This document shows positions 1-40,338 of a stretch of 40,338 bases of DNA, piece by piece. Made by a program: the position numbers and the translations under genes. Where the stretch lies: UHGV virus genome UHGV-0319604; one strand, written 5' to 3'. This DNA is from a virus. The notes beneath the pieces were generated by a model. That model did not search any database and had not been told where the DNA came from. It saw only the letters and a list, made by a program, of their open reading frames with translations. Positions within the stretch are counted from its first letter, which is position 1. Each line of letters begins with the position of its first letter.

Positions 1-264
1 GAACATGCCGATAATCATCATACCGTCGATGCGGGTCAGCGGCGTGCCGTCCAGATGAATAAGCTTAAAGTAACCCCACTCCTCGGTATGTACGCCAGCG
101 AGCTGCAGCAGTTGCCCACCCCAGCGGGTGAATTCGCCGGTCACGGCCCAGAAGGTGCCGGTAATGCCGAAATAGTAGGTGGAAAGGATCCCCGCCGCGA
201 TGACGGCCGGTACTGGTGACCAGAACTTAACCAGGTAAGTCTGTTTGAAGTATTGCCATGACAT
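1..264 (-). CDS. yedE: YedE/YeeE-family inner-membrane protein, N-terminal part only (host flank; gene continues past window start)
   Basis: Minus-strand ORF starting at ATG 262-264 (MSWQYFKQTYLVKFWSPVPAVIAAGILSTYYFGITGTFWAVTGEF...), hydrophobic, closely resembling the N-terminus of enterobacterial YedE as recalled from memory; SD-like GAGG just upstream. Not in ORF track because it runs off the window. Confidence 0.6.
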   Translation of the reverse strand, partial: MSWQYFKQTYLVKFWSPVPAVIAAGILSTYYFGITGTFWAVTGEFTRWGGQLLQLAGVHTEEWGYFKLIHLDGTPLTRIDGMMIIGMF

Positions 265-331
265 GAGTAAGCCTCTGAACTCAGAAGGTGTATGTTGTTT
301 TAACGGTCTGGAATATATAACTTTTTTCCTT

Positions 332-364
332 TCTCCAAAACCTCTCCAAAACTTTTCTCCAAAA
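332..364. repeat. Three direct copies of TCTCCAAAA (332-340, 343-351, 356-364) between host gene and integrase; candidate integrase arm-type or att-region sites
   Basis: Seen directly in sequence ttctccaaaacctctccaaaacttttctccaaaat; location immediately outside the int gene. Confidence 0.35.
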
Positions 365-429
365 TACCTACCTTTTTTATGACCTCCATCAGGAATTAAT
401 CCTCTTCCCAGGAGCACTGCAGCGAAAAA

Positions 430-1548
430 TTAAATAGCAAGTTTGGTCCATTCCTTCCCGCGATCATCGTTGTATCTGTCAGTGGTTGACTGTGTTTTAT
501 GCCCCAGCAAAATTTTCGTATCGATCCCCTGGGCGCGGTAAAGTCGTTCGGACAATGAGCGCTGTTCGTGAAACGTTGTGGGTGTTTTTCCTGCAGGCGG
601 TACGATACCGGCTGCATCACGTGCCGCGGCAAACTCTTTGGAAACCAAAATCAGATTCACAGGTTTCGCCTTACTGTTCATTTTCCCGTGCAAGAGGTAG
701 GGACTGACAAACCTATCCCTACATTTCCGTATTACATCCTCCAGCGATAAGCCAATGGCTTCACAACGGAGGTTCAGCGGCAATGCAATACGTGCCCCCG
801 TTTTGCTTTGCTCGATGTGCAGATAGCCGTCCTTAATGTCTGAAAATTTCATGTTCGCAATATCCTCCCGGCGCTGACCAGTGACTAACGCAAGCAGCAT
901 CGCTTTATGCGAGTACCGATCCTCGGGTATTTGCGCCAGTATTTTTTTCCATTCGTCCAGAGAGAGGCGCGCACGTGTAACCTTCACCGAGGGTTTTTTT
1001 GTTGCTGCTGGTGGATTCCATCCAGGAGGCACCTCTCCTGCATGTTGTGCTTCAGTGAAAATATCCACCCATACCACCCGGTTACAGAGGGCACTGCTGG
1101 CATGTCCTGCATCCAGATATTCATCCAGTAACACGGCAAAATCCTTTACCTCCAAACTCTTCATTGGCCGGGAACCAAGCCGCCTGGAAAGCAACTCTGC
1201 CATGCGTTTTTTTTCTTTAAAGCGTTTCAGCGATAGCGATCCGGCATCCAGGCTTTGTGTCTGAATCTTCAGATATCGTTCTATCCATGCTTTGAGGCTG
1301 ATCCCGCGCTGTGCTGCTGCTTTTGGAGTATCATCAATTTGGCGCAAATAGTGCTCGGCTTCTGCTGCTGCAATTCTCTGATTTGCCGTTGTGGCTATTT
1401 TTTCCGCTTTCTCTCTGTCTGTTCCCAGGCCGTGGAACTTACCCGTTAAAGGGTTTTTATACTGGTAGTATGTTTTTGCTGTGCGACGATCAAACCGGGC
1501 ATACAGCCCGGAAATTGATACATTATTTTTTCGTGGCCTTGGTGACAT
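430..1548 (-). CDS. int: Phage integrase, tyrosine recombinase family
   Basis: 372-aa ORF; C-terminal catalytic-type motifs HEQRSLSERLY ... LLGH ... DRY (H-x-x-R and terminal Tyr); position at prophage end overlapping excisionase gene. Confidence 0.85.
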   Translation of the reverse strand: MSPRPRKNNVSISGLYARFDRRTAKTYYQYKNPLTGKFHGLGTDREKAEKIATTANQRIAAAEAEHYLRQIDDTPKAAAQRGISLKAWIERYLKIQTQSLDAGSLSLKRFKEKKRMAELLSRRLGSRPMKSLEVKDFAVLLDEYLDAGHASSALCNRVVWVDIFTEAQHAGEVPPGWNPPAATKKPSVKVTRARLSLDEWKKILAQIPEDRYSHKAMLLALVTGQRREDIANMKFSDIKDGYLHIEQSKTGARIALPLNLRCEAIGLSLEDVIRKCRDRFVSPYLLHGKMNSKAKPVNLILVSKEFAAARDAAGIVPPAGKTPTTFHEQRSLSERLYRAQGIDTKILLGHKTQSTTDRYNDDRGKEWTKLAI

Positions 1549-1795
1549 CGCTCAGGATCTCCCGCAAAATTTCGTCATCGTCACTGTGAATTTCTGGTTC
1601 GACTCCCGTCGCGCCTGGTCCGATATAAACTGCCTGTTCGTCTATACACCAACGATTTCCAATTTTAATCGGCCTCGGTTGTATGTATCCCAGTTTCCCG
1701 TGTTTCACCAGGCATGTGATTGTTATGGGGAAGTGCAATCTGCGAGCTTTCCAGTCACGCAGCGGTATCAGACTTTGTTCACTCATAGCTATCAC
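1523..1795 (-). CDS. xis: Excisionase-like small DNA-binding protein (Xis)
   Basis: Small ORF immediately upstream of and overlapping int start by 26 nt; typical size and position. True start may be the internal Met (MSEQSLIPL...). Confidence 0.55.
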   Translation of the reverse strand: MIAMSEQSLIPLRDWKARRLHFPITITCLVKHGKLGYIQPRPIKIGNRWCIDEQAVYIGPGATGVEPEIHSDDDEILREILSDVTKATKK

Positions 1796-1882
1796 TCTTG
1801 ATAGCCAGCTGCGATCATACGTGCTGCAGCTGGCGGATATTGAATCTCACGAATCAGTTAACCTTGGCTGGCATCGCCCAGG

Positions 1883-2176
1883 TCAATCGGGCGTGTTGAT
1901 AAACTTCCTCACCAGCGCAGACTCCATTCGCCTGATACAGTCGCGTATCCTTGTCATTTGCACTTCGGGAAACTGACTCCGCCCCATCTCTTCCAGTACG
2001 CTGACAAGATGGTGATCCTGGACTTTGGTCGCCAGTACGCGAGCGCATGCACGCAATGATTCTCCGATACGCCGTTTTTCTATGGCTGCAAATGCTCGGC
2101 ACAGCTCCAGAGTTACCAGCGTGTCGGGAAATTCTGCAAATCGGGTATTGGCGATAACTTCCTTTGCTTTGATCAC
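1883..2176 (-). CDS. Hypothetical early protein (97 aa), GTG start overlapping upstream stop (GTGA)
   Basis: ORF in track (1883..2218); likely start is GTG at 2174-2176 overlapping the stop codon of the upstream 626-aa gene, suggesting translational coupling. Confidence 0.4.
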   Translation of the reverse strand: MIKAKEVIANTRFAEFPDTLVTLELCRAFAAIEKRRIGESLRACARVLATKVQDHHLVSVLEEMGRSQFPEVQMTRIRDCIRRMESALVRKFINTPD

Positions 2177-4053
2177 TCTGCAATCTCCTGCTGACTGATA
2201 ACGCTGCTGGCAAGCCACACGGCCATACCCGGTAGATCATCGTACTGATTGCAGTATGCAGGGTTAGCACATAACCCCTGCAGCGCGGCGGCCGTCAGCT
2301 GCTGATGATAGGTAAGGGCGAATGTTGATGGCTCAGGTACGGAAGCAGGGCGCTGTTCTTCTGGTTTGGCTTCGATCTCTGGGGGAGGCAAAACCACAGC
2401 AACAGGTGCCTCTTCAGTTCCTTCCTGCCGATATTGTTCTAAAATGCGCGTGAGATAATCGAATCGTGTTTCAGGGTTGTCGCTCCATTCTTCGAGCGCA
2501 TTCCAGACCAGATATTCAACATCGTCATCATCAATAATTTCTGGGGTCTCGCCATTTTCCAAAGCAAAAATATCAGTCATGATCATCATTGCAATGTGCG
2601 ATGAATCATGGCCTGTATTGGAGATCAGAAGCTCTGCCTCTTCCTCGTTAAAATAGGCAGTTCTCCCTGCCAGGGTATTTTCTACCAGCGCCTTAATTGC
2701 CTCCTCTCGTGCTGACAGCACAGGTTGATCGTCATTTTTGGCAGATGTAAGCGATTCGACTGTGAAGACGCCGCCGCCCAAGTTCTCCACCCGCGGTTGA
2801 TCCCCGGTTTGATTTTCAGGTGCAGGGCTCTGAGCGAATGCCTCTTTGAGTTCTTTGTCGAGTTGCGCAGCTTTGCCAGGGCAAACTGCTGGTGGCAGAG
2901 TTTCGCCCGGTACAGTCGATTCGGTTTCATCATTTTCTTTTTTCTCAGCATTGGTGCGAGGTTTTGGACGGCAGGCCGTATCAATTGTTTTCTGGTCAGG
3001 GTGCGCGTGGTCAGATTCAACCAACTCGCGATTGATGTACTCCCGTAATTTGATCGGATTGAGCCAGATGTCTTCTGGTGCTGACTTGATCAGGGCGATG
3101 ATGGACGCACGCGAATAGTCCAAAATTCCAGGGGTGCCGCGTAGCTGCGCCCACCATGCAGTAAAACGAGGATCCTGTGCGGCTTCCGCCATTGCTTTCG
3201 CTGGAATCATGTATTTATTCGGGATCCAGTAAATGTCGATCTCGTCGTACATACTCAGAATGGCAATAGCCACTTCGATACGCAGCGTAGAGAGGTTATG
3301 AACCAGATCCGGGCTACGGTCTGTCTTGTTGCCACCACCCAGCGTGGAGCCGGTGTCTGTACGGTTTTCTTCTGTGGTTGTGGTAGACTGAGGACGCTTA
3401 TCAACTGGTGTATCGATCCATTTAGCGATCTGCTTTTTGATGTCCGGCCACTGCGCAGATCCTTTGGTGTTCTCACGTAACCAGGAGAGTAATTGCTCCT
3501 GGCGTTCCGGCGCCAACTCAAGCGCGCGGCGCTCTTTTGCAAGTGCTTCTGCAAGCTCGCGGGCAAAGCTGGGTTCATCGTCATTCCTCAAATCGACGAT
3601 CTGGCCATACTGCGCTGAAGTGATTCCAGGGACCGGGCCGAACAGTGCCAGACAAGCTGCGCGGGATGCCTGGTCGAGCTGCGCAACGATTTTAATTTCT
3701 TCCTGAGTCTTGTTGTCCTCCCATTCTTCCTTTGCTTCAGTCTCTGGCTTTGGTGCAGCAGCTGGTTCACCGCGGTTGGTATTCCAGATAACGTGATCAC
3801 CAAAGAAATCAGAGCTAAACACATCAAGCTCAGGGCAGGGGAGATCATCATGGTGTTCCCAGATTTTCACCTTAAAATAATCATCAATATGTTCAGGATG
3901 TTCTGCCGCCAGCTTACCGAAAATAACGGCTTCAGCGATGGCTTTTGTGGCCGCATTAACTGCGGTGGCAAGTGGTTTTAAATCGGGATGTTTTTTTAAT
4001 GCTTTATCTTTTGGGAAGTAAGCACCACCAAATACTTTTAACTCAACAGACAT
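2173..4053 (-). CDS. Large acidic early-left protein, possibly RecE-family (exonuclease VIII-like) N-terminal/middle region without an obvious nuclease domain
   Basis: 626-aa ORF; segment GGGNKTDRSPDLVHNLSTLRIEV...DIYWIP...LDYSRASIIALIKSAP...ESDHAHPDQKTIDTAC resembles my recollection of RecE; gene order (Zn-ribbon small gene, then large gene, then xis/int) parallels the Rac prophage. Family assignment is from memory only. Confidence 0.4.
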   Translation of the reverse strand: MSVELKVFGGAYFPKDKALKKHPDLKPLATAVNAATKAIAEAVIFGKLAAEHPEHIDDYFKVKIWEHHDDLPCPELDVFSSDFFGDHVIWNTNRGEPAAAPKPETEAKEEWEDNKTQEEIKIVAQLDQASRAACLALFGPVPGITSAQYGQIVDLRNDDEPSFARELAEALAKERRALELAPERQEQLLSWLRENTKGSAQWPDIKKQIAKWIDTPVDKRPQSTTTTEENRTDTGSTLGGGNKTDRSPDLVHNLSTLRIEVAIAILSMYDEIDIYWIPNKYMIPAKAMAEAAQDPRFTAWWAQLRGTPGILDYSRASIIALIKSAPEDIWLNPIKLREYINRELVESDHAHPDQKTIDTACRPKPRTNAEKKENDETESTVPGETLPPAVCPGKAAQLDKELKEAFAQSPAPENQTGDQPRVENLGGGVFTVESLTSAKNDDQPVLSAREEAIKALVENTLAGRTAYFNEEEAELLISNTGHDSSHIAMMIMTDIFALENGETPEIIDDDDVEYLVWNALEEWSDNPETRFDYLTRILEQYRQEGTEEAPVAVVLPPPEIEAKPEEQRPASVPEPSTFALTYHQQLTAAALQGLCANPAYCNQYDDLPGMAVWLASSVISQQEIAE

Positions 4054-4064
4054 AATAACCTCGT

Positions 4065-4274
4065 TTAATATTTGAAAAATGATGTTGAATGAAATGGCTT
4101 GCGGATGCCGCGTTTTACCTTTCTTAAAGCGTCACGCTTTTCTCTTTTTTCATTGCATTGCTCACATAAATAAATCGTGCGCTTAAAGGGATATATATCT
4201 GTTTTCCTTTCGTGCATTTCCGATTTTTTATATTCGTGGCAGCAAACAGCGCAATGACAAATGACGTCATCCAT
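4065..4274 (-). CDS. Small Cys-rich zinc-ribbon protein (YdaE-like position)
   Basis: ORF with CxC...CC...CxxC cysteine pattern (MDDVICHCAVCCHEY...LCEQCNEKREK); internal Met at 4274 gives tight packing with upstream gene. Confidence 0.45.
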   Translation of the reverse strand: MDDVICHCAVCCHEYKKSEMHERKTDIYPFKRTIYLCEQCNEKREKRDALRKVKRGIRKPFHSTSFFKY

Positions 4275-4275
4275 A

Positions 4276-4548
4276 TTAATTAAGTTGTTGGCGCTTATGA
4301 TCGTAATAGGACATGCCACAGAAGCTCTGCGCTTCTGCGAATTTCACAGATAGCAAACTAATGTGTTTGACAGCGCATGCAGGGCAATCGAACTCCCCGA
4401 GTACGTAGCCACCATCAATCACAACGGTAACAGGGCCAGAGGATGGCAAATGAACCACGCCTGAAATAGCACCGTTAACATTAAATGTTGCAAGGTCTTT
4501 ATTTACGATTGCAAGGCTCAATTCTACGGTGGTAATAGTTGCTTTCAT
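4276..4548 (-). CDS. Hypothetical early protein (90 aa)
   Basis: ORF in track (4276..4587), likely start MKATITTV at 4548; stop lies 2 nt from downstream start. Confidence 0.4.
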   Translation of the reverse strand: MKATITTVELSLAIVNKDLATFNVNGAISGVVHLPSSGPVTVVIDGGYVLGEFDCPACAVKHISLLSVKFAEAQSFCGMSYYDHKRQQLN

Positions 4549-4617
4549 TTTATGATCCTTAATTTGAGGTGTGAAAATCCCTGCCATTTAAGGCATCGAT
4601 TTTTTAAGTTAGGAAAA

Positions 4618-4803
4618 TCAAATAACGTTTAAACTATCGCGCCACTCCTGGCGGGGTTGGCGATGCACTACAAAATTTCTGTATTTACGTAATACTTTCC
4701 AGGCGGCATGACATCCGGCAACATCACGAAGAAACACTGATGTGACAAGTTTCCCCTGAGCCCATGCAATTTGCTGTTCCGGTGTTAATTGTGTTTTATT
4801 CAT
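4618..4803 (-). CDS. Hypothetical early protein (61 aa)
   Basis: ORF in track (4618..4860); probable start MNKTQLTPEQ at 4803. Confidence 0.35.
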   Translation of the reverse strand: MNKTQLTPEQQIAWAQGKLVTSVFLRDVAGCHAAWKVLRKYRNFVVHRQPRQEWRDSLNVI

Positions 4804-4891
4804 TACTGAATACCCCGCTGAGAAATTAATCCTAAAAAGGGCGGTATAATCATGGACCACGGGAAAGCATATACCGCCAAGCGATCAAATC

Positions 4892-5389
4892 TTATAGCAT
4901 CTGAAATAATTGCCGCTGAGTTAATCTCTTTTCCCATAATCGGAGGGCAGTTGCTTTTGCCCAGCGGTACCATTCGCGGCCAGCTTCTTTGTAAGAATTA
5001 CCGAGTCTAACCAGATCCCAGGTTTCCTGTGAGAAGTCGGGCTTTTTATTTGCGATATGTTGCCGGGCAGCGATCATGCTGTCGATTGCTTCGTTGATCT
5101 CCAGCGCTTCGGTGTGGTGAGATTCAATCATCTGCTCGATGGTCTTGCGGCTGTCGTGTTGATTAGCCCATTCATCCCACTGCTCATCTGCTTTCACTTC
5201 GTCGATCTCTGCGTTGAATTCTAGCGCTTCGGCGTGGTCACGTTCTGCCAGAGCTTTTAAAATTTTGTGCATCGTGTTCTCTGATTTCACTTCACGCAAT
5301 GTGCTGCAGTTATACGCGTTGAAGGTGCCATCTTCGCGTTGTTTCACGCTGTATACCGCTTTGCCGATGTTGATTTTGTGGCTGGTCAT
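4892..5389 (-). CDS. Hypothetical early protein (165 aa) with internal 40-residue duplication; first gene of leftward operon
   Basis: ORF in track; DNA near-repeat cgttgatctccagcgcttcggtgtggt (5092-5118) vs cgttgaattctagcgcttcggcgtggt (5212-5238), 120 bp apart, giving protein repeats HAEALEFNAEIDEV / HTEALEINEAIDSM. Confidence 0.5.
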   Translation of the reverse strand: MTSHKINIGKAVYSVKQREDGTFNAYNCSTLREVKSENTMHKILKALAERDHAEALEFNAEIDEVKADEQWDEWANQHDSRKTIEQMIESHHTEALEINEAIDSMIAARQHIANKKPDFSQETWDLVRLGNSYKEAGREWYRWAKATALRLWEKRLTQRQLFQML

Positions 5390-5468
5390 AGTGCATCCCT
5401 CTTTTTCACCCTTATCGCCGGGTAGGCGGAACGTTTACCTGTCGCACCTGTTGTGCTTCGATGAGTAG

Positions 5469-5539
5469 AGAATACAACATAAAGTAGATGTGTCAACACT
5501 AAAAGTAGAAGTTTAGAAGTGGCGTGCTACTTGTGGTAG
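5469..5539 (-). promoter_or_regulatory. Leftward early promoter (PL-like) with operator palindromes
   Basis: On minus strand, TTGACA (plus 5491-5496), 16-nt spacer, TATTCT (plus 5469-5474); palindromes ACATAAAGTAGATGT (5477-5491) and CTACTTGTGGTAG (5527-5539) share the CTAC/GTAG half-site with the operator at 6108-6120. Confidence 0.4.
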
Positions 5540-5551
5540 TGGTGAAAGGCG

Positions 5552-5591
5552 AAAAAAAACCCGGCATGTGCCGGGTTATTTGGGATTTTTT
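5552..5591. terminator. Rho-independent terminator at the 3' end of the repressor gene (hairpin flanked by A8 and T-rich runs; possibly bidirectional)
   Basis: cccggc-atgt-gccggg hairpin (5560-5575) preceded by aaaaaaaa (5552-5559) and followed by ttatttgggatttttttt; on the minus strand this reads hairpin + T8 directly after the repressor stop codon (5592-5594). Confidence 0.6.
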
Positions 5592-6083
5592 TTACTTCTG
5601 CGGGGTGTTGGCGTACTTCAGAAAGAAATCATAAAGCTGCTTATACCGCATTTCGAACGCCAGTAGCATGTTCTTGGCTTCGACGCTTGGGAACTGCCTA
5701 TACACTCGAAGCAGTCGCTTTTCGTCTTCACTTAAATCTCTGAATTCCGCATCGCTGTCAATGTCAGGATCTGTCGGCGGGAAGCCCGAAAACTCAGTTT
5801 CCGGAAGCTTGATGGGTACACTCTCGCCTTCGCCATAATCAAGCCATGCCGCTTGGACATTTAGCCAGTCAGCTATCTTTTGCAGTTTCTCATCGCGTGG
5901 CTTAGCCGTGCCCAGCGTATAACGACGAGCCATTTCGTATGTGACATCGCAAGCCTGGCTTAAATCCTTTACGGAACGGCGCTGTCTGCGCATTTCTTCG
6001 GTCAGCCGGTTAGCGAAATCCTGATGTTTATTCGCTTTTTCTACCATAGGTAGAAGAGTAAGGCACGGCGCGTTCATAGTCAT
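5592..6083 (-). CDS. Prophage repressor (CI-like; HTH N-terminal domain, no S24 LexA-like peptidase domain; RacR-like)
   Basis: 163-aa ORF; N-terminal HTH-type segment (VKDLSQACDVTYEMARRYTLGTAKP); divergent from a cro-like gene with shared operator region; C-terminal ~80 aa shows no Ser/Lys peptidase motifs. Confidence 0.7.
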   Translation of the reverse strand: MTMNAPCLTLLPMVEKANKHQDFANRLTEEMRRQRRSVKDLSQACDVTYEMARRYTLGTAKPRDEKLQKIADWLNVQAAWLDYGEGESVPIKLPETEFSGFPPTDPDIDSDAEFRDLSEDEKRLLRVYRQFPSVEAKNMLLAFEMRYKQLYDFFLKYANTPQK

Positions 6084-6092
6084 TTCTATTTT

Positions 6093-6126
6093 TCGTAGTT
6101 GTATTTTCTACTTTATGTAGTATATT
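6093..6126 (+). promoter_or_regulatory. Rightward early promoter (PR-like) with operator palindrome CTACTTTATGTAG
   Basis: TTGTAT (6099-6104), 16-nt spacer, TATATT (6121-6126); palindrome CTAC-N5-GTAG at 6108-6120 in the spacer; located in the 72-bp gap between divergent repressor and cro-like genes. Confidence 0.4.
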
Positions 6127-6155
6127 GCAGTCATCGACTCATTCAGGAGAACACG

Positions 6156-6425
6156 ATGACTACTTCATACAAGAACATAACGGAAAAGGCGGTGAGGTCG
6201 ATTGGTTCGGTTTCGGCCGTCGCCCGCAAATTCAACTTTAAGTCCTCACAGTCAGTAGCAAACTGGATTATCCGAAACCGAGTTCCAAGTGAGCGAGTGA
6301 TAAAGCTCTGTGAATTTGGCGGTTGGACTGTCACCCCGCATGAGTTACGTCCGGATTTGCATCCAACCCCTACCAGCGGAATTCCTGTTCAGGATATCCC
6401 ACGTGCGCAGAGGGAGTCTGAGTGA
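6156..6425 (+). CDS. Cro-like DNA-binding protein (YdaS family)
   Basis: Start ATG 6156 with SD CAGGAGA; small HTH protein (SVSAVARKFNFKSSQSVANWI) ending ...TPHELRPDLHP, resembling YdaS-type Cro proteins; divergent from repressor. Confidence 0.6.
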   Translation: MTTSYKNITEKAVRSIGSVSAVARKFNFKSSQSVANWIIRNRVPSERVIKLCEFGGWTVTPHELRPDLHPTPTSGIPVQDIPRAQRESE

Positions 6426-6874
6426 TGGAAATCAAAAAACTGGCATGTGAGCTGGAGTCCTGGGCGCAGGAAAAGGGCTGGAAGACGGTGACGCAGCTGA
6501 TAACCCCGCATCACTTTGGTGATCTGCTTCAGTCACTGGATGACGTTTCGGATCCGGACGAGTACGCGCGGCGGCTGCACAACAACAAGCAGATTATTCA
6601 GCGTGCGTTCCGCAACGATACACCTAACTACCTGAAACAGGCTGAAGCTCTGAGCTATGCCATCCGTACCGCGATTGATAACGAACTGGCGCAGAAGGAC
6701 TGCATGCACTACCGGGCGGCCAGGGTTAACAAAGAGTGTATTGAAGCCACCAATGCTGTCTTCACAGGCAAGCCGCAACCGGTAATCCGACGCGAGACTC
6801 TGGAAGCGATCGATGCGCTGGCGCAGATGGCTGGCGTGAAAGTCCAAATTATGCACTGCCATCGCGCAGCTTAA
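6425..6874 (+). CDS. YdaT-like regulatory protein (CII position)
   Basis: ORF immediately after the cro-like gene (start overlaps its stop, TGATGG); size and position match ydaS-ydaT pairs of Rac-like prophages. Family assignment from memory. Confidence 0.4.
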   Translation: MEIKKLACELESWAQEKGWKTVTQLITPHHFGDLLQSLDDVSDPDEYARRLHNNKQIIQRAFRNDTPNYLKQAEALSYAIRTAIDNELAQKDCMHYRAARVNKECIEATNAVFTGKPQPVIRRETLEAIDALAQMAGVKVQIMHCHRAA

Positions 6875-6890
6875 CGGTCTGGAGGCAACT

Positions 6891-7154
6891 ATGCGTACTT
6901 CTCAGGAATTAGCGAGCGCACTGGCAGAGCGCATGAAAAACGCGATGAAGACCCGACCCGCTCAGGAGCCAGTGGATCGCCGCGGTGAAATCATTCCAGG
7001 GAAGCAATACCGCGACGAACGCGGGCGCATGGTTACAGTTTTGCGTGCATCCCAGCTCCGCGTGTCATATCGCCGGGAGGGGTACACCGGCGTCAGTGAA
7101 ACAGGGCGCCGTGAGTTTGAAATGAAGTTCACCGAGGTGAAAAGTGAGTCTTGA
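6891..7154 (+). CDS. Hypothetical small protein (87 aa)
   Basis: ORF in track with ATG start; between ydaT-like and replication genes. Confidence 0.4.
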   Translation: MRTSQELASALAERMKNAMKTRPAQEPVDRRGEIIPGKQYRDERGRMVTVLRASQLRVSYRREGYTGVSETGRREFEMKFTEVKSES

Positions 7155-8178
7155 TGCCATGCGCTGGGCCAAAAAGGTCAAAACAGGGCGATCGTCTGCA
7201 AAGTCGGTCCTTACCTGGCTGGCTGATATGTGCGGAGCCGACTTAACGACATACCCGTCAATTGCCGCTCTGTCAGAAGCTACTGAGCTAGACAAAAAAA
7301 CAGTTCAGGCAAGCCTGCAGCATCTGATCGCTATGGGATTTATCCAGGACACTGGAGAACGTCGCGGGCGCACAAAACAAATCCCTGTCTACAAATTAAT
7401 CGGGGTGGAGGAAAGCATTGCAGATTCTGAACACACCCAAAAACGGGAACATTACCAAAAACGGGGTCGTTCAAAGGGAACCGAAAACGGGAGTGTTTCA
7501 GAAAACGAACCCAAAAACGGTGCTGTTAAAAAGGGTGAAACGATCCCGTTTTTTCCGTCAAACGATCCCAAAAACGGGATACGGAATCCCCCAGAGGAAT
7601 CTAAAGATCTAAACCCCACACATAGCGCGCGAGGGGAACTGGTTGGATCAGTCAGTGAAAGACCGGTTCCGGAATACCCTGGTCAGCCAGGCACGTTTTT
7701 CCCCGCCTCTCAGTTGCTCGGGAAATTTCCGATGAGCAAGGAGTGGAAACCATCTGCGGACTTTCGCAAACAGGCGAACCTCTGGGGGCGCCCTGTGCCT
7801 GAGAAACTAACTCCCGATGATTTACGCGCTGCACATGCCTGCTTTGTCGATTACTGGATCTCTGAGGGCAAGGCATTCAACCAGACGCAGTGGGAGCAAA
7901 AATTTGCTCTCCACCTGCAGAACACAAAGCCAACAAAACCGCGAGGTAATTCTCATGCAGGACTGGACCCAAACTCCACAGCAAACGCTGCTGTACAACG
8001 AGCGCGCGCAGCACGTGCAGAACAATTACGAGCTCGAGGAGAAGGCGTGGAAATTCTGGGAACTCATGCTGGAAATTTACTCCACCCGCTGGGAGACCAA
8101 AAACGGATCGGCTCCGTCGGACCTATGGATTGCGCAGATTGGGAGTTTGACCAGCGCCCAGACGACGAGCGTCTGTAA
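7144..8178 (+). CDS. Replication initiation protein (O-like: N-terminal HTH domain plus DnaT-like C-terminal region)
   Basis: N-terminal MRWAKKVKTGRSSAKSVLTWLADMCGADLTTYPSIAALSEATELDKKTVQASLQHLIAMGFI is a typical phage replication-protein HTH; followed by a low-complexity linker and a conserved C-terminal region. Last ~75 codons overlap the next gene out of frame. Confidence 0.6.
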   Translation: MSLDAMRWAKKVKTGRSSAKSVLTWLADMCGADLTTYPSIAALSEATELDKKTVQASLQHLIAMGFIQDTGERRGRTKQIPVYKLIGVEESIADSEHTQKREHYQKRGRSKGTENGSVSENEPKNGAVKKGETIPFFPSNDPKNGIRNPPEESKDLNPTHSARGELVGSVSERPVPEYPGQPGTFFPASQLLGKFPMSKEWKPSADFRKQANLWGRPVPEKLTPDDLRAAHACFVDYWISEGKAFNQTQWEQKFALHLQNTKPTKPRGNSHAGLDPNSTANAAVQRARAARAEQLRARGEGVEILGTHAGNLLHPLGDQKRIGSVGPMDCADWEFDQRPDDERL

Positions 8179-8605
8179 TGCGCTGGTGGCGCGCTGTAAA
8201 GCAGGTAATTCCTGGCCGCCGGATCTGGCTGAATTCGTGACGCTGGTGGCGGACATCAGCGGTAACGCTCTTGGGCTAAGAACGGCAGACGTGATGGCGG
8301 AATACAAGCGCTGGCGCAACGAGTCTTACCGCTATGACAGCTCAGAGGTATTTCCGTGGCGTCATCCGGTTTTGTATCAGATTTGCACCGAAATGCGACG
8401 CTCCGGTGTTGAGCGTCAAATGACCCAGACCGAACTGGAAGCACTCGCCGCCTCGCAGCTGGCGAAGTGGGAAAAACATTTGGCGGACGGGCATCCGATC
8501 CCTCCGGTGAGAAAACAAATTGCCGCGCCACGCCATGCTCCAGGACCGACCCCCGCGCAATTGCTTAAAGCGCAGGCCGAAGCAGCAAAATTAAACCGTA
8601 TGTGA
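7955..8605 (+). CDS. Replication protein P-like (helicase loader)
   Basis: Start ATG 7955 with SD GAGG; motifs WPPDLAEFVTLV, FPWRHPVLYQICTEMRR and ELEALAASQLAKWEKHLADGHPIPP align by eye with lambda P (PSPGQFVAWCRE, YPWKSNAHYWLVTNLYQNMR, ELRRKAADELVHMTARINRGEAIPEP) as recalled. Confidence 0.55.
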   Translation: MQDWTQTPQQTLLYNERAQHVQNNYELEEKAWKFWELMLEIYSTRWETKNGSAPSDLWIAQIGSLTSAQTTSVCNALVARCKAGNSWPPDLAEFVTLVADISGNALGLRTADVMAEYKRWRNESYRYDSSEVFPWRHPVLYQICTEMRRSGVERQMTQTELEALAASQLAKWEKHLADGHPIPPVRKQIAAPRHAPGPTPAQLLKAQAEAAKLNRM

Positions 8606-8612
8606 ACAGGAG

Positions 8613-9302
8613 ATGATTATGGAAACCGTACTGGATGCACTGAAAGCCATGAAAAAAGCGACATATCGCGAGGTTGCCGCCCGTCTTGATATCGAACCAG
8701 TAGAAGCGCTGAACATGCTGCGCGAGCACAAACAGCAGGGTTTGTGTGATTTCTTCGATGGGGCATGGTCAGTCGGTACCGCGAAAGAGCAGGCCAGGGA
8801 ACTGGCAAAAGCGCCAGCTGTGGCGCCAGTGCATCAGTCACCGCGTCTGAAAGGTGAGGAACCAGCACCGGTTGATGCTGAGGCCGTCCGCCAGATGCTC
8901 GGCAAGAACGGAGCTATGACCACCGCGGCACTGGCCGCAGCTGTAAACCGTAATGCCCGCGGCATGGTCTCAGTGATGCTGGCGTTTGAGCGCCAGGGTG
9001 TTGTTATCAAAAACGGCCTGGGGAAGGGCGTTACATGGTCTCTCCCTGTAACTGGCCAGACTGAATCAGACAGCACTGAAGCGGTACAACCTGAGCCAGG
9101 CAGTAAATCCCTGAATGAAATTATTGGGGATATTCCTGCGTTCACCGCCCGCCCTGATGACCTGATTATTCCGTCATCGCGCTTTATTTCGAACGAAATC
9201 CGCCGCACAAAAGCGAAGCTGTCAAACCTGCAGCGTCTTCAGGGTGCCGTTCGGGAGCTGCGTCGCCATAAACATCTGCTGGCAGGTATCAGCGATGAGT
9301 GA
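8613..9302 (+). CDS. Hypothetical protein (229 aa) with two winged-helix-like segments
   Basis: ORF with SD AGGAG; two internally similar helical segments (ATYREVAARLDIEPVEALNMLREHKQQGL and AMTTAALAAAVNRNARGMVSVMLAFERQGVVIKNG). Confidence 0.45.
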   Translation: MIMETVLDALKAMKKATYREVAARLDIEPVEALNMLREHKQQGLCDFFDGAWSVGTAKEQARELAKAPAVAPVHQSPRLKGEEPAPVDAEAVRQMLGKNGAMTTAALAAAVNRNARGMVSVMLAFERQGVVIKNGLGKGVTWSLPVTGQTESDSTEAVQPEPGSKSLNEIIGDIPAFTARPDDLIIPSSRFISNEIRRTKAKLSNLQRLQGAVRELRRHKHLLAGISDE

Positions 9303-9525
9303 TTTACCAAAATGCCCTGACTGCGGCCAGTCACCATCGATAAAGGTCCGTAGCCGGGGGATGAACTGGGGTTCTGCAGAAATTCGTTGTTCAAACGGAT
9401 GCTCTGCCTGGCGGGTGGGATTTTCGTTCCCATCCGGCGGTGAGACGGCAGCCCGTAAAGAACTTGAAGATAAATGGCAAAAGCTGGTGGGAGGGCTTAA
9501 CGATGCCAAGACCAAAAACGCATGA
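9295..9525 (+). CDS. Small zinc-ribbon protein (CxxC ... CxxxC)
   Basis: Start ATG 9295 overlapping upstream stop; PKCPDCGQ ... CSNGCSAW cysteine pairs. Confidence 0.4.
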   Translation: MSDLPKCPDCGQSPSIKVRSRGMNWGSAEIRCSNGCSAWRVGFSFPSGGETAARKELEDKWQKLVGGLNDAKTKNA

Positions 9526-9970
9526 CGAGCGCACCAGGATTATCAATCGGATTATCGATCTGGTGAAAGAACATGGGCGCATCACTACGAAAGATGTCGT
9601 TGCGATGTTCGATCTGCATCGCACAACCGCTGAGAAATATCTCCGCACCGCGATAGAGCAGGGAGGCCTTGTTCGCCACGGTCGCTGCGGTACGTTCGGC
9701 GATGTTGGTCCTGTTGGCCCACTAAAGCATCTGTCGAAAGAAGCTCTTGAAGCAGCAGCCGAACCTAATGATCTCAGTGAGTGGGCCGATATGCAGTTCT
9801 TGTTATGGGATGCCCAGCGCCGCGCTGGTATCAGCGATGGTGAAATCACTGCAGCGATGGAAGAAAAGCTAAAGGTGAATATGGCGCGACAGTGGCCTGA
9901 ACCGAAGGACGGAGAACCACGTCTGCATATCAAGACAGCCCCGTTGCAGGAGGTGAAACAGTGTACCTGA
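9503..9970 (+). CDS. Hypothetical protein with N-terminal winged-helix-like domain
   Basis: Start ATG 9503 after GGGAGGG; TRIINRIIDLVKEHGRITTKDVVAMFDLHRTTAEKYLRTAIEQGGLV. Confidence 0.4.
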   Translation: MPRPKTHDERTRIINRIIDLVKEHGRITTKDVVAMFDLHRTTAEKYLRTAIEQGGLVRHGRCGTFGDVGPVGPLKHLSKEALEAAAEPNDLSEWADMQFLLWDAQRRAGISDGEITAAMEEKLKVNMARQWPEPKDGEPRLHIKTAPLQEVKQCT

Positions 9971-10050
9971 TGGAGCTGTTATCAGGCGCAGTCTGGCTGG
10001 TAGTTTTAATCGTGCTGGTGGTGCTGGCTCTGAGAAGAATTGATTACTGA
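9970..10050 (+). CDS. Candidate small hydrophobic peptide (26 aa, MELLSGAVWLVVLIVLVVLALRRIDY)
   Basis: ATG overlaps upstream stop (TGATG); single predicted TM helix then RR; followed 12 nt later by a strong terminator. Below the 60-aa track cutoff. Confidence 0.3.
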   Translation: MELLSGAVWLVVLIVLVVLALRRIDY

Positions 10051-10061
10051 TTAAGCACTTA

Positions 10062-10081
10062 CCCGCTTCGGCGGGTTTTTT
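10062..10081 (+). terminator. Rho-independent terminator ending the early-right operon
   Basis: cccgc-ttcg-gcggg hairpin followed by tttttt. Confidence 0.6.
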
Positions 10082-10146
10082 GCCCTAGGCCAAAGCCCTT
10101 TAACATTTCGTGCTGTTAAACCGTTGATCAATTCCATGTGTGAGTG

Positions 10147-10166
10147 TACTGTATAAATATACAGTA
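10147..10166. promoter_or_regulatory. LexA box (SOS operator), perfect palindrome TACTGTATAAATATACAGTA
   Basis: Matches the CTGT-N8-ACAG LexA consensus on both half-sites; sits 20 nt upstream of the ATG at 10187 and overlaps a TATAAAT -10-like element. Confidence 0.8.
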
Positions 10167-10186
10167 ACATTGTGGAGGCGATCACC

Positions 10187-10510
10187 ATGGGTTTTCCATC
10201 ACCAGCAGCAGACTACGCAGAGCAAACCCTCTCAATTACCAGTATCTGCGGTTATGACAGCAACTGCCGCACCATCGAAACCTCTTCCGGTTACGCAATC
10301 ATCAACATTGCCAGAAAGGCGAAGATTGGCGACACGGTTCTCATTTCCTTTTGTGGAAAGCTGGACTTCGCCTCCGTTCAGGGGAAAGCACTCATCACGC
10401 CTGACGGAGAGGCGATTGAAGGTGATGCGCTGGACGATGCGACCGTTCTTGGAGTTGTTACATACCTTCTGAACAGCGTTACCGACACAGACGACAGGCC
10501 AGTGATATAG
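10187..10510 (+). CDS. UmuD'-like S24-fold protein lacking the catalytic Ser/Lys dyad (pseudo-peptidase), LexA-regulated
   Basis: SD GGAGG 7 nt upstream; begins MGFPSPAADYAEQ, matching the UmuD segment immediately after its cleavage site (CGFPSPAADYVEQ); C-terminal GDTVLISFCGKLDFA...ATVLGVVTYLL aligns with UmuD GDIVIAAVDGEFTVK...LDVFGVVIHVV, but the GDSM Ser position reads GYAI and the Lys position is Ala/Ser. UmuD sequence is from memory. Confidence 0.6.
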   Translation: MGFPSPAADYAEQTLSITSICGYDSNCRTIETSSGYAIINIARKAKIGDTVLISFCGKLDFASVQGKALITPDGEAIEGDALDDATVLGVVTYLLNSVTDTDDRPVI

Positions 10511-10556
10511 CAGAGCGTGCATGATTCCTGTGCATAAAGAGCCGATCGGTTACACA

Positions 10557-10578
10557 GATCAATTACGGTTAATTGATC
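10557..10578. repeat. Perfect inverted repeat GATCAATT-acggtt-AATTGATC (two GATC sites)
   Basis: Seen directly; 8-bp arms, 6-nt spacer, in the noncoding gap downstream of the UmuD'-like gene. Confidence 0.5.
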
Positions 10579-10695
10579 TATCTAACCTATTAGACGTTCA
10601 TGGCGATGGCTGCTTTAGTTACGTTCAGCGCGCAGGGAGAAAAGGGCCGCCCCCCGATTAGTCGGGGATGACTGAATTGAATAGGATTTTTCGTT

Positions 10696-10863
10696 ATGAA
10701 TGAGCAAGAATTAATCGCTGCCGTTCGCCCTGCTGGACGTTATGAGGTAGTGAGCCGGGAGGATGGCTCCTTTGTTGTAATCCCTGTACCTGCCGAAGCA
10801 ATACTCATCACCAGGGAAGCACTCAGACAATGCCTTGAGCGCTTCCGCAACCCTGACAACTGA
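10696..10863 (+). CDS. Possible small ORF (55 aa), no clear RBS
   Basis: ATG..TGA ORF MNEQELIAAVRPAGRYEVVSREDGSFVVIPVPAEAILITREALRQCLERFRNPDN; coding status uncertain. Confidence 0.25.
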   Translation: MNEQELIAAVRPAGRYEVVSREDGSFVVIPVPAEAILITREALRQCLERFRNPDN

Positions 10864-11002
10864 TTTATAATAATCAAGCTGGCCTGAACAACCAGCGCCT
10901 GTCGCACCATCACCGGAGAAAAGTGATGGCGCAAAGAACTACCCAGAATTATTCACACCGCCCATTCGCGCGCGGTGTTTCTGCTTATGCTGGTGATCCA
11001 GC

Positions 11003-11299
11003 ATGAAGAAAGCAGATAGCCTCCATCTTTCACGTGTGGCCGCGCTGGGCTGCATCGTGTGCAGAAACCAGAACTTGGGCGAGACGCCTGCGGAAATTCA
11101 CCATATCCGAACCGGTCAGGGCACCAGTCAACGTGCTGACCATCGGAAATCAATTCCCCTGTGCCATATGCACCACCGCAACGGCGGTTACGGTGTCGCG
11201 ATTCATGCTGGCCGCCGCGCCTGGGAAATGAAGTACGGCACTGAAGCTGAACTGCTGGTGCAGGTTCTCTATTTGCTGGGAGAGCCTGCCGATGAGTAA
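11003..11299 (+). CDS. Small HNH-motif zinc-binding protein (Ref/DUF1364-like)
   Basis: CIVCRNQ ... EIHHIR ... CHMHH pattern (CxxC, HH, CHxHH) typical of small phage HNH-like proteins. Confidence 0.45.
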   Translation: MKKADSLHLSRVAALGCIVCRNQNLGETPAEIHHIRTGQGTSQRADHRKSIPLCHMHHRNGGYGVAIHAGRRAWEMKYGTEAELLVQVLYLLGEPADE

Positions 11300-12953
11300 G
11301 CCAGTCAGTTACGGCTCAGTGTGCAGCGGCATCGAGGCCGCCAGCGTGGCATGGCATTGTTTGGGCTGGCAGCCAGCATGGTTCGCTGAGATAGAAAAAT
11401 TCCCCTCTGCTGTTCTGGCGTACCGCTGGCCGGACGTAAGCAATCTGGGTGATATGACGCAAATCCCCGCGGCAATCCGTGCCGGAAAAATCGAAGCGCC
11501 TGATGTGCTGGTGGGGGGCACCCCTTGCCAGGCGTTCAGCGTTGCGGGTTTACGTAATGGGCTGGCTGACGAACGCGGCCAGTTAACTTTGGCTTTTGTG
11601 GAGCTGGTTAATGCTATCGATGAACTACGCAGAGAACAGGGAAAAACTCCCGTCATCGTCGTCTGGGAAAACGTCCCCGGCGTATTCAGCAGCAAAGATA
11701 ACGCTTTCGGATGTTTTCTTGCAGGGCTTGCCGGCGAAAGCTGCGCGCTGGAATCACCAGGGAAGCGATGGTCAAACGCTGGTTATGTGCTGGGACCAGA
11801 AAGAGCTATTGCCTGGCGAGTGCTCGACGCTCAATTTTTCGGAGTGGCCCAACGACGCAGACGTGTGTTTGTTGTCGCAACAGCTCGAGGGGATATCGAT
11901 CCCGCAAAAATTCTTTTTGAGTCCGAAGGCCTGCGCCGGAATTCTCCGCCGCGCAGAAGTTCGCGGGAAGAAGTTGCCGGAACTTTTAAGGCTCGCGCTA
12001 ATTCAGGTGGCTGGGGACAAGATGTAGAACTTGCCGCAGGTGGCTATATGCAAGTTGTTGTTGGTAGTCACTGGGATAATCCATTGAACCCACACCCAAC
12101 ACTAAATCAGTCATTCAACACTGGTGGTATCGGTGCGAGTAACCAGGAATTATTCAGTCAGCGCGGAAGCGGGATTGTCGGAACGTATGTAAACACTAGC
12201 CGCACACTTTTGGGAAAACCTAACTGCAGCATGGCTGAAGACTTGGAAACTTTTGCCATACATGGAACCCAGGATCCGGATACTCTTCACGATATGGCAC
12301 ATGCCCTGGGGCGCAATCACGGGCAGAAAAACGCGGTTATTGCATTCAGTTCGAAAGATAGCGGCCATGATGCAGCCAGCGACATATCACCAACGCTTCG
12401 CGCAGGGAATAGCAGCAACAGCAATCAGAACGCTGGCGCACCGCCAGCAATAGCTTACGGCATTCCAGGAAACTGGATAGGCCGCGCTCCGCAAAACGGA
12501 GGAAATGCAGTAGAGCCTATGCATGATGTGTCTCCATGTCTGACCGTTGCGGATTGTCACGGCGTTGCATATGCCTTTAAGGCGGGGCAGGGTGCAAAAG
12601 CTAACGGCATAGGATACGCAGCCGAACAAGCCCCAACACTGACAAGCGCAAATAGCGGGAGCAATCAGGCTCCTGCAATCATGCAAAACATGGCCGTTCG
12701 CCGTCTGACTCCTGTCGAGTGCGAACGTCTGCAGGGCTTCCCAGATAACCACACCCTGATCCCCACACAAAAACGTAAGCAGCTCACCGCTGAAGAATAC
12801 GCCTACCTGCGCCACCACCGGCCAGAACTGACTGCAGAACAGGCTTACCGCCTGGCCGCTGATGGACCGCGCTATAAAGCGATCGGAAACTCAATGGCCG
12901 TACCGGTTATGCGGTGGATTGGTTCCCGCATACAGGAGGCGCTGCGTGCATAA
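11292..12953 (+). CDS. DNA (cytosine-5)-methyltransferase, orphan (no adjacent restriction gene), with long low-complexity target-recognition region
   Basis: C5-MTase motifs: GSVCSGIEAAS (motif I-like), GGTPCQAFSVAG (PCQ motif IV), ENV (motif VI), RRRVFVVA (motif VIII), RLTPVECERLQGFPDNH and AIGNSMAVPV (motifs IX/X). Confidence 0.85.
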   Translation: MSKPVSYGSVCSGIEAASVAWHCLGWQPAWFAEIEKFPSAVLAYRWPDVSNLGDMTQIPAAIRAGKIEAPDVLVGGTPCQAFSVAGLRNGLADERGQLTLAFVELVNAIDELRREQGKTPVIVVWENVPGVFSSKDNAFGCFLAGLAGESCALESPGKRWSNAGYVLGPERAIAWRVLDAQFFGVAQRRRRVFVVATARGDIDPAKILFESEGLRRNSPPRRSSREEVAGTFKARANSGGWGQDVELAAGGYMQVVVGSHWDNPLNPHPTLNQSFNTGGIGASNQELFSQRGSGIVGTYVNTSRTLLGKPNCSMAEDLETFAIHGTQDPDTLHDMAHALGRNHGQKNAVIAFSSKDSGHDAASDISPTLRAGNSSNSNQNAGAPPAIAYGIPGNWIGRAPQNGGNAVEPMHDVSPCLTVADCHGVAYAFKAGQGAKANGIGYAAEQAPTLTSANSGSNQAPAIMQNMAVRRLTPVECERLQGFPDNHTLIPTQKRKQLTAEEYAYLRHHRPELTAEQAYRLAADGPRYKAIGNSMAVPVMRWIGSRIQEALRA

Positions 12954-13302
12954 ATACATCATTACCCCAGTCGGAAAACCCCGCATGACCCGGGCTGATA
13001 AGTGGAAACAGCGCCCGCCGGTGATGCGCTATCGCATGTTCTGCGATGAAGCTAGGCTGCATGGAATCCAGGTGCCGGAGAGCGGCGCCCATATCACTTT
13101 CGTTTTGCCGATGCCGCAGAGCTGGAGCAAGAAAAAACGCGCAGCTATGGACGGCCAGCCACACCAGCAAAAGCCTGATCTGGACAACTTAACAAAATCG
13201 CTACTGGATGCCTTGTTTGAGGATGATTCCCACATTTGGGACGCCCGGACATCAAAAGTATGGGGCGAAACCGGAATGATAATTATCGAGGACATGAAAT
13301 GA
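12946..13302 (+). CDS. RusA-like Holliday junction resolvase
   Basis: GTG start after SD AGGAGG (12934-12939), overlapping the MTase stop; motifs PVGKPRMTRADKW and KPDLDNLTKSLLDALFEDDSHIWD resemble the RusA DLDN region. Confidence 0.55.
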   Translation: MHKYIITPVGKPRMTRADKWKQRPPVMRYRMFCDEARLHGIQVPESGAHITFVLPMPQSWSKKKRAAMDGQPHQQKPDLDNLTKSLLDALFEDDSHIWDARTSKVWGETGMIIIEDMK

Positions 13303-13904
13303 CACCACGCCAGAGACGCCAGTATTTTGAAGGGCTGGGAAAAACAGCAATGGCACCACGTAAGAGCTGGCTGGGGAAAAGTATTCTCCTGAATGATGTC
13401 CAGTCCGGTTGGATTAAATCTCTACTTACCGTGTGGGGCGAATGTGTTCGCGGCGGAACTGCCCCGGCGAAACCGTGTGGGCATTCGTGCTGGCAAGTGA
13501 TCAGGGGGAAGAACTGGTCAGATAAAGCGCTTGAACGTTTTACTGCAGCACTGAACCAGGCAAGGGAGGAGGGTTACCGCGGCGAACAGGCAATGCGGCG
13601 GGCACGCTCGATACTCTGGCCTGAACCATCGGCCAGCGTGATTGACGAGGCTATGAGTAATGATGATGCTGAGTTCATGGAGGACGTGGTGCTGCAGGCG
13701 TTTGATTTGAAGGATCCGGTTTATATCGTCGGGCGCCAGTATTACACCACCCGAAAAAAAATATCGGACATCACCAGAGATCTGCAGAGTATGGCGCCAT
13801 GGCTTACGGATAACGAGGCCAGAAAGCGGGTGCGCTGGTGCCTGGAGATATTCAGGGCAAAGGTTTTTCTGTCGGCGCGGAATGCCCTTAAAGAAAATTC
13901 ATGA
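13299..13904 (+). CDS. Putative late-gene antiterminator (Q-like)
   Basis: Position after RusA (ATGA overlap) and immediately before a promoter + short leader + terminator and the lysis cassette; Cys/His-containing ~200-aa protein. Assignment is mainly by synteny. Confidence 0.45.
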   Translation: MTPRQRRQYFEGLGKTAMAPRKSWLGKSILLNDVQSGWIKSLLTVWGECVRGGTAPAKPCGHSCWQVIRGKNWSDKALERFTAALNQAREEGYRGEQAMRRARSILWPEPSASVIDEAMSNDDAEFMEDVVLQAFDLKDPVYIVGRQYYTTRKKISDITRDLQSMAPWLTDNEARKRVRWCLEIFRAKVFLSARNALKENS

Positions 13905-13946
13905 AAATCATCTTTTAACAAAAAGTGCTATTTGTGCGATGAAACA

Positions 13947-13974
13947 TTGAAAACGGGCCAGAAAATCAGATAAT
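13947..13974 (+). promoter_or_regulatory. Candidate late promoter (PR'-like)
   Basis: TTGAAA (13947-13952), 16-nt spacer, GATAAT (13969-13974), in the 340-bp gap downstream of the Q-like gene. Confidence 0.4.
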
Positions 13975-14043
13975 CCATTCATGCTTGGCAGAGCTGCGCC
14001 ACGATGGCGGCGATGTAAAGCGACAATTTGAAAAAACTCTAAA

Positions 14044-14064
14044 CCCCGCCAGCCGGGGTTTTTT
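14044..14064 (+). terminator. Rho-independent terminator ~70 nt downstream of the late promoter (tR'-like; candidate Q antitermination target)
   Basis: ccccg-ccagc-cgggg hairpin followed by tttttt. Confidence 0.55.
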
Positions 14065-14170
14065 GTTATCCGGCGATACGACAGGGGTATTCGCGAAGGT
14101 GCATTGCACCAGTACCCCTGTCATATCGCCGATCTCACCTGAATTATTCAATCCAAACATCTTCTTTGAG

Positions 14171-14193
14171 GGCTGCCATCCGGCGGCCTTTTT
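14171..14193 (+). terminator. Second weaker hairpin + T-tract in the late leader
   Basis: ggctgcc ... ggcggcc imperfect stem (one G-U pair) followed by ttttt. Confidence 0.3.
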
Positions 14194-14243
14194 ATTTCCC
14201 CTCAATTTTTCTGAGAGGATCCACAGCAATAAGAGGGGGCTAA

Positions 14244-14648
14244 ATGTCCGCAGAACCAATAACTGCAACGGTAACGGCGGGCGTGGCTGCTGGTACTACC
14301 GGAGTCACATTCGCCACGCTTTTCCCAGAGGCTACGCCTGCGGTGATGGTCTGCTCCCTCGCTGGGGCGGCGCTCTATATCCTCAGCTCTGAGGATCACA
14401 AAATCTGGAAACAGATACTCTTTGCGCTCATTTCCTTTATCGGTGGCATTTACTGTGCCAGTACTGCTTCAGAAATTATCGCCGCCATTATCAACGCCGG
14501 ACTGAATCAGCTTAGCCCGCCAGTCACTATCAAGGTATCGCCCGCGATTGGCGCACTGGCGGCTTCAACGGTTTCCGTGACAATTCTGCTGCGCATTCTT
14601 GCCCGCTCTAAAACAGGCAATCTGCCCGGCGTGAAGGGGGAAGAATGA
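14244..14648 (+). CDS. Putative holin (multi-TM membrane protein)
   Basis: 134-aa ORF with several hydrophobic helices, first gene after the late leader and upstream of the endolysin. Confidence 0.5.
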   Translation: MSAEPITATVTAGVAAGTTGVTFATLFPEATPAVMVCSLAGAALYILSSEDHKIWKQILFALISFIGGIYCASTASEIIAAIINAGLNQLSPPVTIKVSPAIGALAASTVSVTILLRILARSKTGNLPGVKGEE

Positions 14649-14941
14649 CGTGGCTGCTGCTGAACTTTCCATGGCTGTTGCTTCACCTTAATGCACTGGC
14701 CTGCATCATGATTTCGTTCCGGCTGATGTTTTTCCGTAAGCGCAGTATGCGGCGGCGCCGGGTAATGGAGATTCTGGCCTACGGGCTGATTCTGGCTCCT
14801 GCATACACGGCTTTCCGCATCTGGCACGGCGATTATGTGCAGGTCGATTACGGTGAAATCCTCATTAATGTTGTTGTCTGCGTCGCTGTCTGGCGTGCTG
14901 GCGGCAATATCGCTCGCATTACAGGAGAGAGCACAACGTGA
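14645..14941 (+). CDS. Small membrane protein of the lysis cassette (holin/antiholin-like)
   Basis: 98-aa hydrophobic ORF with an RRRR cluster, overlapping stops/starts with holin and endolysin genes. Confidence 0.4.
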   Translation: MTWLLLNFPWLLLHLNALACIMISFRLMFFRKRSMRRRRVMEILAYGLILAPAYTAFRIWHGDYVQVDYGEILINVVVCVAVWRAGGNIARITGESTT

Positions 14942-15567
14942 ACCAAACACAATTTCAAAAGGCGGCAGGTATCAGCGCCGGGCTGGCTTCGCGCTGGTTT
15001 CCGCAGATTGACAAAGTGATGGAGGAATACGGCATTACCGCTCCGCTTGACCAGGCAATGTTTATCGCACAGATGGGACATGAGTCCACGGGCTTTACCC
15101 GGCTGGTGGAAAACCTGAATTACGCGGCTGAAAACTTAGTGCCCACATTCGGCAGGCACCGCATCACTCCCCAGCAGGCCGCCGCGCTTGGCAGAACGGC
15201 AACACAACCGGCCAACCAGAAAGCGATCGCCAATCTTGTCTACGGGGGAGAGTGGGGCAAAGAGAAACTGGGGAATCAGGTCCCAGGTGACGGCTGGAAA
15301 TATCGTGGCCGTGGGCTGAAGCAAATCACCGGCTTGAGTAACTATCGCGCCTGCGGCCGGGCGCTCAAGCTGGATCTGGTGACACAGCCTGAGTTGCTGG
15401 AAATCGATGAAAACGCCGCTCGTTCAGCTGCGTGGTTCTACGTTTCCCGTGGTTGTCTTCTGCATTCCGGCGATGTTGAACGCGTGACGCTGCTTATTAA
15501 CGGCGGTAGTAATGGCCTGGATAAACGCCGCGCGCTGTTTAACCTGGCAAAATCGGTGCTGGTCTGA
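14938..15567 (+). CDS. Endolysin, glycoside hydrolase family 19 (chitinase-like lysozyme)
   Basis: 209-aa ORF with conserved segments FIAQMGHESTGF, GRGLKQITG, YRACG, typical of GH19 phage endolysins. Confidence 0.8.
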   Translation: MNQTQFQKAAGISAGLASRWFPQIDKVMEEYGITAPLDQAMFIAQMGHESTGFTRLVENLNYAAENLVPTFGRHRITPQQAAALGRTATQPANQKAIANLVYGGEWGKEKLGNQVPGDGWKYRGRGLKQITGLSNYRACGRALKLDLVTQPELLEIDENAARSAAWFYVSRGCLLHSGDVERVTLLINGGSNGLDKRRALFNLAKSVLV

Positions 15568-15574
15568 GGTGGCT

Positions 15575-15853
15575 ATGAGCATTATCGAAAAGTTTTTAGG
15601 CGGTATTGCTGCGCTGGTGGTCGTCGCGCTCAGCGGTTTTGCTGCTGGCAAAGTTCGCGGTCGCGGAAAAGCAGAAGCAAAAGCCAAACAGCAACGCACC
15701 GAAGAGAACGCCGCGGCAACGGTCGCAGCGGCAGAACGTAAAGCGGAAGTCACGAAAGAGGCCAGTAATGTACAGCAGAGTGTTAACCATATGTCTGGCG
15801 ACGATGTTGATCGCGAGCTGCGTGACACGTGGAAGCGTCCCGGTGGTGGTTGA
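15575..15853 (+). CDS. i-spanin (Rz-like)
   Basis: ATG after SD GAGGTGG; N-terminal TM helix (IIEKFLGGIAALVVVALSGFAAG) then charged helical region; follows the endolysin. Confidence 0.5.
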   Translation: MSIIEKFLGGIAALVVVALSGFAAGKVRGRGKAEAKAKQQRTEENAAATVAAAERKAEVTKEASNVQQSVNHMSGDDVDRELRDTWKRPGGG

Positions 15854-16004
15854 TACCGCCTGTGACTGGGTAAAGCCAATCTACCTGACCGATCACGATA
15901 TCGACGTTATGGACCGCCAGACGAAGAAAGACATCCTGGCGCATAACAAAGCGTGGCAGGCGAACTGCCAACAACCAAACGTCATAACCCTCCCCAAAAG
16001 ATAG
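15768..16004 (+). CDS. o-spanin (Rz1-like lipoprotein), +1 frame, overlapping the 3' part of the i-spanin gene
   Basis: Signal peptide with lipobox LIASC (MYSRVLTICLATMLIASCVT...), short Pro-containing mature protein; starts inside and extends beyond Rz. Confidence 0.55.
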   Translation: MYSRVLTICLATMLIASCVTRGSVPVVVDTACDWVKPIYLTDHDIDVMDRQTKKDILAHNKAWQANCQQPNVITLPKR

Positions 16005-16105
16005 GCATTACAGCAGGCATTCACTGAGTGCCTGTGATAGTGCTTTTTAACGATGATATTTACGGGTAATCTGGTTTACTCTGAACAGCACTTAAGAGGG
16101 AACAT

Positions 16106-16378
16106 ATGCCTAATCTGTCAGCCTTGGATTCATGGTTAAAAGTAAGCACGTGGGATACACATCATCCGTTAGACCAACGGCGCTTTTTTAAGGCAGTGTA
16201 TCAGTTGATATCATCGAATGATAAACTTGTGGAACCGCAATATGTTCATGATTACATCGTTAATTATCACGGTGGGAATAAGAATGCTGAACATGTGGAA
16301 AACATCGCAACTATATACGCTGCAAAGTACGACGACATTTACAGTTTTATTTATGAGAACCAAATAGAACTTAACTAA
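16106..16378 (+). CDS. Hypothetical protein (90 aa), AT-rich moron
   Basis: ORF with SD AGAGGGA; visibly lower GC than flanking phage genes; own terminator downstream. Confidence 0.45.
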   Translation: MPNLSALDSWLKVSTWDTHHPLDQRRFFKAVYQLISSNDKLVEPQYVHDYIVNYHGGNKNAEHVENIATIYAAKYDDIYSFIYENQIELN

Positions 16379-16398
16379 ATTTTTTGCTGCTATTTGAA

Positions 16399-16426
16399 GC
16401 CATCTATATTCATAGGTGGCTTTTTT
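16399..16426 (+). terminator. Rho-independent terminator after the AT-rich moron
   Basis: gccatcta-tattca-taggtggc hairpin (one mismatch) followed by tttttt. Confidence 0.5.
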
Positions 16427-16454
16427 ATGCGCAGCACACATCAAAATACACATC

Positions 16455-16994
16455 ATGCAAACAATCATGTGCATCGGTAGCGGCCCGTCGCTGGCACCGA
16501 ATGACTGCTTGCGAGCTAACGATTCAGGTCTGCCAGTTATAGCCGTTAACAACAGTTGGGCTGCAGTGCCAGGCTGTCAGCACATTTATGCAGCAGACTG
16601 CTGCTGGTGGGAAGAATACGGCGCAGGCATAACATCCAACGCTGCCCGGTGGTGTGGTGATGAGTTCACGGCCAGGCGTTTTGGCATTAACTGGCTACCT
16701 TCTGCAATACCCGGTTCGTTTAATTCTGGTCAGCGAGCGATTGAGTTGGCGATCCACCTTGGCGCCAGCCGCGTTCTGTTGCTGGGCTATGACTGCTCAA
16801 TACGAAACGGCACCCACTGGCACGGCAACCACGCTCAGCTGTCCAACCCGGACAAATTCAGCGTAGCGCGCTGGCAGGATGAATTCTCCCGCCTCAGAGT
16901 TATTGCTGGTGGTGTCGAGATAATTAACTGCTCCCGCTTTACGCGGCTTACCTGCTTTCCCCGACAGTCCCTCGAGACTGCACTTTCTCTGTAG
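16455..16994 (+). CDS. Cst-II-like (GT42/DUF115-type) nucleotide-sugar transferase-fold protein
   Basis: N-terminal IMCIGSGPSLAPND resembles the GNGPSL motif at the start of Cst-II-type sialyltransferases; later FNSGQRAIELAIHLGASRVLLLGYDCS resembles the ITSG...IALGYKEIYLSGID segment of that family. Comparison from memory; start codon uncertain (16455 or 16467). Confidence 0.45.
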   Translation: MQTIMCIGSGPSLAPNDCLRANDSGLPVIAVNNSWAAVPGCQHIYAADCCWWEEYGAGITSNAARWCGDEFTARRFGINWLPSAIPGSFNSGQRAIELAIHLGASRVLLLGYDCSIRNGTHWHGNHAQLSNPDKFSVARWQDEFSRLRVIAGGVEIINCSRFTRLTCFPRQSLETALSL

Positions 16995-17001
16995 GAAACT
17001 T

Positions 17002-17868
17002 ATGAAAAGACGAAAGGTCTGCATCCGCGGGATGTATGGGCTTGGTGACTCTATTTACCAGCGGGCGTTTGTACGCCAGTTCCCCGGTGCGTTTCTGCGT
17101 ACACCCTGGCCGGAGCTTTACAGCGATCTCGATGTGAAATTTATTCGCTCTAATACTGCGCTCAGGACTCAGCGAAAAAACGAAGAGCAAACCAACGTGG
17201 AGTTTATTCCGGAACCATCGCGGCCGTCAGAGATACTGACAATTTTTTATGGCCCCGAAGAGCTGAGCAAAGGATCCATCATTGACGCCATGACCTGGCA
17301 ATTTGGCAAGATGGCCAGCGTTTTTGATCTGCCGTCATTCGGTGAATCGCCGGTACAGGTTGATAAGCCGGTTGCAGTAATCCGTCCGGCCACCGTTCGC
17401 AAAGAGTGGGCGAACCCCGCGCGAAATCCTGACCCCAAATACCTCGCGGAAGCCGCACGCGAGCTGCGTAAACATTTTTACGTTGTGAGCCTGGCTGATC
17501 TTGAAGAGGGTGAAGAGTGGCTGGTGGGTGAACTTCCGGAGGCCGATCTCTATCTGCACAAAGGCGAGCTGTCACTAACGGAAATGCTGGCGCTGGTGGA
17601 ACATGCCGCCGTTGTGGTTTCCGGGGTTGGCTGGGCGCTGCCAGCAGCTGTCTGCTACAAAACGCCTGTTTACATCGTTCAGGGTGGATGCGGGGCCCAC
17701 AATGCCCCTCACATCGTCACCGATCCGGAAATGGATCTTTCCCGCGTCGGCTGGGCGCAACCGGATGATTACTGCATGTGCGCGAGCATGGAGCACGACT
17801 GCAGCAAGCACATCACCGGTTTCCTCGATAAATTCAAAGGCTGGCTACATGACATTGTTCTCACATGA
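17002..17868 (+). CDS. Glycosyltransferase family 9-like (heptosyltransferase-like) protein
   Basis: N-terminal VCIRGMYGLGDSIYQRAFVRQF matches the GT9 I-R-x-x-x-LGD signature; C-terminal LSLTEMLALVEHAAVVVSGVGWALPAAVCYKTPVYIV matches the GT9 C-terminal donor-binding segment. Confidence 0.55.
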   Translation: MKRRKVCIRGMYGLGDSIYQRAFVRQFPGAFLRTPWPELYSDLDVKFIRSNTALRTQRKNEEQTNVEFIPEPSRPSEILTIFYGPEELSKGSIIDAMTWQFGKMASVFDLPSFGESPVQVDKPVAVIRPATVRKEWANPARNPDPKYLAEAARELRKHFYVVSLADLEEGEEWLVGELPEADLYLHKGELSLTEMLALVEHAAVVVSGVGWALPAAVCYKTPVYIVQGGCGAHNAPHIVTDPEMDLSRVGWAQPDDYCMCASMEHDCSKHITGFLDKFKGWLHDIVLT

Positions 17869-18499
17869 AATGCAAAACGGCCTTGTATGGCTGCCCGAGC
17901 TGGGCATTGGACGTTTTCCGGTACCACCAGAGCGGCCATACGACGCCAGTTATTTTGCAAAGTATCGGCAGATGGCGCAGACCAACATGGGGATTCAGCT
18001 GAATGCGGCACGTATCCAGCTGGTGGGCCGCCATCATCAGGGCAAAGTGCTCGACGTGGGGATCGGGTCCGGTCAGTTCGTGGAGACACGGCCTGATACA
18101 TGGGGTTATGACGTTAATCCTGAAGGGATCGCCTGGCTAAAAGCTGGTGGCCGCTGGGCTAACCTTTACGACCCTTATTTCCCTGACGATGATTTTCCTG
18201 CGCTGACGTTCTGGGATTCGCTGGAGCACATCGACGATCCAGAAGCAGCTGTTGCGCGTGCTGGTCAGTGGGTTTTTGTGTCTCTGCCTGTCTTCAAAAA
18301 TGCAGAACATATCCTGACGTCCCGGCATTACCGCAAGGACGAGCACATCTGGTATTTCACCGACGAAGGCATCCGGCGCTGGTTTGACGCGCAGGGTTTC
18401 GCCTGTGCTGAACACAACACCATTGAGAGCATGTTGGGGCGGGATGGCATCAGCAGCTATGCATTCCGGAGGGTCAGCAATGCCAGCAAGAACGCCTAA
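17849..18499 (+). CDS. Class I SAM-dependent methyltransferase
   Basis: Motif I-like KVLDVGIGSGQF, followed by YDVNPEG and FWDSLEHIDDP; start ATG 17849 overlaps upstream stop by 20 nt. Confidence 0.6.
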   Translation: MTLFSHEMQNGLVWLPELGIGRFPVPPERPYDASYFAKYRQMAQTNMGIQLNAARIQLVGRHHQGKVLDVGIGSGQFVETRPDTWGYDVNPEGIAWLKAGGRWANLYDPYFPDDDFPALTFWDSLEHIDDPEAAVARAGQWVFVSLPVFKNAEHILTSRHYRKDEHIWYFTDEGIRRWFDAQGFACAEHNTIESMLGRDGISSYAFRRVSNASKNA

Positions 18500-18848
18500 G
18501 GCATGTCGTAAGCGAGGTTGCAGGCAGACCACAACGGACCGCAGCGGATACTGCGATGACCACCGTGGCGAGGGCTGGCGACAGTACAAACCCGGCGTGT
18601 CACGTCATCAGCGCGGCTATGGTGCGTCATGGGATAAGACCCGTCTCCGTATTCTCAAAAGAGACCGGGGGTTATGCCAGGAATGTTTGCGCCGTGGCGC
18701 AATAACCGAGGCGACCAGCGTTGACCACAGGCTGCCGCTGGCGCACGGAGGCAGCGACAGTGACGACAACCTTGAAAGCCTGTGTACCCCATGTCATCGG
18801 GCGAAGACGGCGCGAGAGCGCCTGTCAGGCAGGCGGGGGGGAGGGTAA
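18480..18848 (+). CDS. HNH endonuclease (terminase-associated)
   Basis: CRKRGC ... CDDH ... CQEC ... VDHRLPLAHGGSDSDDNLESLCTPCHRAK; directly upstream of the small terminase gene. Confidence 0.8.
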   Translation: MPARTPKACRKRGCRQTTTDRSGYCDDHRGEGWRQYKPGVSRHQRGYGASWDKTRLRILKRDRGLCQECLRRGAITEATSVDHRLPLAHGGSDSDDNLESLCTPCHRAKTARERLSGRRGGG

Positions 18849-18956
18849 ATCTCTCCAGCCTTTGCCCCTCCGGACTGCCCGCCTCATCAAATTTTTACGC
18901 GCCCAAAATAAGAAACTTTTTTCCTGAAGGTTTCGCCTATTGAATTGGAGGTTTTA

Positions 18957-19394
18957 ATGGGTGGTGTTGTGCGATCTTCCGGTGGCGGCCGTAAGCGTAA
19001 TTTACCCTCAAACCTGAAGAGCAAACTGACCAGGATTACGCCGCCGGATGAATTAATGAGCGACATTGCGATCCGCATCTGGAAAACGCAGAGCAAAATT
19101 TTAATCGAACGTGGCGTCTTTGATCTGGAGGATGCGCCTCTACTCTTGGCGTACTGCAATGCGTTTCACCTGATGGTTGAGGCCGAAAAAGTCATCGCAG
19201 AAGACGGGCTGACAGTATCAAGCGAAATGGGGGGTGAGAAAAAGCACCCTGCAGTTAACGTCCGTAATGACTCCGTTTCTCAGCTCGCTCGTCTGGGGTC
19301 ACTTCTCGGGTTAGACCCGCTTAGCCGCATAAGAATGACCAGCGGTAAAAATGATCCGGACGATGAAGGGAATGAATTTGATGAGTTTGACTGA
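18957..19394 (+). CDS. Terminase small subunit
   Basis: ATG after SD GGAGG; ~145-aa protein directly upstream of and abutting the large terminase gene. Confidence 0.65.
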   Translation: MGGVVRSSGGGRKRNLPSNLKSKLTRITPPDELMSDIAIRIWKTQSKILIERGVFDLEDAPLLLAYCNAFHLMVEAEKVIAEDGLTVSSEMGGEKKHPAVNVRNDSVSQLARLGSLLGLDPLSRIRMTSGKNDPDDEGNEFDEFD

Positions 19395-21124
19395 TGGCTA
19401 CATATCCGAACGTCAATGCGGCGAACCAGTATGCGCGGGACGTCGTGAACGGGAAGATACTGGCCTGCCGGTTAACCATTCTTGCCTGTCAGCGACATCT
19501 GGACGACCTGGAACGCGCCAGAGATCCACGCTGGCCTTACCGCTTCGATAAAAATAAAGCAGAACGTTTCCTTCGCTTCTCCCAGAAAATGCCGCACACA
19601 TCCGGTGAGTGGGCTCGCCGGAAGCTGCGCATAGAGTTTGAGCCCTGGCAGAAATTTGCGCTTGGCGTGCCGTTTGGCTGGGTGCGTAAGGACAATGGTT
19701 TTCGTCGTTTCACTGAGATTTACATCGAGGTACCACGTAAAAACGGCAAATCTGCGATCGCGGCGGCCGTTGGTAACTATATGTTCTGTGCCGATGGCGA
19801 GTACGCAGCGGAAGTTTACTGTGGCGCCACGACGGAAAAACAGGCCTGGAAAGTCTTTGCACCTGCTCTGGCAATGGTGAAAAAGCTTCCGGCCCTGCGT
19901 CAGAAGTTCAGCATCAAACCCTGGGCGAAGAAAATGACGCGCCCGGATGGCTCCCTGTTCGCGCCTGTTATCGGCGACCCCGGCGACGGTGATTCACCCT
20001 CCTGCGCCATCATCGACGAGTACCACGAGCACGATACTGACGCGCTCTATACCACGATGACCACCGGGATGGGGGCAAGGGAGCAGCCCATCACGCTGAT
20101 CATCACCACGGCGGGTTTCGATATCGCCTCACCGTGTTATGAGAAGCGCACCCAGGTGGTCGAGATACTGGAGCGCATCAGAGAAGGTGGTGAAAACGAG
20201 GCAATTTTCGGGATCATCTATACCCTGGATGATGACGATGACTGGACACAGCCGGAAGCACTGATAAAAGCCAACCCGAATTACAACATTTCGGTGAAAG
20301 AGGGGTTCCTCAAGGCCAAGCAGCTGCTGGCGATGTCCACACCCAGCCAGACCAACAAAATACTCACCAAGCATTTCAATAAATGGGTGAGCTCTAAAGC
20401 GGCATTCTACAACCTTCAGAAGTGGATGGCTGCGGCAGATAAGACGCTCAAACTGTCCGATTTTGCGGGAGAAGAGTGTTATCTCGGCATAGACCTGGCA
20501 TCAAAACTTGACCTTAACGCAGTGGTGCCGGTCTTCCGCCGGGAAATCGCCGGGGTAAGCCATTATTACTGCGTTTCGCCTCTCTTCTGGGTGCCGGAAG
20601 ATACCGTCTATGCCACGGATCCGGCATTGAAAACGATCGCCGACCGTTACCAGTCCTTTGTTAATCAGGGCGTGCTGGTTCCGTCGGACGGGGCCGAGGT
20701 GGATTACCGCCTTATTTTCGAAGCGATCCTGAAATTACGTGAGACCGTGAAAATAGCTGCGAGCCCGATTGACCCTTATGGCGCCACCGGCCTTTCTCAT
20801 ATGTTGCAGGATGAAGGGCTTGAGCCCGTCACCATCACCCAGAACTACACCAACATGAGCGACCCGATGCGTGAAATTGAAGCTGCGATCGCTGCTGGCC
20901 GCTTCCATCATGACGGTAATCCGCTGATGACCTGGTGCATTTCTAACGTTGTCGGCAAGTATTTACCGGGTAGTGATGATGTTGTGCGTCCGGTGAAAGA
21001 GGGTGCTGGCAACAAAATCGATGGCGCAGTTGGCCTGATGATGGGTGTTGGCCGTGCGATGCTGAATGAGCCGAAAGACTTCCTTTCTAACCTCGATCCT
21101 GATGAGGAACTGTTATTCCTGTGA
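19394..21124 (+). CDS. Terminase large subunit
   Basis: 576-aa ORF; Walker A-like VPRKNGKS, acidic IIDEYHEH segment, C-terminal nuclease-like region; followed by the portal gene. Confidence 0.9.
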   Translation: MATYPNVNAANQYARDVVNGKILACRLTILACQRHLDDLERARDPRWPYRFDKNKAERFLRFSQKMPHTSGEWARRKLRIEFEPWQKFALGVPFGWVRKDNGFRRFTEIYIEVPRKNGKSAIAAAVGNYMFCADGEYAAEVYCGATTEKQAWKVFAPALAMVKKLPALRQKFSIKPWAKKMTRPDGSLFAPVIGDPGDGDSPSCAIIDEYHEHDTDALYTTMTTGMGAREQPITLIITTAGFDIASPCYEKRTQVVEILERIREGGENEAIFGIIYTLDDDDDWTQPEALIKANPNYNISVKEGFLKAKQLLAMSTPSQTNKILTKHFNKWVSSKAAFYNLQKWMAAADKTLKLSDFAGEECYLGIDLASKLDLNAVVPVFRREIAGVSHYYCVSPLFWVPEDTVYATDPALKTIADRYQSFVNQGVLVPSDGAEVDYRLIFEAILKLRETVKIAASPIDPYGATGLSHMLQDEGLEPVTITQNYTNMSDPMREIEAAIAAGRFHHDGNPLMTWCISNVVGKYLPGSDDVVRPVKEGAGNKIDGAVGLMMGVGRAMLNEPKDFLSNLDPDEELLFL

Positions 21125-21271
21125 AATCACTAATTATCGATGTGGCCGGGCTGGCAGGCTTCGGCGCGCTGGTGGGAGGTGTTTACCTCAAATTTGGCGC
21201 TGCGGTCGCCCTTATGGCTGGTGGCAGTGGCCTGCTGTTGTGGGCATTACTGGCGGCCAGGAGAACAAAAA

Positions 21272-22489
21272 ATGCTGATTGATGCCATTTTCAGAAGCAA
21301 CTCTCTGGAAAACCCAGCTGTACCGATCACTGTCGAAGCTGCCGAAAATGACGGGATTTTTAACGGTGACGTGATCGTAAATCCCCGGACGGCAATGAAA
21401 CTGGCGGCGGTGTATGCCTGTATCTACGTTATTTCGTCCAACGTTGCGCAGATGCCCCTGCACGTCATGCGGCGCACCGGGAAAAAGGTTGAAACCGCCC
21501 GTGATCACCCCGTTTTTTACCTGGTTCACGATGAGCCAAACGCCTGGCAGACCAGCTATAAATGGCGTGAGCTGAAGCAGCGACACATTCTGGGCTGGGG
21601 TAACGGCTACACACGTGTTAACCGCCATCGGCGAACGGGTGAAGTCACTGGACTGGAAGCCTGTATGCCGTGGGAAACAACGCTGCTGAACACCGGCGGG
21701 CGCTACACCTACGGTGTTTATAACGAAGAGGGGTCATTCGCCATCAATCCTGACGACATGATCCACGTCAGGGCGCTGGGCAACGATCAGAAAATGGGGC
21801 TCAGTCCGGTACTGCAGCACGCTGAAACCATCGGAATGGGCATGAGCGGGCAGAAGTATACGGAAAGTTTTTTCAGCGGTAATGCCAGGCCAGCGGGCAT
21901 CGTTTCAGTAAAAGGGGAGTTGAATGACAACTCCTGGAAAAGACTGAAAGAGATGTGGCAAAAAGCTACAGCGATGCTGCGCAGCCAGGAAAACAGGACG
22001 ATGCTGCTCCCGGCTGATCTGGACTATAAAGCGCTGACTGTCTCGCCGGTCGATGCCCAGCTCATCGACATGATGAAGCTCAACCGCTCGATGATCGCCG
22101 GGATATTTAACGTACCAGCGCACATGATAAACGACCTCGAAAAAGCCACCTTCTCCAACATCTCCGAACAGGCGATTCAGTTTGTCCGCTACACGATGAT
22201 GCCGTGGGTGACGAACTGGGAGCAGGAGCTTAATCGTCGGTTATTTACCCGCGCCGAACGGGCTGCAGGGTATTACGTGCGCTTTAACCTGGCAGGTCTG
22301 CTGCGCGGTACCGCCAAAGAGCGCGCTGAGTTCTATCACTACGCCATCACCGATGGCTGGATGAGCCGCAACGAGGCGCGCGCCTTTGAGGATATGAACC
22401 CGAAAGACGGCCTTGATGAAATGCTCGTCAGCGTCAACGCCTCCCAGCCAGTCAAAACCAAAACCCAGGAGAACACTCCAGATGAGTGA
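21272..22489 (+). CDS. Portal protein (HK97 family)
   Basis: ATG after SD AGGAG; ~405 aa; position between terminase and prohead protease. Confidence 0.85.
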   Translation: MLIDAIFRSNSLENPAVPITVEAAENDGIFNGDVIVNPRTAMKLAAVYACIYVISSNVAQMPLHVMRRTGKKVETARDHPVFYLVHDEPNAWQTSYKWRELKQRHILGWGNGYTRVNRHRRTGEVTGLEACMPWETTLLNTGGRYTYGVYNEEGSFAINPDDMIHVRALGNDQKMGLSPVLQHAETIGMGMSGQKYTESFFSGNARPAGIVSVKGELNDNSWKRLKEMWQKATAMLRSQENRTMLLPADLDYKALTVSPVDAQLIDMMKLNRSMIAGIFNVPAHMINDLEKATFSNISEQAIQFVRYTMMPWVTNWEQELNRRLFTRAERAAGYYVRFNLAGLLRGTAKERAEFYHYAITDGWMSRNEARAFEDMNPKDGLDEMLVSVNASQPVKTKTQENTPDE

Positions 22490-23084
22490 AAGAGAAATTC
22501 GCTGTTACAGCGGCGAGGTGCGCGCTGAAACGCGCGACAGCGAACCCAGCAGGATCATCGGATACGGTTCGGTTTTTGACAGCCGTTCCGAACTGATTTT
22601 CGGTTCGTTTCGCGAAATTATCAGGCCCGGTGCGTTTGATGATGTGCTGAAAGACGATGTCCGGGCGCTGTTTAACCACGATCCCAATTTTATCCTCGGG
22701 CGTACCCGCGCGGACACACTGGCACTGACCGTGGACGAGCGCGGCCTGCGTTATGACATCACCGCACCCGAAACCCAGACAATCCGTGATCTGGTGCTGG
22801 CACCAATGCAGCGCGGGGATATTAACCAGTCCTCTTTTGCTTTTCGCGTCGCCCGCGACGGGGAGGAGTGGTACCAGGACGAGGAAGGCGTGGTAATTCG
22901 TGAGATTACCCGTTTTTCCCGTCTGCTGGATGTCAGCCCTGTGACATATCCGGCGTACCAGGAGGCGGATTCCGCCGTCCGCTCAATGAAAGCCTGGCAG
23001 GAGGCGCGCGACAGTGGCGCGCTGCAGAAAGCCATTAACCAACGAATGGCGCGTGAGCGCGTCCTGACCCTTCTTAACGCGTAA
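22482..23084 (+). CDS. Prohead protease (HK97 family)
   Basis: ~200-aa protein between portal and major capsid genes; start overlaps the portal stop. Confidence 0.75.
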   Translation: MSEREIRCYSGEVRAETRDSEPSRIIGYGSVFDSRSELIFGSFREIIRPGAFDDVLKDDVRALFNHDPNFILGRTRADTLALTVDERGLRYDITAPETQTIRDLVLAPMQRGDINQSSFAFRVARDGEEWYQDEEGVVIREITRFSRLLDVSPVTYPAYQEADSAVRSMKAWQEARDSGALQKAINQRMARERVLTLLNA

Positions 23085-23093
23085 GGAAAAACC

Positions 23094-24323
23094 ATGAAAT
23101 TGCATGAACTGAAACAAAAACGTAATACCATCGCGACTGACATGCGTGCGCTGAATGAAAAAATCGGCGATAACACATGGACGGATGAACAGCGCACCGA
23201 GTGGAATAAAGCGAAGTCAGAGCTGGAAGCCCTCGATGAGCGCATTGCCCGCGAAGAAGAGCTGCGCCGTCAGGACCAGACCTACGTTGACGAAAACGAG
23301 GAAGAGCAGCGCAATAATCTGGACCCGGATAAAGACTCGCAGCAGGACGAAAAACGCGGGCTGATCTTTGATAAATGGATGCGTCACGGTGCCAGCGAGC
23401 TGAGTTCCGAAGAGCGCAAAGCCTTACGTGAACTGCGTGCGCAGGGTGTGGCACCGGACGAAAAGGGCGGCTATACCGTGCCTGATACCTTCCTGGCAAA
23501 AGTGGTCGAGCAGATGAAAGCCTATGGTGGCATTGCCAGCGTGGCACAGATCATCACTACGTCCGACGGCCGTACCATGGAGTGGGCGACCGCTGATGGC
23601 ACCGCTGAAGTGGGCGTGCTGCTGGGCGAGAACGAGGAAGCCGGGGAAGAAGATACCGAATTCGGCATGGATAGTCTGGGTGCAGTGAAAATGACATCCA
23701 AGATTATCCGCGTCTCCAACGAGCTGCTGCAGGATAGTGCGATCGACATGGAAGCCTATCTTTCCCGTCGTATCGCGGAGCGTATTGGCCGCGGTGAAGC
23801 ACGTTATCTTATTCAGGGTACCGGTACCGGCACGCCAAAACAGCCGAAAGGTCTGAAAACATCCGTAACTGGTACCACTCAGACGGCCGCCGCTACCGCC
23901 GTGAAATGGCAGGAAATTCTGGCGCTGAAACACAGCATCGATCCGGCATACCGCCGCGGTCCGAAGTTCCGCCTGGCGTTCAATGATAATACGCTGAAAC
24001 TCATCAGTGAGATGGAAGACGGTCAGGGGCGTCCTCTGTGGCTGCCGGATATTGTCGGCGTGGCGCCAGCGTCTGTGCTCAACGTTCCGTATGTCATCGA
24101 CCAGGAAATTGATGATATCGGCGCGGGGCAGAAATTTATGTACTGCGGCGACTTCGATCGCTTCATCATCCGTCGTGTGCGCTACATGATCCTGAAGCGT
24201 CTGGTTGAGCGTTACGCAGAATTCGACCAGACCGGCTTCCTGGCGTTCCATCGCTTTGACTGTATCCTCGAAGATACCTCTGCGATTAAAGCGCTGGTGG
24301 GCAAAGGCTCTGCAAGCAGCTAA
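23094..24323 (+). CDS. Major capsid protein (HK97 fold) with N-terminal coiled-coil delta domain
   Basis: 409-aa ORF; charged coiled-coil N-terminus (scaffold-like) then capsid domain; canonical position after the protease. Confidence 0.9.
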   Translation: MKLHELKQKRNTIATDMRALNEKIGDNTWTDEQRTEWNKAKSELEALDERIAREEELRRQDQTYVDENEEEQRNNLDPDKDSQQDEKRGLIFDKWMRHGASELSSEERKALRELRAQGVAPDEKGGYTVPDTFLAKVVEQMKAYGGIASVAQIITTSDGRTMEWATADGTAEVGVLLGENEEAGEEDTEFGMDSLGAVKMTSKIIRVSNELLQDSAIDMEAYLSRRIAERIGRGEARYLIQGTGTGTPKQPKGLKTSVTGTTQTAAATAVKWQEILALKHSIDPAYRRGPKFRLAFNDNTLKLISEMEDGQGRPLWLPDIVGVAPASVLNVPYVIDQEIDDIGAGQKFMYCGDFDRFIIRRVRYMILKRLVERYAEFDQTGFLAFHRFDCILEDTSAIKALVGKGSASS

Positions 24324-24349
24324 TAAACCTCATCACTGAACAAACCATG

Positions 24350-24369
24350 CCGCGTTAAGCGGTTTTTTT
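24350..24369 (+). terminator. Weak hairpin + T7 tract after the capsid gene
   Basis: ccgc-gttaa-gcgg followed by ttttttt. Confidence 0.4.
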
Positions 24370-24403
24370 GTGCCCGTCATCCGGCGGGCACAGGAGGATT
24401 TCT

Positions 24404-24730
24404 ATGTTGCTTTCTCCGGAGGAAATCAAGGCACAGCTCAGGCTGGATGAGGATTACACCGATGAAGACAACTTTCTTGAGCTGCTGGGGCGGGCGGTTC
24501 AGGCCAGGACAGAAAACTACCTGAATCGCAGGCTTTACGCGGCGGATGGTGGCGGGGTACCGGAAGAGGATCCGGAAGGGCTGATTCTTTCCGATGATAT
24601 CCGGATGGGGATGTTGCTGTTGCTGACGCATTTCTACGAAAACCGTTCTACCGTCACCGAAGTGGAAAAAGTCGAACTGCCGATGAGCTTTAACTGGCTT
24701 GTCGGTCCTTACAGGCACATCCCGCTATGA
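24404..24730 (+). CDS. Head-tail connector (gp6-like)
   Basis: ATG with SD AGGAGG; ~108 aa; first gene after the capsid gene. Confidence 0.55.
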   Translation: MLLSPEEIKAQLRLDEDYTDEDNFLELLGRAVQARTENYLNRRLYAADGGGVPEEDPEGLILSDDIRMGMLLLLTHFYENRSTVTEVEKVELPMSFNWLVGPYRHIPL

Positions 24731-25131
24731 AGCTCAGACAGGCGCAGCCCAGCGCAACATACCTTCTGCCCGACCCGGGCGAACTTGACCAGCGCATCAC
24801 TATTCGTCGGCGTGTCGATGTCCCGGCCGATGATTTTGGCGTGACGCCGACGTATCCGGAGCAGATCCGGACGTGGGCCAAAAAAACGCAACCCGGCGCG
24901 GCAGCGTATCAGGGGTCTGTGCAGGTAGAAAACAGGGTGACGCACTATTTCACCATCCGTTTTCGCCGCGGTATCACCGCCGATCATGAAGTGCTCCACG
25001 ACGAAATTTCGTATCGTGTCAAACGCGTCCGGGATCTGAACAGTAAACGCCGTTTCCTGTTACTCGAGTGCGAAGAACTGGGTACCGATAACGGGAGTGA
25101 CTATGTCGCAGAAAGCATTTTTACACGTTGA
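24727..25131 (+). CDS. Head closure / head-tail joining protein
   Basis: 134-aa ORF overlapping neighbours by 4 nt; canonical position. Confidence 0.5.
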   Translation: MKLRQAQPSATYLLPDPGELDQRITIRRRVDVPADDFGVTPTYPEQIRTWAKKTQPGAAAYQGSVQVENRVTHYFTIRFRRGITADHEVLHDEISYRVKRVRDLNSKRRFLLLECEELGTDNGSDYVAESIFTR

Positions 25132-25615
25132 TTTCGAACAGCCGGAAGAACTGGTGTTTAACCGGGCGAGGATGCGACGGGCGTTCGTCAAACTCGGTCA
25201 GGTTCACATGCGCGATGCGCGGCGACTGGTGATGAAACGTGGCCGCTCGAAGCCAGGCGAAAACCCGTCGTACCGGACCGGCCAGCTGGCGCGTTCTATC
25301 GGCTATTACGTGCCCCGCGCATCCAAAAAACGTCCTGGGCTCATGGTGAAGATCGCGCCAAACCAGAAAAACGGTGAGGGCAACCGGCATATCAACGGTG
25401 CTTTTTATCCTGCCTTTCTGTTCTACGGTGTTCGCCGTGGTGCGAAGCGTAAGAAAGGCCATCACCGCGGCGCATCCGGCGGCAGCGGCTGGCGTGTGGC
25501 ACCGCGTAACAACTACATGACGGAGGTTCTGGATAAACGCCGCAGCTGGACACGTTACGTGCTTTCCCGCGAGCTGCGTAAATCCCTCCGACCTCAACGC
25601 AGGAAGAAAAAATGA
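25103..25615 (+). CDS. HK97 gp10-like neck protein, basic C-terminus
   Basis: ~170-aa ORF with very basic C-terminal tail; position in neck module. Confidence 0.45.
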   Translation: MSQKAFLHVDFEQPEELVFNRARMRRAFVKLGQVHMRDARRLVMKRGRSKPGENPSYRTGQLARSIGYYVPRASKKRPGLMVKIAPNQKNGEGNRHINGAFYPAFLFYGVRRGAKRKKGHHRGASGGSGWRVAPRNNYMTEVLDKRRSWTRYVLSRELRKSLRPQRRKKK

Positions 25616-26172
25616 AACTAACCCCGATTATTGCGGCACTTCGCAGCCGTTGTCCGCTGTTTGAAAACCGTGTGGGTGGTGCTGCGCAGTTTAAAGCGAT
25701 ACCTGAAGCCGGAAAGCTCAGGCTACCCGCTGCGTATGTTGTGCCAGCCGAAGACGTCACGGGTGAGCAGAAATCGCAGACGGACTACTGGCAGGATTTG
25801 ACGGAGGGTTTTTCCGTCATCGTGGTACTCAGTAACGAGCGGGATGAAAAAGGGCAGTGGGCATCGTATGACGCCGTCCATGATGTCCGGCAACTTGTCT
25901 GGAAAGCGCTGCTGGGCTGGGAACCGGACCCGGAGGCGCATGAAATTCAGTATGCCGGCGGGATGCTTCTCGATCTGAACCGCCACGAACTGTATTACCA
26001 GTTCGACTTCACGGTGAAGTATGAAATCACCGAAGAGGACACCCGCCAGCAGGATGATCTGGACGGTTTACCCGACCTTAAAACGCTCAGTATTGATGTT
26101 GATTTTATCGAACCCGGTAGCGGGCCAGACGGCAACATCGAGCACCACACCGAAATAACATTTCAGGAATAA
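25612..26172 (+). CDS. Neck / tail completion protein (putative)
   Basis: 186-aa acidic ORF immediately upstream of the sheath module; by position only. Confidence 0.4.
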   Translation: MKLTPIIAALRSRCPLFENRVGGAAQFKAIPEAGKLRLPAAYVVPAEDVTGEQKSQTDYWQDLTEGFSVIVVLSNERDEKGQWASYDAVHDVRQLVWKALLGWEPDPEAHEIQYAGGMLLDLNRHELYYQFDFTVKYEITEEDTRQQDDLDGLPDLKTLSIDVDFIEPGSGPDGNIEHHTEITFQE

Positions 26173-26175
26173 ATC

Positions 26176-26346
26176 ATGTTTGTGAAACCCGCGAAAGGGC
26201 GATCCGTTCCGGATCCGGCCCGGGGCGATGTATTGCCTGCAAAAGGGCGAAACGTCGAAGCGTCCGCGTACTGGTTCCGCCGGAAAGCTGCAGGCGAAAT
26301 CGAAGTAATTCAACAAAAAGGGGTTAAAGATGACCGTAAGCTTTAA
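26176..26346 (+). CDS. Possible small protein (56 aa) preceding the sheath gene
   Basis: ATG 26176 to TAA 26344-26346, overlapping the sheath start by 17 nt; below track cutoff. Confidence 0.3.
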   Translation: MFVKPAKGRSVPDPARGDVLPAKGRNVEASAYWFRRKAAGEIEVIQQKGVKDDRKL

Positions 26347-27844
26347 TTACATCCCGGCAGATAACCGGGTACCGCTGTTTTATGCAGAAATGGACAACAG
26401 CGCCGCAAACACCGCGCAGGATAGCGGCCCATCCCTGCTGATTGGCATGGCATTGTCCGACTCTGACATGCCTGTGAACCAGCTGGTCATCATGCCGTCC
26501 AAAGACCTGGCAAAAAAAATGGCAGGGCGCGGAAGCCAGCTGGCGCGCATGGTGGAAGCATACCGCCGCGTTGACCCGTTCGGTGAACTGTGGGTTATCG
26601 CTGTGCCTGACAACGGGCAGGCGGCAACCGGTACGATCACTTTCTCCGGCACCGCGACAGACGCCGGTTCGGTAAACCTTTATATCGGTACCACCCGCGT
26701 ACAGGTAACAGTCGCGGCAAATGACACGGGAGCAGATACCGCCCAGGCTTTGCTGGCTGCGATTAACGGCAATCCTGATTTGCCTGTCACGGCGCAATAT
26801 AAAGTGACGTCCGCCGGGCCTGACCAGGGCACGCTGGAGCTTACGGCCGTGAATGGTGGTGTGAGCGGAAACAGCATCCCGTTATCCCTCAATTATTACG
26901 GCACGGCCAGCGGGGAAGAAGTTCCAGCAGGGTTAAGTATTCAGATCGGCAAAATGAGTGGCGGGGCGGGCGACCCGGATTTAACCGGAACGATCGCCGC
27001 GATGGGGGATGAGCCGTTCGATTATATTGGCCTGCCATTCAGCGACAGCGCCTCGCTGCAGCTGATGGCGACGGAGATGAACGACAGCTCCGGTCGCTGG
27101 AGCTATATTCGCCAGCTATACGGTCATGTGTACACCGCCAGAACTGGCACACTGTCTGAGCTGGTGGCCTACGGTGATACGTTCAATTATCAGCACATCA
27201 CCATCGCGGGCTATGAACCAGATGTACAAACCGGAGTTGATGAGCTGGTGGCGTATCGTCTGGCGCGTCAGGCCGTATTCTTACGTAACGACCCGGCACG
27301 ACCGACGCAAACCGGAGAGCTGACAGGTGCACTCCCGGCACCCACCGGCAAGCGTTTTACCATCACAGAGCAGCAATCATTACTGATGCATGGTATTGCC
27401 ACGGCGTACACCGAATCCGGTATTTTGCGCATTCAGCGCGACATCACGACCTATAAAACCAACGCCTACGGTGTGGCAGATAACAGCTATCTGGACAGCG
27501 AAACGCTGCATACCAGCGCTTACGTTCTGCGTCGCCTGAAATCGGTGATCACCAGTAAATACGGCCGCCACAAACTGGCGAACGATGGTACCCGCTTTGG
27601 CCCAGGCCAGGCGATTGTTACGCCGTCTGTTATTCGTGGTGAACTGGGGGCGGTATACCGCCAGCTCGAGCGTGAGGGGATCGTGGAAAACTTTGATCTC
27701 TTCCAGCAATACCTGATTGTCGAGCGCAACGCATCAGACCCGAATCGTCTGGATGTCCTGTTCCCGCCTGATTACGTCAACCAGCTGCGTGTGTTTGCTG
27801 TGCTTAACCAGTTCCGTCTGCAATACAACGAGGAGGCCGCATAA
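26330..27844 (+). CDS. Tail sheath protein (Mu-like contractile tail)
   Basis: 504-aa ORF directly followed by a ~118-aa tube gene, chaperone and tape measure; size and order typical of Mu-type sheath. Confidence 0.75.
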   Translation: MTVSFNYIPADNRVPLFYAEMDNSAANTAQDSGPSLLIGMALSDSDMPVNQLVIMPSKDLAKKMAGRGSQLARMVEAYRRVDPFGELWVIAVPDNGQAATGTITFSGTATDAGSVNLYIGTTRVQVTVAANDTGADTAQALLAAINGNPDLPVTAQYKVTSAGPDQGTLELTAVNGGVSGNSIPLSLNYYGTASGEEVPAGLSIQIGKMSGGAGDPDLTGTIAAMGDEPFDYIGLPFSDSASLQLMATEMNDSSGRWSYIRQLYGHVYTARTGTLSELVAYGDTFNYQHITIAGYEPDVQTGVDELVAYRLARQAVFLRNDPARPTQTGELTGALPAPTGKRFTITEQQSLLMHGIATAYTESGILRIQRDITTYKTNAYGVADNSYLDSETLHTSAYVLRRLKSVITSKYGRHKLANDGTRFGPGQAIVTPSVIRGELGAVYRQLEREGIVENFDLFQQYLIVERNASDPNRLDVLFPPDYVNQLRVFAVLNQFRLQYNEEAA

Positions 27845-28200
27845 TGGCAAAGATTGCGGGTACCACTTATTTCAAAATCGACGGGCAGCAGCTGTCCATC
27901 ACTGGCGGCATTGAAGTGCCGATGAACACCCGTGTTCGTGATGACGTGATCGGCCTTGCCGGTGATGTCGATTACAAGGAAACGCACCGGGCACCCTATA
28001 CGAAGGTCACAGCAAAGGTGCCCAAAAACTTCCCGGTGAACAAAATCACCACCGCCGACACCATGACCATCACCTCTGAACTGGCGAACGGTCAGGTTTA
28101 TGTCCTTTCAAACGCCTGGCTGCATGGTGAGGCAAACCATAATCCCGAAGAGGGCACGGTGGATCTGGAATTCCACGGTGAAGAAGGATTTTATCAATGA
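27844..28200 (+). CDS. Tail tube protein
   Basis: 118-aa ORF overlapping the sheath stop (TAATG); between sheath and chaperone. Confidence 0.65.
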   Translation: MAKIAGTTYFKIDGQQLSITGGIEVPMNTRVRDDVIGLAGDVDYKETHRAPYTKVTAKVPKNFPVNKITTADTMTITSELANGQVYVLSNAWLHGEANHNPEEGTVDLEFHGEEGFYQ

Positions 28201-28523
28201 CAAAAGAACTGGCCCTGAAAAAGCCTATTCTGGCGCATAACGAAAAGTTGCATGTGCTGGAGCTGCGCGAACCGACTTACGACGAAATTGAGGCGATTGG
28301 CTTTCCTTTTACCGTATCCGGTGACGGTGGGGTGAAGCTGGATAGTGCTGTTGCGTTGAAGTATATCCCGGTGCTGGCGGGGATCCCCCGGTCATCAGCA
28401 GCGCAGCTGGCAAAGCTGGATATCTTCAAAGCCTGCATGCTGATCCTGAATTTTTTTACCCAATCGGAGACGGATCCAACCTCAGACGACGATTCTACAA
28501 CGTCGCCTGGTTCTGGAAATTAA
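28197..28523 (+). CDS. Tail assembly chaperone (G-like)
   Basis: 108-aa acidic ORF immediately upstream of the tape measure gene; contains a T7 slippery run near its 3' end. Confidence 0.6.
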   Translation: MTKELALKKPILAHNEKLHVLELREPTYDEIEAIGFPFTVSGDGGVKLDSAVALKYIPVLAGIPRSSAAQLAKLDIFKACMLILNFFTQSETDPTSDDDSTTSPGSGN

Positions 28524-28615
28524 ACCCCCTTGAGCTACGGCGGACGGCCATATCTGACTTCCTGGAGCTGGAAGCGGAGGCCGTCCGCATTAACGAGGAA
28601 GTAAAGCATGGCTGA
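28451..28615 (+). other. Predicted -1 programmed frameshift site (TTTTTTT at 28451-28457) and -1-frame extension giving a G-T-like chaperone fusion
   Basis: 0-frame reads aat ttt ttt acc (N F F T); the -1 frame is open from the slip site to TGA at 28613-28615 (...FFYPIGDGSNLRRRFYNVAWFWKLNPLELRRTAISDFLELEAEAVRINEEVKHG), ending just after the tape measure start. Confidence 0.5.
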
Positions 28616-30584
28616 CAGTTTCCAGTTAAAGGCAATCATCACCGCCGTTGACCAGCTGACCGGGCCGATGAAGGGAATGCAGCGTGAGCTTAAGGGCTTC
28701 CAGAAGGAGATGGGCAGTCTTGCGCTGGGGGCGGCAGCCGCAGGAACTGCCATCCTCGGTGCGCTGGCGCTGCCCATTAATTCTGCGATCGGGTTTGAGT
28801 CAAAAATGGCCGACATCCGAAAGGTAGTTGACGGCCTCGATGATAAAAAAGCGTTTGCGCAGATGAGTGACGATATCCTGACGCTGTCCACGCAGTTACC
28901 GATGGCGGCGGAGGGGATCGCAGAGATTGTGGCGGCAGGCGGCCAGGCGGGGATCGCGCGTAGTGATCTGATGCAGTTCGCCAACGACGCCGTAAAAATG
29001 GGTGTCGCGTTTGACACCACAGCTGAAGAGTCCGGCCAGATGATGGCGCAGTGGCGAACGGCGTTCAAACTGACACAGGATGACGTGGTTGTTCTCGCTG
29101 ACAAGATCAACTATCTGGGGAATACCGGCCCGGCCAACGCGAAGAAAATATCTGAAATCGTCACCCGTATCGGTCCGCTGGGCAGCGTTGCGGGTGTTGC
29201 TTCGGGTGAAATTGCCGCCATGGGGGCCACGATCGCCGGGATGGGGGTAGAATCAGAAATAGCCTCAACCGGTATCAAAAACTTCATGCTGTCGCTTACC
29301 GCTGGAAAATCTGCGACAAAGTCTCAGAAGGAAGCATTAAGAGCCCTTCGGATAAACCCTTCTAAATTAGCTGCTGAAATGCAAAAAGACTCTAAAACCG
29401 CGATCCTCAAGGTTTTAGACTCTCTTTCAAAACTGTCAGCAACTGACAGACCTCAGATATTGACTCAGCTTTTCGGTAAAGAGTCGATAGGGGCTATCGC
29501 ACCGTTGCTGACCAACATGGATCTATTACGCACCAACTTTGAGCGCGTGGCAAATGCCCAGGAATACGGCGGCTCGATGCAGAAGGAATACGCATCCCGT
29601 GCGGCTACAACCGAAAACCAGCTGGTACTGCTGAAAAACAGCGTGAATGCGATTTCGGTGACGCTGGGGGACACTTTCCTGCCCGCCATTAACGAAGCTG
29701 CAGAAGCGGTCATGCCTTACCTGGAGCAGCTCAGAACTTTCGTTCGCGCGAATCCTGAACTGGTACAGACTGCGGCAAAATTTGGTGCGGCGCTGCTGGG
29801 CGTTGGCGTTTCTATCGGCGTGTTATCCCGTGCGATAAAAGTTCTGAATACGGTAATCAATCTGTCACCGGCCAAAGTTGCGATCGCAGCGCTGGCGGCT
29901 GGCGCCATGCTGATCATCCAGAACTGGGATGACGTTGCACCGGTAATAAAAGCTGCGTGGGTTGAGGTGGATAAGGTGGCTCAGGCATTTGGCGGATGGG
30001 AAACCGTACTGGGTGGCGTGGGCTTATATATGACAGGGGCGTTTACAGTTAAAACGATCGGTACCCTGCGCTCAGCGCTGACCCTGGCGACGCAGCTTTC
30101 CGGCGTTCTGGGGAAAATCGCCATGCTGGGAGCAACAACAGTACAGATTGCTGTTGCTATCTACATGTTTGAACAGCTGAAAGAGATAGCCGATGCGGCA
30201 AAGGAAGCGGATCAAACAGATTCATTCTGGGAGTCTCTTAAAAACCGCTGGAATTCTGGTGGCTGGTATAACAACCAGCAAAACCGCGAAATGGTAAAGC
30301 AGGATACAGCAGAGAATTTTCAGCTTCCTGAACCATTGAAAGCATCGATGTATGAGCCTGCAGTACCTTTGGTTCAACCTGTGCGGGTCAGTCCTCCTTC
30401 TTTAGAGTTGGGTAAGCAGCCAGTACTTGAGCGTGCTACCTCTCCGGTTACACAGCGCGGGGAGCTTAAAGTGACTTTCGATAACGCCCCTCCGGGAATG
30501 CGCGTGCAGGAGATCCCGAAAAGCGGTGACCCACTGATGAACATAACCCATGATGTGGGGTATTCTCCTTTCAGGAATAAATAA
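28608..30584 (+). CDS. Tail tape measure protein
   Basis: 658-aa ORF, Ala/Gly-rich helical with hydrophobic central segments; canonical position after the chaperone. Confidence 0.85.
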   Translation: MADSFQLKAIITAVDQLTGPMKGMQRELKGFQKEMGSLALGAAAAGTAILGALALPINSAIGFESKMADIRKVVDGLDDKKAFAQMSDDILTLSTQLPMAAEGIAEIVAAGGQAGIARSDLMQFANDAVKMGVAFDTTAEESGQMMAQWRTAFKLTQDDVVVLADKINYLGNTGPANAKKISEIVTRIGPLGSVAGVASGEIAAMGATIAGMGVESEIASTGIKNFMLSLTAGKSATKSQKEALRALRINPSKLAAEMQKDSKTAILKVLDSLSKLSATDRPQILTQLFGKESIGAIAPLLTNMDLLRTNFERVANAQEYGGSMQKEYASRAATTENQLVLLKNSVNAISVTLGDTFLPAINEAAEAVMPYLEQLRTFVRANPELVQTAAKFGAALLGVGVSIGVLSRAIKVLNTVINLSPAKVAIAALAAGAMLIIQNWDDVAPVIKAAWVEVDKVAQAFGGWETVLGGVGLYMTGAFTVKTIGTLRSALTLATQLSGVLGKIAMLGATTVQIAVAIYMFEQLKEIADAAKEADQTDSFWESLKNRWNSGGWYNNQQNREMVKQDTAENFQLPEPLKASMYEPAVPLVQPVRVSPPSLELGKQPVLERATSPVTQRGELKVTFDNAPPGMRVQEIPKSGDPLMNITHDVGYSPFRNK

Positions 30585-30600
30585 CATCTGGAGATGGAGT

Positions 30601-31053
30601 ATGAATAAAACATTGGTTGCTGCTTGTGTGATGGTTTTGTCTTTTCCTGTATTCGCAAAAAAATCACCTACAGCGGATTTCGTCAATGAAATTGAAACAG
30701 CAATAAACTCAACAGGAGAAGTCTCTACCTCTCTGGATATTACTTGTCCTGCACAATCTGCGAGCGGGCGGGTTTTGGTCACTCATGCCGATTATACTTA
30801 TGGATTGAGTAAGGGAGTCTTTGTCTTCAAAAACACAGATGATATTCCTGCAGAAATGAAAAGTATTATTCCCATCCATCCAAACAACGACATTACGTCG
30901 GATGTCATAAGCGGGTGGGATTTTGGTTTTATAATTCGCGGTGGTCAATTTTTCGTAACGGTTATGAAAAATGGTGTCGTGAAAGCAGGGATAAATAAAA
31001 ACGGCACAACCGGTGTTACGGAAATCAAATGTAAAGTGACAAAACCGCAGTAA
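30601..31053 (+). CDS. Secreted small protein (signal peptide, two Cys), AT-rich moron
   Basis: MNKTLVAACVMVLSFPVFA|KKSP signal peptide; low GC relative to flanks; own terminator downstream; inserted between tape measure and DNA-circulation genes. Confidence 0.5.
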   Translation: MNKTLVAACVMVLSFPVFAKKSPTADFVNEIETAINSTGEVSTSLDITCPAQSASGRVLVTHADYTYGLSKGVFVFKNTDDIPAEMKSIIPIHPNNDITSDVISGWDFGFIIRGGQFFVTVMKNGVVKAGINKNGTTGVTEIKCKVTKPQ

Positions 31054-31076
31054 TCGCTTTATCGACTACATAGAAG

Positions 31077-31100
31077 CCCGCTTAATGCGGGTTTTCTTTT
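31077..31100 (+). terminator. Rho-independent terminator after the secreted-protein moron
   Basis: cccgc-ttaat-gcggg hairpin followed by ttttctttt. Confidence 0.6.
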
Positions 31101-31109
31101 GGGGGCAAT

Positions 31110-32453
31110 ATGGCTTTTTTTTCTTCAACTGACTGGCGCGACAGGCTGCGTGATGCGTCGTTTCGTGGGGTACCTTTTTCAGTGGAGGATGATGAAGGCA
31201 CCTTTGGCCGCCGTGTCCAGGTGCATGAGTATCCAAACCGCGATAAACCCTTTACGGAGGATTTAGGCCGGGCCACGCGGAGAATGACGATCAACGCCTA
31301 CTTAATCGGGGATGATTATGCCGATAAGCGCGATCGTCTAATTGGTGCTGTTGAAACGGCCGGTCCGGGTACGCTTGTTCACCCCCAGTACGGGGAAATG
31401 CAGGGCAGTATCGACGGGCAGGTGAGAGTTACGCACAGCAATGCTGAGGGGCGTATGTGCCGCGTCTCTTTCCAGTTCGTGGAAAGCGGCGAACTGTCAT
31501 TCCCGGTGGCAGGTATGGCGACGGCGCAGCGGCTGAAACAATCCGGCGGCCTGTTTGATGATGCGATTGAAAGCATGTTCTCTGCGTTTTCGCTCTCCGG
31601 CATTGCTGACTTCATCCAGAATGATGTGCTGGCGGACGCGGCCGCGATGCTCGGCGATGTTGCCGACGCATTCCGGATGGTTGATTCCGGCGTCTCAGCG
31701 GCGATGCGTCTGCTGCAGGGCGATCTGTCGGTCATTCTTATGCCGCCAAGCGCGGCCAGTGATTTTGTGCGTGAGCTGCAAAAGGCGTGGCGCGCGGGCG
31801 ATCGGCTTACGGGCGATACGTCAGACCTTGTAACGATGATTAAAACGATGTCAGGCGTGACGCTTGATCCGGGGCTGGCGCCACGGGGAACCTGGCCGAC
31901 AGATTCCGGCTCTGTTGAGGTGCAAAAGGCCAGGAGTAATATGATTGCCGCGGTCATCAGATCTTCGGCAATCAGTACCGCGTCACAGGCGGTGTCCACG
32001 CTGGCGCAGCCCAAAACCATCGCGGCGCCGCAGGGGCAGGCTGGCAAGATTACTGGCGGCGCGGCCAGCAATGACATTATTAATATCTCTCATCCTGCGC
32101 TCGACGGCTCCGGTACCACAGTTGCGCCGGAAGACCCGCCGACGTGGGACGAATTAACCGAAATCCGCAGCGCACTGAATGCAGCCATCGACCAGGAGCA
32201 GCTGCGAATTACCGATGACGGAATTTTCCAGCAAATAACGGTACTGAGAACGGACCTCAACCGGGATATTTCCGCCCGACTTGCGCAGGTGGAAATCACT
32301 GCAGAGCGAACTCCTCCTGATGTGCTGCCAGCACTGGTGCTGGCGGCTAACTGGTATGACGATGCGGATCGGGAAAAAGATATTCTTTCGCGAAATCTGG
32401 TTCGTCATCCCGGGTTCGTTCCGGTTAAACCTCTGAGGGTGCCCGTGAGATGA
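31110..32453 (+). CDS. DNA circulation protein (Mu gpN-like)
   Basis: 447-aa ORF after the tape measure; N-terminal FRGVPFSVEDDEGTFGRRVQVHEYP typical of Mu N-type proteins. Confidence 0.7.
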   Translation: MAFFSSTDWRDRLRDASFRGVPFSVEDDEGTFGRRVQVHEYPNRDKPFTEDLGRATRRMTINAYLIGDDYADKRDRLIGAVETAGPGTLVHPQYGEMQGSIDGQVRVTHSNAEGRMCRVSFQFVESGELSFPVAGMATAQRLKQSGGLFDDAIESMFSAFSLSGIADFIQNDVLADAAAMLGDVADAFRMVDSGVSAAMRLLQGDLSVILMPPSAASDFVRELQKAWRAGDRLTGDTSDLVTMIKTMSGVTLDPGLAPRGTWPTDSGSVEVQKARSNMIAAVIRSSAISTASQAVSTLAQPKTIAAPQGQAGKITGGAASNDIINISHPALDGSGTTVAPEDPPTWDELTEIRSALNAAIDQEQLRITDDGIFQQITVLRTDLNRDISARLAQVEITAERTPPDVLPALVLAANWYDDADREKDILSRNLVRHPGFVPVKPLRVPVR

Positions 32454-33505
32454 ACAATACTGTTTTTTTACGTGTAAACGGCCGCGAGTGGGGCGGCTGG
32501 ACATCATCCCGAATCAGTGCTGGCATTGATCGCATAGCCCGTGATTTTAATGTTTCGATTACCCGGCAATGGCCTGGCAATGATGGTGTGCCTCAGATTA
32601 AAAATGGCGATCTCGTTGAAGTGACGATCGGGGATGACCTGGTCATTACCGGCTGGGTTGAAGCATTGCCGCTGCGCTACGATGCCGCGGCCATCACCAT
32701 GGGGATAGTGGGACGCAGCAAAACGGCAGATCTTATTGATTGCTCAGCTGCGCCAGCACAGCACAACGGAAAAAATCTGTTCCGCATAGCCAGTGCGCTG
32801 GCTAAACCGTTCGGCATTGACGTGGTTGATGCTGGTGCGCCTGCTACCGCCGTCATTGACGCGCAGCCGGAACACGGTGAAACGGTGGTGGACTGCCTTA
32901 ATCGTCTGCTGGGCCAGGTGCAGGCGCTGGCCTACGATGATGCGCAGGGGAGGCTGGTACTTGGAAAGCCGGGAAGCGAGAAAGCGGCCACGGCGCTGGT
33001 GCTGGGGGAAAATATTCTTTCATGCGATACAGAGCGCAGCGTCCGCGAACGCTTTTCAAGTTATCAGGTTACCGGCCAGCGCCCTGGTACCGATGATGAT
33101 TTCGGAGAAGCGACGATCGCCGCTATCCGGCAGAGCACGACTGATTCCGGCGTGACGCGCTACCGCCCGCACACCATGCAGCAGTCCGGCACGGCGACGA
33201 CCGACAGCTGCAAAGCACGGTGTGAATTTGAGGCCAGACAACGTGCTGCAAAAACCCGCGAAACCACATACACCGTTCAGGGCTGGCGGCAGGGTAACGG
33301 CGAACTGTGGCGGCCAAATCTCTCTGTCATTGTTTACGACCCGTTGAACGGATTCGATAACGAGCAGCTGGTGATCGCCGAGGTGACATACAACCAGGAC
33401 AACAACGGCACAATAGCTGAAATCCGCGTCGGGCCAGCTGATGCATACCTGCCGGAACCGACAGCACCGAAAAAGAAAAAGACATCGGGAGGCACAGAAT
33501 TCTGA
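32450..33505 (+). CDS. Tail/baseplate protein (Mu gpP-like)
   Basis: 351-aa ORF, overlapping stops/starts; canonical Mu-type order. Confidence 0.65.
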   Translation: MNNTVFLRVNGREWGGWTSSRISAGIDRIARDFNVSITRQWPGNDGVPQIKNGDLVEVTIGDDLVITGWVEALPLRYDAAAITMGIVGRSKTADLIDCSAAPAQHNGKNLFRIASALAKPFGIDVVDAGAPATAVIDAQPEHGETVVDCLNRLLGQVQALAYDDAQGRLVLGKPGSEKAATALVLGENILSCDTERSVRERFSSYQVTGQRPGTDDDFGEATIAAIRQSTTDSGVTRYRPHTMQQSGTATTDSCKARCEFEARQRAAKTRETTYTVQGWRQGNGELWRPNLSVIVYDPLNGFDNEQLVIAEVTYNQDNNGTIAEIRVGPADAYLPEPTAPKKKKTSGGTEF

Positions 33506-34038
33506 TGGCTGGATCTTCTCTTCAGAATATTGTCACGCGCGCTGTTATCACCGCGCTCGATACCGCAAAAAAATGCCAGGCCGCAGGGCTGAAGCTGATC
33601 GCCGGTGAACAAAAAGAAAACGTGGAGCACCTTGAACCGTATGGTTTTACGTCCGCAGCGCAGAACGGTGCAGAGGCTGTGATGCTGTTCCCTGGTGGCG
33701 ATCGCTCGCACGGTGTTGCCGTGGTGGTTGCTGACCGCCGGTACCGTCTGAAAGGTCTGGCGCGCGGTGAAGTGGCCGTTTATGACGACCAGGGGCAGTC
33801 TGTCACCCTGACACGCTCCGGAATTGTCGTTAATGGCGGCGGTAAGCCAATTATTTTCACCAATGCCCCAAAAGCCCGTTTCGAAATGGATATCGAGGCC
33901 ACCGGACAAATTAAAGATCTCTGCGATGGCGCAGGCAAAACGATGTCTGCAATGCGCACGACATACAACGGCCACACCCACAAAGAAAACGGTGACGGCG
34001 GCGGTACGACGGATAAACCCAACCAACCGATGAGTTAA
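33505..34038 (+). CDS. Baseplate assembly protein V / spike (Mu gp45-like)
   Basis: 177-aa ORF, Gly-rich C-terminus (NGDGGGTTDKPNQP); position. Confidence 0.7.
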   Translation: MAGSSLQNIVTRAVITALDTAKKCQAAGLKLIAGEQKENVEHLEPYGFTSAAQNGAEAVMLFPGGDRSHGVAVVVADRRYRLKGLARGEVAVYDDQGQSVTLTRSGIVVNGGGKPIIFTNAPKARFEMDIEATGQIKDLCDGAGKTMSAMRTTYNGHTHKENGDGGGTTDKPNQPMS

Positions 34039-34041
34039 ATC

Positions 34042-34455
34042 ATGATCCTCTATGTTAACGGGCTTCTGAAGGAGTCCACGGATCCGCTCGACCTTTTGAC
34101 GCGTTCTGTCGTGATCTCTCTTTTTTCCTGGCGGCGTGCCGAAAGTGACGACCGGACACCAGAACCTTATGGCTGGTGGGGCGATACCTGGCCGACGGTA
34201 CAGAACGACCGGATCGGCTCCCGTCTGTACCTGCTGAAACGCCGGAAACTCACCAACAAAACACCACAGGATGCCCGCGAGTACATGCAGCAGGCGCTGG
34301 CATGGATGACCGAGGACGGTGTGGCCGCGCGGGTTGAGGTAACTGCAGAACGAACGGGAATAGACGTGCTGGCGGCCGGGGTAACGATTTACCAGCGCGA
34401 CGGCACTATTCACAACATTACTTTTGACGACATCTGGAGTGAACTCAATGGCTGA
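34042..34455 (+). CDS. Baseplate protein (gp46-like)
   Basis: 137-aa ORF between the V-like and J-like genes. Confidence 0.6.
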   Translation: MILYVNGLLKESTDPLDLLTRSVVISLFSWRRAESDDRTPEPYGWWGDTWPTVQNDRIGSRLYLLKRRKLTNKTPQDAREYMQQALAWMTEDGVAARVEVTAERTGIDVLAAGVTIYQRDGTIHNITFDDIWSELNG

Positions 34456-35527
34456 CAGTCAATTTTCACGGCCTGAACTCCCGCAACTGATCGCCACCAT
34501 TCGCAGTGATTTGCTGACGCGCTTCCAGGAGGATGTGTTACTGCGCAGGATGGATGCAGAGGTTTACGCGCGGGCGCAGGCTGCTGCAGTTCATACCCTA
34601 TATGGCTATATCGATTATCTGGCACGCAACATGCTGCCTGATTTGTGCGATGAGGACTGGTTATACCGGCACGGCAGAATCAAGCGCTGCCCGCGCAAGG
34701 ATGCTGTGGCCGCGACAGGGTTTGTGCGATGGGATGGGCTAAGCGGTACCCCAACGCTGCCTGCCGGTACACAGGTGCAGCGTGATGACCAGGTGACCTT
34801 TACTACCACCCAGACCGTCAAAGCGTCCGGTGGCGTGTTGCGTGTGCCGGTGGTGGCCGATAACGCCGGGGCGGCAGGCAATACCGATGATGGTGTTGCG
34901 TTGCGTCTGGGTACGCCAGTCAGCGGCATCCCGTCAACCGGATACGCTGACACCGTGAACGGCGGTGATGATGTGGAGGAGCTGGAGACCTGGCGCGCCC
35001 GCGTTATGGAGCGCTACTACTGGATACCGCAGGGTGGTGCTGACTCAGATTATATCATCTGGGCGAAAGAGATCGCCGGTATTACCAGAGCCTGGACGCT
35101 GCGCCACTACAGCGGCATTGGTACCGTTGGCGTGATGGTGGCAACCAGTGACCCGACCCATCCCGCCCCGGGTGATGACCTTGTTCAGGCCGTCCGCGAT
35201 CATATTCTTCCGCTGGCGCCAGTGGCCGGGGCCGGATTGACGGTGTTCGCCGCCAGCGAAAAGGTTATCCCGATGACCATAGCTCTGGCAAAAGATACTC
35301 CCGAAATTCGTGCGGCCGTCACGGCGGAACTTAATTCCCTGATGCTGAGGGATGGGGTGCCATCCGGAAAAGTGTACCTGTCCCGCATCAGCGAGGCGAT
35401 CAGCCTGGCAACGGGTGAAGTCGCGCACCAGTTACGTGCGCCGGTGACAGATGTTGCGCTGGGCGAAACAGAATTACCCGTTGTCGGGACCATTACCTGG
35501 GCGACGTATACGGGGGTAAGCAGCTGA
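34448..35527 (+). CDS. Baseplate J-like protein (Mu gp47-like)
   Basis: ~360-aa ORF; canonical position and size. Confidence 0.75.
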
Positions 35528-36114
35528 TGGCACTGAATGATGAATATGAGCAGCTTCTCTATAAGCTGCTGCCACCCGGCCCGGCATGGGAGGGAGAGAA
35601 CCCGCTGATTGAAGGTCTGGCACCGTCTCTCACGCGCGTACATCAGCGTGCTAATGCGCTGATGAAGGAAATCGACCCGGCTCAAACGACAGAGCTGATA
35701 GACCGTTATGAAACCGTCTACGGCCTGCCCGATTCGTGTACTCCTGACGGCGTGCAGTCGCTACGACAGCGCCAGCAGCGTCTTGACGCGAAAGCCAACG
35801 TTGCGGGCGGGATTAACGAACAGTTTTACCGCAACCAGCTGGACGCGCTGGGCTACACCACGGCCACTATCGAACAGTTTCAGAACCTTGACAGCACCCC
35901 TGATCCGGAATGGGGGGAGTTCTGGCGCTATTACTGGCGCGTGAATATTCCGGCAGATGCCAATGTCAGCTGGCAGACCTGCACCAGCGCGTGCAATTCC
36001 GCAATCAGAACATGGGGCGACACGATCGCAGAGTGCGTCATTGAAAAACTGGCGCCATCGCACACCGTTGTTGTTTTCGCTTACCCGGAAGGAACAAACA
36101 ATGCATCGAATTGA
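35527..36114 (+). CDS. Tail protein (Mu gp48-like)
   Basis: 195-aa ORF immediately upstream of the tail fibre gene. Confidence 0.6.
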
Positions 36115-37480
36115 TACACCTACGGCACAGGCCGATAAATTTGGACCCGGCAAAAATGGTTTTACGAATGGCGACCCGGCGACCGGCCGCCGCGCTACCG
36201 ACCTGAACAGTGACATGTGGGATGCTGTTCAGGAGGAGATCTGCGCTGTAATTGAAAAGTCAGGGCTGGCCCTGAATAAAGATCAGCACGATCAGCTTTA
36301 TCAGGCGATCGTTAAAATTATCACTTCCAAAATTCCAGATGCTCTCCTGAAAAAAAACAACCTGTCTGACCTGACAGATAAAGTGCTGGCGCGGGCCAAC
36401 CTGCAGTTAAAGACGGCAGCGCAAAAAGATGTCGTCACCTCTAAAACTGACGTGACCGCTGATCGAGTTTTAACTACTGGCTGGATGAGTCTCGGTGGAT
36501 ACGGTACAGATAATATGATTGCGGGCGCTGATGCACTAAAACCGCTGAGAAACGGTTTTTACGGCGTACAGACTGAGCCTACATATGGAAACGCTGCGCT
36601 AATTAGCTTTGGCTATGACTCAGGTTCGCAGGTTCATATTATTGCGAGGCAGGGCGGGCAGGCTCCAGCACTGGGTGTATGTGGCTCCACGCCTCAAGGG
36701 GTGTTTGGTAACTGGGGAAAAATCTATACTGAATTTCAGAAACCCACTGCTGGGGATGTAGGTGCGCTGCCAATTGGGGGCGGAACTTTAAGCGGCGCTT
36801 TAGCTGTTGTTCAAAATGGCGCAGCAATAGCAGTCCAGAGCAGAACAGCATCTCAAGCGGTGTATATGATAGGTAAGGATTATGATGGCGCAAATTGCTG
36901 GTACGTAGGACGTGGAGGGGCTAATTACAGCATTGCACTTTATAACTATAAAGGTACTAACGGATTAAATATTAACGAAGATGGTTCAATAGCTTTAAAT
37001 CTGGCAAACGGGAAACCATTTACCATAAACGGGCAAGTGGTTCCTTCCAATTATACAAATTTTGATTCACGATATGTATTAACGGATGGAGCTACATACG
37101 CAGGATTTGTGAACGGTGATGCAACCCGGCCTTATATGCGCCATCGAGTTAGCAATGCAGTGGTGGAGCTGGCAAAAAAAGGGGATTCGTATACTAAAGC
37201 AGAGAGCGAAAGCCGCTACCAGCCAAAAGGAAATTACACCCCAGCAGGGCAGGCTTACACAAAGACTGAAAGTGATGCACGATATGTGCAAGGAGTACAG
37301 CTTGGCGCTCGGTCACTAAGTGCATCATCTAATGCTTCGGGAGGTAATCTTTATCTTCCTGCTGGTTGTGTAGCTACTGGATACACTTCGCCTGGTTCTT
37401 CTAACGCTAACGATGTGAGGTTTTACTATAAACCCATTCAGCGGAATATTAACGGAACGTGGGTAACAATCTCAGGCTAA
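36101..37480 (+). CDS. Tail fibre protein (conserved N-terminus, variable AT-richer C-terminal receptor-binding part)
   Basis: Start ATG 36101 ([29 protein letters not shown]...); tandem protein repeats [10 protein letters not shown] / [10 protein letters not shown]; GC drops in the 3' half. Confidence 0.75.
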
Positions 37481-37490
37481 AGGAATTATA

Positions 37491-38075
37491 ATGCAAAACA
37501 TTAAGAATTTTAAAGTCGTAAAACCAACACCTAAACAATTGGAACTGTATACTGCAATGGATGGAACAGTCCCTATATTCCTACAATCAGAAGACGGCAG
37601 AGATTGGTTTGAATGTCACGAATTGTTTTCAGATGAAACAGTGAAAATTATGTACGACAGCAACGGGATTATTTGCTCAGTCGTTGATGAACGAGTCCCT
37701 GAGCGAGGAAATATCTATGCGGTGTCGATGTTTTACCCTGAAAATATGAGCGTAGCTGAAGTAGCACTAAGCGATTATCCTGAAGGGGTGAATATTGACG
37801 GATCTTGGATGTATAGTGATGGGAAAATTGTTCCGGTTCCTGTTGACGTGGTTTCGGAAGCAGAAAAAGAGAAAGCGCAGCGATTAAGTGAAGCGGAGGT
37901 AGCGATTGCGCCACTTCAAAGAGCCGTAAAATACGGGATCGCTACTGATGAAGAAAAAAAATCGCTTGAAAAATGGGAAGTATACACTGTCATGCTAAGT
38001 CGTGTTAATGCTTCTCAGGCTCCGGATATTTTGTGGCCTGAGAAGCTAGGGGGAGAGACAGAAACTACAATGTGA
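37491..38075 (+). CDS. Tail fibre assembly protein
   Basis: 194-aa ORF directly after the fibre gene; C-terminal ...EKWEVYTVMLSRVNASQAPDILWP typical of Tfa chaperones. Confidence 0.7.
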   Translation: MQNIKNFKVVKPTPKQLELYTAMDGTVPIFLQSEDGRDWFECHELFSDETVKIMYDSNGIICSVVDERVPERGNIYAVSMFYPENMSVAEVALSDYPEGVNIDGSWMYSDGKIVPVPVDVVSEAEKEKAQRLSEAEVAIAPLQRAVKYGIATDEEKKSLEKWEVYTVMLSRVNASQAPDILWPEKLGGETETTM

Positions 38076-38081
38076 GGGTTC

Positions 38082-39194
38082 TTACCTTTTGGAACAATCC
38101 TCGTTACTATTCAAGCATTCATCAATCAAATCAAGTATAGGACTTACATCTGCATCCATAACGCGACGCTCTTTTAGTCTCACCTGTTTAGCTAATTTAT
38201 AGTTTGGCCCCCACACATCCGCATTATCTGCTGGGGCGACGAGTATTTTGAATGGGTAAACACAGATTAGCCTTTTCTGAAATGCTCTGGATACATGTAC
38301 AAAAGAAGTGTCTGGGGAAATAACTAGAGCGCTTTCTTTTATTATTTGTGCTGCGGAAAAGAATGACGGCGTAGTATTTTTAGTTACATTTTCTGAATCG
38401 GGGATAGATGCAATTTTATGCTGCTCCCCGAGGATGATCATGTGATACGAATTGGCGTGTTTAGCCATATGATTTGTTATGGTTTCAATTTGCGAGGCTG
38501 AAAAAAAGCGCTCGCTGACGCTACCATAAGGGATAAATGACACTATTATTTTATTAGTGGTCTTTTTAATAAATTCCTGTGCCGCATCAGCATCTTTTTT
38601 AGGAATGATAACAGAGTAATCATAATCTGTTACACTGATACCTAACCCTTCAAGCAGGTCGATGTACCGTGTGCTAATATGAGCCAAGGGATTTTTTATT
38701 TTAATGACTTCATCGTATATTCGATATTTGTTTGTAAATCCAATGGTCTTATAAGGCTTGGAGAGTCTAATTAAATTAAATGTATCAACATTAGAGTGAG
38801 TTACCTCATGCGAATCAATGAAAGTAAATGGATTGATTGCATTGAGCGCAGCAAGGAGCGGCTTTTTATTATTTGGTTCATATAAATATAACCCGTGTAA
38901 ATTTTTCCACTCTTTAAATAAAAAATAAGTTCTTTTATCTGCTATTACAGACACCCGGTAATTGTTTCTCACCAGTGTATCAATTACCCCTCCAATAACA
39001 ACAGCATCCCCAATACCTTTAGCGATGAAAGGTATTACCAAATGGTTTGTTCCCGAATCAAGCCTGTCTTTATTGCGGCGGGCGCGAGTAGCAATCTCAC
39101 TTAATAAACTCAATTTGAGCTTTAATTTTGCTCTTTTGAGATAATAATTTTTAGATCTGTTTGCTTTCCTAAGCCATTTGATCACTGTTTTCAC
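38082..39194 (-). CDS. Glycosyltransferase family 9-like (heptosyltransferase-like) protein, AT-rich moron
   Basis: 370-aa ORF; IAKGIGDAVVIGGVIDTL (GT9 N-terminal signature) and ALVISPDTSFVHVSRAFQKRLICVY (GT9 C-terminal segment); clearly lower GC than the phage backbone; opposite strand to tail genes. Confidence 0.55.
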   Translation of the reverse strand: MKTVIKWLRKANRSKNYYLKRAKLKLKLSLLSEIATRARRNKDRLDSGTNHLVIPFIAKGIGDAVVIGGVIDTLVRNNYRVSVIADKRTYFLFKEWKNLHGLYLYEPNNKKPLLAALNAINPFTFIDSHEVTHSNVDTFNLIRLSKPYKTIGFTNKYRIYDEVIKIKNPLAHISTRYIDLLEGLGISVTDYDYSVIIPKKDADAAQEFIKKTTNKIIVSFIPYGSVSERFFSASQIETITNHMAKHANSYHMIILGEQHKIASIPDSENVTKNTTPSFFSAAQIIKESALVISPDTSFVHVSRAFQKRLICVYPFKILVAPADNADVWGPNYKLAKQVRLKERRVMDADVSPILDLIDECLNSNEDCSKR

Positions 39195-39272
39195 CTTATT
39201 CTTTATATAATAATTTATCTTTATGCTAACTGAGCAGCCTCACTATATGCAATAGCGGGCTGCCCTGTGTTG

Positions 39273-39872
39273 TTAATGTTGCAGCCAGCGATCACGCGCT
39301 TGCCGTGCTATGGCGATCATTTTCTGTATCTCTCCGAGAGTGAATTTTTCTGCTTCATCACACGGCATGACCACATAGCCGGAACGGATCACATGTTCTA
39401 GGCACGAATCGGGGTTCATAACCACTTCGCCAGGCATAAGAGGGTGACAGGCCACGGGCAGGCCGTTTTCGAAATAGGTGATTACTGCGTAATTACCCTG
39501 GCGTGATGCTGCTGGGGCTCTCTTTTGCAGTTCGGCTTCCATCTGGTTAAAAGCTTTAATGTAATTGATCTTCCACTGGAGTGCTTTTTTGCCGGTGAAT
39601 CCCATGACGATTAGAGAGAAAGCATCACGGGTCATTTCGAATGCAGGTGCAGAGATTCTAGCTCCGCCGTTAGGATTTTCCCGCTCATAGTGCGTCTCCT
39701 TAAAATTCAGGAGACGCCATTCTGAGTCACACTCTGATATAACAGTTCTGATTTTTTCCATGACATTGTCATGCCGTTTTTGGAAGTAGTTGGCAACAGC
39801 AACAGATGTGGTGATCGCGCGGTTATCGCACACTTTCACTTCGGGGAGCAAGGGAGAGATTGAAGTAGTCAT
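39273..39872 (-). CDS. Rha-family phage regulatory protein
   Basis: N-terminal VCDNRAITTSVAVANYFQKRHDNVMEKIR matches the Rha-domain signature (...T.S..VA..F.KRHDNV...I). Confidence 0.6.
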   Translation of the reverse strand: MTTSISPLLPEVKVCDNRAITTSVAVANYFQKRHDNVMEKIRTVISECDSEWRLLNFKETHYERENPNGGARISAPAFEMTRDAFSLIVMGFTGKKALQWKINYIKAFNQMEAELQKRAPAASRQGNYAVITYFENGLPVACHPLMPGEVVMNPDSCLEHVIRSGYVVMPCDEAEKFTLGEIQKMIAIARQARDRWLQH

Positions 39873-39983
39873 GTAGACCTCAGCTAAGTTTTTTCGAATG
39901 ATGCCTAATGGCGCCGGGAGGTTCGAAACGGCTTAGCAAAACCGCGGACTTATTCCCCTTTCGGGTGTTGTATTAGTCGCCCT

Positions 39984-40022
39984 CCCGACCTTGATCGGGA
40001 TGCGTCCGCTAACTGCGTCCGC
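39984..40022. repeat. Hairpin cccga-ccttga-tcggg (39984-39999) plus tandem direct repeat TGCGTCCGC (40001-40009, 40014-40022) upstream of the Rha-family gene
   Basis: Seen directly in the 256-bp noncoding region upstream of rha. Confidence 0.35.
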
Positions 40023-40128
40023 GGAATGACAGGCATAAAAAATCCAACACTGACGGGGTTGGTTCTGGCCGTGCTAAAGAGGTTTCGACGCCTCGGTAGT
40101 CAGAAGGTAAGCCAGTGCTGGATTTTTG

Positions 40129-40338
40129 TCAATGTATTGAACCCAGAGGGAGCTGAAGTTTTTCGGTAACGCCTTTCCGGGCAACCATTACTGCATCAAT
40201 CCTTCCGGTGTCTGGATGAATAATTGCTGTGATTTCTGCATTCTGAGGTTTGGTCATACCGACGTCACGGAAAAAAGACTCCAGAGCATTATCGGAATCT
40301 GAGGGGGATAAAGATGCCTCGTTTTTCTTGCTATCCAT
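40129..40338 (-). CDS. Small ORF of unknown function; start coincides with window edge so it may be N-terminally truncated
   Basis: 69-aa ORF from track; downstream (minus-sense) hairpin ccaac-cccgtcagt-gttgg + T-rich run at 40036-40062 could be its terminator. Confidence 0.3.
   Translation of the reverse strand: MDSKKNEASLSPSDSDNALESFFRDVGMTKPQNAEITAIIHPDTGRIDAVMVARKGVTEKLQLPLGSIH

What the first reader, a model, noticed from the sequence alone, without database searches (positions are those of the whole stretch)
16455..18499. Three-gene putative glycan-modification operon between the lysis and packaging modules
Three translationally coupled genes encode a Cst-II-like (GxGPSL motif) nucleotide-sugar transferase-fold protein, a GT9 heptosyltransferase-like protein and a class I SAM methyltransferase. 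They are embedded in the late operon immediately before the HNH/terminase genes and have backbone-like GC, so they look like long-resident phage genes rather than recent cargo. Cst-II-type enzymes use CMP-activated Kdo/sialic-type sugars and GT9 enzymes use ADP-heptose, both LPS inner-core chemistries. The cassette may decorate host LPS core (superinfection exclusion, serum resistance) or glycosylate and methylate a virion component. I am not aware of this combination in this genomic position being described.
Basis: partly seen in the sequence, partly recalled or inferred. Interest (0 to 1): 0.75.

Follow-up and report, generated by a model that had tools for sequence, protein, structure and literature searches.

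The report
Phage late-operon glycosylation cassette
Three overlapping late genes in this Enterobacter-type prophage encode two sugar-transferring enzymes and a methyltransferase; the cassette is mobile, widespread among phages and functionally untested, and it most likely decorates the phage particle with sugars rather than remodelling the host's LPS.

Summary
Three tightly packed or overlapping genes lie between the lysis genes and HNH/terminase:
- A (16455-16994) has a Maf/Cst-II-like fold.
- B (17002-17868) has a GT9/TibC-like GT-B fold.
- C (17849-18499) is a class I SAM methyltransferase.

- The trio is an accessory cassette, not fixed backbone. Phages with 95-98% identical head and terminase genes lack it.
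- It occupies at least three late-operon slots: after Q, before HNH/terminase, and inside head or neck modules of D3/PAJU2-like phages.
- Gene order is near-invariant: A is present in 78/78 B-carrying loci and C in 76/77. Natural A-B and methyltransferase-B fusions exist.
- It has no promoter of its own, and none of the three proteins has a membrane segment.
- A sibling phage (and the isolated E. coli phage Fostie) carries a different two-glycosyltransferase cassette in the same slot. One of those enzymes is homologous to Che8 gp110, which is required for mycobacteriophage capsid glycosylation.

Best explanation (about 0.5): a late-expressed cytoplasmic system that O-glycosylates and methylates virion proteins. 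The LPS and DNA targets remain rivals.

The prophage also carries a second, canonical GT9 gene (38082-39194, minus strand, low GC). It is the better candidate for LPS conversion.

The parts
16455..16994 (+). Gene A: 179-aa minimal Maf/Cst-II-like (MptE-like fold) nucleotide-sugar transferase, homologue of P1 PmgO / P7 HdmB / D3 orf7 / PAJU2 ORF010
17002..17868 (+). Gene B: 288-aa compact GT-B glycosyltransferase of GT9/TibC-like fold with a C-terminal CxC-x4-H-x-C cluster; homologue of D3 orf12 / PAJU2 ORF011
17849..18499 (+). Gene C: 216-aa class I SAM-dependent methyltransferase with a conserved ~55-aa N-terminal extension; homologue of D3 orf13 / PAJU2 ORF012
   Evidence: Methyltransf_23 at 2.3e-13 and 50.6 bits; phrog_6564 at 2e-98. 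The SAM motif VLDVGIGSGQFV and D81 are invariant. It has no DPPY or PCQ DNA-methylase motifs (by reading the sequence). The nearest PDB profile hits are UbiG-type O-methyltransferases at only E ~0.01.
18480..18848 (+). Context, not part of the cassette: HNH endonuclease gene overlapping the 3' end of C by 20 nt and followed by small and large terminase
   Evidence: Pfam HNH at 1.8e-14; Terminase_4/P27 for 18945-19394.

Best explanation
The trio is a mobile, late-expressed, cytoplasmic glycosylation cassette that most likely modifies proteins of the phage particle: capsid, neck or tail.

**Proposed mechanism**
- A is a minimal Maf/Cst-II-type enzyme. It transfers a CMP-activated ulosonic acid. 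CMP-Kdo is the donor every Gram-negative host supplies.
- B is a compact GT9/TibC-like GT-B enzyme. It transfers a second sugar, plausibly from ADP-heptose.
- C methylates the product with SAM.
- All three act in the cytoplasm on virion proteins made from the same late transcript, so no phage sugar-biosynthesis genes are needed.

**Shown here**
- The folds and the conservation of nucleotide-binding motifs.
- Strict A-B-C linkage and natural fusions.
- A late-operon or structural-module location in many phage lineages.
- Accessory (present/absent) status.
- Positional replacement by a Che8-type cassette.

**Inferred**
- The acceptor being a virion protein.
- The order of the reactions.
- The identity of both donors.
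For: 1. **Expression context.** No sigma-70-like promoter lies in 15.5-19.5 kb (0 found, 3.6 expected). The genes overlap each other and HNH. Of 80 related loci, 43 have Q -> ABC -> holin/endolysin and 26 have lysis -> ABC -> HNH/TerS.
2. **Structural-module embedding in other lineages.**
   - PAJU2: head-closure -> ABC -> gp10-like.
   - D3: orf7 directly after the capsid gene, orf12-13 in the neck module.
   - An A-B fusion plus C lies between Phage_HCP and HK97-gp10-like/Tail_completion genes.
   - A 1214-aa multi-glycosyltransferase follows the decoration protein and a 333-aa ORF, the putative capsid gene.
   - A LicD-B fusion with methyltransferases, a cytidylyltransferase and LicD follows a protease-capsid fusion gene.
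   - A T4-like cyanophage has B and C next to neck gene gp14.
3. **Functional linkage.** A is present in 78/78 and C in 76/77 B-carrying loci. About 20 of 120 B homologues are A-B fusions. Methyltransferase-B, GT9-B and LicD-B fusions also exist.
4. **Nearest solved structures include cytoplasmic protein O-glycosyltransferases.**
   - B shares with TibC a four-stranded N-lobe (DSSP compared with PMC4358343) and a Cys-rich metal-site-like insertion in the C-lobe.
5. **Positional equivalence.**
   - Sibling phage L102 has capsid ~97% and large terminase 98% identical to the window.
   - L102 and the isolated E. coli phage Fostie carry phrog_1579 and phrog_854 glycosyltransferases in the same Rz -> -> HNH slot.
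   - The 199-aa enzyme is 34% identical over 192 aa (E 1e-25) to Che8 gp110. Che8 gp110 is reported as essential for capsid glycosylation (PMC12363180; PMC11256854).
   - The 491-aa enzyme has 40-42% identical full-length homologues in mycobacteriophages, which make up 568 of the 606 matching phage records.
   - In Che8 the glycosyltransferase cluster also sits just before an HNH gene at the genome end.
6. **Soluble proteins.** No transmembrane segments and no signal-peptide-like hydrophobic N-terminus.
7. **Depositor annotation.** The PAJU2 depositors labelled ORF010, the A homologue, 'structural protein'. I could not verify this.
8. **Dispensability.** P1 pmgO is non-essential, as expected of a decorating function (PMC10695390).
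Against: - No acceptor has been identified and there is no experimental datum for any family member.
- Cst-II-type and GT9 folds are classically LOS/LPS-core enzymes, and B is structurally as close to RfaF/WaaC as to TibC.
- In lambdoid prophages the cassette sits at moron hotspots next to lysis genes. Its location alone could therefore reflect insertion tolerance.
- Homology of the alternative cassette to Che8 gp110 is moderate (34%). Its function in enterobacterial phages is untested.
- The cyanophage host is thought to lack heptose and Kdo in its LPS (my own knowledge), so donors cannot be uniform across the family.
- The link between cassette presence and a Ser-rich capsid C-terminus rests on essentially one evolutionary event.
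Confidence: 0.5

Rival explanations
1. Host-envelope modification. The enzymes add Kdo/heptose-type sugars and a methyl group to LPS inner core or another host surface glycan. The purpose would be superinfection exclusion, or preventing progeny from re-adsorbing to cell debris.
For: - GT9 and GT42-like folds are the canonical LPS/LOS core enzymes.
- B's C-lobe aligns with WaaF's ADP-heptose-binding region.
- Relatives are fused or adjacent to LicD, sulfotransferase and canonical GT9 domains, which also decorate LPS and teichoic acids.
- In lambdoid prophages the cassette lies at moron hotspots next to lysis genes.
Against: - No own promoter, and co-transcription with late genes only.
- P1 pmgO is under a late promoter and C1 operators.
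- No flippase, bactoprenol or other membrane component.
- The cassette is embedded in head or neck modules in many lineages.
- LPS synthesised in the last minutes before lysis would have little effect.
- The same prophage has a separate canonical GT9 gene in a classic conversion position: opposite strand, GC 0.38, after the tail-fibre genes.
Confidence: 0.2
2. DNA hypermodification. The glycosyltransferases and the methyltransferase decorate phage DNA before packaging, to evade restriction.
For: - The cassette is adjacent to HNH/terminase in the window.
- Phage GT-B enzymes are reported to install Kdo and heptose on 5hmC using the E. coli metabolome (bioRxiv 10.1101/2023.12.21.572611).
- The window encodes a C5 DNA methylase (11292-12953).
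Against: - No TET/5mYOX or hydroxymethylase was found among the window genes scanned.
- C lacks DNA-methylase motifs (sequence reading).
- In most relatives the cassette sits after Q or inside head or neck modules, not beside DNA-metabolism genes.
Confidence: 0.07
3. Another target. The cassette may modify a host protein (for example flagellin or pilin, as Maf does) or make a small glycoconjugate used during late infection.
For: - A's best structural match is a flagellin glycosyltransferase.
- The acceptor is unknown.
Against: - A lacks the N- and C-terminal domains flanking the catalytic core of the 632-residue Maf protein: A is 179 aa.
- Late expression minutes before lysis argues against remodelling host organelles.
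- The association with structural modules would be left unexplained.
Confidence: 0.15

Closest known systems
Mycobacteriophage virion glycosylation cassettes (Che8 gp108-110; Corndog, Myrna; Freeman et al. 2023 as cited in PMC11256854 and PMC12363180)
   Same: - Phage-encoded soluble glycosyltransferases that are accessory to the phage.
- In Che8 they lie immediately before an HNH gene at the terminase end of the genome.
- A Che8 gp110 homologue occupies exactly the trio's slot in a sibling phage and in E. coli phage Fostie.
   Different: - A, B and C have no detectable BLAST similarity to Che8 gp108-110.
- The trio includes a methyltransferase.
- The hosts are Gram-negative.
- There is no experimental evidence for the trio.
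Maf flagellin nonulosonic-acid glycosyltransferases (PF01973; structure 5mu5)
- Glycine-rich GxGPS loop.
- Cytoplasmic protein O-glycosylation (own knowledge).
   Different: - A is only the ~180-aa catalytic core of a ~630-aa protein.
- The Pfam score is below the gathering threshold.
- Typical hosts (Enterobacter, E. coli K-12 for P1) are not known to make CMP-pseudaminic or CMP-legionaminic acid (own knowledge).
Cst-I/Cst-II sialyltransferases (CAZy GT42)
   Same: - GxGPSL motif.
- hhalign places A's N32, S91-G92 and D113 on Cst-II N31, S132-G133 and D154.
   Different: - Lower structural similarity than to Maf.
- A is much shorter.
- No significant sequence-family match.
- The catalytic His equivalent was not established.
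GT9 LPS heptosyltransferases WaaC/WaaF (PF01075)
- The C-lobe aligns with WaaF at E 9e-4.
- An N-terminal G-x-G-D motif sits where WaaC has its catalytic Asp13 (own knowledge for WaaC).
   Different: - No Pfam GT9 hit and no profile match to WaaC.
- B is 30-60 residues shorter, with a four-stranded N-lobe.
- B has an invariant Cys3-His cluster. To my knowledge WaaC and WaaF have no such metal site.
Bacterial autotransporter heptosyltransferases TibC/AAH (BAHT family)
- Reduced four-stranded N-lobe and a Cys-based metal finger inserted in the C-lobe (one search compared).
- Cytoplasmic O-heptosylation of a protein substrate.
   Different: - B lacks the N-terminal beta-barrel (TibC residues 1-97).
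- B's cluster is CxC-x4-H-x-C within 10 residues, rather than four Cys spread over ~30.
[quoted passage not shown]
Lysogenic-conversion O-antigen/LPS modification modules (gtrABC, Oac, D3 iap-wzy-beta)
   Same: Phage-encoded glycan-modifying genes that are accessory to the phage.
   Different: From my own knowledge, those modules are expressed in lysogens, are usually near the attachment site and include membrane proteins. The trio is late-operon embedded, soluble and promoter-less.

Membership tests
Pfam PF01973 MptE-like / Maf (DUF115) | Sequence match above the Pfam gathering score | tested here: inconclusive
   The window protein scores 26.5 bits against a cut-off of 34.6, and only residues 84-118 match. 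Most close homologues carry a precomputed PF01973 assignment.
Pfam PF01973 MptE-like / Maf (DUF115) | Maf-type catalytic-domain fold | tested here: met
Pfam PF01973 MptE-like / Maf (DUF115) | Flanking N- and C-terminal domains of full-length Maf (~630 aa) | tested here: not met
   A is 179 aa and is almost entirely covered by the catalytic-domain alignment.
CAZy GT42 (Cst-I/Cst-II) | GxGPSL CMP-binding loop and the Asn/Ser-Gly/Asp nucleotide contacts | tested here: inconclusive
CAZy GT42 (Cst-I/Cst-II) | Transfer of a CMP-activated sialic or ulosonic acid | not testable with these tools
   Needs an enzyme assay with CMP-Kdo, CMP-Neu5Ac, CMP-Pse and CMP-Leg.
CAZy GT9 / Pfam PF01075 | Sequence match to Glyco_transf_9 | tested here: not met
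   No Pfam hit at E<0.1. No hhalign match to WaaC. Only E 9e-4 to the WaaF C-lobe. The HMM family is well separated: 770 of 862 hits have E ≤1e-10.
CAZy GT9 / Pfam PF01075 | GT-B fold closest to the heptosyltransferases | tested here: met
CAZy GT9 / Pfam PF01075 | Use of ADP-heptose as donor | not testable with these tools
   Needs an enzyme assay. The presence of B in a Synechococcus phage cautions against assuming one donor for the whole family.
BAHT (TibC/AAH) protein heptosyltransferases | N-terminal beta-barrel, beta-hairpin thumb, four-Cys iron finger and dodecamer (PMC4358343) | tested here: not met
   B starts directly with the N-lobe and has a C3H cluster, not C4. The oligomeric state is not testable here.
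Class I SAM methyltransferase (Methyltransf_23) | Pfam match above threshold with SAM motif I | tested here: met
   50.6 bits against a cut-off of 27. The VLDVGxGxG motif and the acidic motif II residue are invariant.
Phage virion-glycosylation cassette (Che8 type) | Homology to Che8 gp108-110 | tested here: not met
   BLASTP of A, B and C against gp108-112 gives nothing below E 0.18.
Phage virion-glycosylation cassette (Che8 type) | Glycans covalently attached to capsid or tail proteins in a cassette-dependent way | not testable with these tools
   Needs virion mass spectrometry. Only positional equivalence was shown.
Lysogenic-conversion LPS modification module | Own promoter or expression in the lysogen, and membrane-embedded components | tested here: not met
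   No promoter-like sites in 15.5-19.5 kb. No transmembrane segments. The genes overlap neighbouring late genes.

The most novel reading that the evidence does not exclude
Many phages of Gram-negative bacteria would coat their particles with short O-linked, methylated glycans. These include D3, PAJU2, Enterobacter/Citrobacter/Serratia prophages, jumbo phages and, with A alone, P1.

- The glycans would be built from the host's universal LPS-inner-core precursors, CMP-Kdo and ADP-heptose.
- A previously unrecognised Maf-like plus TibC-like enzyme pair would build them.
- The acceptor might be, for example, the Ser-rich C-terminal tail of the capsid protein.
- Sibling phages would swap this cassette for a Che8-type cassette at the same locus. 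That would create interchangeable virion 'glycotypes'.
Probability: 0.2. Interest if true: 0.85.

Novelty: new variant of a known kind. Interest (0 to 1): 0.6.

Why it matters
- **Scope.** In the literature I could search, virion glycosylation by phage-encoded enzymes is reported only for mycobacteriophages. From my own knowledge it is also known for giant algal viruses.
- **Extension to Gram-negative phages.** If this cassette does the same in phages of Enterobacteria and Pseudomonas, glycan coats would extend to clinically relevant phages. The B family alone has 862 clusters at 50% identity and relatives in at least 586 IMG/VR contigs.
- **Practical consequences.** Glycan coats could affect antibody recognition in phage therapy, particle stability and adsorption.
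- **Tools.** The cassette would provide compact cytoplasmic protein O-glycosylation enzymes that need no dedicated sugar-biosynthesis genes.
- **Annotation.** Databases currently call A an 'alpha-2,3-sialyltransferase' or 'morphogenetic protein', and leave B as hypothetical.

Tried and rejected
- **Near-identity DNA searches.** Searching 16000-19000 against the phage collection and the trio against complete E. coli genomes found nothing covering the trio.
- **hhalign of the B profile.** No match to WaaC and only a weak match to WaaF.
- **NCBIfam.** No assignment for A, B or C.
- **AFDB fold search.** The afdb50 library was unavailable.
- **BFVD.** Only distant GT9/TibC-labelled phage proteins, with TM about 0.6.
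- **Literature.**
  - Ten searches found no functional study of PmgO, D3 orf7/12/13, PAJU2 ORF010-012 or DUF115 in phages.
  - The primary Che8 paper (Freeman 2023) is not held. Its findings are cited second-hand.
- **Capsid C-terminus co-variation.**
  - All 25 trio-positive loci end in ...SS.
  - One large trio-less clade ends in ...SVGG.
  - Close trio-less siblings keep ...SASS.
  - The signal therefore amounts to one evolutionary event and I do not treat it as evidence.
- **DNA glycosylation.** I considered this rival seriously because. I rated it low because no hydroxymethylase or TET-type enzyme was found and B does not resemble T4 beta-glucosyltransferase.
- **P1 PmgQ.** It is annotated 'glycosyltransferase', but shows no BLAST similarity to Che8 or Fostie glycosyltransferases.
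Full report
**1. What is in the sequence**

The window is a lambdoid-organised prophage with a myovirus-type tail. In order it encodes:
- integrase (430-1548, minus strand);
- CII, O/P-like replication genes, a C5 DNA methylase, RusA and a Q-like antiterminator (13236-13904);
- two holins, a GH19 endolysin and Rz;
- the three genes of the finding;
- HNH, a P27-type small terminase, large terminase, portal, S78 protease and an HK97-type capsid protein;
- head completion protein, sheath, tape measure, tail fibre and a fibre assembly protein.

The closest homologues of the three proteins come from the Enterobacter cloacae complex.

Gene limits:
- A = 16455-16994 (179 aa).
- B = 17002-17868 (288 aa).
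- C = 17849-18499 (216 aa).

The upstream ATG for C is supported by the conserved N-terminus of its homologues. B and C overlap by 20 nt. C and HNH also overlap by 20 nt. A and B are 7 nt apart. GC content is 0.55 for all three, the same as the late region. One addition: a small low-GC gene (16106-16378, GC 0.377, phrog_3439) sits between Rz1 and A.

**2. What the proteins are**

*Gene A*
- It belongs to phrog_4603 (3e-60), which is labelled 'alpha-2,3-sialyltransferase'.
- It matches Pfam MptE-like only below threshold.
- A 60-sequence alignment gave a confident model (pLDDT 91).
- The invariant GSGPSL, N32, NSG and GYD motifs align with the CMP-contacting motifs of Cst-II.
- A is 40% identical to P1 PmgO and P7 HdmB.

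*Gene B*
- It has no Pfam or NCBIfam match but belongs to phrog_6804 (1e-128).
- Its model is very confident (pLDDT 96.9).
- Sequence-level relatedness to GT9 is marginal (WaaF C-lobe E 9e-4; WaaC none).
- B is compact, and its N-lobe has four strands.
- It carries an invariant C258-x-C260-x4-H265-x-C267 cluster just before the C-terminal helix.
- The TibC paper describes a four-stranded N-lobe and a four-Cys 'iron finger' inserted in the C-lobe, used for protein-substrate recognition (PMC4358343).
- B resembles TibC in these two respects. It lacks TibC's beta-barrel, so it is not a BAHT family member.

*Gene C*
- It is a class I SAM methyltransferase (Methyltransf_23, 50.6 bits) with a conserved 55-residue N-terminal extension.
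- Its substrate cannot be read from sequence.
- It lacks DNA-methylase motifs.

None of the three proteins has a transmembrane segment or a signal-peptide-like N-terminus.

**3. The three genes are one functional unit**
- At least 586 IMG/VR contigs encode B relatives.
- Among the 80 best loci, A precedes B in 78 of 78 loci with sequence available.
- C follows B in 76 of 77. The exception has a truncated B.
- About 20 of 120 B homologues are natural A-B fusion proteins.
- An exhaustive profile search found 862 clusters at 50% identity, 563 of them at E ≤1e-30.
- Some of these are fused to a methyltransferase, a canonical Glyco_transf_9 domain, LicD or an MptE-like domain.

The sub-modules can separate:
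- D3 has A (orf7) apart from B-C (orf12-13).
- A T4-like Synechococcus phage has B-C only.
- P1, Citrobacter phage phiNP and locus L162 have A without B-C.
- P1 PmgP is a weak paralogue of A.

**4. Where the cassette sits**

In lambdoid prophages it occupies one of two slots at the head of the late operon:
- Q -> ABC -> holin/endolysin in 43 loci.
- Lysis -> ABC -> HNH/TerS in 26 loci, including the window.
- 11 loci could not be classified.

In other lineages it lies inside head or neck modules:
- PAJU2: head closure -> ABC -> gp10-like.
- PAJU2-like metagenomic phages: an A-B fusion plus C between Phage_HCP and HK97-gp10-like/Tail_completion genes.
- D3: orf7 directly after the capsid gene.
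- One phage: a 1214-aa multi-glycosyltransferase after the decoration protein and a 333-aa ORF that is the putative capsid gene.
- Another phage: LicD-B, two methyltransferases, a cytidylyltransferase and LicD directly after a protease-capsid fusion gene.
- Another: GT9-intein-B, a methyltransferase, a sulfotransferase and a C-like methyltransferase.
- Jumbo phage Eowyn: gp005-gp003.

No promoter-like site exists in 15.5-19.5 kb of the window (0 found, 3.6 expected). Expression is therefore by read-through of the Q-dependent late transcript. P1 pmgO likewise lies behind a late promoter and C1 operators. It is dispensable for plaque formation (PMC10695390).

**5. It is accessory, not backbone**

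A scan with the window's capsid protein returned 80 close relatives.
- Phages with capsid 95-97% and large terminase 96-98% identical lack the trio. Examples are L089, L090, L097, L099, L102, L104 and L105.
- So does a large clade with 92% identical capsid protein.
- In these phages the Rz -> HNH slot holds assorted small morons: lipoproteins, a TonB_C lipoprotein, KilA-N and TerB-like genes.

In D3/PAJU2-like phages the neck position is stable.

**6. The key comparison**

- In sibling phage L102 the same slot carries a 491-aa glycosyltransferase (phrog_1579, 4e-248) and a 199-aa glycosyltransferase (phrog_854, 1e-72).
- Isolated E. coli phage Fostie has the same layout: Rz -> hypothetical -> GT -> GT -> HNH -> TerS -> TerL.
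- The 199-aa enzyme is 34% identical over 192 residues (E 1e-25) to Che8 gp110.
- The 491-aa enzyme has 40-42% identical full-length homologues in mycobacteriophages, which account for 568 of the 606 matching phage records.
- Che8 gp110 is cited as one of the glycosyltransferases essential for capsid glycosylation.
- Che8 capsid and tail-tube proteins carry glycans that shield virions from antibodies (PMC12363180; PMC11256854). The primary paper is not held.
- In Che8 the glycosyltransferase cluster gp108-110 also lies just before an HNH gene at the terminase end of the genome.

So two non-homologous glycosyltransferase cassettes alternate at one locus in otherwise near-identical phages. One of them is related to an experimentally validated virion-glycosylation system.

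**7. Explanation and rivals**

The best-supported reading (about 0.5) is a late-expressed cytoplasmic cassette that O-glycosylates and methylates virion proteins.
- A and B act as sequential or parallel transferases, and C caps the glycan.
- The donors CMP-Kdo and ADP-heptose are inferred from fold class and from what every Gram-negative host provides.
- Presence of B in a cyanophage warns that donors may vary.

The LPS rival (about 0.2) keeps the fold argument. It is weakened by the timing of expression, the absence of membrane components and the structural-module embedding. It is also weakened by a separate canonical GT9 gene in the same prophage:
- It lies at 38082-39194 on the minus strand (370 aa).
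- It scores 23.5 bits against Pfam Glyco_transf_9, just above the gathering score of 22.
- It sits in a region of GC about 0.38 directly after the tail-fibre genes, a textbook conversion-gene position.

The DNA-modification rival (about 0.07) has real precedent for Kdo and heptose on 5hmC. Here it lacks a hydroxymethylase or TET-type enzyme, and B does not resemble T4 beta-glucosyltransferase. Other targets take about 0.15.

Two weak leads are not used as evidence:
- The PAJU2 depositors call ORF010 (the A homologue) a 'structural protein'.
- All 25 trio-positive relatives have a capsid protein ending in Ser-Ser. The large trio-less clade ends in ...SVGG. Phylogeny confounds this comparison.

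**8. Novelty**

- The genes are not new as sequences. D3, PAJU2 and P1 have carried them for decades, PHROGs has families for all three, and some annotators already write 'GT9' or 'sialyltransferase'.
- Ten literature searches (call numbers listed under what I tried) found no functional study of them.
- I file the cassette as a new variant of a known kind, phage virion-glycosylation systems. It uses different enzyme families and adds a methyltransferase.
- The caveat is that the target is inferred, not shown.

Noticed in passing
window 38082-39194 (- strand): A second, canonical GT9-like gene (370 aa). It scores 23.5 bits against Pfam Glyco_transf_9, just above the gathering score of 22, and matches phrog_36326 (unknown function). 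It lies in a GC ~0.38 region, directly after the tail fibre (35957-37480) and fibre-assembly (37491-38075) genes and before a Rha gene. This is a classic lysogenic-conversion moron position, so it is a better LPS-core candidate than the trio. In the phage collection it has only weak Campylobacter phage matches.
   Followed up: partly
L102 2756-5380; Escherichia phage Fostie PP925832 (L180 7010-9039): Sibling phages carry a Che8-type two-glycosyltransferase cassette (phrog_1579 plus phrog_854) in exactly the Rz -> HNH slot that the trio occupies in the window. The small enzyme is 34% identical to Che8 gp110.
   Followed up: yes
window 16106-16378: A small gene (90 aa, phrog_3439, unknown function) with GC 0.377 lies between Rz1 and gene A. 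It is flanked by weak hairpin/T-run elements after Rz1 (~16010-16050) and at 16397-16426. It is probably a separate moron.
   Followed up: partly
window 24300-24323 and MCP genes of L004-L166: The capsid protein ends in ...GKGSASS. All 25 trio-positive relatives end in Ser-Ser. A large trio-less clade (45 loci) ends in ...GSVGG. Close trio-less siblings keep SASS. This is a possible acceptor tail, but the signal rests on about one evolutionary event.
   Followed up: partly
L010 8876-9415: An HNH homing-endonuclease gene (phrog_99, 2e-53) is inserted between B and C in one relative. This is the only interruption of the cassette seen.
   Followed up: yes
L162 2107-2646: A relative with gene A alone directly before HNH, with no B or C. 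P1 and Citrobacter phage phiNP show the same pattern. A can therefore function without B-C.
   Followed up: partly
L174/L175 10001-13848; L178 3994-8920; L176 8950-11671: Expanded versions of the cassette in metagenomic phages. One has a LicD-B fusion, Methyltransf_24, a cytidylyltransferase, LicD and Methyltransf_23 directly after the capsid gene. Another has GT9-intein-B, a methyltransferase, a sulfotransferase and Methyltransf_23. A third has a canonical GT9 next to a methyltransferase-B fusion.
   Followed up: partly
L172 (phage P1) 4944-7502: P1 pmgO and pmgP are both weakly MptE-like, making them tandem paralogues. pmgQ in the same late/C1-controlled operon is annotated 'glycosyltransferase'. 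This suggests a P1 glycosylation operon that is non-essential in CRISPRi screens.
   Followed up: partly
window 11292-12953: An unusually long (553 aa) C5-cytosine DNA methyltransferase whose Pfam match is split into two stretches. It is preceded by a small HNH-like gene (11003-11299, phrog_1588). No TET-type partner was found.
   Followed up: no
AP009624 (PAJU2) ORF010, 7780-8349: The original depositors annotated the A homologue as 'structural protein', alongside the major tail protein. The Eowyn record repeats the label. If the label rests on virion proteomics, the enzyme may travel with the particle. I could not check the source paper.
   Followed up: partly

What the first reader, a model, noticed from the sequence alone, without database searches (positions are those of the whole stretch)
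21121..21282. Possible 53-aa membrane ORF between large terminase and portal genes
A GTG-initiated ORF overlapping the TerL stop (GTGA) encodes VKSLIIDVAGLAGFGALVGGVYLKFGAAVALMAGGSGLLLWALLAARRTKNAD, two Gly-rich hydrophobic helices, and ends overlapping the portal start. It fills the otherwise unexplained 147-bp gap but has no clear RBS.
Basis: seen in the sequence. Interest (0 to 1): 0.25.

Follow-up and report, generated by a model that had tools for sequence, protein, structure and literature searches.

The report
Conserved tiny membrane gene before portal
The 53-codon reading frame between the phage's DNA-packaging enzyme gene and its portal gene is a real, conserved gene for a tiny two-helix membrane protein; databases already list it as a hypothetical protein, and its function has never been established.

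Summary
ORF 21121-21282 (+) starts at a GTG that overlaps the TerL stop (GTGA), encodes exactly the 53 aa quoted, and ends 11 nt inside the portal gene (ATG 21272).

It is a real gene:
- The frame is intact in 87 of 87 related loci.
- It is the only one of six frames free of stops in all 51 unique sequences.
- The third codon position varies most, and median dN/dS is 0.21, against about 1 or more in the other frames.

AlphaFold2 gives a helical hairpin (pLDDT 89). Hydropathy and charge distribution indicate two transmembrane helices with both ends in the cytoplasm.

The protein matches phrog_7105 over its full length (E=4e-25). The identical protein is already in NCBI as "hypothetical protein [Enterobacteriaceae]". 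Distant homologues fill the same slot: E. coli e14 YmfR, phiP27 L37, ST64B Sb3, phiE125 gp3 and D3 Orf3. Sfi21 DUF1056 is an analogue by position only.

The start overlaps the TerL stop (NTGA) in 61 of 61 sequence contexts, which indicates translational coupling and explains the weak RBS. There is no promoter and no GC anomaly, and a complete lysis cassette lies elsewhere in the window.

Function is not established. My best guess (about 0.35) is a late inner-membrane factor linked to portal or terminase. This is a known family, so interest is low to moderate.

The parts
21121..21282 (+). Small CDS: 53 codons plus TGA. Product (f)MKSLIIDVAGLAGFGALVGGVYLKFGAAVALMAGGSGLLLWALLAARRTKNAD. Family phrog_7105.
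   Evidence: sequence and ORF; phrog_7105, E=4.2e-25, positions 1-52/52; identical protein in NCBI; frame conservation and purifying selection.
21121..21124 (+). GTGA: the start codon of the small CDS overlaps the TerL stop codon (site of translational coupling).
   Evidence: The NTGA overlap (38 ATGA, 22 GTGA, 1 TTGA) is found in 61/61 unique contexts. An upstream ORF of at least 100 codons ends at that TGA in 89/89 loci. The same 4-nt overlap is seen in 6/6 distant metagenomic members.
21104..21108 (+). GAGGA, a weak Shine-Dalgarno-like motif 12-13 nt upstream of the GTG. It is not conserved in the family, and it forms the 3' arm of a 5-bp hairpin at 21091-21107.
21142..21189 (+). Predicted transmembrane helix 1 (residues about 8-23, VAGLAGFGALVGGVYL), rich in Gly and Ala. 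Invariant G13; near-invariant G15, G20, Y22, L23.
21199..21261 (+). Predicted transmembrane helix 2 (residues about 27-47, AAVALMAGGSGLLLWALLAAR), followed by a basic cytoplasmic tail (RRTKNAD).
   Evidence: mean 2.96 K+R in the C-terminal tail against 0.32 in the loop.
21260..21282 (+). Junction with the portal gene: portal SD GGAG (21260-21263) lies inside the Arg codons of the small CDS; portal ATG is at 21272; the 11-nt overlap runs to the small CDS stop TGA (21280-21282).
   Evidence: SD plus ATG/GTG and N-terminus M/V-L-[IL]-D-A-[ILM]-F conserved in F1055, SfV, the Klebsiella phage, Evi and Morganella; EPP-1 begins VFLDAMF.
19394..21124 (+). Large terminase gene (context). Its last 15 codons (21077-21121, DFLSNLDPDEELLFL) are inherited together with the small CDS and the portal gene.
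   Evidence: (TerL_ATPase and TerL_nuclease).
21272..22489 (+). HK97-family portal gene (context).
   Evidence: PF04860, E=2e-100.

Best explanation
Shown (confidence at least 0.95): 21121-21282 is a genuine protein-coding gene of a temperate HK97-like/SfV-like enterobacterial prophage. It encodes a 53-aa protein of the conserved phage family phrog_7105.

Strongly inferred:
- The product is a helical hairpin with two transmembrane helices in the inner membrane. The N-terminus (MK..I.D) and the basic C-tail face the cytoplasm, and the periplasmic turn (YL-x-FG) is only 1-3 residues long.
- The gene has no promoter of its own and lies in the late operon.
- It is translated by ribosomes that terminate at the TerL stop and reinitiate at the overlapping GTG (GTGA). 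Its level is therefore tied to that of TerL.
- Its 3' end carries the portal's SD and overlaps the portal start.

Inferred, with probability about 0.35: because the gene has kept this exact slot through deep divergence, it most likely acts at the inner membrane in head assembly or DNA packaging. In SfV-type exchanges it also moves as one block with the TerL C-terminal tail and the portal gene. One possibility is that it tethers or nucleates the portal, or the terminase-prohead complex, at the membrane, in the manner T4 gp40 supports the membrane-bound gp20 portal initiator. Another is that co-translational membrane insertion holds the late mRNA, and so portal synthesis, at the membrane. The protein is dispensable in some lineages: HK97 and Pseudomonas phage zjk6 lack it.
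For: Coding and constraint:
- The ORF is intact in 87/87 loci.
- It is the only stop-free frame in 51/51 unique interiors.
- Median dN/dS is 0.21, against 1.0 and 1.7 in the other + frames.
- pN/pS is 0.38, against 0.16 for the adjacent portal.

Family:
- phrog_7105, E=4e-25, full length.
- 362 clusters at 90% identity.
- 207 representatives at 50% identity in 1.84e9 proteins, nearly all 45-80 aa.

Membrane hairpin:
- GRAVY 1.01; residues 3-47 are hydrophobic apart from D7 and K24.
- AF2 helices 2-25 and 27-52, pLDDT 89.
- K+R averages 2.96 in the C-tail and 0.32 in the loop.

Coupling:
- NTGA overlap in 61/61 contexts; the upstream ORF ends there in 89/89 loci; no SD in 34/61 contexts.
- No sigma-70-like promoter in 20300-21700.
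- GC is the same as in the neighbouring genes.

Synteny:
- 6/6 distant metagenomic members overlap the upstream gene by 4 nt, which is TerL wherever Pfam data exist, and the next gene starts at or just inside their 3' end. It is a Pfam-confirmed portal in 3 of the 6.
- The same slot is filled by homologues in phiE125, e14/YmfR, P27, ST64B, YeP1 and D3, and by an analogue in Sfi21.

Co-inheritance:
- TerL is 35% identical to that of E. coli phage 733R5. Its last 15 aa, the small ORF (60% to the near-identical Klebsiella phage copy) and the portal (83%) are conserved.

Precedent for portal assembly at the membrane: T4 gp20 with gp40 and YidC (PMC9958956).
Against: - There is no experimental evidence of translation, localisation or function for any member. 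Every database name is 'hypothetical' or 'membrane protein'.
- From established knowledge of HK97 assembly (not tested here), HK97 proheads assemble and package DNA without any membrane protein. HK97 and phage zjk6 lack the gene, so it is not a universal requirement.
- Only about 7 residues at each end would be exposed to the cytoplasm, which leaves little surface to bind a portal or terminase.
- Physical adjacency alone could explain co-inheritance with the portal.
- Part of the conservation of the basic tail may reflect the portal SD embedded in its codons.
Confidence: 0.35

Rival explanations
1. An accessory membrane effector that acts within the bilayer. It would be a pinholin-like or viroporin-like oligomer, or a modulator of holin timing, that alters membrane potential or lysis timing late in infection, unrelated to head assembly.
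For: - The protein is small, with two TM helices, a predicted N-in/C-in topology and a short basic C-tail.
- Both helices are rich in Gly, Ala, Ser and Thr (0.53 and 0.55 in the window protein). Glycines G13, G26 and G35 are invariant and G15 and G20 near-invariant.
- From my own knowledge, this resembles SAR-type TMD1 and glycine-zipper TMD2 of the phage 21 pinholin S21 68.
- The gene is on the same late transcript as the lysis genes (context).
Against: - No match to any holin family in Pfam, PHROGs or NCBIfam.
- The window already has a complete cassette at 14244-15853: two holin-family genes, an endolysin and an Rz-like spanin.
- The gene never sits in a lysis cassette. It always lies between TerL and portal, in hosts from Enterobacterales to Burkholderia and Pseudomonas.
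- Expression coupled to TerL suggests low copy number.
Confidence: 0.2
2. A superinfection-exclusion or other host-benefit 'moron' membrane protein. PHROGs places the related phrog_502 in this category. The model would be HK97 gp15, a small inner-membrane protein encoded among structural genes.
For: - phrog_502, which the protein hits at E=4e-6, is labelled 'moron, auxiliary metabolic gene and host takeover; membrane protein'.
- From my own knowledge, small prophage membrane proteins often exclude phage DNA entry.
Against: The gene shows none of the hallmarks of a moron:
- no own promoter, and no terminator beyond a 5-bp hairpin inside the TerL tail that is within chance expectation;
- GC equal to the flanking genes;
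- start and stop overlap the neighbouring late genes;
- position fixed rather than patchy.

There is also no PADLOC hit. The PHROG label is an automatic category, not a tested function.
Confidence: 0.12
3. The peptide itself has little function. Translating the ORF would serve mainly to pass ribosomes from TerL to the portal start, setting the portal:TerL ratio, or to hold the late mRNA at the membrane.
For: - The ORF overlaps on both sides (4 nt with TerL, 11 nt with portal), and the portal SD lies inside it.
- Constraint is weaker than on the portal (pN/pS 0.38 against 0.16).
Against: - Amino-acid-level purifying selection, with invariant D7, G13, G26, L31, G35 and L43.
- The two-TM architecture is retained even between families with barely detectable similarity.
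- The portal has its own strong SD.
- HK97 and zjk6 achieve coupling by a direct TerL/portal overlap, without a spacer gene.
Confidence: 0.08
4. Not a gene. It would be a chance ORF in a non-coding spacer, an N-terminal extension of the portal as annotated in SfV, or a structured RNA.
For: - SfV RefSeq leaves the ORF unannotated and starts the portal upstream.
- ORFs of this size are common by chance: 186 in the window.
Against: - The portal frame upstream of the ATG shows pN/pS of about 1.05 and carries stops in 30/51 sequences.
- No Rfam hit, and the folding z-score is -0.5.
- All the evidence for coding listed under the best explanation.
Confidence: 0.01

Closest known systems
phrog_7105 (PHROGs v4; unnamed, 'unknown function'); annotated copies include Salmonella phage F1055 WAQ79502.1, Edwardsiella phage EPP-1 WJN66818.1 and Klebsiella phage vB_VIPKPNMC05 XIT99990.1
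   Same: Full-length HMM match (E=4e-25). Same length (51-53 aa), same slot, and the same overlaps with TerL and portal.
   Different: Nothing of substance. The window copy starts with GTG rather than the more common ATG. The family has no Pfam or NCBIfam model and no known function.
YmfR of the E. coli K-12 e14 prophage and its phage homologues (phrog_502 'membrane protein': phiP27 L37, ST64B Sb3, Yersinia YeP1, Burkholderia phiE125 gp3)
   Same: - Two-TM hairpin of about 60 aa between the terminase large subunit and an HK97-family portal.
- Cross-family HMM hits: window to phrog_502 E=4e-6, phiE125 gp3 to phrog_7105 E=1e-6.
- A broad family profile scores them 19-34 bits, against a shuffle maximum of 6-12 bits.
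- YmfR is annotated in this slot in 1355 of 5426 complete E. coli genomes.
   Different: - Only about 22-38% identity.
- The YmfR-type genes have their own SD and lie about 10 nt after TerL rather than overlapping it.
- They accompany a different TerL tail and a portal only about 33% identical.
- Function is equally unknown.
Pseudomonas phage D3 Orf3 (phrog_4810)
   Same: 54-aa two-TM hairpin with a 4-nt overlap with TerL and an 8-nt overlap with portal. Weak profile similarity: 12.5 bits against a shuffle maximum of 5.9. The Evi homologue hits phrog_4810 at E=3e-4.
   Different: Similarity is marginal, so homology is probable but not proven.
Pfam DUF1056 / phrog_1142 (Streptococcus phage Sfi21 orf59c)
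   Same: 59-aa two-TM protein in the same slot, between TerL and an HK97-type portal followed by a protease and the major head protein.
   Different: No detectable sequence similarity (-0.7 bits; no Pfam hit). It is an analogue by position and architecture only.
T4 gp40 (membrane-associated chaperone for the gp20 portal initiator)
   Same: It is the functional model for the best explanation: a phage-encoded factor that supports portal-initiated head assembly at the inner membrane (PMC9958956).
   Different: No sequence comparison was made. The size and gene context differ. No evidence that HK97-like heads assemble at the membrane was found in the searches made here.
Pinholin S21 68 of phage 21 (class II holin)
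   Same: Small size, two TMDs, N-in/C-in topology, helices rich in Gly and Ala, and a basic C-tail (the properties of S21 are from my own knowledge).
   Different: Not in a lysis cassette, no SAR endolysin partner, and no holin-family HMM match.

Membership tests
phrog_7105 | Significant full-length match to the family HMM | tested here: met
   E=4.2e-25, 88 bits, residues 1-52 on profile positions 1-52/52.
phrog_7105 | Gene position between TerL and an HK97-family portal, overlapping both | tested here: met
YmfR / phrog_502 'membrane protein' superfamily | Sequence homology to the phrog_502 profile | tested here: inconclusive
   E=3.9e-6 (27 bits) over residues 4-51. Reciprocal hits are 1e-6 for phiE125 gp3 but only 0.047 for YmfR itself. 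A broad profile scores YmfR 18.9 bits against a shuffle maximum of 12.4. A distant relationship is probable.
YmfR / phrog_502 'membrane protein' superfamily | Two-TM hairpin of about 50-60 aa between TerL and portal | tested here: met
Holin / pinholin | Match to a holin family profile | tested here: not met
   No holin family among the Pfam, PHROG or NCBIfam hits at E up to 1.
Holin / pinholin | Location in a lysis cassette next to an endolysin | tested here: not met
   The lysis cassette is at 14244-15853, about 5 kb upstream, and is complete without this gene.
Holin / pinholin | Lethal, timed hole formation or membrane depolarisation | not testable with these tools
   Requires expression and lysis assays.
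Moron / superinfection-exclusion gene | Autonomous transcription unit (own promoter and terminator), atypical composition, patchy distribution | tested here: not met
   No promoter-like site. GC is 0.54, like the flanks. Overlaps both neighbours. Present in 87/87 close relatives.
Pfam DUF1056 | Match to PF06341 | tested here: not met
   No Pfam hit at E up to 1. The Sfi21 DUF1056 protein scores -0.7 bits against the family profile.
Known anti-phage defence proteins (PADLOC) | Match to a PADLOC model | tested here: not met
   0 families at E up to 1.
T4 gp40-like portal assembly chaperone | Required for membrane-bound assembly of the portal initiator | not testable with these tools
   A functional property. 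Only the literature precedent was read; no sequence comparison was made.

The most novel reading that the evidence does not exclude
A micro-protein of two TM helices in the TerL-portal slot is an overlooked, ancient component of many HK97-like head modules. Members include phrog_7105, YmfR/phrog_502 and D3 Orf3, and by analogy DUF1056 in phages of Gram-positive hosts. It would anchor or nucleate the portal, or the terminase-prohead packaging complex, or the late mRNA through co-translational insertion, at the inner membrane. Head assembly or packaging in these phages would then be membrane-associated, as in T4, rather than purely cytoplasmic.
Probability: 0.2. Interest if true: 0.6.

Novelty: already known. 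Interest (0 to 1): 0.25.

Why it matters
For annotation, the gap between TerL and portal is a true CDS and should be called. SfV RefSeq misses it and mis-starts the portal gene as a result.

For biology, this is a very widespread phage micro-protein with a strictly fixed position. Its relative YmfR sits in about a quarter of complete E. coli genomes. No function is known, and it lies inside one of the best-studied virus assembly modules. If it links the portal or terminase to the membrane, it would add a component to the HK97-type assembly and packaging pathway. If it is a membrane effector, it would be a new class outside lysis cassettes. Either answer is testable with a single silent-in-TerL point mutation.

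Tried and rejected
- tblastn of the 53-aa protein against the phage collection found nothing, presumably because BLAST's low-complexity filter masks this Gly/Ala/Leu-rich query. I replaced it with portal-anchored locus retrieval and my own scans.
- Megablast of the region against complete E. coli genomes gave no match.
- Pfam, NCBIfam and PADLOC have no family for it.
- Foldseek of the AF2 hairpin against the PDB gave nothing with E below 5. A bare helical hairpin is uninformative.
- Rfam and RNA folding of 21080-21300 showed no RNA family and a z-score of -0.5, so an RNA-element reading is rejected.
- The portal N-terminal extension, as annotated in SfV, is rejected. That frame is unconstrained and interrupted in most relatives.
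- Longer 'fusion' proteins in the family hits (P0136, P0090, P0114, P0038 and others) read as the small protein joined by a frame change to TerL-tail or portal sequence. All are one- or two-contig clusters from metagenome assemblies. I take them as frameshift artefacts, not Rosetta-stone fusions.
- Literature searches for a characterised small membrane protein between terminase and portal, for ymfR and for DUF1056 found no functional study.
- My TerL-tail dN/dS slice was out of frame and is disregarded.
Full report
**What is there.**
- Window 21121-21282 (+) is an ORF of 53 codons plus a stop. Its GTG start overlaps the stop codon of the large terminase gene (TerL 19394-21124...CTG TGA read as GTGA).
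- The downstream gene is an HK97-family portal (PF04860, E=2e-100). Its true start is ATG 21272, preceded by GGAG at 21260-21263.
- That start, its SD and the N-terminus M/V-L-[IL]-D-A-[ILM]-F-R-S are conserved in relatives (EPP-1 has VFLDAMF).
- The TerL-portal gap is therefore 147 bp, as stated. The small ORF runs 11 nt into the portal gene.
- Upstream lie an HNH endonuclease (18384-18848) and a Terminase_4 small subunit (18945-19394). Downstream lie a prohead protease and the major capsid protein. This is a typical HK97/SfV-like late head module inside a prophage about 40 kb long.

**Is it more than chance?**
An ORF of this size is not remarkable in itself: the window has 186 six-frame ORFs of 40-80 aa. 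Comparison with relatives settles the matter.
- blastn found the region in 152 phage records. Many of them annotate a 'hypothetical protein' of 52-53 aa between TerL and portal.
- I anchored on the portal protein and retrieved 80 IMG/VR loci. With the GenBank phages, 87 of 87 loci with enough upstream sequence carry the intact ORF.
- Among 51 unique interior sequences, only this frame is free of stops in all. The other five frames have stops in 30-51 of 51.
- Among 37 unique 162-nt alleles, entropy by codon position is 0.65/0.44/1.19. pN/pS is 0.40 and median dN/dS 0.21 in this frame, against medians of 1.0 and 1.7 in the other two + frames.
- Constraint is real but weaker than on the adjacent portal (pN/pS 0.38 against 0.16).
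- There is no Rfam match and no unusual RNA folding.
This is a gene.

**What the protein looks like.**
- GRAVY is 1.01. Residues 3-47 are hydrophobic apart from D7 and K24, and are followed by a basic tail, RRTKNAD.
- In a 28-sequence family alignment, M1, D7, G13, G26, L31, G35 and L43 are invariant. K2, L11, G15, G20, Y22, L23 and R48 are nearly so.
- AlphaFold2 with that alignment gives two helices (2-25 and 27-52) packed as a hairpin, mean pLDDT 89.
- The C-tail carries on average 2.96 Lys+Arg, against 0.32 in the turn. By the positive-inside rule both termini face the cytoplasm and the YL-x-FG turn faces the periplasm.
- Both helices are rich in Gly, Ala, Ser and Thr (about 0.5), which suggests tight helix-helix packing or oligomerisation.
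- A Foldseek search of the model was uninformative.

**Family and relatives.**
- The protein matches phrog_7105 ('unknown function') end to end (E=4e-25). It matches phrog_502 ('membrane protein') more weakly (E=4e-6). Pfam, NCBIfam and PADLOC have nothing.
- The identical sequence is already in NCBI as 'MULTISPECIES: hypothetical protein [Enterobacteriaceae]' on 123 contigs. Its 90% cluster spans Enterobacter, Citrobacter, Klebsiella and Salmonella.
- A profile search found 362 clusters at 90% identity. It found 207 representatives at 50% identity among 1.84 billion proteins, nearly all 45-80 aa.
- In six of six distant metagenomic members examined, the gene overlaps the gene upstream by 4 nt, and the next gene starts at or just inside its 3' end. 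Pfam confirms TerL upstream in four of the six and the portal downstream in three. The other contigs were too short for family data.
- phrog_502 contains Burkholderia phiE125 gp3, phiP27 L37, ST64B Sb3, Yersinia YeP1 and the e14 prophage protein YmfR. RefSeq annotates YmfR between 'terminase large subunit' and 'phage portal protein' in 1355 of 5426 complete E. coli genomes.
- A broad family profile gives these scores:

| Protein | Profile score (bits) | Shuffle maximum (bits) |
|---|---|---|
| phiE125 gp3 | 33.5 | 5.9 |
| P27 L37 | 21.0 | not run |
| YeP1 | 20.9 | not run |
| ST64B Sb3 | 19.0 | not run |
| YmfR | 18.9 | 12.4 |
| Pseudomonas D3 Orf3 | 12.5 | 5.9 |
| Sfi21 orf59c | -0.7 | 8.5 |

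- Streptococcus phage Sfi21 orf59c (Pfam DUF1056, phrog_1142) is a 59-aa two-TM protein in the same slot. It shows no sequence similarity, so it is an analogue by position only.
- HK97 itself and Pseudomonas phage zjk6 lack the gene; there TerL and portal overlap directly.

**Expression logic.**
- The start overlaps the TerL stop as NTGA in 61 of 61 unique contexts (38 ATGA, 22 GTGA, 1 TTGA). In 89 of 89 loci a long upstream ORF ends at that TGA.
- SD-like motifs are absent in 34 of 61 contexts. In the window the only candidate is GAGGA, 12-13 nt upstream.
- There is no sigma-70-like promoter within 800 bp upstream, no credible terminator, and GC matches the flanks. The gene is therefore an integral part of the late operon, not a moron.
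- Its last codons (Arg-Arg/Gly) encode the portal's SD.

**Linkage.**
- The window's TerL is only 35% identical to that of E. coli phage vB_EcoS-733R5 and its Klebsiella relatives. Nucleotide similarity resumes about 48 nt before the TerL stop.
- From that point the last 15 residues (DFLSxxDPDExLLxL), the small ORF (60% identity to the near-identical Klebsiella phage copy) and the portal (83%) are conserved.
- Conversely, phiE125, ST64B and P27 share the TerL body but have a different tail, a YmfR-type small protein and a divergent portal.
- The TerL tail, the micro-protein and the portal therefore travel as one block. This fits a functional connection but does not prove one, because adjacency alone could produce it.

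**Function.**
- No member has been studied functionally. My literature searches found no study for ymfR or DUF1056 and nothing on a small membrane protein between terminase and portal.
- A holin role is unlikely. A complete lysis cassette (two holin-family genes, an endolysin and an Rz-like spanin) lies at 14244-15853, and the protein matches no holin family.
- A moron or exclusion role is unlikely for the reasons given under 'Expression logic'.
- My preferred inference (about 0.35) is a low-abundance inner-membrane hairpin made late, together with TerL, that acts in portal- or terminase-linked steps at the membrane. The precedent is T4, where the gp20 portal initiator assembles on the inner membrane with gp40 and contacts YidC (PMC9958956).
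- The main rival (about 0.2) is a membrane effector that acts inside the bilayer, pinholin-like or viroporin-like.
- Other rivals are exclusion (about 0.12) and a mainly translational-coupling role (about 0.08).
- A G21123A mutant kills the start and is silent for TerL. It would discriminate among these ideas.

**Verdict.**
The feature is an already catalogued conserved phage gene of unknown function. It is ordinary as an annotation finding. Wider interest is limited to the unresolved role of a ubiquitous micro-protein in the head module.

Noticed in passing
L002 (SfV NC_003444) 1812-1973 and 1915-3189: The SfV RefSeq and GenBank records do not annotate the small ORF. They start the portal 16 codons too early, at GTG 1915 in a non-conserved stretch. 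The conserved start is GTG 1963, preceded by GGGGGA.
   Followed up: partly
window 21077-21121 (last 15 codons of TerL): A mosaic junction lies inside TerL. The C-terminal tail DFLSNLDPDEELLFL is inherited with the small ORF and the portal, while the TerL body is exchanged (35% identity to E. coli phage 733R5). Phages with a similar TerL body (phiE125, ST64B, P27) have a different tail and a different portal. This fits the tail being the portal-docking element.
   Followed up: partly
L008 (Halomonas phage QHHSV-1) 1828-1920: The homologous ORF is cut to 30 aa in the GenBank record by a single-base loss (GCC CTG read as GCC TGA). An intact 63-aa homologue (P0139) exists in metagenomes. This is probably a sequencing error or a recent frameshift.
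   Followed up: partly
L108 (Vibrio phage Cla) 1614-1763: The annotated 49-aa 'hypothetical protein' before the portal aligns only from the end of TM1 of the family. Its start codon is probably called too far downstream.
   Followed up: no
window 21091-21107: A 5-bp hairpin (CCTC...GAGG) pairs the only SD-like motif upstream of the GTG start. It could reinforce dependence on TerL translation, but it is within chance expectation (1 found against 1.3 in shuffles).
   Followed up: no
window 21122-21274: TerL and portal are in the same reading frame here, and that frame has no stop between the TerL TGA and the portal ATG. This is not conserved: the 52-aa alleles such as F1055 put the portal in another frame, and 30 of 51 relatives have stops. 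It is most likely coincidental.
   Followed up: yes
window 14244-15853: The lysis cassette holds two tandem holin-family genes (phrog_198, 134 aa; phrog_217, 98 aa), a 209-aa endolysin with chitinase-like hits, and an Rz-like spanin. A Q-like antiterminator (13236-13904) and a RusA-like resolvase (12862-13302) lie upstream.
   Followed up: partly
window 16416-18499: Between the lysis cassette and the HNH/terminase genes lie ORFs that match a PHROG labelled alpha-2,3-sialyltransferase (16416-16994), phrog_6804 of unknown function (17002-17868) and a methyltransferase (match begins at residue 84 of ORF 17603-18499, so the true start is probably near 17850).
   Followed up: no
L103 (Sfi21) 2424-2603; L104 (D3) 2107-2271; L106 (ST64B) 1573-1755; L110 (P27) 1506-1688: The TerL-portal slot is filled by a two-TM protein of 50-60 aa in several PHROG families across Proteobacteria and Firmicutes phages (phrog_7105, 502, 4810 and 1142/DUF1056). 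This recurrent architecture seems not to have been discussed in the literature I searched.
   Followed up: partly

What the first reader, a model, noticed from the sequence alone, without database searches (positions are those of the whole stretch)
28451..28615. Predicted -1 programmed ribosomal frameshift in the tail assembly chaperone gene
A T7 run (28451-28457) lies in the 0 frame as N-FF-T near the end of the chaperone ORF. The -1 frame is open from there to a stop at 28613-28615, just past the tape measure start codon, which would give a fusion with a ~52-aa extension. This conserved expression mechanism of tailed phages is usually missed by ORF callers.
Basis: partly seen in the sequence, partly recalled or inferred. 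Interest (0 to 1): 0.5.

Follow-up and report, generated by a model that had tools for sequence, protein, structure and literature searches.

The report
Tail chaperone −1 frameshift site
The small gene between the tail tube and tape measure genes of this prophage carries a conserved slippery T-run that very probably makes some ribosomes slip back one base and produce a longer second protein; this is a well-known phage trick, and annotators have missed it in this phage group.

Summary
A T7 run (28451-28457) lies in frame as AAT TTT TTT ACC at codons 85-88 of a 108-aa tail assembly chaperone ORF (28197-28523, Pfam PF10109). From there the −1 frame runs 52 codons to TGA 28613-28615, which overlaps the tape measure ATG (28608) by 8 nt.

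- 114 of 117 homologous loci carry T_TTT_TT[T/C] at the same codon, with a 45-57-aa −1 extension.
- Substitutions downstream follow −1-frame codon periodicity (p≈2e-5; p≈4e-8 in the SfV-type subgroup).
- The residue before Phe-Phe varies through seven amino acids, but its third base is always T.
- The −1 ORF has no start codon.
- Phage P2 E/E+E', the proven case, shares the N-terminal family, the slip position (GFL/GFF) and the 8-nt overlap with the tape measure gene.
- No stimulatory RNA structure is detectable, which is reported for P2 as well.

None of nine related GenBank/RefSeq phage records annotates the frameshift.

Verdict: a real, ordinary, unannotated member of the conserved tail-chaperone frameshift class. 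It has not been shown experimentally here, and a minor contribution from transcriptional slippage is not excluded.

The parts
27844..28200 (+). Tail tube gene (118 aa). Its TGA overlaps the chaperone ATG (ATGA), which defines the upstream boundary of the chaperone slot.
   Evidence: PF10618 Tail_tube E=3.9e-32 and phrog_185; ORF list.
28197..28523 (+). 0-frame tail assembly chaperone ORF (108 aa). It is the short, presumably major product, analogous to P2 gpE and lambda gpG.
   Evidence: PF10109 Phage_TAC_7 at 29.3 bits against a 25-bit cutoff, and phrog_166 E=8e-27. Database homologues are named 'phage tail assembly protein'.
28451..28457 (+). Slippery heptamer T_TTT_TTT. P-site TTT is 28452-28454 and A-site TTT is 28455-28457. 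This is the proposed site of the tandem -1 slip of tRNA-Phe.
   Evidence: The sequence itself. It is the only in-frame X_XXY_YYZ motif in the ORF. T_TTT_TT[T/C] is conserved at the same codon in 114/117 homologous loci. The third base of the preceding codon is T in 31/31 representatives below 90% identity, although that residue varies among G, N, R, S, D, I and V.
28457..28615 (+). -1-frame extension (52 codons plus TGA), analogous to P2 E' and lambda T. It is reached only from the chaperone ORF.
   Evidence: Translation. There is no ATG/GTG/TTG anywhere in the open -1 frame 28346-28612. It matches phrog_32181 at E=7e-6. Minimum substitutions by -1-frame codon position are 25/12/47 after the 0-frame stop, p=1.7e-5. 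Amino-acid identity there is 0.84 in the -1 frame against 0.58 and 0.55 in the other frames.
28458..28523 (+). Dispensable 0-frame tail (TQSETDPTSDDDSTTSPGSGN plus stop), which overlaps the start of the -1 extension.
   Evidence: It is 3 to 26 aa long and poorly conserved among relatives. In the overlap, substitutions follow the -1 frame (19/13/28), not the 0 frame (13/28/19). Amino-acid identity is 0.72 in the -1 frame against 0.60 in the 0 frame.
28608..30584 (+). Tape measure protein gene (658 aa). Its ATG lies inside the last codons of the -1 extension (ATGGCTGA, an 8-nt overlap).
   Evidence: TIGR01760 E=3e-91 and PF10145. The 8-nt ATGGCTGA overlap is present in 54 of 75 unique related sequences. 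P2 has the same 8-nt overlap between E+E' and T.

Best explanation

Most ribosomes translate 28197-28523 and release a 108-aa chaperone. A minority slip when tRNA-Phe occupies the P site (UUU, 28452-28454) and the A site (UUU, 28455-28457). Both tRNAs move back one base on U_UUU_UUU and re-pair perfectly. Translation then continues in the -1 frame from UAC (28457-28459) for 52 codons to UGA 28613-28615. The result is a 139-aa fusion that shares the first 87 residues with the short form.

By analogy with lambda gpG/gpGT and P2 gpE/gpE+E', the shared N-terminal domain coats the tape measure protein. The frameshift-encoded C-terminal domain recruits the tail tube protein. The fixed low ratio of long to short form is set by the slip frequency.

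No RNA stimulator is evident, so the heptamer alone probably sets a low efficiency of a few percent.

Shown here: the anatomy, the family assignment, and evolutionary conservation of the heptamer and of the -1 coding frame. Inferred: that the slip occurs, that it is ribosomal, its efficiency, and the division of labour between the two domains.
For: 1. Position and family.
- The gene order is sheath, tube, chaperone, tape measure.
- The chaperone scores above the gathering threshold on PF10109, the family that holds P2 E and Mu gp41.
- An AlphaFold model of a natural fused homologue (P0008) best matches viral 'tape measure chaperone' and 'tail assembly chaperone' models (E=3.4e-4, probability 1.00). 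Mu FS-gp41 is a weak hit.

2. The motif is canonical and correctly phased. It is the only such motif in the ORF.

3. Conservation.
- 114 of 117 homologous loci from GTDB genomes and IMG/VR have T_TTT_TTT (39 unique) or T_TTT_TTC (16 unique) at codons 82-87.
- These loci have a 45-57-aa -1 ORF.
- 9 of 9 annotated phages show the same arrangement.

4. There is a nucleotide-level constraint beyond the protein sequence.
- The residue before Phe-Phe varies through 7 amino acids, yet its synonymous third base is always T.
- The first Phe codon is always TTT, although TTT is only 50% of Phe codons in the window.

5. The -1 frame is under purifying selection.
- Codon-position substitution counts are 25/12/47 (p=1.7e-5).
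- In SfV-type relatives, over DNA annotated as intergenic, the counts are 32/16/66 (p=3.5e-8).

6. The -1 ORF has no start codon.

7. Phage P2 is the experimentally established precedent.
- Its RefSeq record annotates E+E' as a joined CDS with a -1 frameshift at TTTTTTG.
- A profile alignment puts P2 'VGFL' on this clade's 'xGFF'.
- The product lengths are 91/142 aa in P2 and 108/139 aa here.
- Both long forms end 8 nt into the tape measure gene.

8. U_UU.Y ranks second among -1-prone A-site tetramers in E. coli (PMC4066793).
Against: - No product has been observed; everything is sequence inference.
- No stimulatory structure or upstream SD-like element was found. Fold z-scores are about 0, RNAalifold gives 0 pairs and Rfam gives nothing. 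Efficiency may therefore be low. The same absence is reported for P2-like phages (PMC3091744).
- The extension does not reach any Pfam model, including PF06528 Phage_P2_GpE. Its similarity to P2 E' and to the Mu +1-frame extension is only weak (hhalign E=0.002 and 0.001).
- A homopolymer run could also yield the same protein by RNA polymerase slippage. T8 DNA alleles exist.
Confidence: 0.85

Rival explanations
1. Transcriptional slippage. RNA polymerase stutters on the template A7 run and makes a fraction of mRNAs with U8. Standard translation of these mRNAs gives the same 139-aa fusion.
For: - The product would be identical.
- The run is unstable at the DNA level. T8 alleles in Pantoea agglomerans (L134) and IMG/VR L048, and a T5 allele (P0001), hard-fuse the frames.
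- UUUUUUU is under-represented in E. coli genes in all frames. One suggested reason is transcriptional slippage (PMC4066793).
Against: - The known bacterial cases cited in the review use runs of 9 A/T (PMC5009743).
- The run here is 7, and only 6 (T6C) in 16 of 55 unique relatives.
- No lineage has lengthened the run to 9 or more.
- The run is always in the one phase that makes a ribosomal X_XXY_YYZ heptamer, with a Phe codon (UUY) in the A site.
- In P2 the homologous site is T6G.
Confidence: 0.08
2. Sequencing or assembly error, or pseudogene. The true gene would be a single 139-aa ORF (T8), and the T7 run would be a homopolymer miscall or an inactivating mutation.
For: Fused single-ORF alleles exist in databases (P0001-P0011; L134 and L048).
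Against: - An identical T7 context occurs in independent assemblies that carry the same chaperone (L130-L133).
- T7 or T6C is found in 114 loci from many genera and sequencing projects. T6C cannot be a run-length miscall of a fused gene.
- The fused alleles are rare and have heterogeneous causes (T8, T5, downstream indels).
- The proven P2 precedent has the two-frame layout.
Confidence: 0.03
3. Independent small gene. The -1 ORF would be translated from its own start as a separate small protein, as implied by records that form phrog_32181.
For: The extension matches phrog_32181, a 63-position family of stand-alone annotated ORFs (E=7e-6).
Against: - There is no ATG, GTG or TTG in the whole open -1 frame 28346-28612.
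- The ORF listing returns no + strand ORF there.
- The conserved part begins directly at the heptamer.
Confidence: 0.02
4. Coincidence. The T7 run merely encodes a structurally needed Phe-Phe, and the open -1 frame is a chance or non-coding spacer.
For: Within the window alone, P(open >=52 codons) is about 0.036, and T7 runs are common.
Against: - The spacer shows -1-frame codon periodicity.
- Synonymous sites of the heptamer are invariant.
- The extension's length and end point are conserved.
Confidence: 0.02

Closest known systems
Bacteriophage P2 gpE / gpE+E' (-1 frameshift at T_TTT_TTG in the FETUD tail operon; Christie et al. 2002; Xu, Hendrix & Duda 2004, as cited in PMC3091744)
   Same: - Both are contractile-tail phages, and the gene sits between tube and tape measure.
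- The N-terminal domain belongs to the same Pfam family, PF10109 (P2 47.5 bits, window 29.3 bits).
- The slip site is at the aligned position, at the very end of that domain (P2 V-G-F-L, this clade x-[GNRS]-F-F).
- Both use a T6N heptamer.
- The product sizes are similar (91/142 vs 108/139 aa).
- The long form ends 8 nt into the tape measure gene in both.
- Neither has a downstream RNA structure (PMC3091744).
   Different: - The A-site codon is UUU/UUC (Phe, perfect re-pairing) instead of UUG (Leu).
- The extension does not match Pfam PF06528 Phage_P2_GpE and shows only weak profile similarity (E=0.002).
- The window's 0-frame tail is longer (21 aa vs 6 aa).
- The rest of the tail module is Mu-like, not P2-like.
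Bacteriophage lambda gpG / gpGT (-1 frameshift at G_GGA_AAG; Levin 1993; Xu 2013, 2014, as summarised in PMC5009743)
   Same: The genomic slot is the same, as is the logic: a short chaperone plus a rare C-terminally extended fusion made from one start codon. In lambda the 30:1 ratio is crucial for tail assembly, and neither product is in the virion. This is the source of the functional model used here.
   Different: - Lambda has a non-contractile tail.
- No sequence family is shared, since there was no Pfam gpG/T hit.
- The heptamer is different.
Bacteriophage Mu gp41 / FS-gp41 (frameshift reported as -2; PMC5009743, PMC2628397)
   Same: - The sheath, tube, DNA-circulation and baseplate genes flanking this chaperone are Mu-type.
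- Pfam names gp41 in the PF10109 family description.
- The Mu +1-frame extension aligns weakly with this extension (E=0.0014).
- UniProt FS-gp41 appears among the fold hits.
   Different: - Mu reaches the other alternative frame (-2/+1), not -1.
- Mu gp41 is longer (144 aa).
- In Mu the extension does not overlap the tape measure start in the same way.

Membership tests
Conserved tail assembly chaperone frameshift of long-tailed dsDNA phages (lambda G/GT type; Xu et al. 2004) | The gene lies between the major tail/tube gene and the tape measure gene. | tested here: met
   Tube 27844-28200, chaperone 28197-28523, tape measure 28608-30584.
Conserved tail assembly chaperone frameshift of long-tailed dsDNA phages (lambda G/GT type; Xu et al. 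2004) | A second ORF in an alternative frame overlaps the 3' end of the first, lacks its own start, and ends near the tape measure start. | tested here: met
   The -1 frame is open from 28346 to 28612 with no ATG/GTG/TTG. Its stop at 28613-28615 lies 8 nt into the tape measure ORF.
Conserved tail assembly chaperone frameshift of long-tailed dsDNA phages (lambda G/GT type; Xu et al. 2004) | There is an in-phase slippery heptamer X_XXY_YYZ within the overlap. | tested here: met
   T_TTT_TTT at 28451-28457. It is the only such motif in the ORF.
Conserved tail assembly chaperone frameshift of long-tailed dsDNA phages (lambda G/GT type; Xu et al. 2004) | The slip site and the second frame are conserved in relatives, with a coding signature in the second frame. 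| tested here: met
   114 of 117 loci. Codon-position periodicity has p=1.7e-5 and p=3.5e-8. Synonymous sites of the heptamer are invariant.
Conserved tail assembly chaperone frameshift of long-tailed dsDNA phages (lambda G/GT type; Xu et al. 2004) | Both the short and the frameshifted long protein are made, and both are needed for tail assembly. | not testable with these tools
   This needs a reporter assay, mass spectrometry or genetics.
P2 gpE / gpE+E' family | The N-terminal domain matches PF10109 (Phage_TAC_7) above the gathering score. | tested here: met
   29.3 bits against a 25-bit cutoff, E=8.7e-7. The SfII-type relative scores 55.3 bits and P2 E+E' scores 47.5 bits.
P2 gpE / gpE+E' family | The frameshift-encoded C-terminus matches PF06528 (Phage_P2_GpE). 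| tested here: not met
   No hit for the window extension at E<=0.1, nor for any of 20 diverse extensions at E<=10. P2 E+E' itself scores 76 bits. Only weak hhalign similarity was found, E=0.0023 over 33 columns.
P2 gpE / gpE+E' family | There is a T6N slippery site at the end of the chaperone domain, and the long form terminates just inside the tape measure gene. | tested here: met
   P2 has GGT TTT TTG and an 8-nt overlap with T. The window has AAT TTT TTT and an 8-nt overlap.
Mu gp41-type -2 frameshift | The extension is encoded in the +1 (= -2) frame. | tested here: not met
   In the window the +1 frame is closed around the site, and the extension is in the -1 frame. Mu is described as -2 in PMC5009743.
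Programmed transcriptional slippage sites | A homopolymer A/T run of about 9 or more. | tested here: not met
   The run is 7 T here and 6 T in 16 of 55 unique relatives. The review cites runs of 9.
Structured -1 PRF signals (dnaX / IS3 type) | A downstream hairpin or pseudoknot 5-9 nt from the heptamer, or an upstream internal SD. | tested here: not met
   MFE z-scores range from -0.36 to +0.77 in the window and its close relatives. RNAalifold finds 0 conserved pairs in 11 diverse sequences. Rfam has no hit.

The most novel reading that the evidence does not exclude
The T-run may do double duty. It would be a ribosomal slip site and also a mutational or transcriptional length-variable tract. 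Populations would then carry T7 (two products) and T8/T5 or indel alleles (fusion only), giving a heritable on/off or ratio switch for tail production. The widespread hard-fused allele in Shigella flexneri (P0006, 661 contigs) and the T8 alleles in Pantoea would be states of that switch rather than simple decay. Separately, the extension could be a tube-binding domain family distinct from P2 GpE (PF06528).
Probability: 0.07. Interest if true: 0.45.

Novelty: new member of a known kind. Interest (0 to 1): 0.22.

Why it matters
The main value is for annotation. In this common group of enterobacterial temperate phages (ST64B, SfV, SfII, SfIV, phiP27 and many prophages), a protein likely to be essential for tail assembly is missing from every record inspected. 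The 84-141 bp before the tape measure gene is wrongly treated as intergenic. Adding join(28197..28457,28457..28615) corrects the proteome.

The result also explains why the T-run is conserved. It flags hard-fused or decayed alleles as likely markers of defective prophages.

The clade also offers a clean natural series for studying stimulator-free -1 frameshifting: T_TTT_TTT, T_TTT_TTC and P2's T_TTT_TTG at one homologous position. It does not change any concept in the field.

Tried and rejected
- Downstream RNA stimulator. Single-sequence folds of the window and five of its relatives are no more stable than shuffles. Only SfII shows z=-2.5, from a hairpin 44 nt downstream that is not conserved elsewhere. 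RNAalifold finds no pairs and Rfam finds none. Rejected.
- Upstream SD-like stimulator. None was seen in the conserved context by eye; no tool was run for this.
- NCBIfam. No model hits the chaperone, the fusion or the extension.
- Pfam GpE for the extension. No hit.
- PDB. No relative by sequence or by fold.
- E. coli complete genomes. No near match to the locus.
- Structure prediction of the virtual window fusion. A natural T8 homologue (P0008) was modelled instead. Its N-terminal domain is confident (pLDDT about 80-93). The extension is helical but low-confidence (pLDDT 49-63), so nothing is claimed about its fold.
- Literature. Christie et al. 2002 is not held. I could not verify whether Xu et al. 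2004 listed SfV or ST64B, because the PRFect supplement does not name them. No held paper describes this frameshift in ST64B, SfV, SfIV or phiP27.
- The upstream-domain substitution counts are unreliable, because ungapped stacking crosses indels. They were not used.

Full report
**1. What is in the sequence**

The window region reads ...CTG ATC CTG AAT TTT TTT ACC CAA TCG..., with seven T's at 28451-28457.
- The ORF 28197-28523 (ATG...TAA, 108 aa) places these bases as AAT TTT TTT ACC = N-F-F-T. T_TTT_TTT is therefore a canonical X_XXY_YYZ heptamer in the phase needed for a tandem -1 slip.
- After such a slip the next codon is TAC (28457-28459). The -1 frame then reads YPIGDGSNLRRRFYNVAWFWKLNPLELRRTAISDFLELEAEAVRINEEVKHG (52 aa) to TGA 28613-28615.
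- The next gene starts at ATG 28608, so the two ORFs overlap by the 8 nt ATGGCTGA.
- The predicted long product is join(28197..28457, 28457..28615), 139 aa.

**2. Context**

The window looks like a complete temperate phage.
- It carries a lambda-type integrase (430-1548, minus strand), a large terminase, a portal and an HK97-fold capsid. It also has a Mu-like contractile tail module: a DNA-circulation protein and a gp44/GpP baseplate hub.
- Around the site the order is sheath (26330-27844; Phage_sheath_1), tube (27844-28200; PF10618), the 108-aa ORF, then the tape measure protein (28608-30584; TIGR01760, E=3e-91).
- The 108-aa ORF scores above threshold on PF10109, 'Phage tail assembly chaperone proteins, E, or 41 or 14'.
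- The nearest sequenced phages are Salmonella ST64B (80.5% nt), phiP27, SfIV, SfII, SfV, Pantoea AH07, Edwardsiella EPP-1 and Yersinia YeP1.
- The same chaperone sequence occurs on more than 24 contigs in public assemblies. The closest named homologues come from Yokenella, Enterobacter and Salmonella.

**3. Is it more than chance?**

Inside the window alone the case is only moderate.
- T7 runs are frequent: 28 matches on both strands against 11.5 expected.
- A 52-codon open -1 stretch has P≈0.036.
- Of 29 in-phase X_XXY_YYZ heptamers in 19 genes, this is the only one that lengthens the protein.
- The open -1 frame (28346-28612, 89 codons) contains no ATG, GTG or TTG.

The comparative evidence is decisive.
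- All 9 annotated relatives have T_TTT_TTT or T_TTT_TTC at the aligned codon, and a 52-53-aa -1 ORF that ends 5-8 nt past the tape measure start.
- Among 117 further loci found by protein homology in GTDB genomes and IMG/VR, 114 show the same arrangement. There are 55 unique versions, 39 with T7 and 16 with T6C.
- The three exceptions are truncated or decayed copies in Arsenophonus and Candidatus Pantoea bathycoeliae.

The DNA downstream evolves as -1-frame coding sequence.
- Between the 0-frame stop and the -1 stop, minimum substitutions by -1-frame codon position are 25/12/47 (chi-square p=1.7e-5). Amino-acid identity there is 0.84 in the -1 frame against 0.58 and 0.55 in the other frames.
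- In the SfV-type subgroup the 0-frame ends 3 codons after the heptamer, and 141 nt are annotated as intergenic. There the counts are 32/16/66 (p=3.5e-8).
- In the two-frame overlap the -1 frame is the constrained one (19/13/28; aa identity 0.72 vs 0.60). The 0-frame tail varies from 3 to 26 residues.

The heptamer is also constrained at synonymous sites. In 31 representatives below 90% identity, the residue before Phe-Phe is G, N, R, S, D, I or V, but its third base is always T. The first Phe codon is always TTT, although TTT is only 50% of Phe codons in this window.

These substitution counts are not phylogenetically independent, so the p-values are approximate.

**4. Mechanism**

The best-supported reading is a stimulator-free -1 programmed ribosomal frameshift.
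- Both tRNA-Phe re-pair perfectly after the slip.
- The A-site codon is UUY in every relative.
- U_UU.Y is the second most -1-prone A-site tetramer in E. coli (PMC4066793).
- No downstream structure exceeds shuffled controls, none is conserved, and Rfam finds nothing. The same absence is reported for P2 and P2-like phages (PMC3091744).

The functional model is inferred from lambda. There, gpG and the G part of gpGT bind the tape measure protein, the T part binds the tube protein, and a 30:1 ratio is crucial (PMC5009743).

The function proposed for the extension is not tested here. The AlphaFold model of a natural fused homologue is confident only for the N-terminal domain. That domain's best fold matches are viral tape-measure and tail assembly chaperones.

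**5. Rivals**

- Transcriptional slippage would give the same protein and cannot be excluded as a minor contributor. However, the run is only 7 T, and 6 T in about a third of the unique relatives. No lineage has a run of 9 or more, the length of the known bacterial cases. The run is also always in the ribosomal phase.
- A homopolymer sequencing error is unlikely. T7 recurs in independent assemblies, and T6C relatives cannot arise that way.
- An independently initiated small gene is excluded by the lack of any start codon.
- Pure coincidence is excluded by the periodicity and synonymous-site data.

**6. Comparison with known systems**

The closest proven case is P2 gpE/gpE+E'.
- Its RefSeq record annotates a joined CDS with a -1 shift at GGT TTT TTG.
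- P2 E and this chaperone share PF10109, and a profile alignment superimposes P2 'VGFL' on 'xGFF'.
- Product sizes are 91/142 aa in P2 and 108/139 aa here.
- Both long forms end 8 nt into the tape measure gene. The ATGGCTGA overlap is present in 54 of 75 unique relatives.

There are two differences from P2.
- The A-site codon is Phe rather than Leu.
- The extension fails the Pfam GpE model PF06528. It has only weak profile similarity to P2 E' (E=0.002) and to the Mu +1-frame extension (E=0.001).

Mu's tail genes otherwise resemble this module, but Mu is reported to use a -2 shift. This locus therefore works like P2 and lambda, and not like Mu in this respect.

**7. Novelty**

The mechanism is textbook. 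What is new is only that it is unannotated in this clade.
- Nine GenBank/RefSeq records list just the short ORF.
- The protein database holds the 108-aa form named 'phage tail assembly protein'. The few full-length 'fusions' are indel alleles, not annotated recoding.
- I could not check whether Xu et al. 2004 already listed SfV or ST64B.

I rate it a new member of a known kind, with low-to-moderate interest (0.22).

Noticed in passing
window 30550-31053 (+): A 167-aa ORF lies between the tape measure and DNA-circulation genes. Its N-terminus looks like a signal peptide (MNKTLVAACVMVLSFPVFAKK) and it has no Pfam hit. GC is about 0.40-0.44 against 0.55-0.60 in the flanks, so it looks like a moron (accessory cargo) insertion inside the tail operon.
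   Followed up: partly
P0006 / P0003 / P0030 (Shigella flexneri; also L049): In S. flexneri, the homologous chaperone is hard-fused by an indel downstream of the intact T7 run (...RFFTQSETGSTSG|KRLYNVAWFW...). P0006 (142 aa) is recorded on 661 contigs. If the lambda rule on product ratio holds, this prophage lineage should be tail-defective.
   Followed up: partly
L134 1752-1759 (Pantoea agglomerans JAIWZA010000001.1); L048 2255-2262 (IMG/VR); P0001: Some alleles vary the length of the slippery run itself. T8 in L134 and L048, and T5 in P0001 (sequence ...MRFYRLGDG...), make the long form the only product. It is not resolved whether these are real mutations or homopolymer miscalls.
   Followed up: partly
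L015, L031 (Arsenophonus endosymbiont of Aleurodicus), L023 (Candidatus Pantoea bathycoeliae): These are the only homologous loci without the heptamer and extension. They are truncated or frameshifted chaperone genes in insect endosymbiont genomes, consistent with prophage decay.
   Followed up: no
window 31115-31122 (+): A T8 run sits at codons 2-4 of the DNA-circulation gene (ATG GCT TTT TTT TCC). It is also an in-phase T_TTT_TTT heptamer, but its -1 read-out stops after 3 codons. It is probably just an indel-prone tract.
   Followed up: no
window 38082-39194 (-): A 370-aa ORF near the right end has a weak glycosyltransferase family 9 (heptosyltransferase) hit (E=4e-5). It may be LPS-modifying cargo, reminiscent of the serotype-converting genes of SfV-type phages.
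   Followed up: no
window 28197-28200 and 27841-27846: The tail operon shows tight translational-coupling overlaps. Tube stop and chaperone start share ATGA. Sheath stop and tube start share TAATG.
   Followed up: no
window 2173-4053 (-): A 626-aa ORF in the early region has no Pfam hit at E<=0.001.
   Followed up: no

What the first reader, a model, noticed from the sequence alone, without database searches (positions are those of the whole stretch)
30601..31100. AT-rich secreted-protein moron inside the tail gene cluster
A 150-aa protein with a clear signal peptide and two cysteines, low GC and its own terminator interrupts the otherwise compact tape measure to DNA-circulation junction. Such insertions in tail operons are typical of lysogenic-conversion or host-interaction cargo such as periplasmic effectors, immunity or exclusion factors.
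Basis: partly seen in the sequence, partly recalled or inferred. Interest (0 to 1): 0.5.

Follow-up and report, generated by a model that had tools for sequence, protein, structure and literature searches.

The report
Exported-protein moron after tape-measure gene
A small accessory gene for an exported beta-barrel protein of unknown function has been slotted in after the tape-measure gene of an Enterobacter prophage; it is a textbook phage "moron", possibly an anti-phage factor, and not a new kind of system.

Summary
ORF 30601-31053 (+) encodes a 150-aa protein with a conserved Sec-type signal peptide (predicted cleavage VFA|KK). The mature protein has two invariant cysteines. GC is 0.40 against 0.53-0.57 in the flanks.

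It sits between the tape-measure gene and the Mu gp43-like hub gene of an HK97-head/Mu-tail prophage of the Enterobacter cloacae complex. Among 81 related tail modules, 63 have an empty 18-67 bp junction, 17 carry this gene, and one carries an unrelated lipoprotein. In some relatives the gene is split by IS1. It is therefore a dispensable cassette in an insertion hot spot.

One detail of the finding is wrong. The terminator is not the gene's own: the same hairpin and T-run follows the tape-measure stop codon in relatives that lack the gene. No convincing own promoter was found.

The protein belongs to phrog_5586 (unknown function), a very small family under purifying selection (dN/dS 0.06-0.22). 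The AlphaFold model is a soluble 8-stranded calycin-like barrel with no specific structural match. Distant relatives sit beside repA/parA/repressor genes of phage-plasmids.

My best guess, which is an inference, is a periplasmic binder that blocks entry of superinfecting phage. It is a new member of a known kind, of modest interest.

The parts
28608..30584 (+). Tape-measure protein gene (658 aa). Its last three codons and stop (AAT AAA TAA, 30576-30584) are AT-rich and differ from gene-less relatives, so they appear to come from the inserted cassette.
   Evidence: PF10145 E 1.4e-40. C-terminal comparison...GYSPFRNK* here against ...GYSPFRTPR* / ...GYSPFRTSR* in gene-less relatives.
30538..30566 (+). 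Weak sigma-70-like site inside the 3' end of the tape-measure gene: TGAACA (30538-30543), 17 nt, TATTCT (30561-30566), 8 of 12 matches. It is only a candidate promoter for the cargo gene.
   Evidence: My own scan; it falls below the threshold of the tool scan. The same segment survives as a non-coding remnant upstream of the gene in L022 and L023, where the second hexamer reads TATTAT and TATCCT respectively.
30576..31074 (+). Approximate extent of the inserted cassette (about 500 bp), defined as the stretch with no counterpart in gene-less relatives.
   Evidence: DNA alignment with F1055, ST64B, phiP27 and SfV. Junction sequences of 17 gene-less classes.
30590..30593 (+). Shine-Dalgarno GGAG, 7 nt before the ATG. 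The CTGGAGATGGAGT-ATG start region is conserved among alleles with 47-58% protein identity.
   Evidence: Sequence; upstream regions of alleles.
30601..30657 (+). Signal peptide (residues 1-19), with predicted signal peptidase I cleavage after VFA.
   Evidence: Hydrophobicity and the -3/-1 rule in 17 alleles. pLDDT is below 50 for residues 1-19 only.
30658..31053 (+). Mature 131-aa protein: helix 23-35 followed by eight beta-strands. C49 and C144 are invariant. The motifs CPAxSASG and AG(I/V)NKNGT are conserved among the closer alleles. The stop codon is included.
   Evidence: AlphaFold2 mean pLDDT 83, pTM 0.77. Alignments A1 and A4. phrog_5586 E 2e-61. dN/dS 0.06-0.22.
31073..31101 (+). Hairpin GAAGCCCGC-TTAAT-GCGGGTTTT followed by CTTTTG. 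It looks like an intrinsic terminator, belongs to the tail module and is shared with gene-less relatives.
   Evidence: Fold. Present in 28/35 gene-less and 32/34 gene-bearing non-redundant junctions.
31110..32453 (+). Mu gp43/N-like 'DNA circulation' baseplate hub gene, the right-hand neighbour.
   Evidence: PF07157 E 7.5e-36.

Best explanation
What it is (shown). The gene is a roughly 500-bp accessory cassette, a moron, inserted between the last codons of the tape-measure gene and a pre-existing terminator-like hairpin that precedes the gp43-like hub gene. The host is an HK97-head/Mu-tail prophage of the Enterobacter cloacae complex. The cassette encodes a Sec-exported, soluble protein of about 131 aa: one helix plus an 8-stranded barrel, with a conserved cysteine pair that probably forms a periplasmic disulfide.

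How it is expressed (partly inferred). Only 16 nt and no hairpin separate it from the tape-measure stop codon, so it must be co-transcribed with the late tail operon and end at the module's own hairpin. Expression in the lysogen would need a promoter inside the 3' end of the tape-measure gene. A weak candidate exists at 30538-30566, but this is not shown.

What it does (inferred). The protein is most likely a non-enzymatic periplasmic binding protein that benefits the lysogen by blocking a periplasmic step of entry of superinfecting phage, for example by binding the ejected tape-measure or hub proteins, or a host factor they need. It is unlikely to act by masking the tail-fibre receptor.

My confidence is about 0.9 that it is a moron encoding an exported protein, and about 0.3-0.35 that the function is superinfection exclusion. 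The score below is for the whole statement.
For: Moron status:
- Of 81 tail modules retrieved with gp43, 63 are empty at this junction, 17 carry the gene and 1 carries an unrelated lipoprotein.
- ST64B, SfV, phiP27 and F1055 have 15-45 bp between the annotated tape-measure and gp43 genes.
- GC is 0.34-0.43 against 0.50-0.59 in every locus.
- L022 and L023 carry a non-coding remnant of a window-type tape-measure 3' end in front of the gene, a footprint of cassette transfer.
- Allele identity is incongruent with the neighbours: in L008 the protein is 47% identical while its neighbours are 77-92% identical.
- IS1-split copies exist.

Real exported protein:
- dN/dS is 0.06-0.22.
- Signal-peptide architecture is conserved while its sequence varies.
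- C49 and C144 are invariant across the extended family.
- The model is confident, and its strands alternate polar and apolar residues as in a soluble barrel (and the sequence).

Use in the lysogenic state:
- Distant family members lie between repA, parA, toxin-antitoxin and cI-like genes of phage-plasmids.
- One such contig has the same Mu-like tail with an empty junction.

Binder rather than enzyme:
- Only Cys, Gly and aromatic residues are family-wide conserved.
- The pI of the mature protein ranges from 4.7 to 8.6.

Not coupled to the receptor:
- The identical protein occurs with four different tail-fibre genes.

Precedents:
- The HK97 gp15 moron, in the tail operon next to the tape-measure gene, blocks genome entry (PMC3594210).
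- The exported Ltp of phage TP-J34 is reported to target the tape-measure protein (Bebeacua 2013, as cited in PMC3952083).
Against: - There is no experimental or homology-based link to any function: no hit in Pfam, NCBIfam or PADLOC.
- No convincing promoter was found. Expression may therefore be only late and lytic, which fits a lytic-cycle role as well as it fits lysogenic conversion.
- Pairwise dN/dS shows no sign of an arms race.
- Physical linkage to the tape-measure gene says nothing about the target.
Confidence: 0.35

Rival explanations
1. It has a lytic-cycle role. The protein is made only late, by read-through of the tail operon, and acts in the periplasm of the infected cell. It might stop late superinfection, or stop progeny from wasting themselves on debris (as proposed for T5 Llp, from my own knowledge), or modulate the envelope before lysis.
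For: - There are 16 nt and no terminator between the tape-measure stop and the gene.
- No site passes the promoter scan on the + strand.
- The only terminator is the module's own, downstream of the gene.
Against: - Family members in phage-plasmids sit in the repA/parA/repressor region, not in late operons.
- Most relatives do without the gene.
- Other alleles have 56-109 bp AT-rich spacers upstream that could hold promoters.
Confidence: 0.2
2. It is an envelope-protective inhibitor or immunity protein: a periplasmic barrel that neutralises a peptidoglycan hydrolase (PliC/MliC-like lysozyme inhibitor) or a periplasm-acting bacteriocin or type VI effector, protecting the lysogen from host or competitor attack.
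For: - It is exported, small, carries a conserved cysteine pair (probable disulfide) and has a conserved SxSG-containing loop.
Against: - Avidins, designed barrels and many unrelated barrels score as high or higher.
- Sequence identity to the PliC-type hits is 9-13%.
- No MliC/PliC Pfam hit appears even at E = 10.
- The SASG loop lies between strands 1 and 2, whereas the PliC/MliC motifs lie late in the sequence (the latter from my own memory of the literature, not tested here).
- No partner toxin gene lies nearby.
Confidence: 0.12
3. It is a host-fitness or virulence cargo unrelated to phage defence: a calycin-like ligand binder (lipid, siderophore, haem, vitamin) or host-interaction factor that changes lysogen physiology.
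For: - The fold class (avidin, lipocalin, hemophilin, FABP-type barrels) is typical of small-ligand binders.
- Close variants are very common in Salmonella enterica (several sequence variants seen on at least 1000 contigs each).
- The E. coli allele is in 101 of 5426 complete genomes.
Against: - No conserved polar pocket residues exist across the family.
- The family is confined to phage and phage-plasmid contexts, with only 16 representatives among 1.84 billion proteins.
- None was found in a chromosomal metabolic context.
Confidence: 0.15
4. It is a structural or assembly component of the tail, conserved in position because it works with the tape-measure and hub proteins.
For: In 43 of 44 loci retrieved with the protein itself, it lies exactly between the tape-measure and gp43 genes, down to 34% identity.
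Against: - A cleavable signal peptide sends it out of the cytoplasm, where tails assemble.
- 63 of 81 related tail modules lack it. These include sequenced phages deposited as phage genomes: SfV, phiP27 and F1055.
- IS1-split copies exist.
- Homologues occur outside tail modules.
Confidence: 0.03

Closest known systems
HK97 gene 15 moron (gp15 superinfection-exclusion protein; Juhala 2000, Cumby 2012, reviewed in PMC3594210)
   Same: Both are a single small gene of deviant GC inserted in the tail operon next to the tape-measure gene. Both are absent from close relatives, and both products go to the cell envelope. gp15 is expressed from the prophage and blocks genome entry in a way that depends on the incoming phage's tail region.
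   Different: gp15 is a YebO-like inner-membrane protein lying between the tail chaperone and tape-measure genes, with its own promoter and terminator. The protein here is a soluble exported beta-barrel lying after the tape-measure gene, with no sequence relation to gp15, no demonstrated promoter and a borrowed terminator. Its function has not been tested.
phrog_5586 (PHROGs family of unknown function), e.g. URC09681.1 of Escherichia phage vB_EcoM-720R4
   Same: There is direct sequence membership (E 2e-61). The 720R4 homologue (34% identity) occupies the same tape-measure/Mup43 junction.
   Different: Nothing is known about the family, so membership adds no function.
Ltp of Streptococcus phage TP-J34 (exported superinfection-exclusion lipoprotein reported to target the tape-measure protein; Bebeacua 2013, cited in PMC3952083)
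   Same: It is a prophage-encoded protein exported across the cytoplasmic membrane that is reported to stop DNA injection by acting on the incoming tape-measure protein. That is the kind of mechanism proposed here.
   Different: Ltp is a lipoprotein of a Gram-positive siphovirus and is encoded in the lysogeny module. No sequence similarity was detected. The fold difference is from my own knowledge (helical repeats against a barrel) and was not tested here.
PliC/MliC periplasmic lysozyme inhibitors
   Different: There is no Pfam match, identity is 9-13%, equally good matches go to unrelated barrels, and X has an extra N-terminal helix.
Lambda Lom / Bor, phi80 Cor and T5 Llp (envelope morons and receptor-blocking lipoproteins)
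   Same: They are phage accessory genes whose exported products alter the envelope of the lysogen. Lom also sits among tail genes.
   Different: Lom is an integral outer-membrane barrel, and Bor, Cor and Llp are lipoproteins. X has no usable lipobox (its only VAAC lies at residue 9), no C-terminal aromatic residue, and polar outward-facing strand residues. The identical X occurs with different tail fibres, which argues against receptor masking.

Membership tests
Moron (Juhala/Hendrix definition, as summarised in PMC3594210) | Extra DNA present in one phage and absent between the same adjacent genes in related phages | tested here: met
   63 of 81 related junctions are empty (18-67 bp), 17 carry X and 1 carries other cargo. 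ST64B, SfV, phiP27 and F1055 are empty.
Moron (Juhala/Hendrix definition, as summarised in PMC3594210) | [quoted passage not shown] | tested here: met
   0.40 against 0.53/0.57 in the window. The same holds in all 40+ loci.
Moron (Juhala/Hendrix definition, as summarised in PMC3594210) | Own promoter | tested here: inconclusive
   No + strand site passes the scan. Only an 8/12 match at 30538-30566, inside the tape-measure gene, was found. That segment is retained as a non-coding remnant in L022/L023.
Moron (Juhala/Hendrix definition, as summarised in PMC3594210) | Own terminator | tested here: not met
   The hairpin at 31073-31101 is homologous to the one that directly follows the tape-measure stop in gene-less relatives. 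The phage-plasmid homologues do have a hairpin of their own.
Moron (Juhala/Hendrix definition, as summarised in PMC3594210) | Expressed from the repressed prophage | not testable with these tools
   This needs RNA-seq or proteomics of an uninduced lysogen.
phrog_5586 | Significant full-length match to the family profile | tested here: met
   E 2e-61, residues 1-149 on profile positions 1-156 of 161. Distant members P0023 and P0026 also match.
Sec/signal peptidase I exported proteins | Positively charged n-region, hydrophobic h-region, small residues at -3/-1, no lipobox at the cleavage site | tested here: met
   Rule-based check on 17 alleles. SignalP itself was not available.
PliC/MliC lysozyme inhibitors (Pfam MliC) | Match to the family profile, including its conserved inhibitory-loop motifs | tested here: not met
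Ail/Lom/OmpX outer-membrane barrels | Profile match, and long amphipathic strands with an apolar exterior and a C-terminal aromatic residue | tested here: not met
   No Pfam hit. Strands are 6-9 residues with polar alternate positions, and the C-terminus is ...KVTKPQ.
Phage envelope lipoproteins (Bor, Cor, Llp, Ltp) | Lipobox [LVI][ASTVI][GAS]C at the end of the signal peptide | tested here: not met
   The only such motif (VAAC, residues 6-9) would leave an 8-residue signal peptide, and C9 is not conserved. The L093-type allele has LTSC at residues 12-15, which was not resolved.
Known anti-phage defence systems (PADLOC-DB) | Match to any model | tested here: not met
   No family at E <= 10.

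The most novel reading that the evidence does not exclude
phrog_5586 proteins would be a new class of periplasmic superinfection-exclusion factor in Enterobacterales: soluble disulfide-bonded barrels that capture the ejected tape-measure or hub complex of Mu-type contractile tails, or a periplasmic host factor it needs. The tape-measure/hub junction would be a dedicated hot spot for such envelope-acting cargo (X, the L097 lipoprotein, the HIRAN + X-like pair).
Probability: 0.25. Interest if true: 0.5.

Novelty: new member of a known kind. Interest (0 to 1): 0.3.

Why it matters
If the protein does block phage entry from the periplasm, it would add a soluble periplasmic mechanism to the few known exclusion proteins of Gram-negative temperate phages. 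It could also help explain phage host-range patterns, because the gene is common:
- Several Salmonella sequence variants are each seen on at least 1000 contigs.
- The E. coli allele is in about 2% of complete E. coli genomes.

That is relevant to phage therapy and typing.

The analysis also defines a reusable genomic landmark: the junction between the tape-measure stop codon and the conserved hairpin before gp43 in SfV/ST64B-like phages. Accessory cargo can be harvested systematically from this site.

As it stands, this is an ordinary moron of unknown function.

Tried and rejected
- Megablast of the region against the phage and E. coli collections found nothing. The window is from the Enterobacter cloacae complex.
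- Pfam, NCBIfam and PADLOC scans of X found nothing. A Pfam scan of all 12 family members at E <= 10 gave only noise.
- The NCBI name 'DUF2850 domain-containing protein' on a partial Salmonella homologue could not be reproduced, so I rejected it.
- A profile search of PDB sequences gave only chance ferritin hits with E > 0.04.
- An exhaustive profile search of 1.84 billion representatives and a second search with a broadened profile found no link to any annotated family.
- Foldseek against PDB and BFVD gave nothing at E <= 0.001. The afdb50 library was unavailable.
- I tested whether the L097 lipoprotein is a diverged X. hhalign probability was 0.2, so I rejected this.
- Receptor-masking (Cor/Llp-like) is disfavoured because the identical X travels with four different fibre genes.
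- An outer-membrane barrel (Lom-like) was rejected on strand length and polarity.
- The longer 167-aa ORF starting at 30550 was rejected. All homologues start at the MxK of 30601, which has a conserved Shine-Dalgarno sequence.
- Minus-strand ORFs in the interval (79 and 126 aa) have no support. Rfam and tRNA scans found nothing in the interval.
- Literature searches for the family or for a moron at this junction found nothing specific.

Full report
**1. The observation**

The window is a complete prophage.
- It has a lambda-type integrase at 430-1548 (-), an HK97-type head module and a Mu-type contractile tail.
- It also has a tail fibre gene, and a GC-poor glycosyltransferase plus a Rha gene at the right end.

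The finding lies inside the tail module, where the gene order is sheath, tube, chaperone, tape-measure and then the Mu gp43/N-like 'DNA circulation' gene.
- The tape-measure gene is at 28608-30584 (PF10145).
- The gp43-like gene is at 31110-32453 (PF07157).

An ORF of 150 codons lies at 30601-31053 on the + strand.
- A GGAG sits 7 nt before its ATG.
- GC falls to 0.38-0.42 over the gene, against 0.51-0.60 on either side.
- The N-terminus MNKTLVAACVMVLSFPVFA|KK has the n/h/c layout of a signal peptidase I substrate.
- The same layout, with an x-A|K site at residues 18-20, recurs in 17 alleles whose signal-peptide sequences differ.
- The mature protein has two cysteines, C49 and C144, which are invariant even in relatives of 24-29% identity. 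A third cysteine, C9, lies in the signal peptide and is not conserved.
- Pairwise dN/dS is 0.06-0.22, so this is a real gene under purifying selection.

**2. It is an accessory cassette in a hot spot**

The exact protein is annotated 'hypothetical protein [Enterobacter cloacae complex]'.
- Variants about 92% identical are very common in Salmonella enterica.
- The E. coli allele is in 101 of 5426 complete genomes, always as 'hypothetical protein'.

I retrieved 44 loci with the protein itself. In 43 of them the gene lies exactly between the tape-measure and gp43 genes, down to 34% identity in Escherichia phage vB_EcoM-720R4. The exception, L009, is a decayed remnant with a frameshifted copy.

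I then did the reverse experiment and retrieved tail modules with gp43.
- Of 81 modules, 63 have an empty junction of 18-67 bp and 17 carry the gene.
- One (L097) carries an unrelated 151-aa lipoprotein with an LAGC lipobox; hhalign probability against X is 0.2.
- ST64B, SfV, phiP27 and F1055 are all empty.
- Carriers and non-carriers occur within the same gp43 identity class (about 80%, 68% and 63%).
- Allele identity is partly incongruent with the neighbours. In L008, X is 47% identical while the tube, gp44, tape-measure and gp43 proteins are 77-92% identical. In L007 and L010 the tape-measure protein is 74% identical while X is 93-100%.
- In L103 and in E. coli PEC122 the gene is split by IS1.
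- In L022 and L023 a non-coding remnant of a window-type tape-measure 3' end lies between the resident tape-measure stop and the gene. This is a footprint of the cassette having moved in together with a piece of its former neighbour.
- In L134 a more distant family member follows a tape-measure gene and a HIRAN-domain gene.

Every locus shows the same low GC: 0.34-0.43 against 0.50-0.59. Together this is the textbook signature of a moron in an insertion hot spot.

**3. The terminator is not the gene's own, and a promoter is not evident**

The hairpin GAAGCCCGC-TTAAT-GCGGGTTTT plus CTTTTG (31073-31101) is real. The 63-nt stretch containing it folds at -17.5 kcal/mol, z = -2.4.

Gene-less relatives have the same element directly after the tape-measure stop.
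- L050 reads taa|ACCCGCTTAAGGCGGGTTTTCTTTTGGGGGCTAT|atg.
- ST64B reads taa|ACCTGCTCCGGCAGGTTTTCTTATGGGGTAAAT|atg.
- A perfect stem of at least 5 bp followed by a T-run precedes gp43 in 28 of 35 non-redundant gene-less junctions and in 32 of 34 gene-bearing ones.

The cassette (about 30576-31074) was therefore inserted between the last codons of the tape-measure gene and a pre-existing hairpin. It even supplies the last three tape-measure codons and the stop...GYSPFRNK* here against ...GYSPFRTPR* in L050.

Upstream, only 16 nt separate the tape-measure stop from the ATG.
- The tool scan finds no + strand promoter.
- The best candidate is an 8/12 match, TGAACA-17-TATTCT at 30538-30566, inside the tape-measure gene.
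- Retention of that segment in the non-coding remnant of L022/L023 is suggestive and no more.

What the sequence shows is that the gene must be read through from the late tail operon. Expression in the lysogen is an inference.

**4. The protein**

Sequence searches:
- X matches phrog_5586 (unknown function) at E 2e-61.
- It matches nothing in Pfam, NCBIfam or PADLOC.
- The family is tiny: 16 representatives at E <= 0.001 among 1.84 billion cluster representatives.
- A broadened profile found nothing further.

Structure:
- AlphaFold2 with a 12-sequence alignment gives mean pLDDT 83 and pTM 0.77. Only the signal peptide scores low.
- The mature protein is one helix (residues 23-35) followed by eight strands.
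- Identity to the top 30 hits is 2-14%.
- Foldseek against PDB and BFVD gives nothing at E <= 0.001.

Residues conserved across the whole family are Cys, Gly and aromatics. The pI of the mature protein varies from 4.7 to 8.6, and strand residues alternate polar and apolar. The picture is a soluble periplasmic barrel that probably carries a disulfide and acts as a binder, not an enzyme and not a membrane barrel.

**5. Clues to when and why it is used**

- Three distant members (P0023, P0025, P0027) lie between repA or parC-like, toxin-antitoxin, parA and cI-like genes of phage-plasmids. Each is followed by its own hairpin.
- P0025's contig is the same 35.3-kb viral contig whose Mu-type tail has no cargo gene in its 67-bp junction.
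- The family therefore occurs in two classic cargo positions, one of which is a maintenance/lysogeny region. That argues for a role in the carrier state.
- The identical protein occurs with four different tail-fibre genes. It is not tuned to the fibre's receptor.

**6. Most likely mechanism and rivals**

I commit to the following, marked as inference: a periplasmic binder that protects the carrier cell by blocking a periplasmic step of entry of superinfecting phage, for example by capturing the ejected tape-measure or hub proteins.

Two precedents support the idea.
- The HK97 gp15 moron lies next to the tape-measure gene, is expressed from the prophage and blocks genome entry in a way that depends on the incoming tail (PMC3594210).
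- The exported Ltp of TP-J34 is reported to target the tape-measure protein (Bebeacua 2013, cited in PMC3952083).

I put this at about 0.3-0.35. The rivals are:
- a purely late, lytic-cycle role (0.2);
- a PliC-like inhibitor or immunity protein (0.12);
- a ligand-binding fitness factor (0.15);
- a tail component (0.03), which the signal peptide and the many gene-less relatives contradict.

**7. Comparison, novelty and verdict**

By sequence the gene is a member of phrog_5586. By architecture it is a moron, although it borrows the module's terminator and has no demonstrated promoter. It is not a member of the gp15/YebO, Lom/Ail, Bor/Cor/Llp or PliC/MliC families. No profile matches, there is no usable lipobox, and the strand character is wrong.

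It is a new (uncharacterised) member of a known kind. Interest is modest. The family is widespread in Salmonella, E. coli, Enterobacter and Citrobacter prophages and is cheap to test, but nothing here is surprising to a phage biologist.

The most useful by-products are:
- the correction about the terminator;
- the definition of the hot spot between the tape-measure stop and the hairpin;
- the transfer footprint in L022/L023.

Noticed in passing
window 31073-31101; L046-L129 junctions: A GC-rich hairpin with a T-run sits immediately after the tape-measure stop codon and before gp43 in most SfV/ST64B-like tail modules, whether or not cargo is present (28/35 gene-less and 32/34 gene-bearing non-redundant junctions). 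It may be a conserved partial terminator or attenuator that sets the ratio of sheath/tube/tape-measure to baseplate transcripts.
   Followed up: partly
L097 1920-2375: An unrelated 151-aa predicted lipoprotein (MKKALIILSCLFCLAGC...) occupies the same tape-measure/gp43 junction. It has no Pfam or PHROG match, and hhalign probability against X is 0.2.
   Followed up: partly
L134 2387-3423: A tape-measure gene is followed by a HIRAN-domain gene (PF08797, E 8e-9) and then a distant X-family gene. This is a two-gene cargo at the same kind of site, and the contig ends there.
   Followed up: no
L103 2570-3980; E. coli NZ_CM168021.1 (hit H47): The X gene is split by an IS1 element in one viral contig and in one complete E. 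coli genome.
   Followed up: partly
L022 5894-6000; L023 1997-2105: A non-coding remnant of about 60 nt from a window-type tape-measure 3' end (…TGATGAACATTACCCATGATGTGAGTTATTATTAATC…) lies between the resident tape-measure stop and X. This is a footprint of cassette transfer between different tape-measure alleles.
   Followed up: partly
L130 740-1270; L133 2919-3413; L132 1-452 / L135; L105: Distant X-family genes lie beside repA (IncFII), parA, toxin-antitoxin and cI-like genes of phage-plasmids. One such contig (IMGVR_UViG_2903080973_000001, 35.3 kb) also carries the Mu-type tail with no cargo gene in its 67-bp tape-measure/gp43 junction.
   Followed up: partly
window 38082-39194 (-): A GC-poor (0.34-0.42) family 9 glycosyltransferase-like gene lies at the right end of the prophage, next to a Rha gene at 39273-39872 (-). 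Relatives carry other genes here, such as a hexapeptide acetyltransferase in L004. It is probably a second, LPS-modifying conversion cargo.
   Followed up: no
window 39905-39989 (-): Rfam match to sRNA-Xcc1 (RF02221, 72 bits against a gathering score of 53), just upstream of the Rha gene.
   Followed up: no
window 4001-5000 and 16001-16500: Two further GC dips (0.41 and 0.40) contain ORFs without Pfam matches (4276-4587 -, 4892-5389 -, 16106-16378 +). They may be other morons.
   Followed up: no
L002-L005 about 15500-17500 (window 35957-38075): Prophages with the identical X protein and near-identical tail modules carry four different tail-fibre/chaperone pairs (gp37_trimer, Gp53-like_C, Collar and Gp34_trimer types). 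This shows fibre swapping at the module's end.
   Followed up: no
L009 5850-6510: In Candidatus Pantoea haifensis only a frameshifted X, the hairpin and the first ~25 codons of gp43 remain. It is a decayed prophage remnant.
   Followed up: partly
L046 3501-4838 (ST64B AY055382): The gp43 homologue sb17 is annotated as only 1014 nt, with 323 unannotated nt before sb18, although tblastn aligns the full-length protein. This may be a frameshift in the record.
   Followed up: no

What the first reader, a model, noticed from the sequence alone, without database searches (positions are those of the whole stretch)
38082..39194. Second GT9-like glycosyltransferase as an AT-rich moron beside the tail fibre module
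A reverse-oriented, conspicuously AT-rich gene with GT9 N- and C-terminal signatures sits directly after the tail fibre assembly gene and downstream of a Rha-family regulator gene. This is the classic position for lysogenic-conversion cargo, and with the GC-normal GT9 gene at 17002..17868 the prophage carries two heptosyltransferase-like genes. It probably modifies the LPS inner core, the receptor for many phages. Its basic ~50-aa N-terminal extension is unusual for GT9 enzymes.
Basis: partly seen in the sequence, partly recalled or inferred. Interest (0 to 1): 0.6.

Follow-up and report, generated by a model that had tools for sequence, protein, structure and literature searches.

The report
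Prophage WaaU-like LPS glycosyltransferase beside tail fibre
An Enterobacter cloacae prophage carries an AT-rich sugar-transferase gene of the LPS heptosyltransferase family that travels between unrelated phages in one block with the tail-fibre tip and its chaperone, so it is probably cargo that remodels the cell-surface LPS core; it is a believable but fairly ordinary case of lysogenic conversion.

Summary
A 367-aa reverse-strand gene (38082..39185; the real start is the GTG at 39185, not 39194) lies 6 bp from the tail fibre assembly gene and downstream of a Rha gene, about 1.4 kb from the prophage end. Its GC content is 37.0% against 52.3% for the window, the lowest of any stretch of that length.

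It is a GT9 enzyme. Pfam is only just above threshold, but a confident AlphaFold model matches GT9 structures best, the catalytic motifs are kept, and dN/dS is about 0.1.

- It is not a WaaC/WaaF/WaaQ orthologue. Its closest named relative is E. coli K-12 WaaU, the putative outer-core HepIV transferase (hhalign 99.4%).
- The basic N-terminal helix is a hallmark of that subfamily, including waa-cluster genes in Xenorhabdus, Photorhabdus and Serratia. It is not an oddity of this copy.
- A 2.4-kb block of fibre tip, Tfa, GT9 and the rha 3' end is shared with a P2-like prophage. Intact orphan copies persist in the chromosome, one lineage between phage remnants.
- The "second GT9" (17002..17868) has no sequence-level hit, but its model matches TibC and GT9 folds.

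No experiment links the gene to LPS or to phage exclusion. RefSeq already annotates it as GT9. It is a new member of a known kind.

The parts
38082..39185 (-). WaaU-like GT9 glycosyltransferase CDS, 367 aa with a GTG start. It is identical to RefSeq WP_062729421.1.
   Evidence: ORF. Exact-sequence look-up. Pfam GT9. AF2 model plus Foldseek. hhalign to WaaU, 99.4%. dN/dS 0.08-0.13.
39041..39185 (-). The part of the CDS that encodes the basic N-terminal helix (about residues 1-48, motif NRxKNYxLK). This is the WaaU-subfamily hallmark and is inferred to mediate membrane or acceptor contact.
   Evidence: Helix at residues 2-39 in the model. 15 K/R against 3 D/E and no TM segment. N12, R13, N16 and K20 invariant in the family. 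Shared with the Xenorhabdus waa-cluster gene, the Klebsiella gene and E. coli WaaU.
39186..39272 (-). Conserved upstream intergenic region holding the Shine-Dalgarno sequence AAGGTG, a candidate weak promoter (TTAGCA, 16 nt, TATAAA) and an imperfect hairpin.
   Evidence: Alignment A5 shows conservation across five prophage and remnant copies and the icd-adjacent orphan; two of the eight aligned sequences diverge. The promoter scan did not call it.
37491..38075 (+). Tail fibre assembly (chaperone) gene, convergent with the GT9 gene and 6 bp away.
   Evidence: PF02413, E 8e-33. It is 70-98% identical in every GT9-carrying prophage examined.
37041..37480 (+). 3' end of the tail fibre gene (the distal tip); the gene callers place the gene at about 36101..37480.
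   Evidence: Gene call of 459 aa. gp37_trimer domain. Lies inside the block shared with the P2-like prophage.
37041..39484 (.). Mobile cassette of fibre tip, Tfa, GT9, intergenic region and the 3' 210 bp of rha. It is shared at 85-87% DNA identity with prophages that have a different tail module.
   Evidence: blastn of the window against L011 (P2-like tail) and L010. GC of the cassette is 41.0%.
39273..39872 (-). Rha-family regulator / antirepressor-like gene upstream of the GT9 gene on the same strand.
   Evidence: PF09669, E 6e-27; TIGR02681, 111 bits. In relatives its N-terminal domain is replaced by AntA or Bro-N while the C-terminal part is kept.
39905..39989 (-). Match to Rfam sRNA-Xcc1 in the leader of rha.
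   Evidence: RF02221, 72.2 bits against a gathering score of 53, E 2e-11.
276..289 (+). Candidate att core TGAACTCAGAAGGT (attL). The second copy lies just past the window end, at about 40602-40615, next to trpA.
   Evidence: 14-bp exact repeat between window 1-600 and L015 8571-8584. About 0.002 such matches are expected by chance (my arithmetic).
17002..17868 (+). Its role is separate from the main gene and unknown.
   Evidence: No Pfam, NCBIfam or PDB sequence hit. phrog_6804, unknown function. AF2 pLDDT 94.8. Foldseek hit to TibC, E 9e-10, TMq 0.58-0.65.

Best explanation
The gene encodes an active cytoplasmic GT-B glycosyltransferase of family GT9. It belongs to the WaaU-like subfamily, marked by a basic N-terminal helix.

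It is prophage cargo in an Enterobacter cloacae prophage with a Mu-like tail, integrated beside trpA. It forms part of a roughly 2.4-kb mobile cassette (tail-fibre tip, Tfa chaperone, GT9, 3' end of the upstream antirepressor-like gene) that recombines between unrelated phage backbones.

Inferred mechanism. The gene is expressed in the lysogen, either from its own weak promoter or by read-through from rha. The enzyme sits at the inner face of the inner membrane, probably held there by the basic helix. It transfers a sugar, most likely a heptose from ADP-heptose, onto the lipid A-core before export, adding a branch to the LPS core. By analogy with WaaU and the waa-cluster relatives, the target is more likely the outer core than the inner core.

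The altered core changes the surface presented to phages, plausibly including phages that carry the linked fibre tip. That benefits the host enough for the gene to survive prophage decay.

Shown here: fold, family, conserved catalytic residues, purifying selection, cassette structure, recurrent position, orphan survival. Inferred: donor, acceptor, timing of expression, effect on phage adsorption.
For: **Fold and family**
- Pfam GT9 above threshold.
- Family profile matches PDB 3tov at E 6e-7.
- The model has pLDDT 86.3, and its top structural hits are 3tov, WaaF and WaaC.
- The best viral matches are RfaF-like phage proteins.

**Active-site motifs kept**
- D63 lies in the GD motif and equals WaaC D13.
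- R229 stands in place of K192.
- E257 is kept.
- D295-T-S..H300 corresponds to the WaaC D261 motif.

**Subfamily**
- hhalign to E. coli K-12 WaaU gives 99.4%, E 2e-21, over 327 columns including the N-terminal helix. WaaC gives 12% and WaaQ 72%.
- BLASTP to WaaU gives 25% identity, E 3e-17.

**LPS-core link for the subfamily.** Relatives at 23-29% identity sit inside waa clusters between waaQ/GT4 genes and waaC-waaF. This holds in Xenorhabdus, Photorhabdus, Serratia, Erwinia, Buttiauxella, Scandinavium and two Klebsiella species, about 27 of 75 distant loci.

**Selection.** dN/dS is 0.08-0.13 against six relatives, and all are full length.

**Cargo position and mobility**
- The gene is third from the prophage end.
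- It is convergent with Tfa in Mu-like, P2-like and lambdoid-fibre prophages, with different upstream genes: Rha, AntA, Bro-N, UmuDC.
- The cassette boundaries are 37041-39484.
- Every Tfa at 70% identity or more that I found is accompanied by the gene; those at 51% or less are not.

**Retention after prophage decay**
- An intact orphan copy is flanked by rha and fibre remnants (L007/L099).
- Other orphans sit at icd and between yeaH and yeaK.
Against: - No experiment or expression data exist, and no LPS structure is known for this strain.
- The Pfam score is marginal (23.5 against 22) and covers only the C-terminal half.
- No curated NCBIfam equivalog is reached.
- WaaU itself is only a "putative" HepIV transferase in the K-12 annotation, so the functional analogy rests on an uncharacterised enzyme.
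- Identity to waa-cluster relatives is below 35%, so donor and acceptor may differ.
- No sigma-70 promoter was called upstream.
- The 6-bp convergent junction with Tfa leaves no room for a terminator, so late transcription could interfere with the gene.
- Low GC is family-wide and says nothing specific about this copy.
- Linkage to the fibre tip could be simple hitch-hiking at a recombination hotspot.
- No deposited cultured phage carries the gene.
Confidence: 0.55

Rival explanations
1. A host-benefit LPS gene that merely hitch-hikes. It modifies LPS (or ECA or capsule) for reasons unrelated to phage adsorption, such as serum, bile or antimicrobial-peptide resistance. It lies next to the fibre tip only because the fibre/Tfa end is a recombination hotspot near the att site.
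For: The commonest relative (P0016, 72% identity, found in 237 collection blocks) is a stand-alone chromosomal gene between yeaH and yeaK with no phage genes nearby. Distant relatives occupy the same yeaK locus in Klebsiella and Raoultella, or sit in waa clusters. Low GC is typical of the whole family. PADLOC gives no defence-system match.
Against: The cassette boundary includes the fibre tip and Tfa, and it moves as one block between Mu-like and P2-like tails. The GT9 gene was found with every close Tfa relative. Even a 23%-identical relative (L104) and a 59% one (L023) abut tail-fibre sequences.
Confidence: 0.27
2. A protein glycosyltransferase like the autotransporter heptosyltransferases TibC and Aah. 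It would heptosylate a protein substrate, such as the tail fibre or a host surface protein, rather than LPS.
For: GT9-like enzymes of the TibC/Aah type exist. The gene is adjacent to tail fibre genes. TibC appears among the structural matches (rank 36).
Against: TibC matches far worse (TM 0.42, E 6e-6) than WaaF, WaaC and 3tov (TM 0.63-0.65, E 1e-11 to 6e-14). The closest sequence relative is WaaU, and relatives sit in waa clusters. No conserved cysteine cluster appears among the invariant columns. The gene is convergent with the late tail operon and so is not co-transcribed with it.
Confidence: 0.05
3. A decaying or silent remnant with no current function.
For: The promoter is not detectable by consensus. 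The Pfam score is marginal. AT-rich DNA of this kind is often silenced in enterobacteria (general knowledge, not tested here).
Against: dN/dS is about 0.1. All 40 or so relatives are full length at 360-372 aa. The catalytic residues and the N-terminal motif are invariant. Intact copies outlive the surrounding prophage.
Confidence: 0.04

Closest known systems
E. coli K-12 WaaU (b3623, formerly RfaK), the putative ADP-heptose:LPS heptosyltransferase IV of the outer core
   Same: Same GT9 subfamily. hhalign gives 99.4%, E 2e-21, over 327 columns, and BLASTP gives 25% identity, E 3e-17. Shared features are the basic N-terminal helix ahead of the GD motif, the ISxDTxxVH motif and the W-x-P-N segment. 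The length is similar (357 aa).
   Different: WaaU lies in the chromosomal waa cluster; this gene lies in a prophage cassette. Only about 25% identity, so acceptor and even donor may differ. WaaU itself is annotated only as "putative".
LPS inner-core heptosyltransferases WaaC (HepI), WaaF (HepII) and WaaQ (HepIII)
   Same: GT-B fold of family GT9. The catalytic Asp of the N-terminal GD motif and the D(T/S)Gxx-H donor motif align.
   Different: Scores fall far below the curated equivalog cut-offs. hhalign to WaaC gives only 12%. These enzymes lack the roughly 48-residue N-terminal helix. K192 of WaaC is replaced by Arg.
Uncharacterised GT9 genes inside the waa clusters of Xenorhabdus, Photorhabdus, Serratia, Erwinia and others
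   Same: Same subfamily, with the N-terminal NRxxN..K motif, at 23-29% identity over nearly the full length. They are also more AT-rich than their flanks.
   Different: They are core-cluster residents rather than phage cargo, and none has a demonstrated function as far as I could find.
Seroconverting prophage cargo beside the tail genes and att site, e.g. gtrABC of Shigella phage SfV and Salmonella P22, and O-acetyltransferases (from general knowledge, not tested here)
   Same: Same genomic logic: a surface-glycan modifying gene between the tail-fibre module and the attachment site, believed to alter the phage receptor in lysogens.
   Different: Gtr systems use a bactoprenol-linked sugar and a periplasmic-face GT-C enzyme acting on O-antigen. 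This is a single cytoplasmic GT-B enzyme, most likely acting on the core. No GtrA or GtrB partner is present.
TibC/Aah autotransporter heptosyltransferases
   Same: GT9-like GT-B fold.
   Different: For this gene TibC is a much weaker structural match (TM 0.42). TibC is instead the best match for the other ORF, 17002..17868.

Membership tests
CAZy GT9 / Pfam PF01075 (Glyco_transf_9) | Profile score at or above Pfam's gathering threshold | tested here: met
   23.5 bits against a cut-off of 22, E 4e-5, residues 148-313. The margin is small. A family profile matches PDB GT9 entry 3tov at E 6e-7.
CAZy GT9 / Pfam PF01075 (Glyco_transf_9) | GT-B two-Rossmann fold closest to solved GT9 structures | tested here: met
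   AF2 pLDDT 86.3, pTM 0.84. Top Foldseek PDB hits are 3tov, 1psw (WaaF), and 6dfe and 2gt1 (WaaC), with E 6e-14 to 5e-11 and TM 0.61-0.65.
CAZy GT9 / Pfam PF01075 (Glyco_transf_9) | Catalytic Asp in the N-terminal GD motif, and the D-(T/S)-(G/S)..H donor-binding motif | tested here: met
   G62-D63 and D295/H300 are invariant across the family and align with the corresponding WaaC, WaaF and WaaQ residues. The WaaC K192 position holds an invariant Arg (R229). The WaaC residue numbering is from memory of the published structures.
LPS heptosyltransferase I (WaaC), TIGR02193 | Equivalog score at or above the curated cut-off | tested here: not met
   20.6 bits against 185.3. hhalign to E. coli WaaC gives 12% probability.
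LPS heptosyltransferase II (WaaF), TIGR02195 | Equivalog score at or above the curated cut-off | tested here: not met
   12.2 bits against 134.6.
LPS heptosyltransferase III (WaaQ), TIGR02201 / NF007742 | Equivalog score at or above the curated cut-off | tested here: not met
   No hit at E <= 1. hhalign to E. coli WaaQ gives 72%, E 3e-5, without the N-terminal region.
WaaU-like (HepIV-type) GT9 subfamily | Full-length homology to WaaU, including the basic N-terminal helix | tested here: met
   hhalign 99.4%, E 2e-21, query 17-357 against WaaU 9-345. Alignment A4. BLASTP E 3e-17.
WaaU-like (HepIV-type) GT9 subfamily | Transfers heptose from ADP-heptose to an outer-core acceptor | not testable with these tools
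   Needs enzymology or LPS mass spectrometry. WaaU itself is annotated as "putative".
Lysogenic-conversion cargo (moron) | Lies inside a prophage, outside the essential modules, near the tail-fibre end and the att site | tested here: met
   Order is int at 430..1548, then the tail fibre, Tfa, GT9, Rha, a 69-aa ORF, the candidate attR, then trpA.
Lysogenic-conversion cargo (moron) | Atypical composition and orientation relative to neighbouring phage genes | tested here: met
   37.0% GC against 55.1% for the structural module, and the gene is on the opposite strand. Caveat: low GC is family-wide.
Lysogenic-conversion cargo (moron) | Own promoter and terminator; expressed in the lysogen | tested here: inconclusive
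   The upstream 75 bp are conserved, with a TTAGCA-16-TATAAA candidate, but the promoter scan did not call it and there is no terminator at the 6-bp junction with Tfa. Expression cannot be tested here.
Lysogenic-conversion cargo (moron) | Changes a host surface phenotype or phage susceptibility | not testable with these tools
   Requires LPS profiling and adsorption assays.
TibC/Aah protein heptosyltransferases (BAHT) | Closest structural match, plus a conserved Cys metal-binding cluster | tested here: not met
   TibC ranks 36th, TM 0.42. No cysteine appears among the invariant or nearly invariant columns.
Known anti-phage defence systems (PADLOC) | Match to any PADLOC model | tested here: not met
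   No match for the GT9 protein, Rha or the 69-aa ORF.

The most novel reading that the evidence does not exclude
The 2.4-kb block is a self-contained "bind and mask" module. The WaaU-like transferase caps the very LPS-core epitope recognised by the fibre tip it travels with. A phage that acquires the cassette then gains a new receptor specificity and, as a prophage, immunity of its host to adsorption by phages with the same tip. The transferase is useful enough to be kept by the host after the prophage has decayed.
Probability: 0.25. Interest if true: 0.6.

Novelty: new member of a known kind. Interest (0 to 1): 0.38.

Why it matters
If the enzyme remodels the LPS core in lysogens, it would be a single-gene, cytoplasmic route to receptor conversion, distinct from the well-studied O-antigen Gtr and acetyltransferase systems. 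It would also affect phage-therapy design for the Enterobacter cloacae complex, where LPS-core genes are already implicated as phage receptor determinants (PMC12578640). The co-transfer of fibre tip, chaperone and transferase gives a directly testable hypothesis that links a receptor-binding protein to a receptor-modifying enzyme. It also points to an uncharacterised WaaU-like GT9 subfamily that is widespread in enterobacterial waa clusters.

Tried and rejected
- **E. coli and deposited phages.** megablast of the gene and of the left end against 5,426 E. coli genomes found nothing. megablast of 37400-40338 against deposited phages matched only a short stretch near rha. tblastn of the protein against deposited phages gave only two remote Campylobacter phage hits.
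- **afdb50 fold library.** It was unavailable.
- **tRNA at the integration site.** None was found.
- **Promoter and terminator scan.** Nothing convincing lies upstream of the gene.
- **PADLOC.** No hits for the GT9/Rha/69-aa genes or for the left-end AT-rich ORFs.
- **Literature.** Searches for prophage GT9 or heptosyltransferase conversion found no functional study. The one mention is a table abbreviation, "RfaC, LPS heptosyltransferase", among accessory genes of E. cloacae mobile elements (PMC13612085).
- **Klebsiella WabI/WabJ.** I tried to relate the waa-cluster relatives to these enzymes. The key paper is not held, other searches gave no sequence-level information, and the lead was dropped.
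- **Fibre tip.** It has no characterised phage relative that would reveal the receptor.
- **ORF 17002..17868 as GT9.** Sequence and profile tests were negative: hhalign 2%, and no Pfam, NCBIfam or PDB sequence hit. Only the fold comparison was positive.
- **Rejected readings.** The gene is not an inner-core WaaC/F/Q orthologue, and it is not a TibC-like protein glycosyltransferase.
Full report
**1. What is in the sequence**

The reverse-strand ORF 38082..39194 (370 aa) exists. The exact 367-aa product that starts at the GTG at 39185 is RefSeq WP_062729421.1, "glycosyltransferase family 9 protein [Enterobacter cloacae]". It is encoded on GCA_001525285.1 contig LRJH01000012.1.

The start at 39194 is not conserved. 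That GTG lies inside the Shine-Dalgarno sequence AAGGTG, which reads AAGGAG in relatives, and all homologues begin at the position equivalent to 39185.

The gene has 37.0% GC (GC3 33.7%), against 52.3% for the window and 55.1% for the structural module. It is the lowest-GC stretch of its length in the window.

- The convergent neighbour at 37491..38075 is a tail fibre assembly protein (PF02413, E 8e-33). Its stop codon is 6 bp away.
- The upstream gene on the same strand, 39273..39872, is Rha (PF09669, E 6e-27).

**2. Is it a GT9 enzyme?**

Pfam PF01075 is only just above threshold: 23.5 bits against 22, covering residues 148-313. Independent evidence is stronger.

- A profile of 15 family members matches the Veillonella GT9 structure 3tov at E 6e-7 over residues 43-311.
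- An AlphaFold2 model built on that alignment is confident (pLDDT 86.3, pTM 0.84).
- Its best Foldseek matches in the PDB are 3tov, E. coli WaaF (1psw) and E. coli WaaC (6dfe, 2gt1, 2h1f, 2h1h). These have E 6e-14 to about 4e-10 and TM 0.61-0.65, well ahead of other GT-B enzymes.
- In the viral structure library the best matches are RfaF-like phage proteins.

In alignments with Xenorhabdus and E. coli WaaC, WaaF and WaaQ, several residues are invariant. They are the Asp of the N-terminal GD motif (D63, equivalent to the WaaC catalytic Asp), the D295-T-S motif and H300. The WaaC lysine before the W-P motif is replaced by an invariant Arg, R229.

Pairwise dN/dS against six relatives is 0.08-0.13. 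The gene is therefore a maintained and probably active GT9 enzyme.

**3. Which GT9?**

It is none of the three inner-core enzymes. NCBIfam HepI scores 20.6 bits against a cut-off of 185, HepII scores 12.2 against 135, and HepIII gives no hit.

| E. coli K-12 enzyme | hhalign result (family profile) |
|---|---|
| WaaU (putative outer-core HepIV transferase) | 99.4%, E 2e-21, 327 aligned columns |
| WaaQ | 72% |
| WaaC | 12% |

BLASTP to WaaU gives 25% identity, E 3e-17.

The roughly 48-residue N-terminal extension is one long helix in the model (residues 2-39). Its first 45 residues hold 15 K/R against 3 D/E, and there is no transmembrane segment. WaaC, WaaF, WaaQ and 3tov lack it.

The extension and its NRxKNYxxK motif are shared more widely:
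- by WaaU;
- by relatives at 22-34% identity in many Enterobacterales;
- in weaker form, by Fusobacterium genes.

About 27 of 75 distant loci place the relative inside a waa cluster. The Xenorhabdus kozodoii example reads waaA | waaQ, GT4, GT4, this GT9, unknown, GT4, mig-14 | waaC, waaF. The same holds in Photorhabdus, Serratia, Erwinia, Buttiauxella, Scandinavium and two Klebsiella species. About 12 more lie next to yeaK-DUF441 in Klebsiella and Raoultella. None of these reaches a curated equivalog either.

The extension is thus a hallmark of an uncharacterised WaaU-like subfamily tied to LPS core clusters, not a peculiarity of the phage copy. "LPS core" is a reasonable target, but "inner core" has no support. 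Every family member is 4-17 GC points below its flanks, including the waa-cluster copies. Low GC is therefore a family trait.

**4. Genomic setting**

The window is a prophage of about 40.3 kb. A lambda-type integrase lies at 430..1548. A 14-bp direct repeat, TGAACTCAGAAGGT, occurs at 276-289 and again about 265 bp past the window end, next to trpA. The order at the right end is tail fibre, Tfa, then (reverse strand) GT9, Rha, a 69-aa ORF, the candidate attR, and trpA.

Close relatives of the transferase occur in the same convergent position against Tfa in other prophages:

| Locus | GT9 identity to the window protein | Setting |
|---|---|---|
| L008 | 96% | AntA upstream |
| L010 | 88% | Bro-N upstream, Mu-like tail |
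| L011 / L100 | 85% | UmuDC upstream, P2-like tail |
| L101 | 79% | Rha upstream |
| L023 | 59% | beside a lambda-Stf-type fibre and a DUF4376 protein |
| L104 | 23% | abuts fibre repeats |

DNA comparison defines a shared block at window 37041-39484. It comprises the fibre tip, Tfa, GT9, the intergenic region and the last 210 bp of rha. It is 87% identical to the P2-like prophage and 85% identical to L010, while the rest of the tail modules differ. Every Tfa relative at 70% identity or more that I found is accompanied by the transferase; those at 51% or less are not.

**5. Orphan copies**

Several relatives are stand-alone chromosomal genes:
- between yeaH and yeaK (P0016, 72% identity, the commonest member);
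- beside icd (78%); icd is a classical lambdoid integration site (general knowledge);
- beside umuDC and a T6SS Hcp gene;
- beside DUF535/yebY (88%).

The last of these, and an IMG/VR contig, still carry a rha 3' remnant upstream and a fibre 5' remnant downstream. The deletion ends 37 nt inside the transferase gene's 3' end, yet the reading frame is intact. That lineage therefore derives from a decayed prophage in which the transferase was kept.

**6. Mechanism (inferred)**

I infer that the enzyme acts on lipid A-core at the cytoplasmic face of the inner membrane, as other GT9 enzymes do. It would add a heptose, or another sugar, as a branch on the core. The basic helix probably contributes membrane or acceptor contact.

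Expression is unresolved. The 75 bp upstream are conserved even in the icd orphan and hold a TTAGCA-16-TATAAA candidate promoter, but the consensus scan did not call it. Read-through from rha is possible. The rha leader matches Rfam sRNA-Xcc1 at 72 bits. The 6-bp convergent junction leaves no room for a terminator.

Co-transfer with a fibre tip suggests, but does not show, that the modification affects the receptor of that tip. Fibres of Mu-, P1- and P2-type phages with Tfa chaperones classically bind the LPS core (general knowledge). The tip here has no characterised relative.

**7. The "second GT9"**

ORF 17002..17868 (54.6% GC) has no Pfam, NCBIfam or PDB sequence match. hhalign against the GT9 alignment gives 2%. 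It belongs to phrog_6804, of unknown function.

A model built on 23 homologues is very confident (pLDDT 94.8). Its best PDB matches are the protein heptosyltransferase TibC (E 9e-10, TMq 0.58-0.65), followed by WaaF, 3tov and WaaC. The family has an invariant GLGD motif and an invariant C258-x-C260...H265-x-C267 cluster.

It sits between an MptE-like/phrog_4603 gene (16416..16994) and a methyltransferase. The same trio lies between the lysis and terminase genes in a Serratia prophage, and fused forms of 419-504 aa exist.

**8. Novelty**

RefSeq already calls the protein GT9. One 2026 survey lists "RfaC, LPS heptosyltransferase" among accessory genes of E. cloacae mobile elements, without analysis (PMC13612085). 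I found no functional study and no description of the fibre-tip/Tfa/transferase cassette.

No deposited phage genome carries the gene. Seven IMG/VR contigs encode a relative, three of them close.

This is a new member of a known kind, namely prophage-borne surface-glycan glycosyltransferases. The assignment to the WaaU-like subfamily and the cassette linkage are the points of modest interest.

Noticed in passing
window 16416..18499 (ORFs 16416..16994, 17002..17868, about 17870..18499): A three-gene module lies between the lysis genes and the small terminase. It comprises an MptE-like/phrog_4603 protein, a 288-aa protein with no sequence family whose confident model matches the protein heptosyltransferase TibC best (with an invariant CxC...HxC cluster), and a SAM methyltransferase. 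The same trio sits in the same place in a Serratia prophage (L107), and fused versions of 419-504 aa exist. It may be a protein- or glycan-modifying system of unknown target.
   Followed up: partly
window 39905..39989 (-): A full-length match to Rfam sRNA-Xcc1 (RF02221, 72 bits against a gathering score of 53) lies immediately upstream of the rha start codon. It could be a structured leader or sRNA that controls rha and possibly the downstream transferase.
   Followed up: no
window 276..289 and L015 8571..8584 (about 265 bp past the window end): A 14-bp exact direct repeat, TGAACTCAGAAGGT, flanks the prophage and is the candidate att core. The prophage is about 40.3 kb and sits between trpA and a membrane-protein gene whose 5' end occupies window 1..263 (-).
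   Followed up: partly
L007 9738..11876, L099; L012/L013/L021; L001-L006: Intact orphan copies of the transferase lie at three chromosomal sites in Enterobacter: beside DUF535/yebY, beside icd, and between yeaH and yeaK. The yebY-side copy is still bracketed by rha and tail-fibre remnants, which shows that the gene outlived its prophage.
   Followed up: partly
L065, L066, L074, L076, L084, L087, L088, L092-L094, L102: Klebsiella and Raoultella species carry a 22-25%-identical WaaU-like GT9 gene next to yeaK-DUF441, the locus that holds the Enterobacter orphan, but in the opposite orientation. In K. pneumoniae ATCC 13883 it is followed by umuDC.
   Followed up: no
L008, L010, window 39273..39872: The gene upstream of the transferase keeps the same C-terminal 70-85 residues, while its N-terminal domain is swapped among Rha, Bro-N and AntA. 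This is a mosaic antirepressor-like protein.
   Followed up: no
window 2173..4053 (-): A 626-aa ORF next to the integrase/excision region has no Pfam or PADLOC match. Its 5' end falls within the only other low-GC patch in the window (1113-bp windows starting at 3691-3991, minimum about 41% GC).
   Followed up: partly
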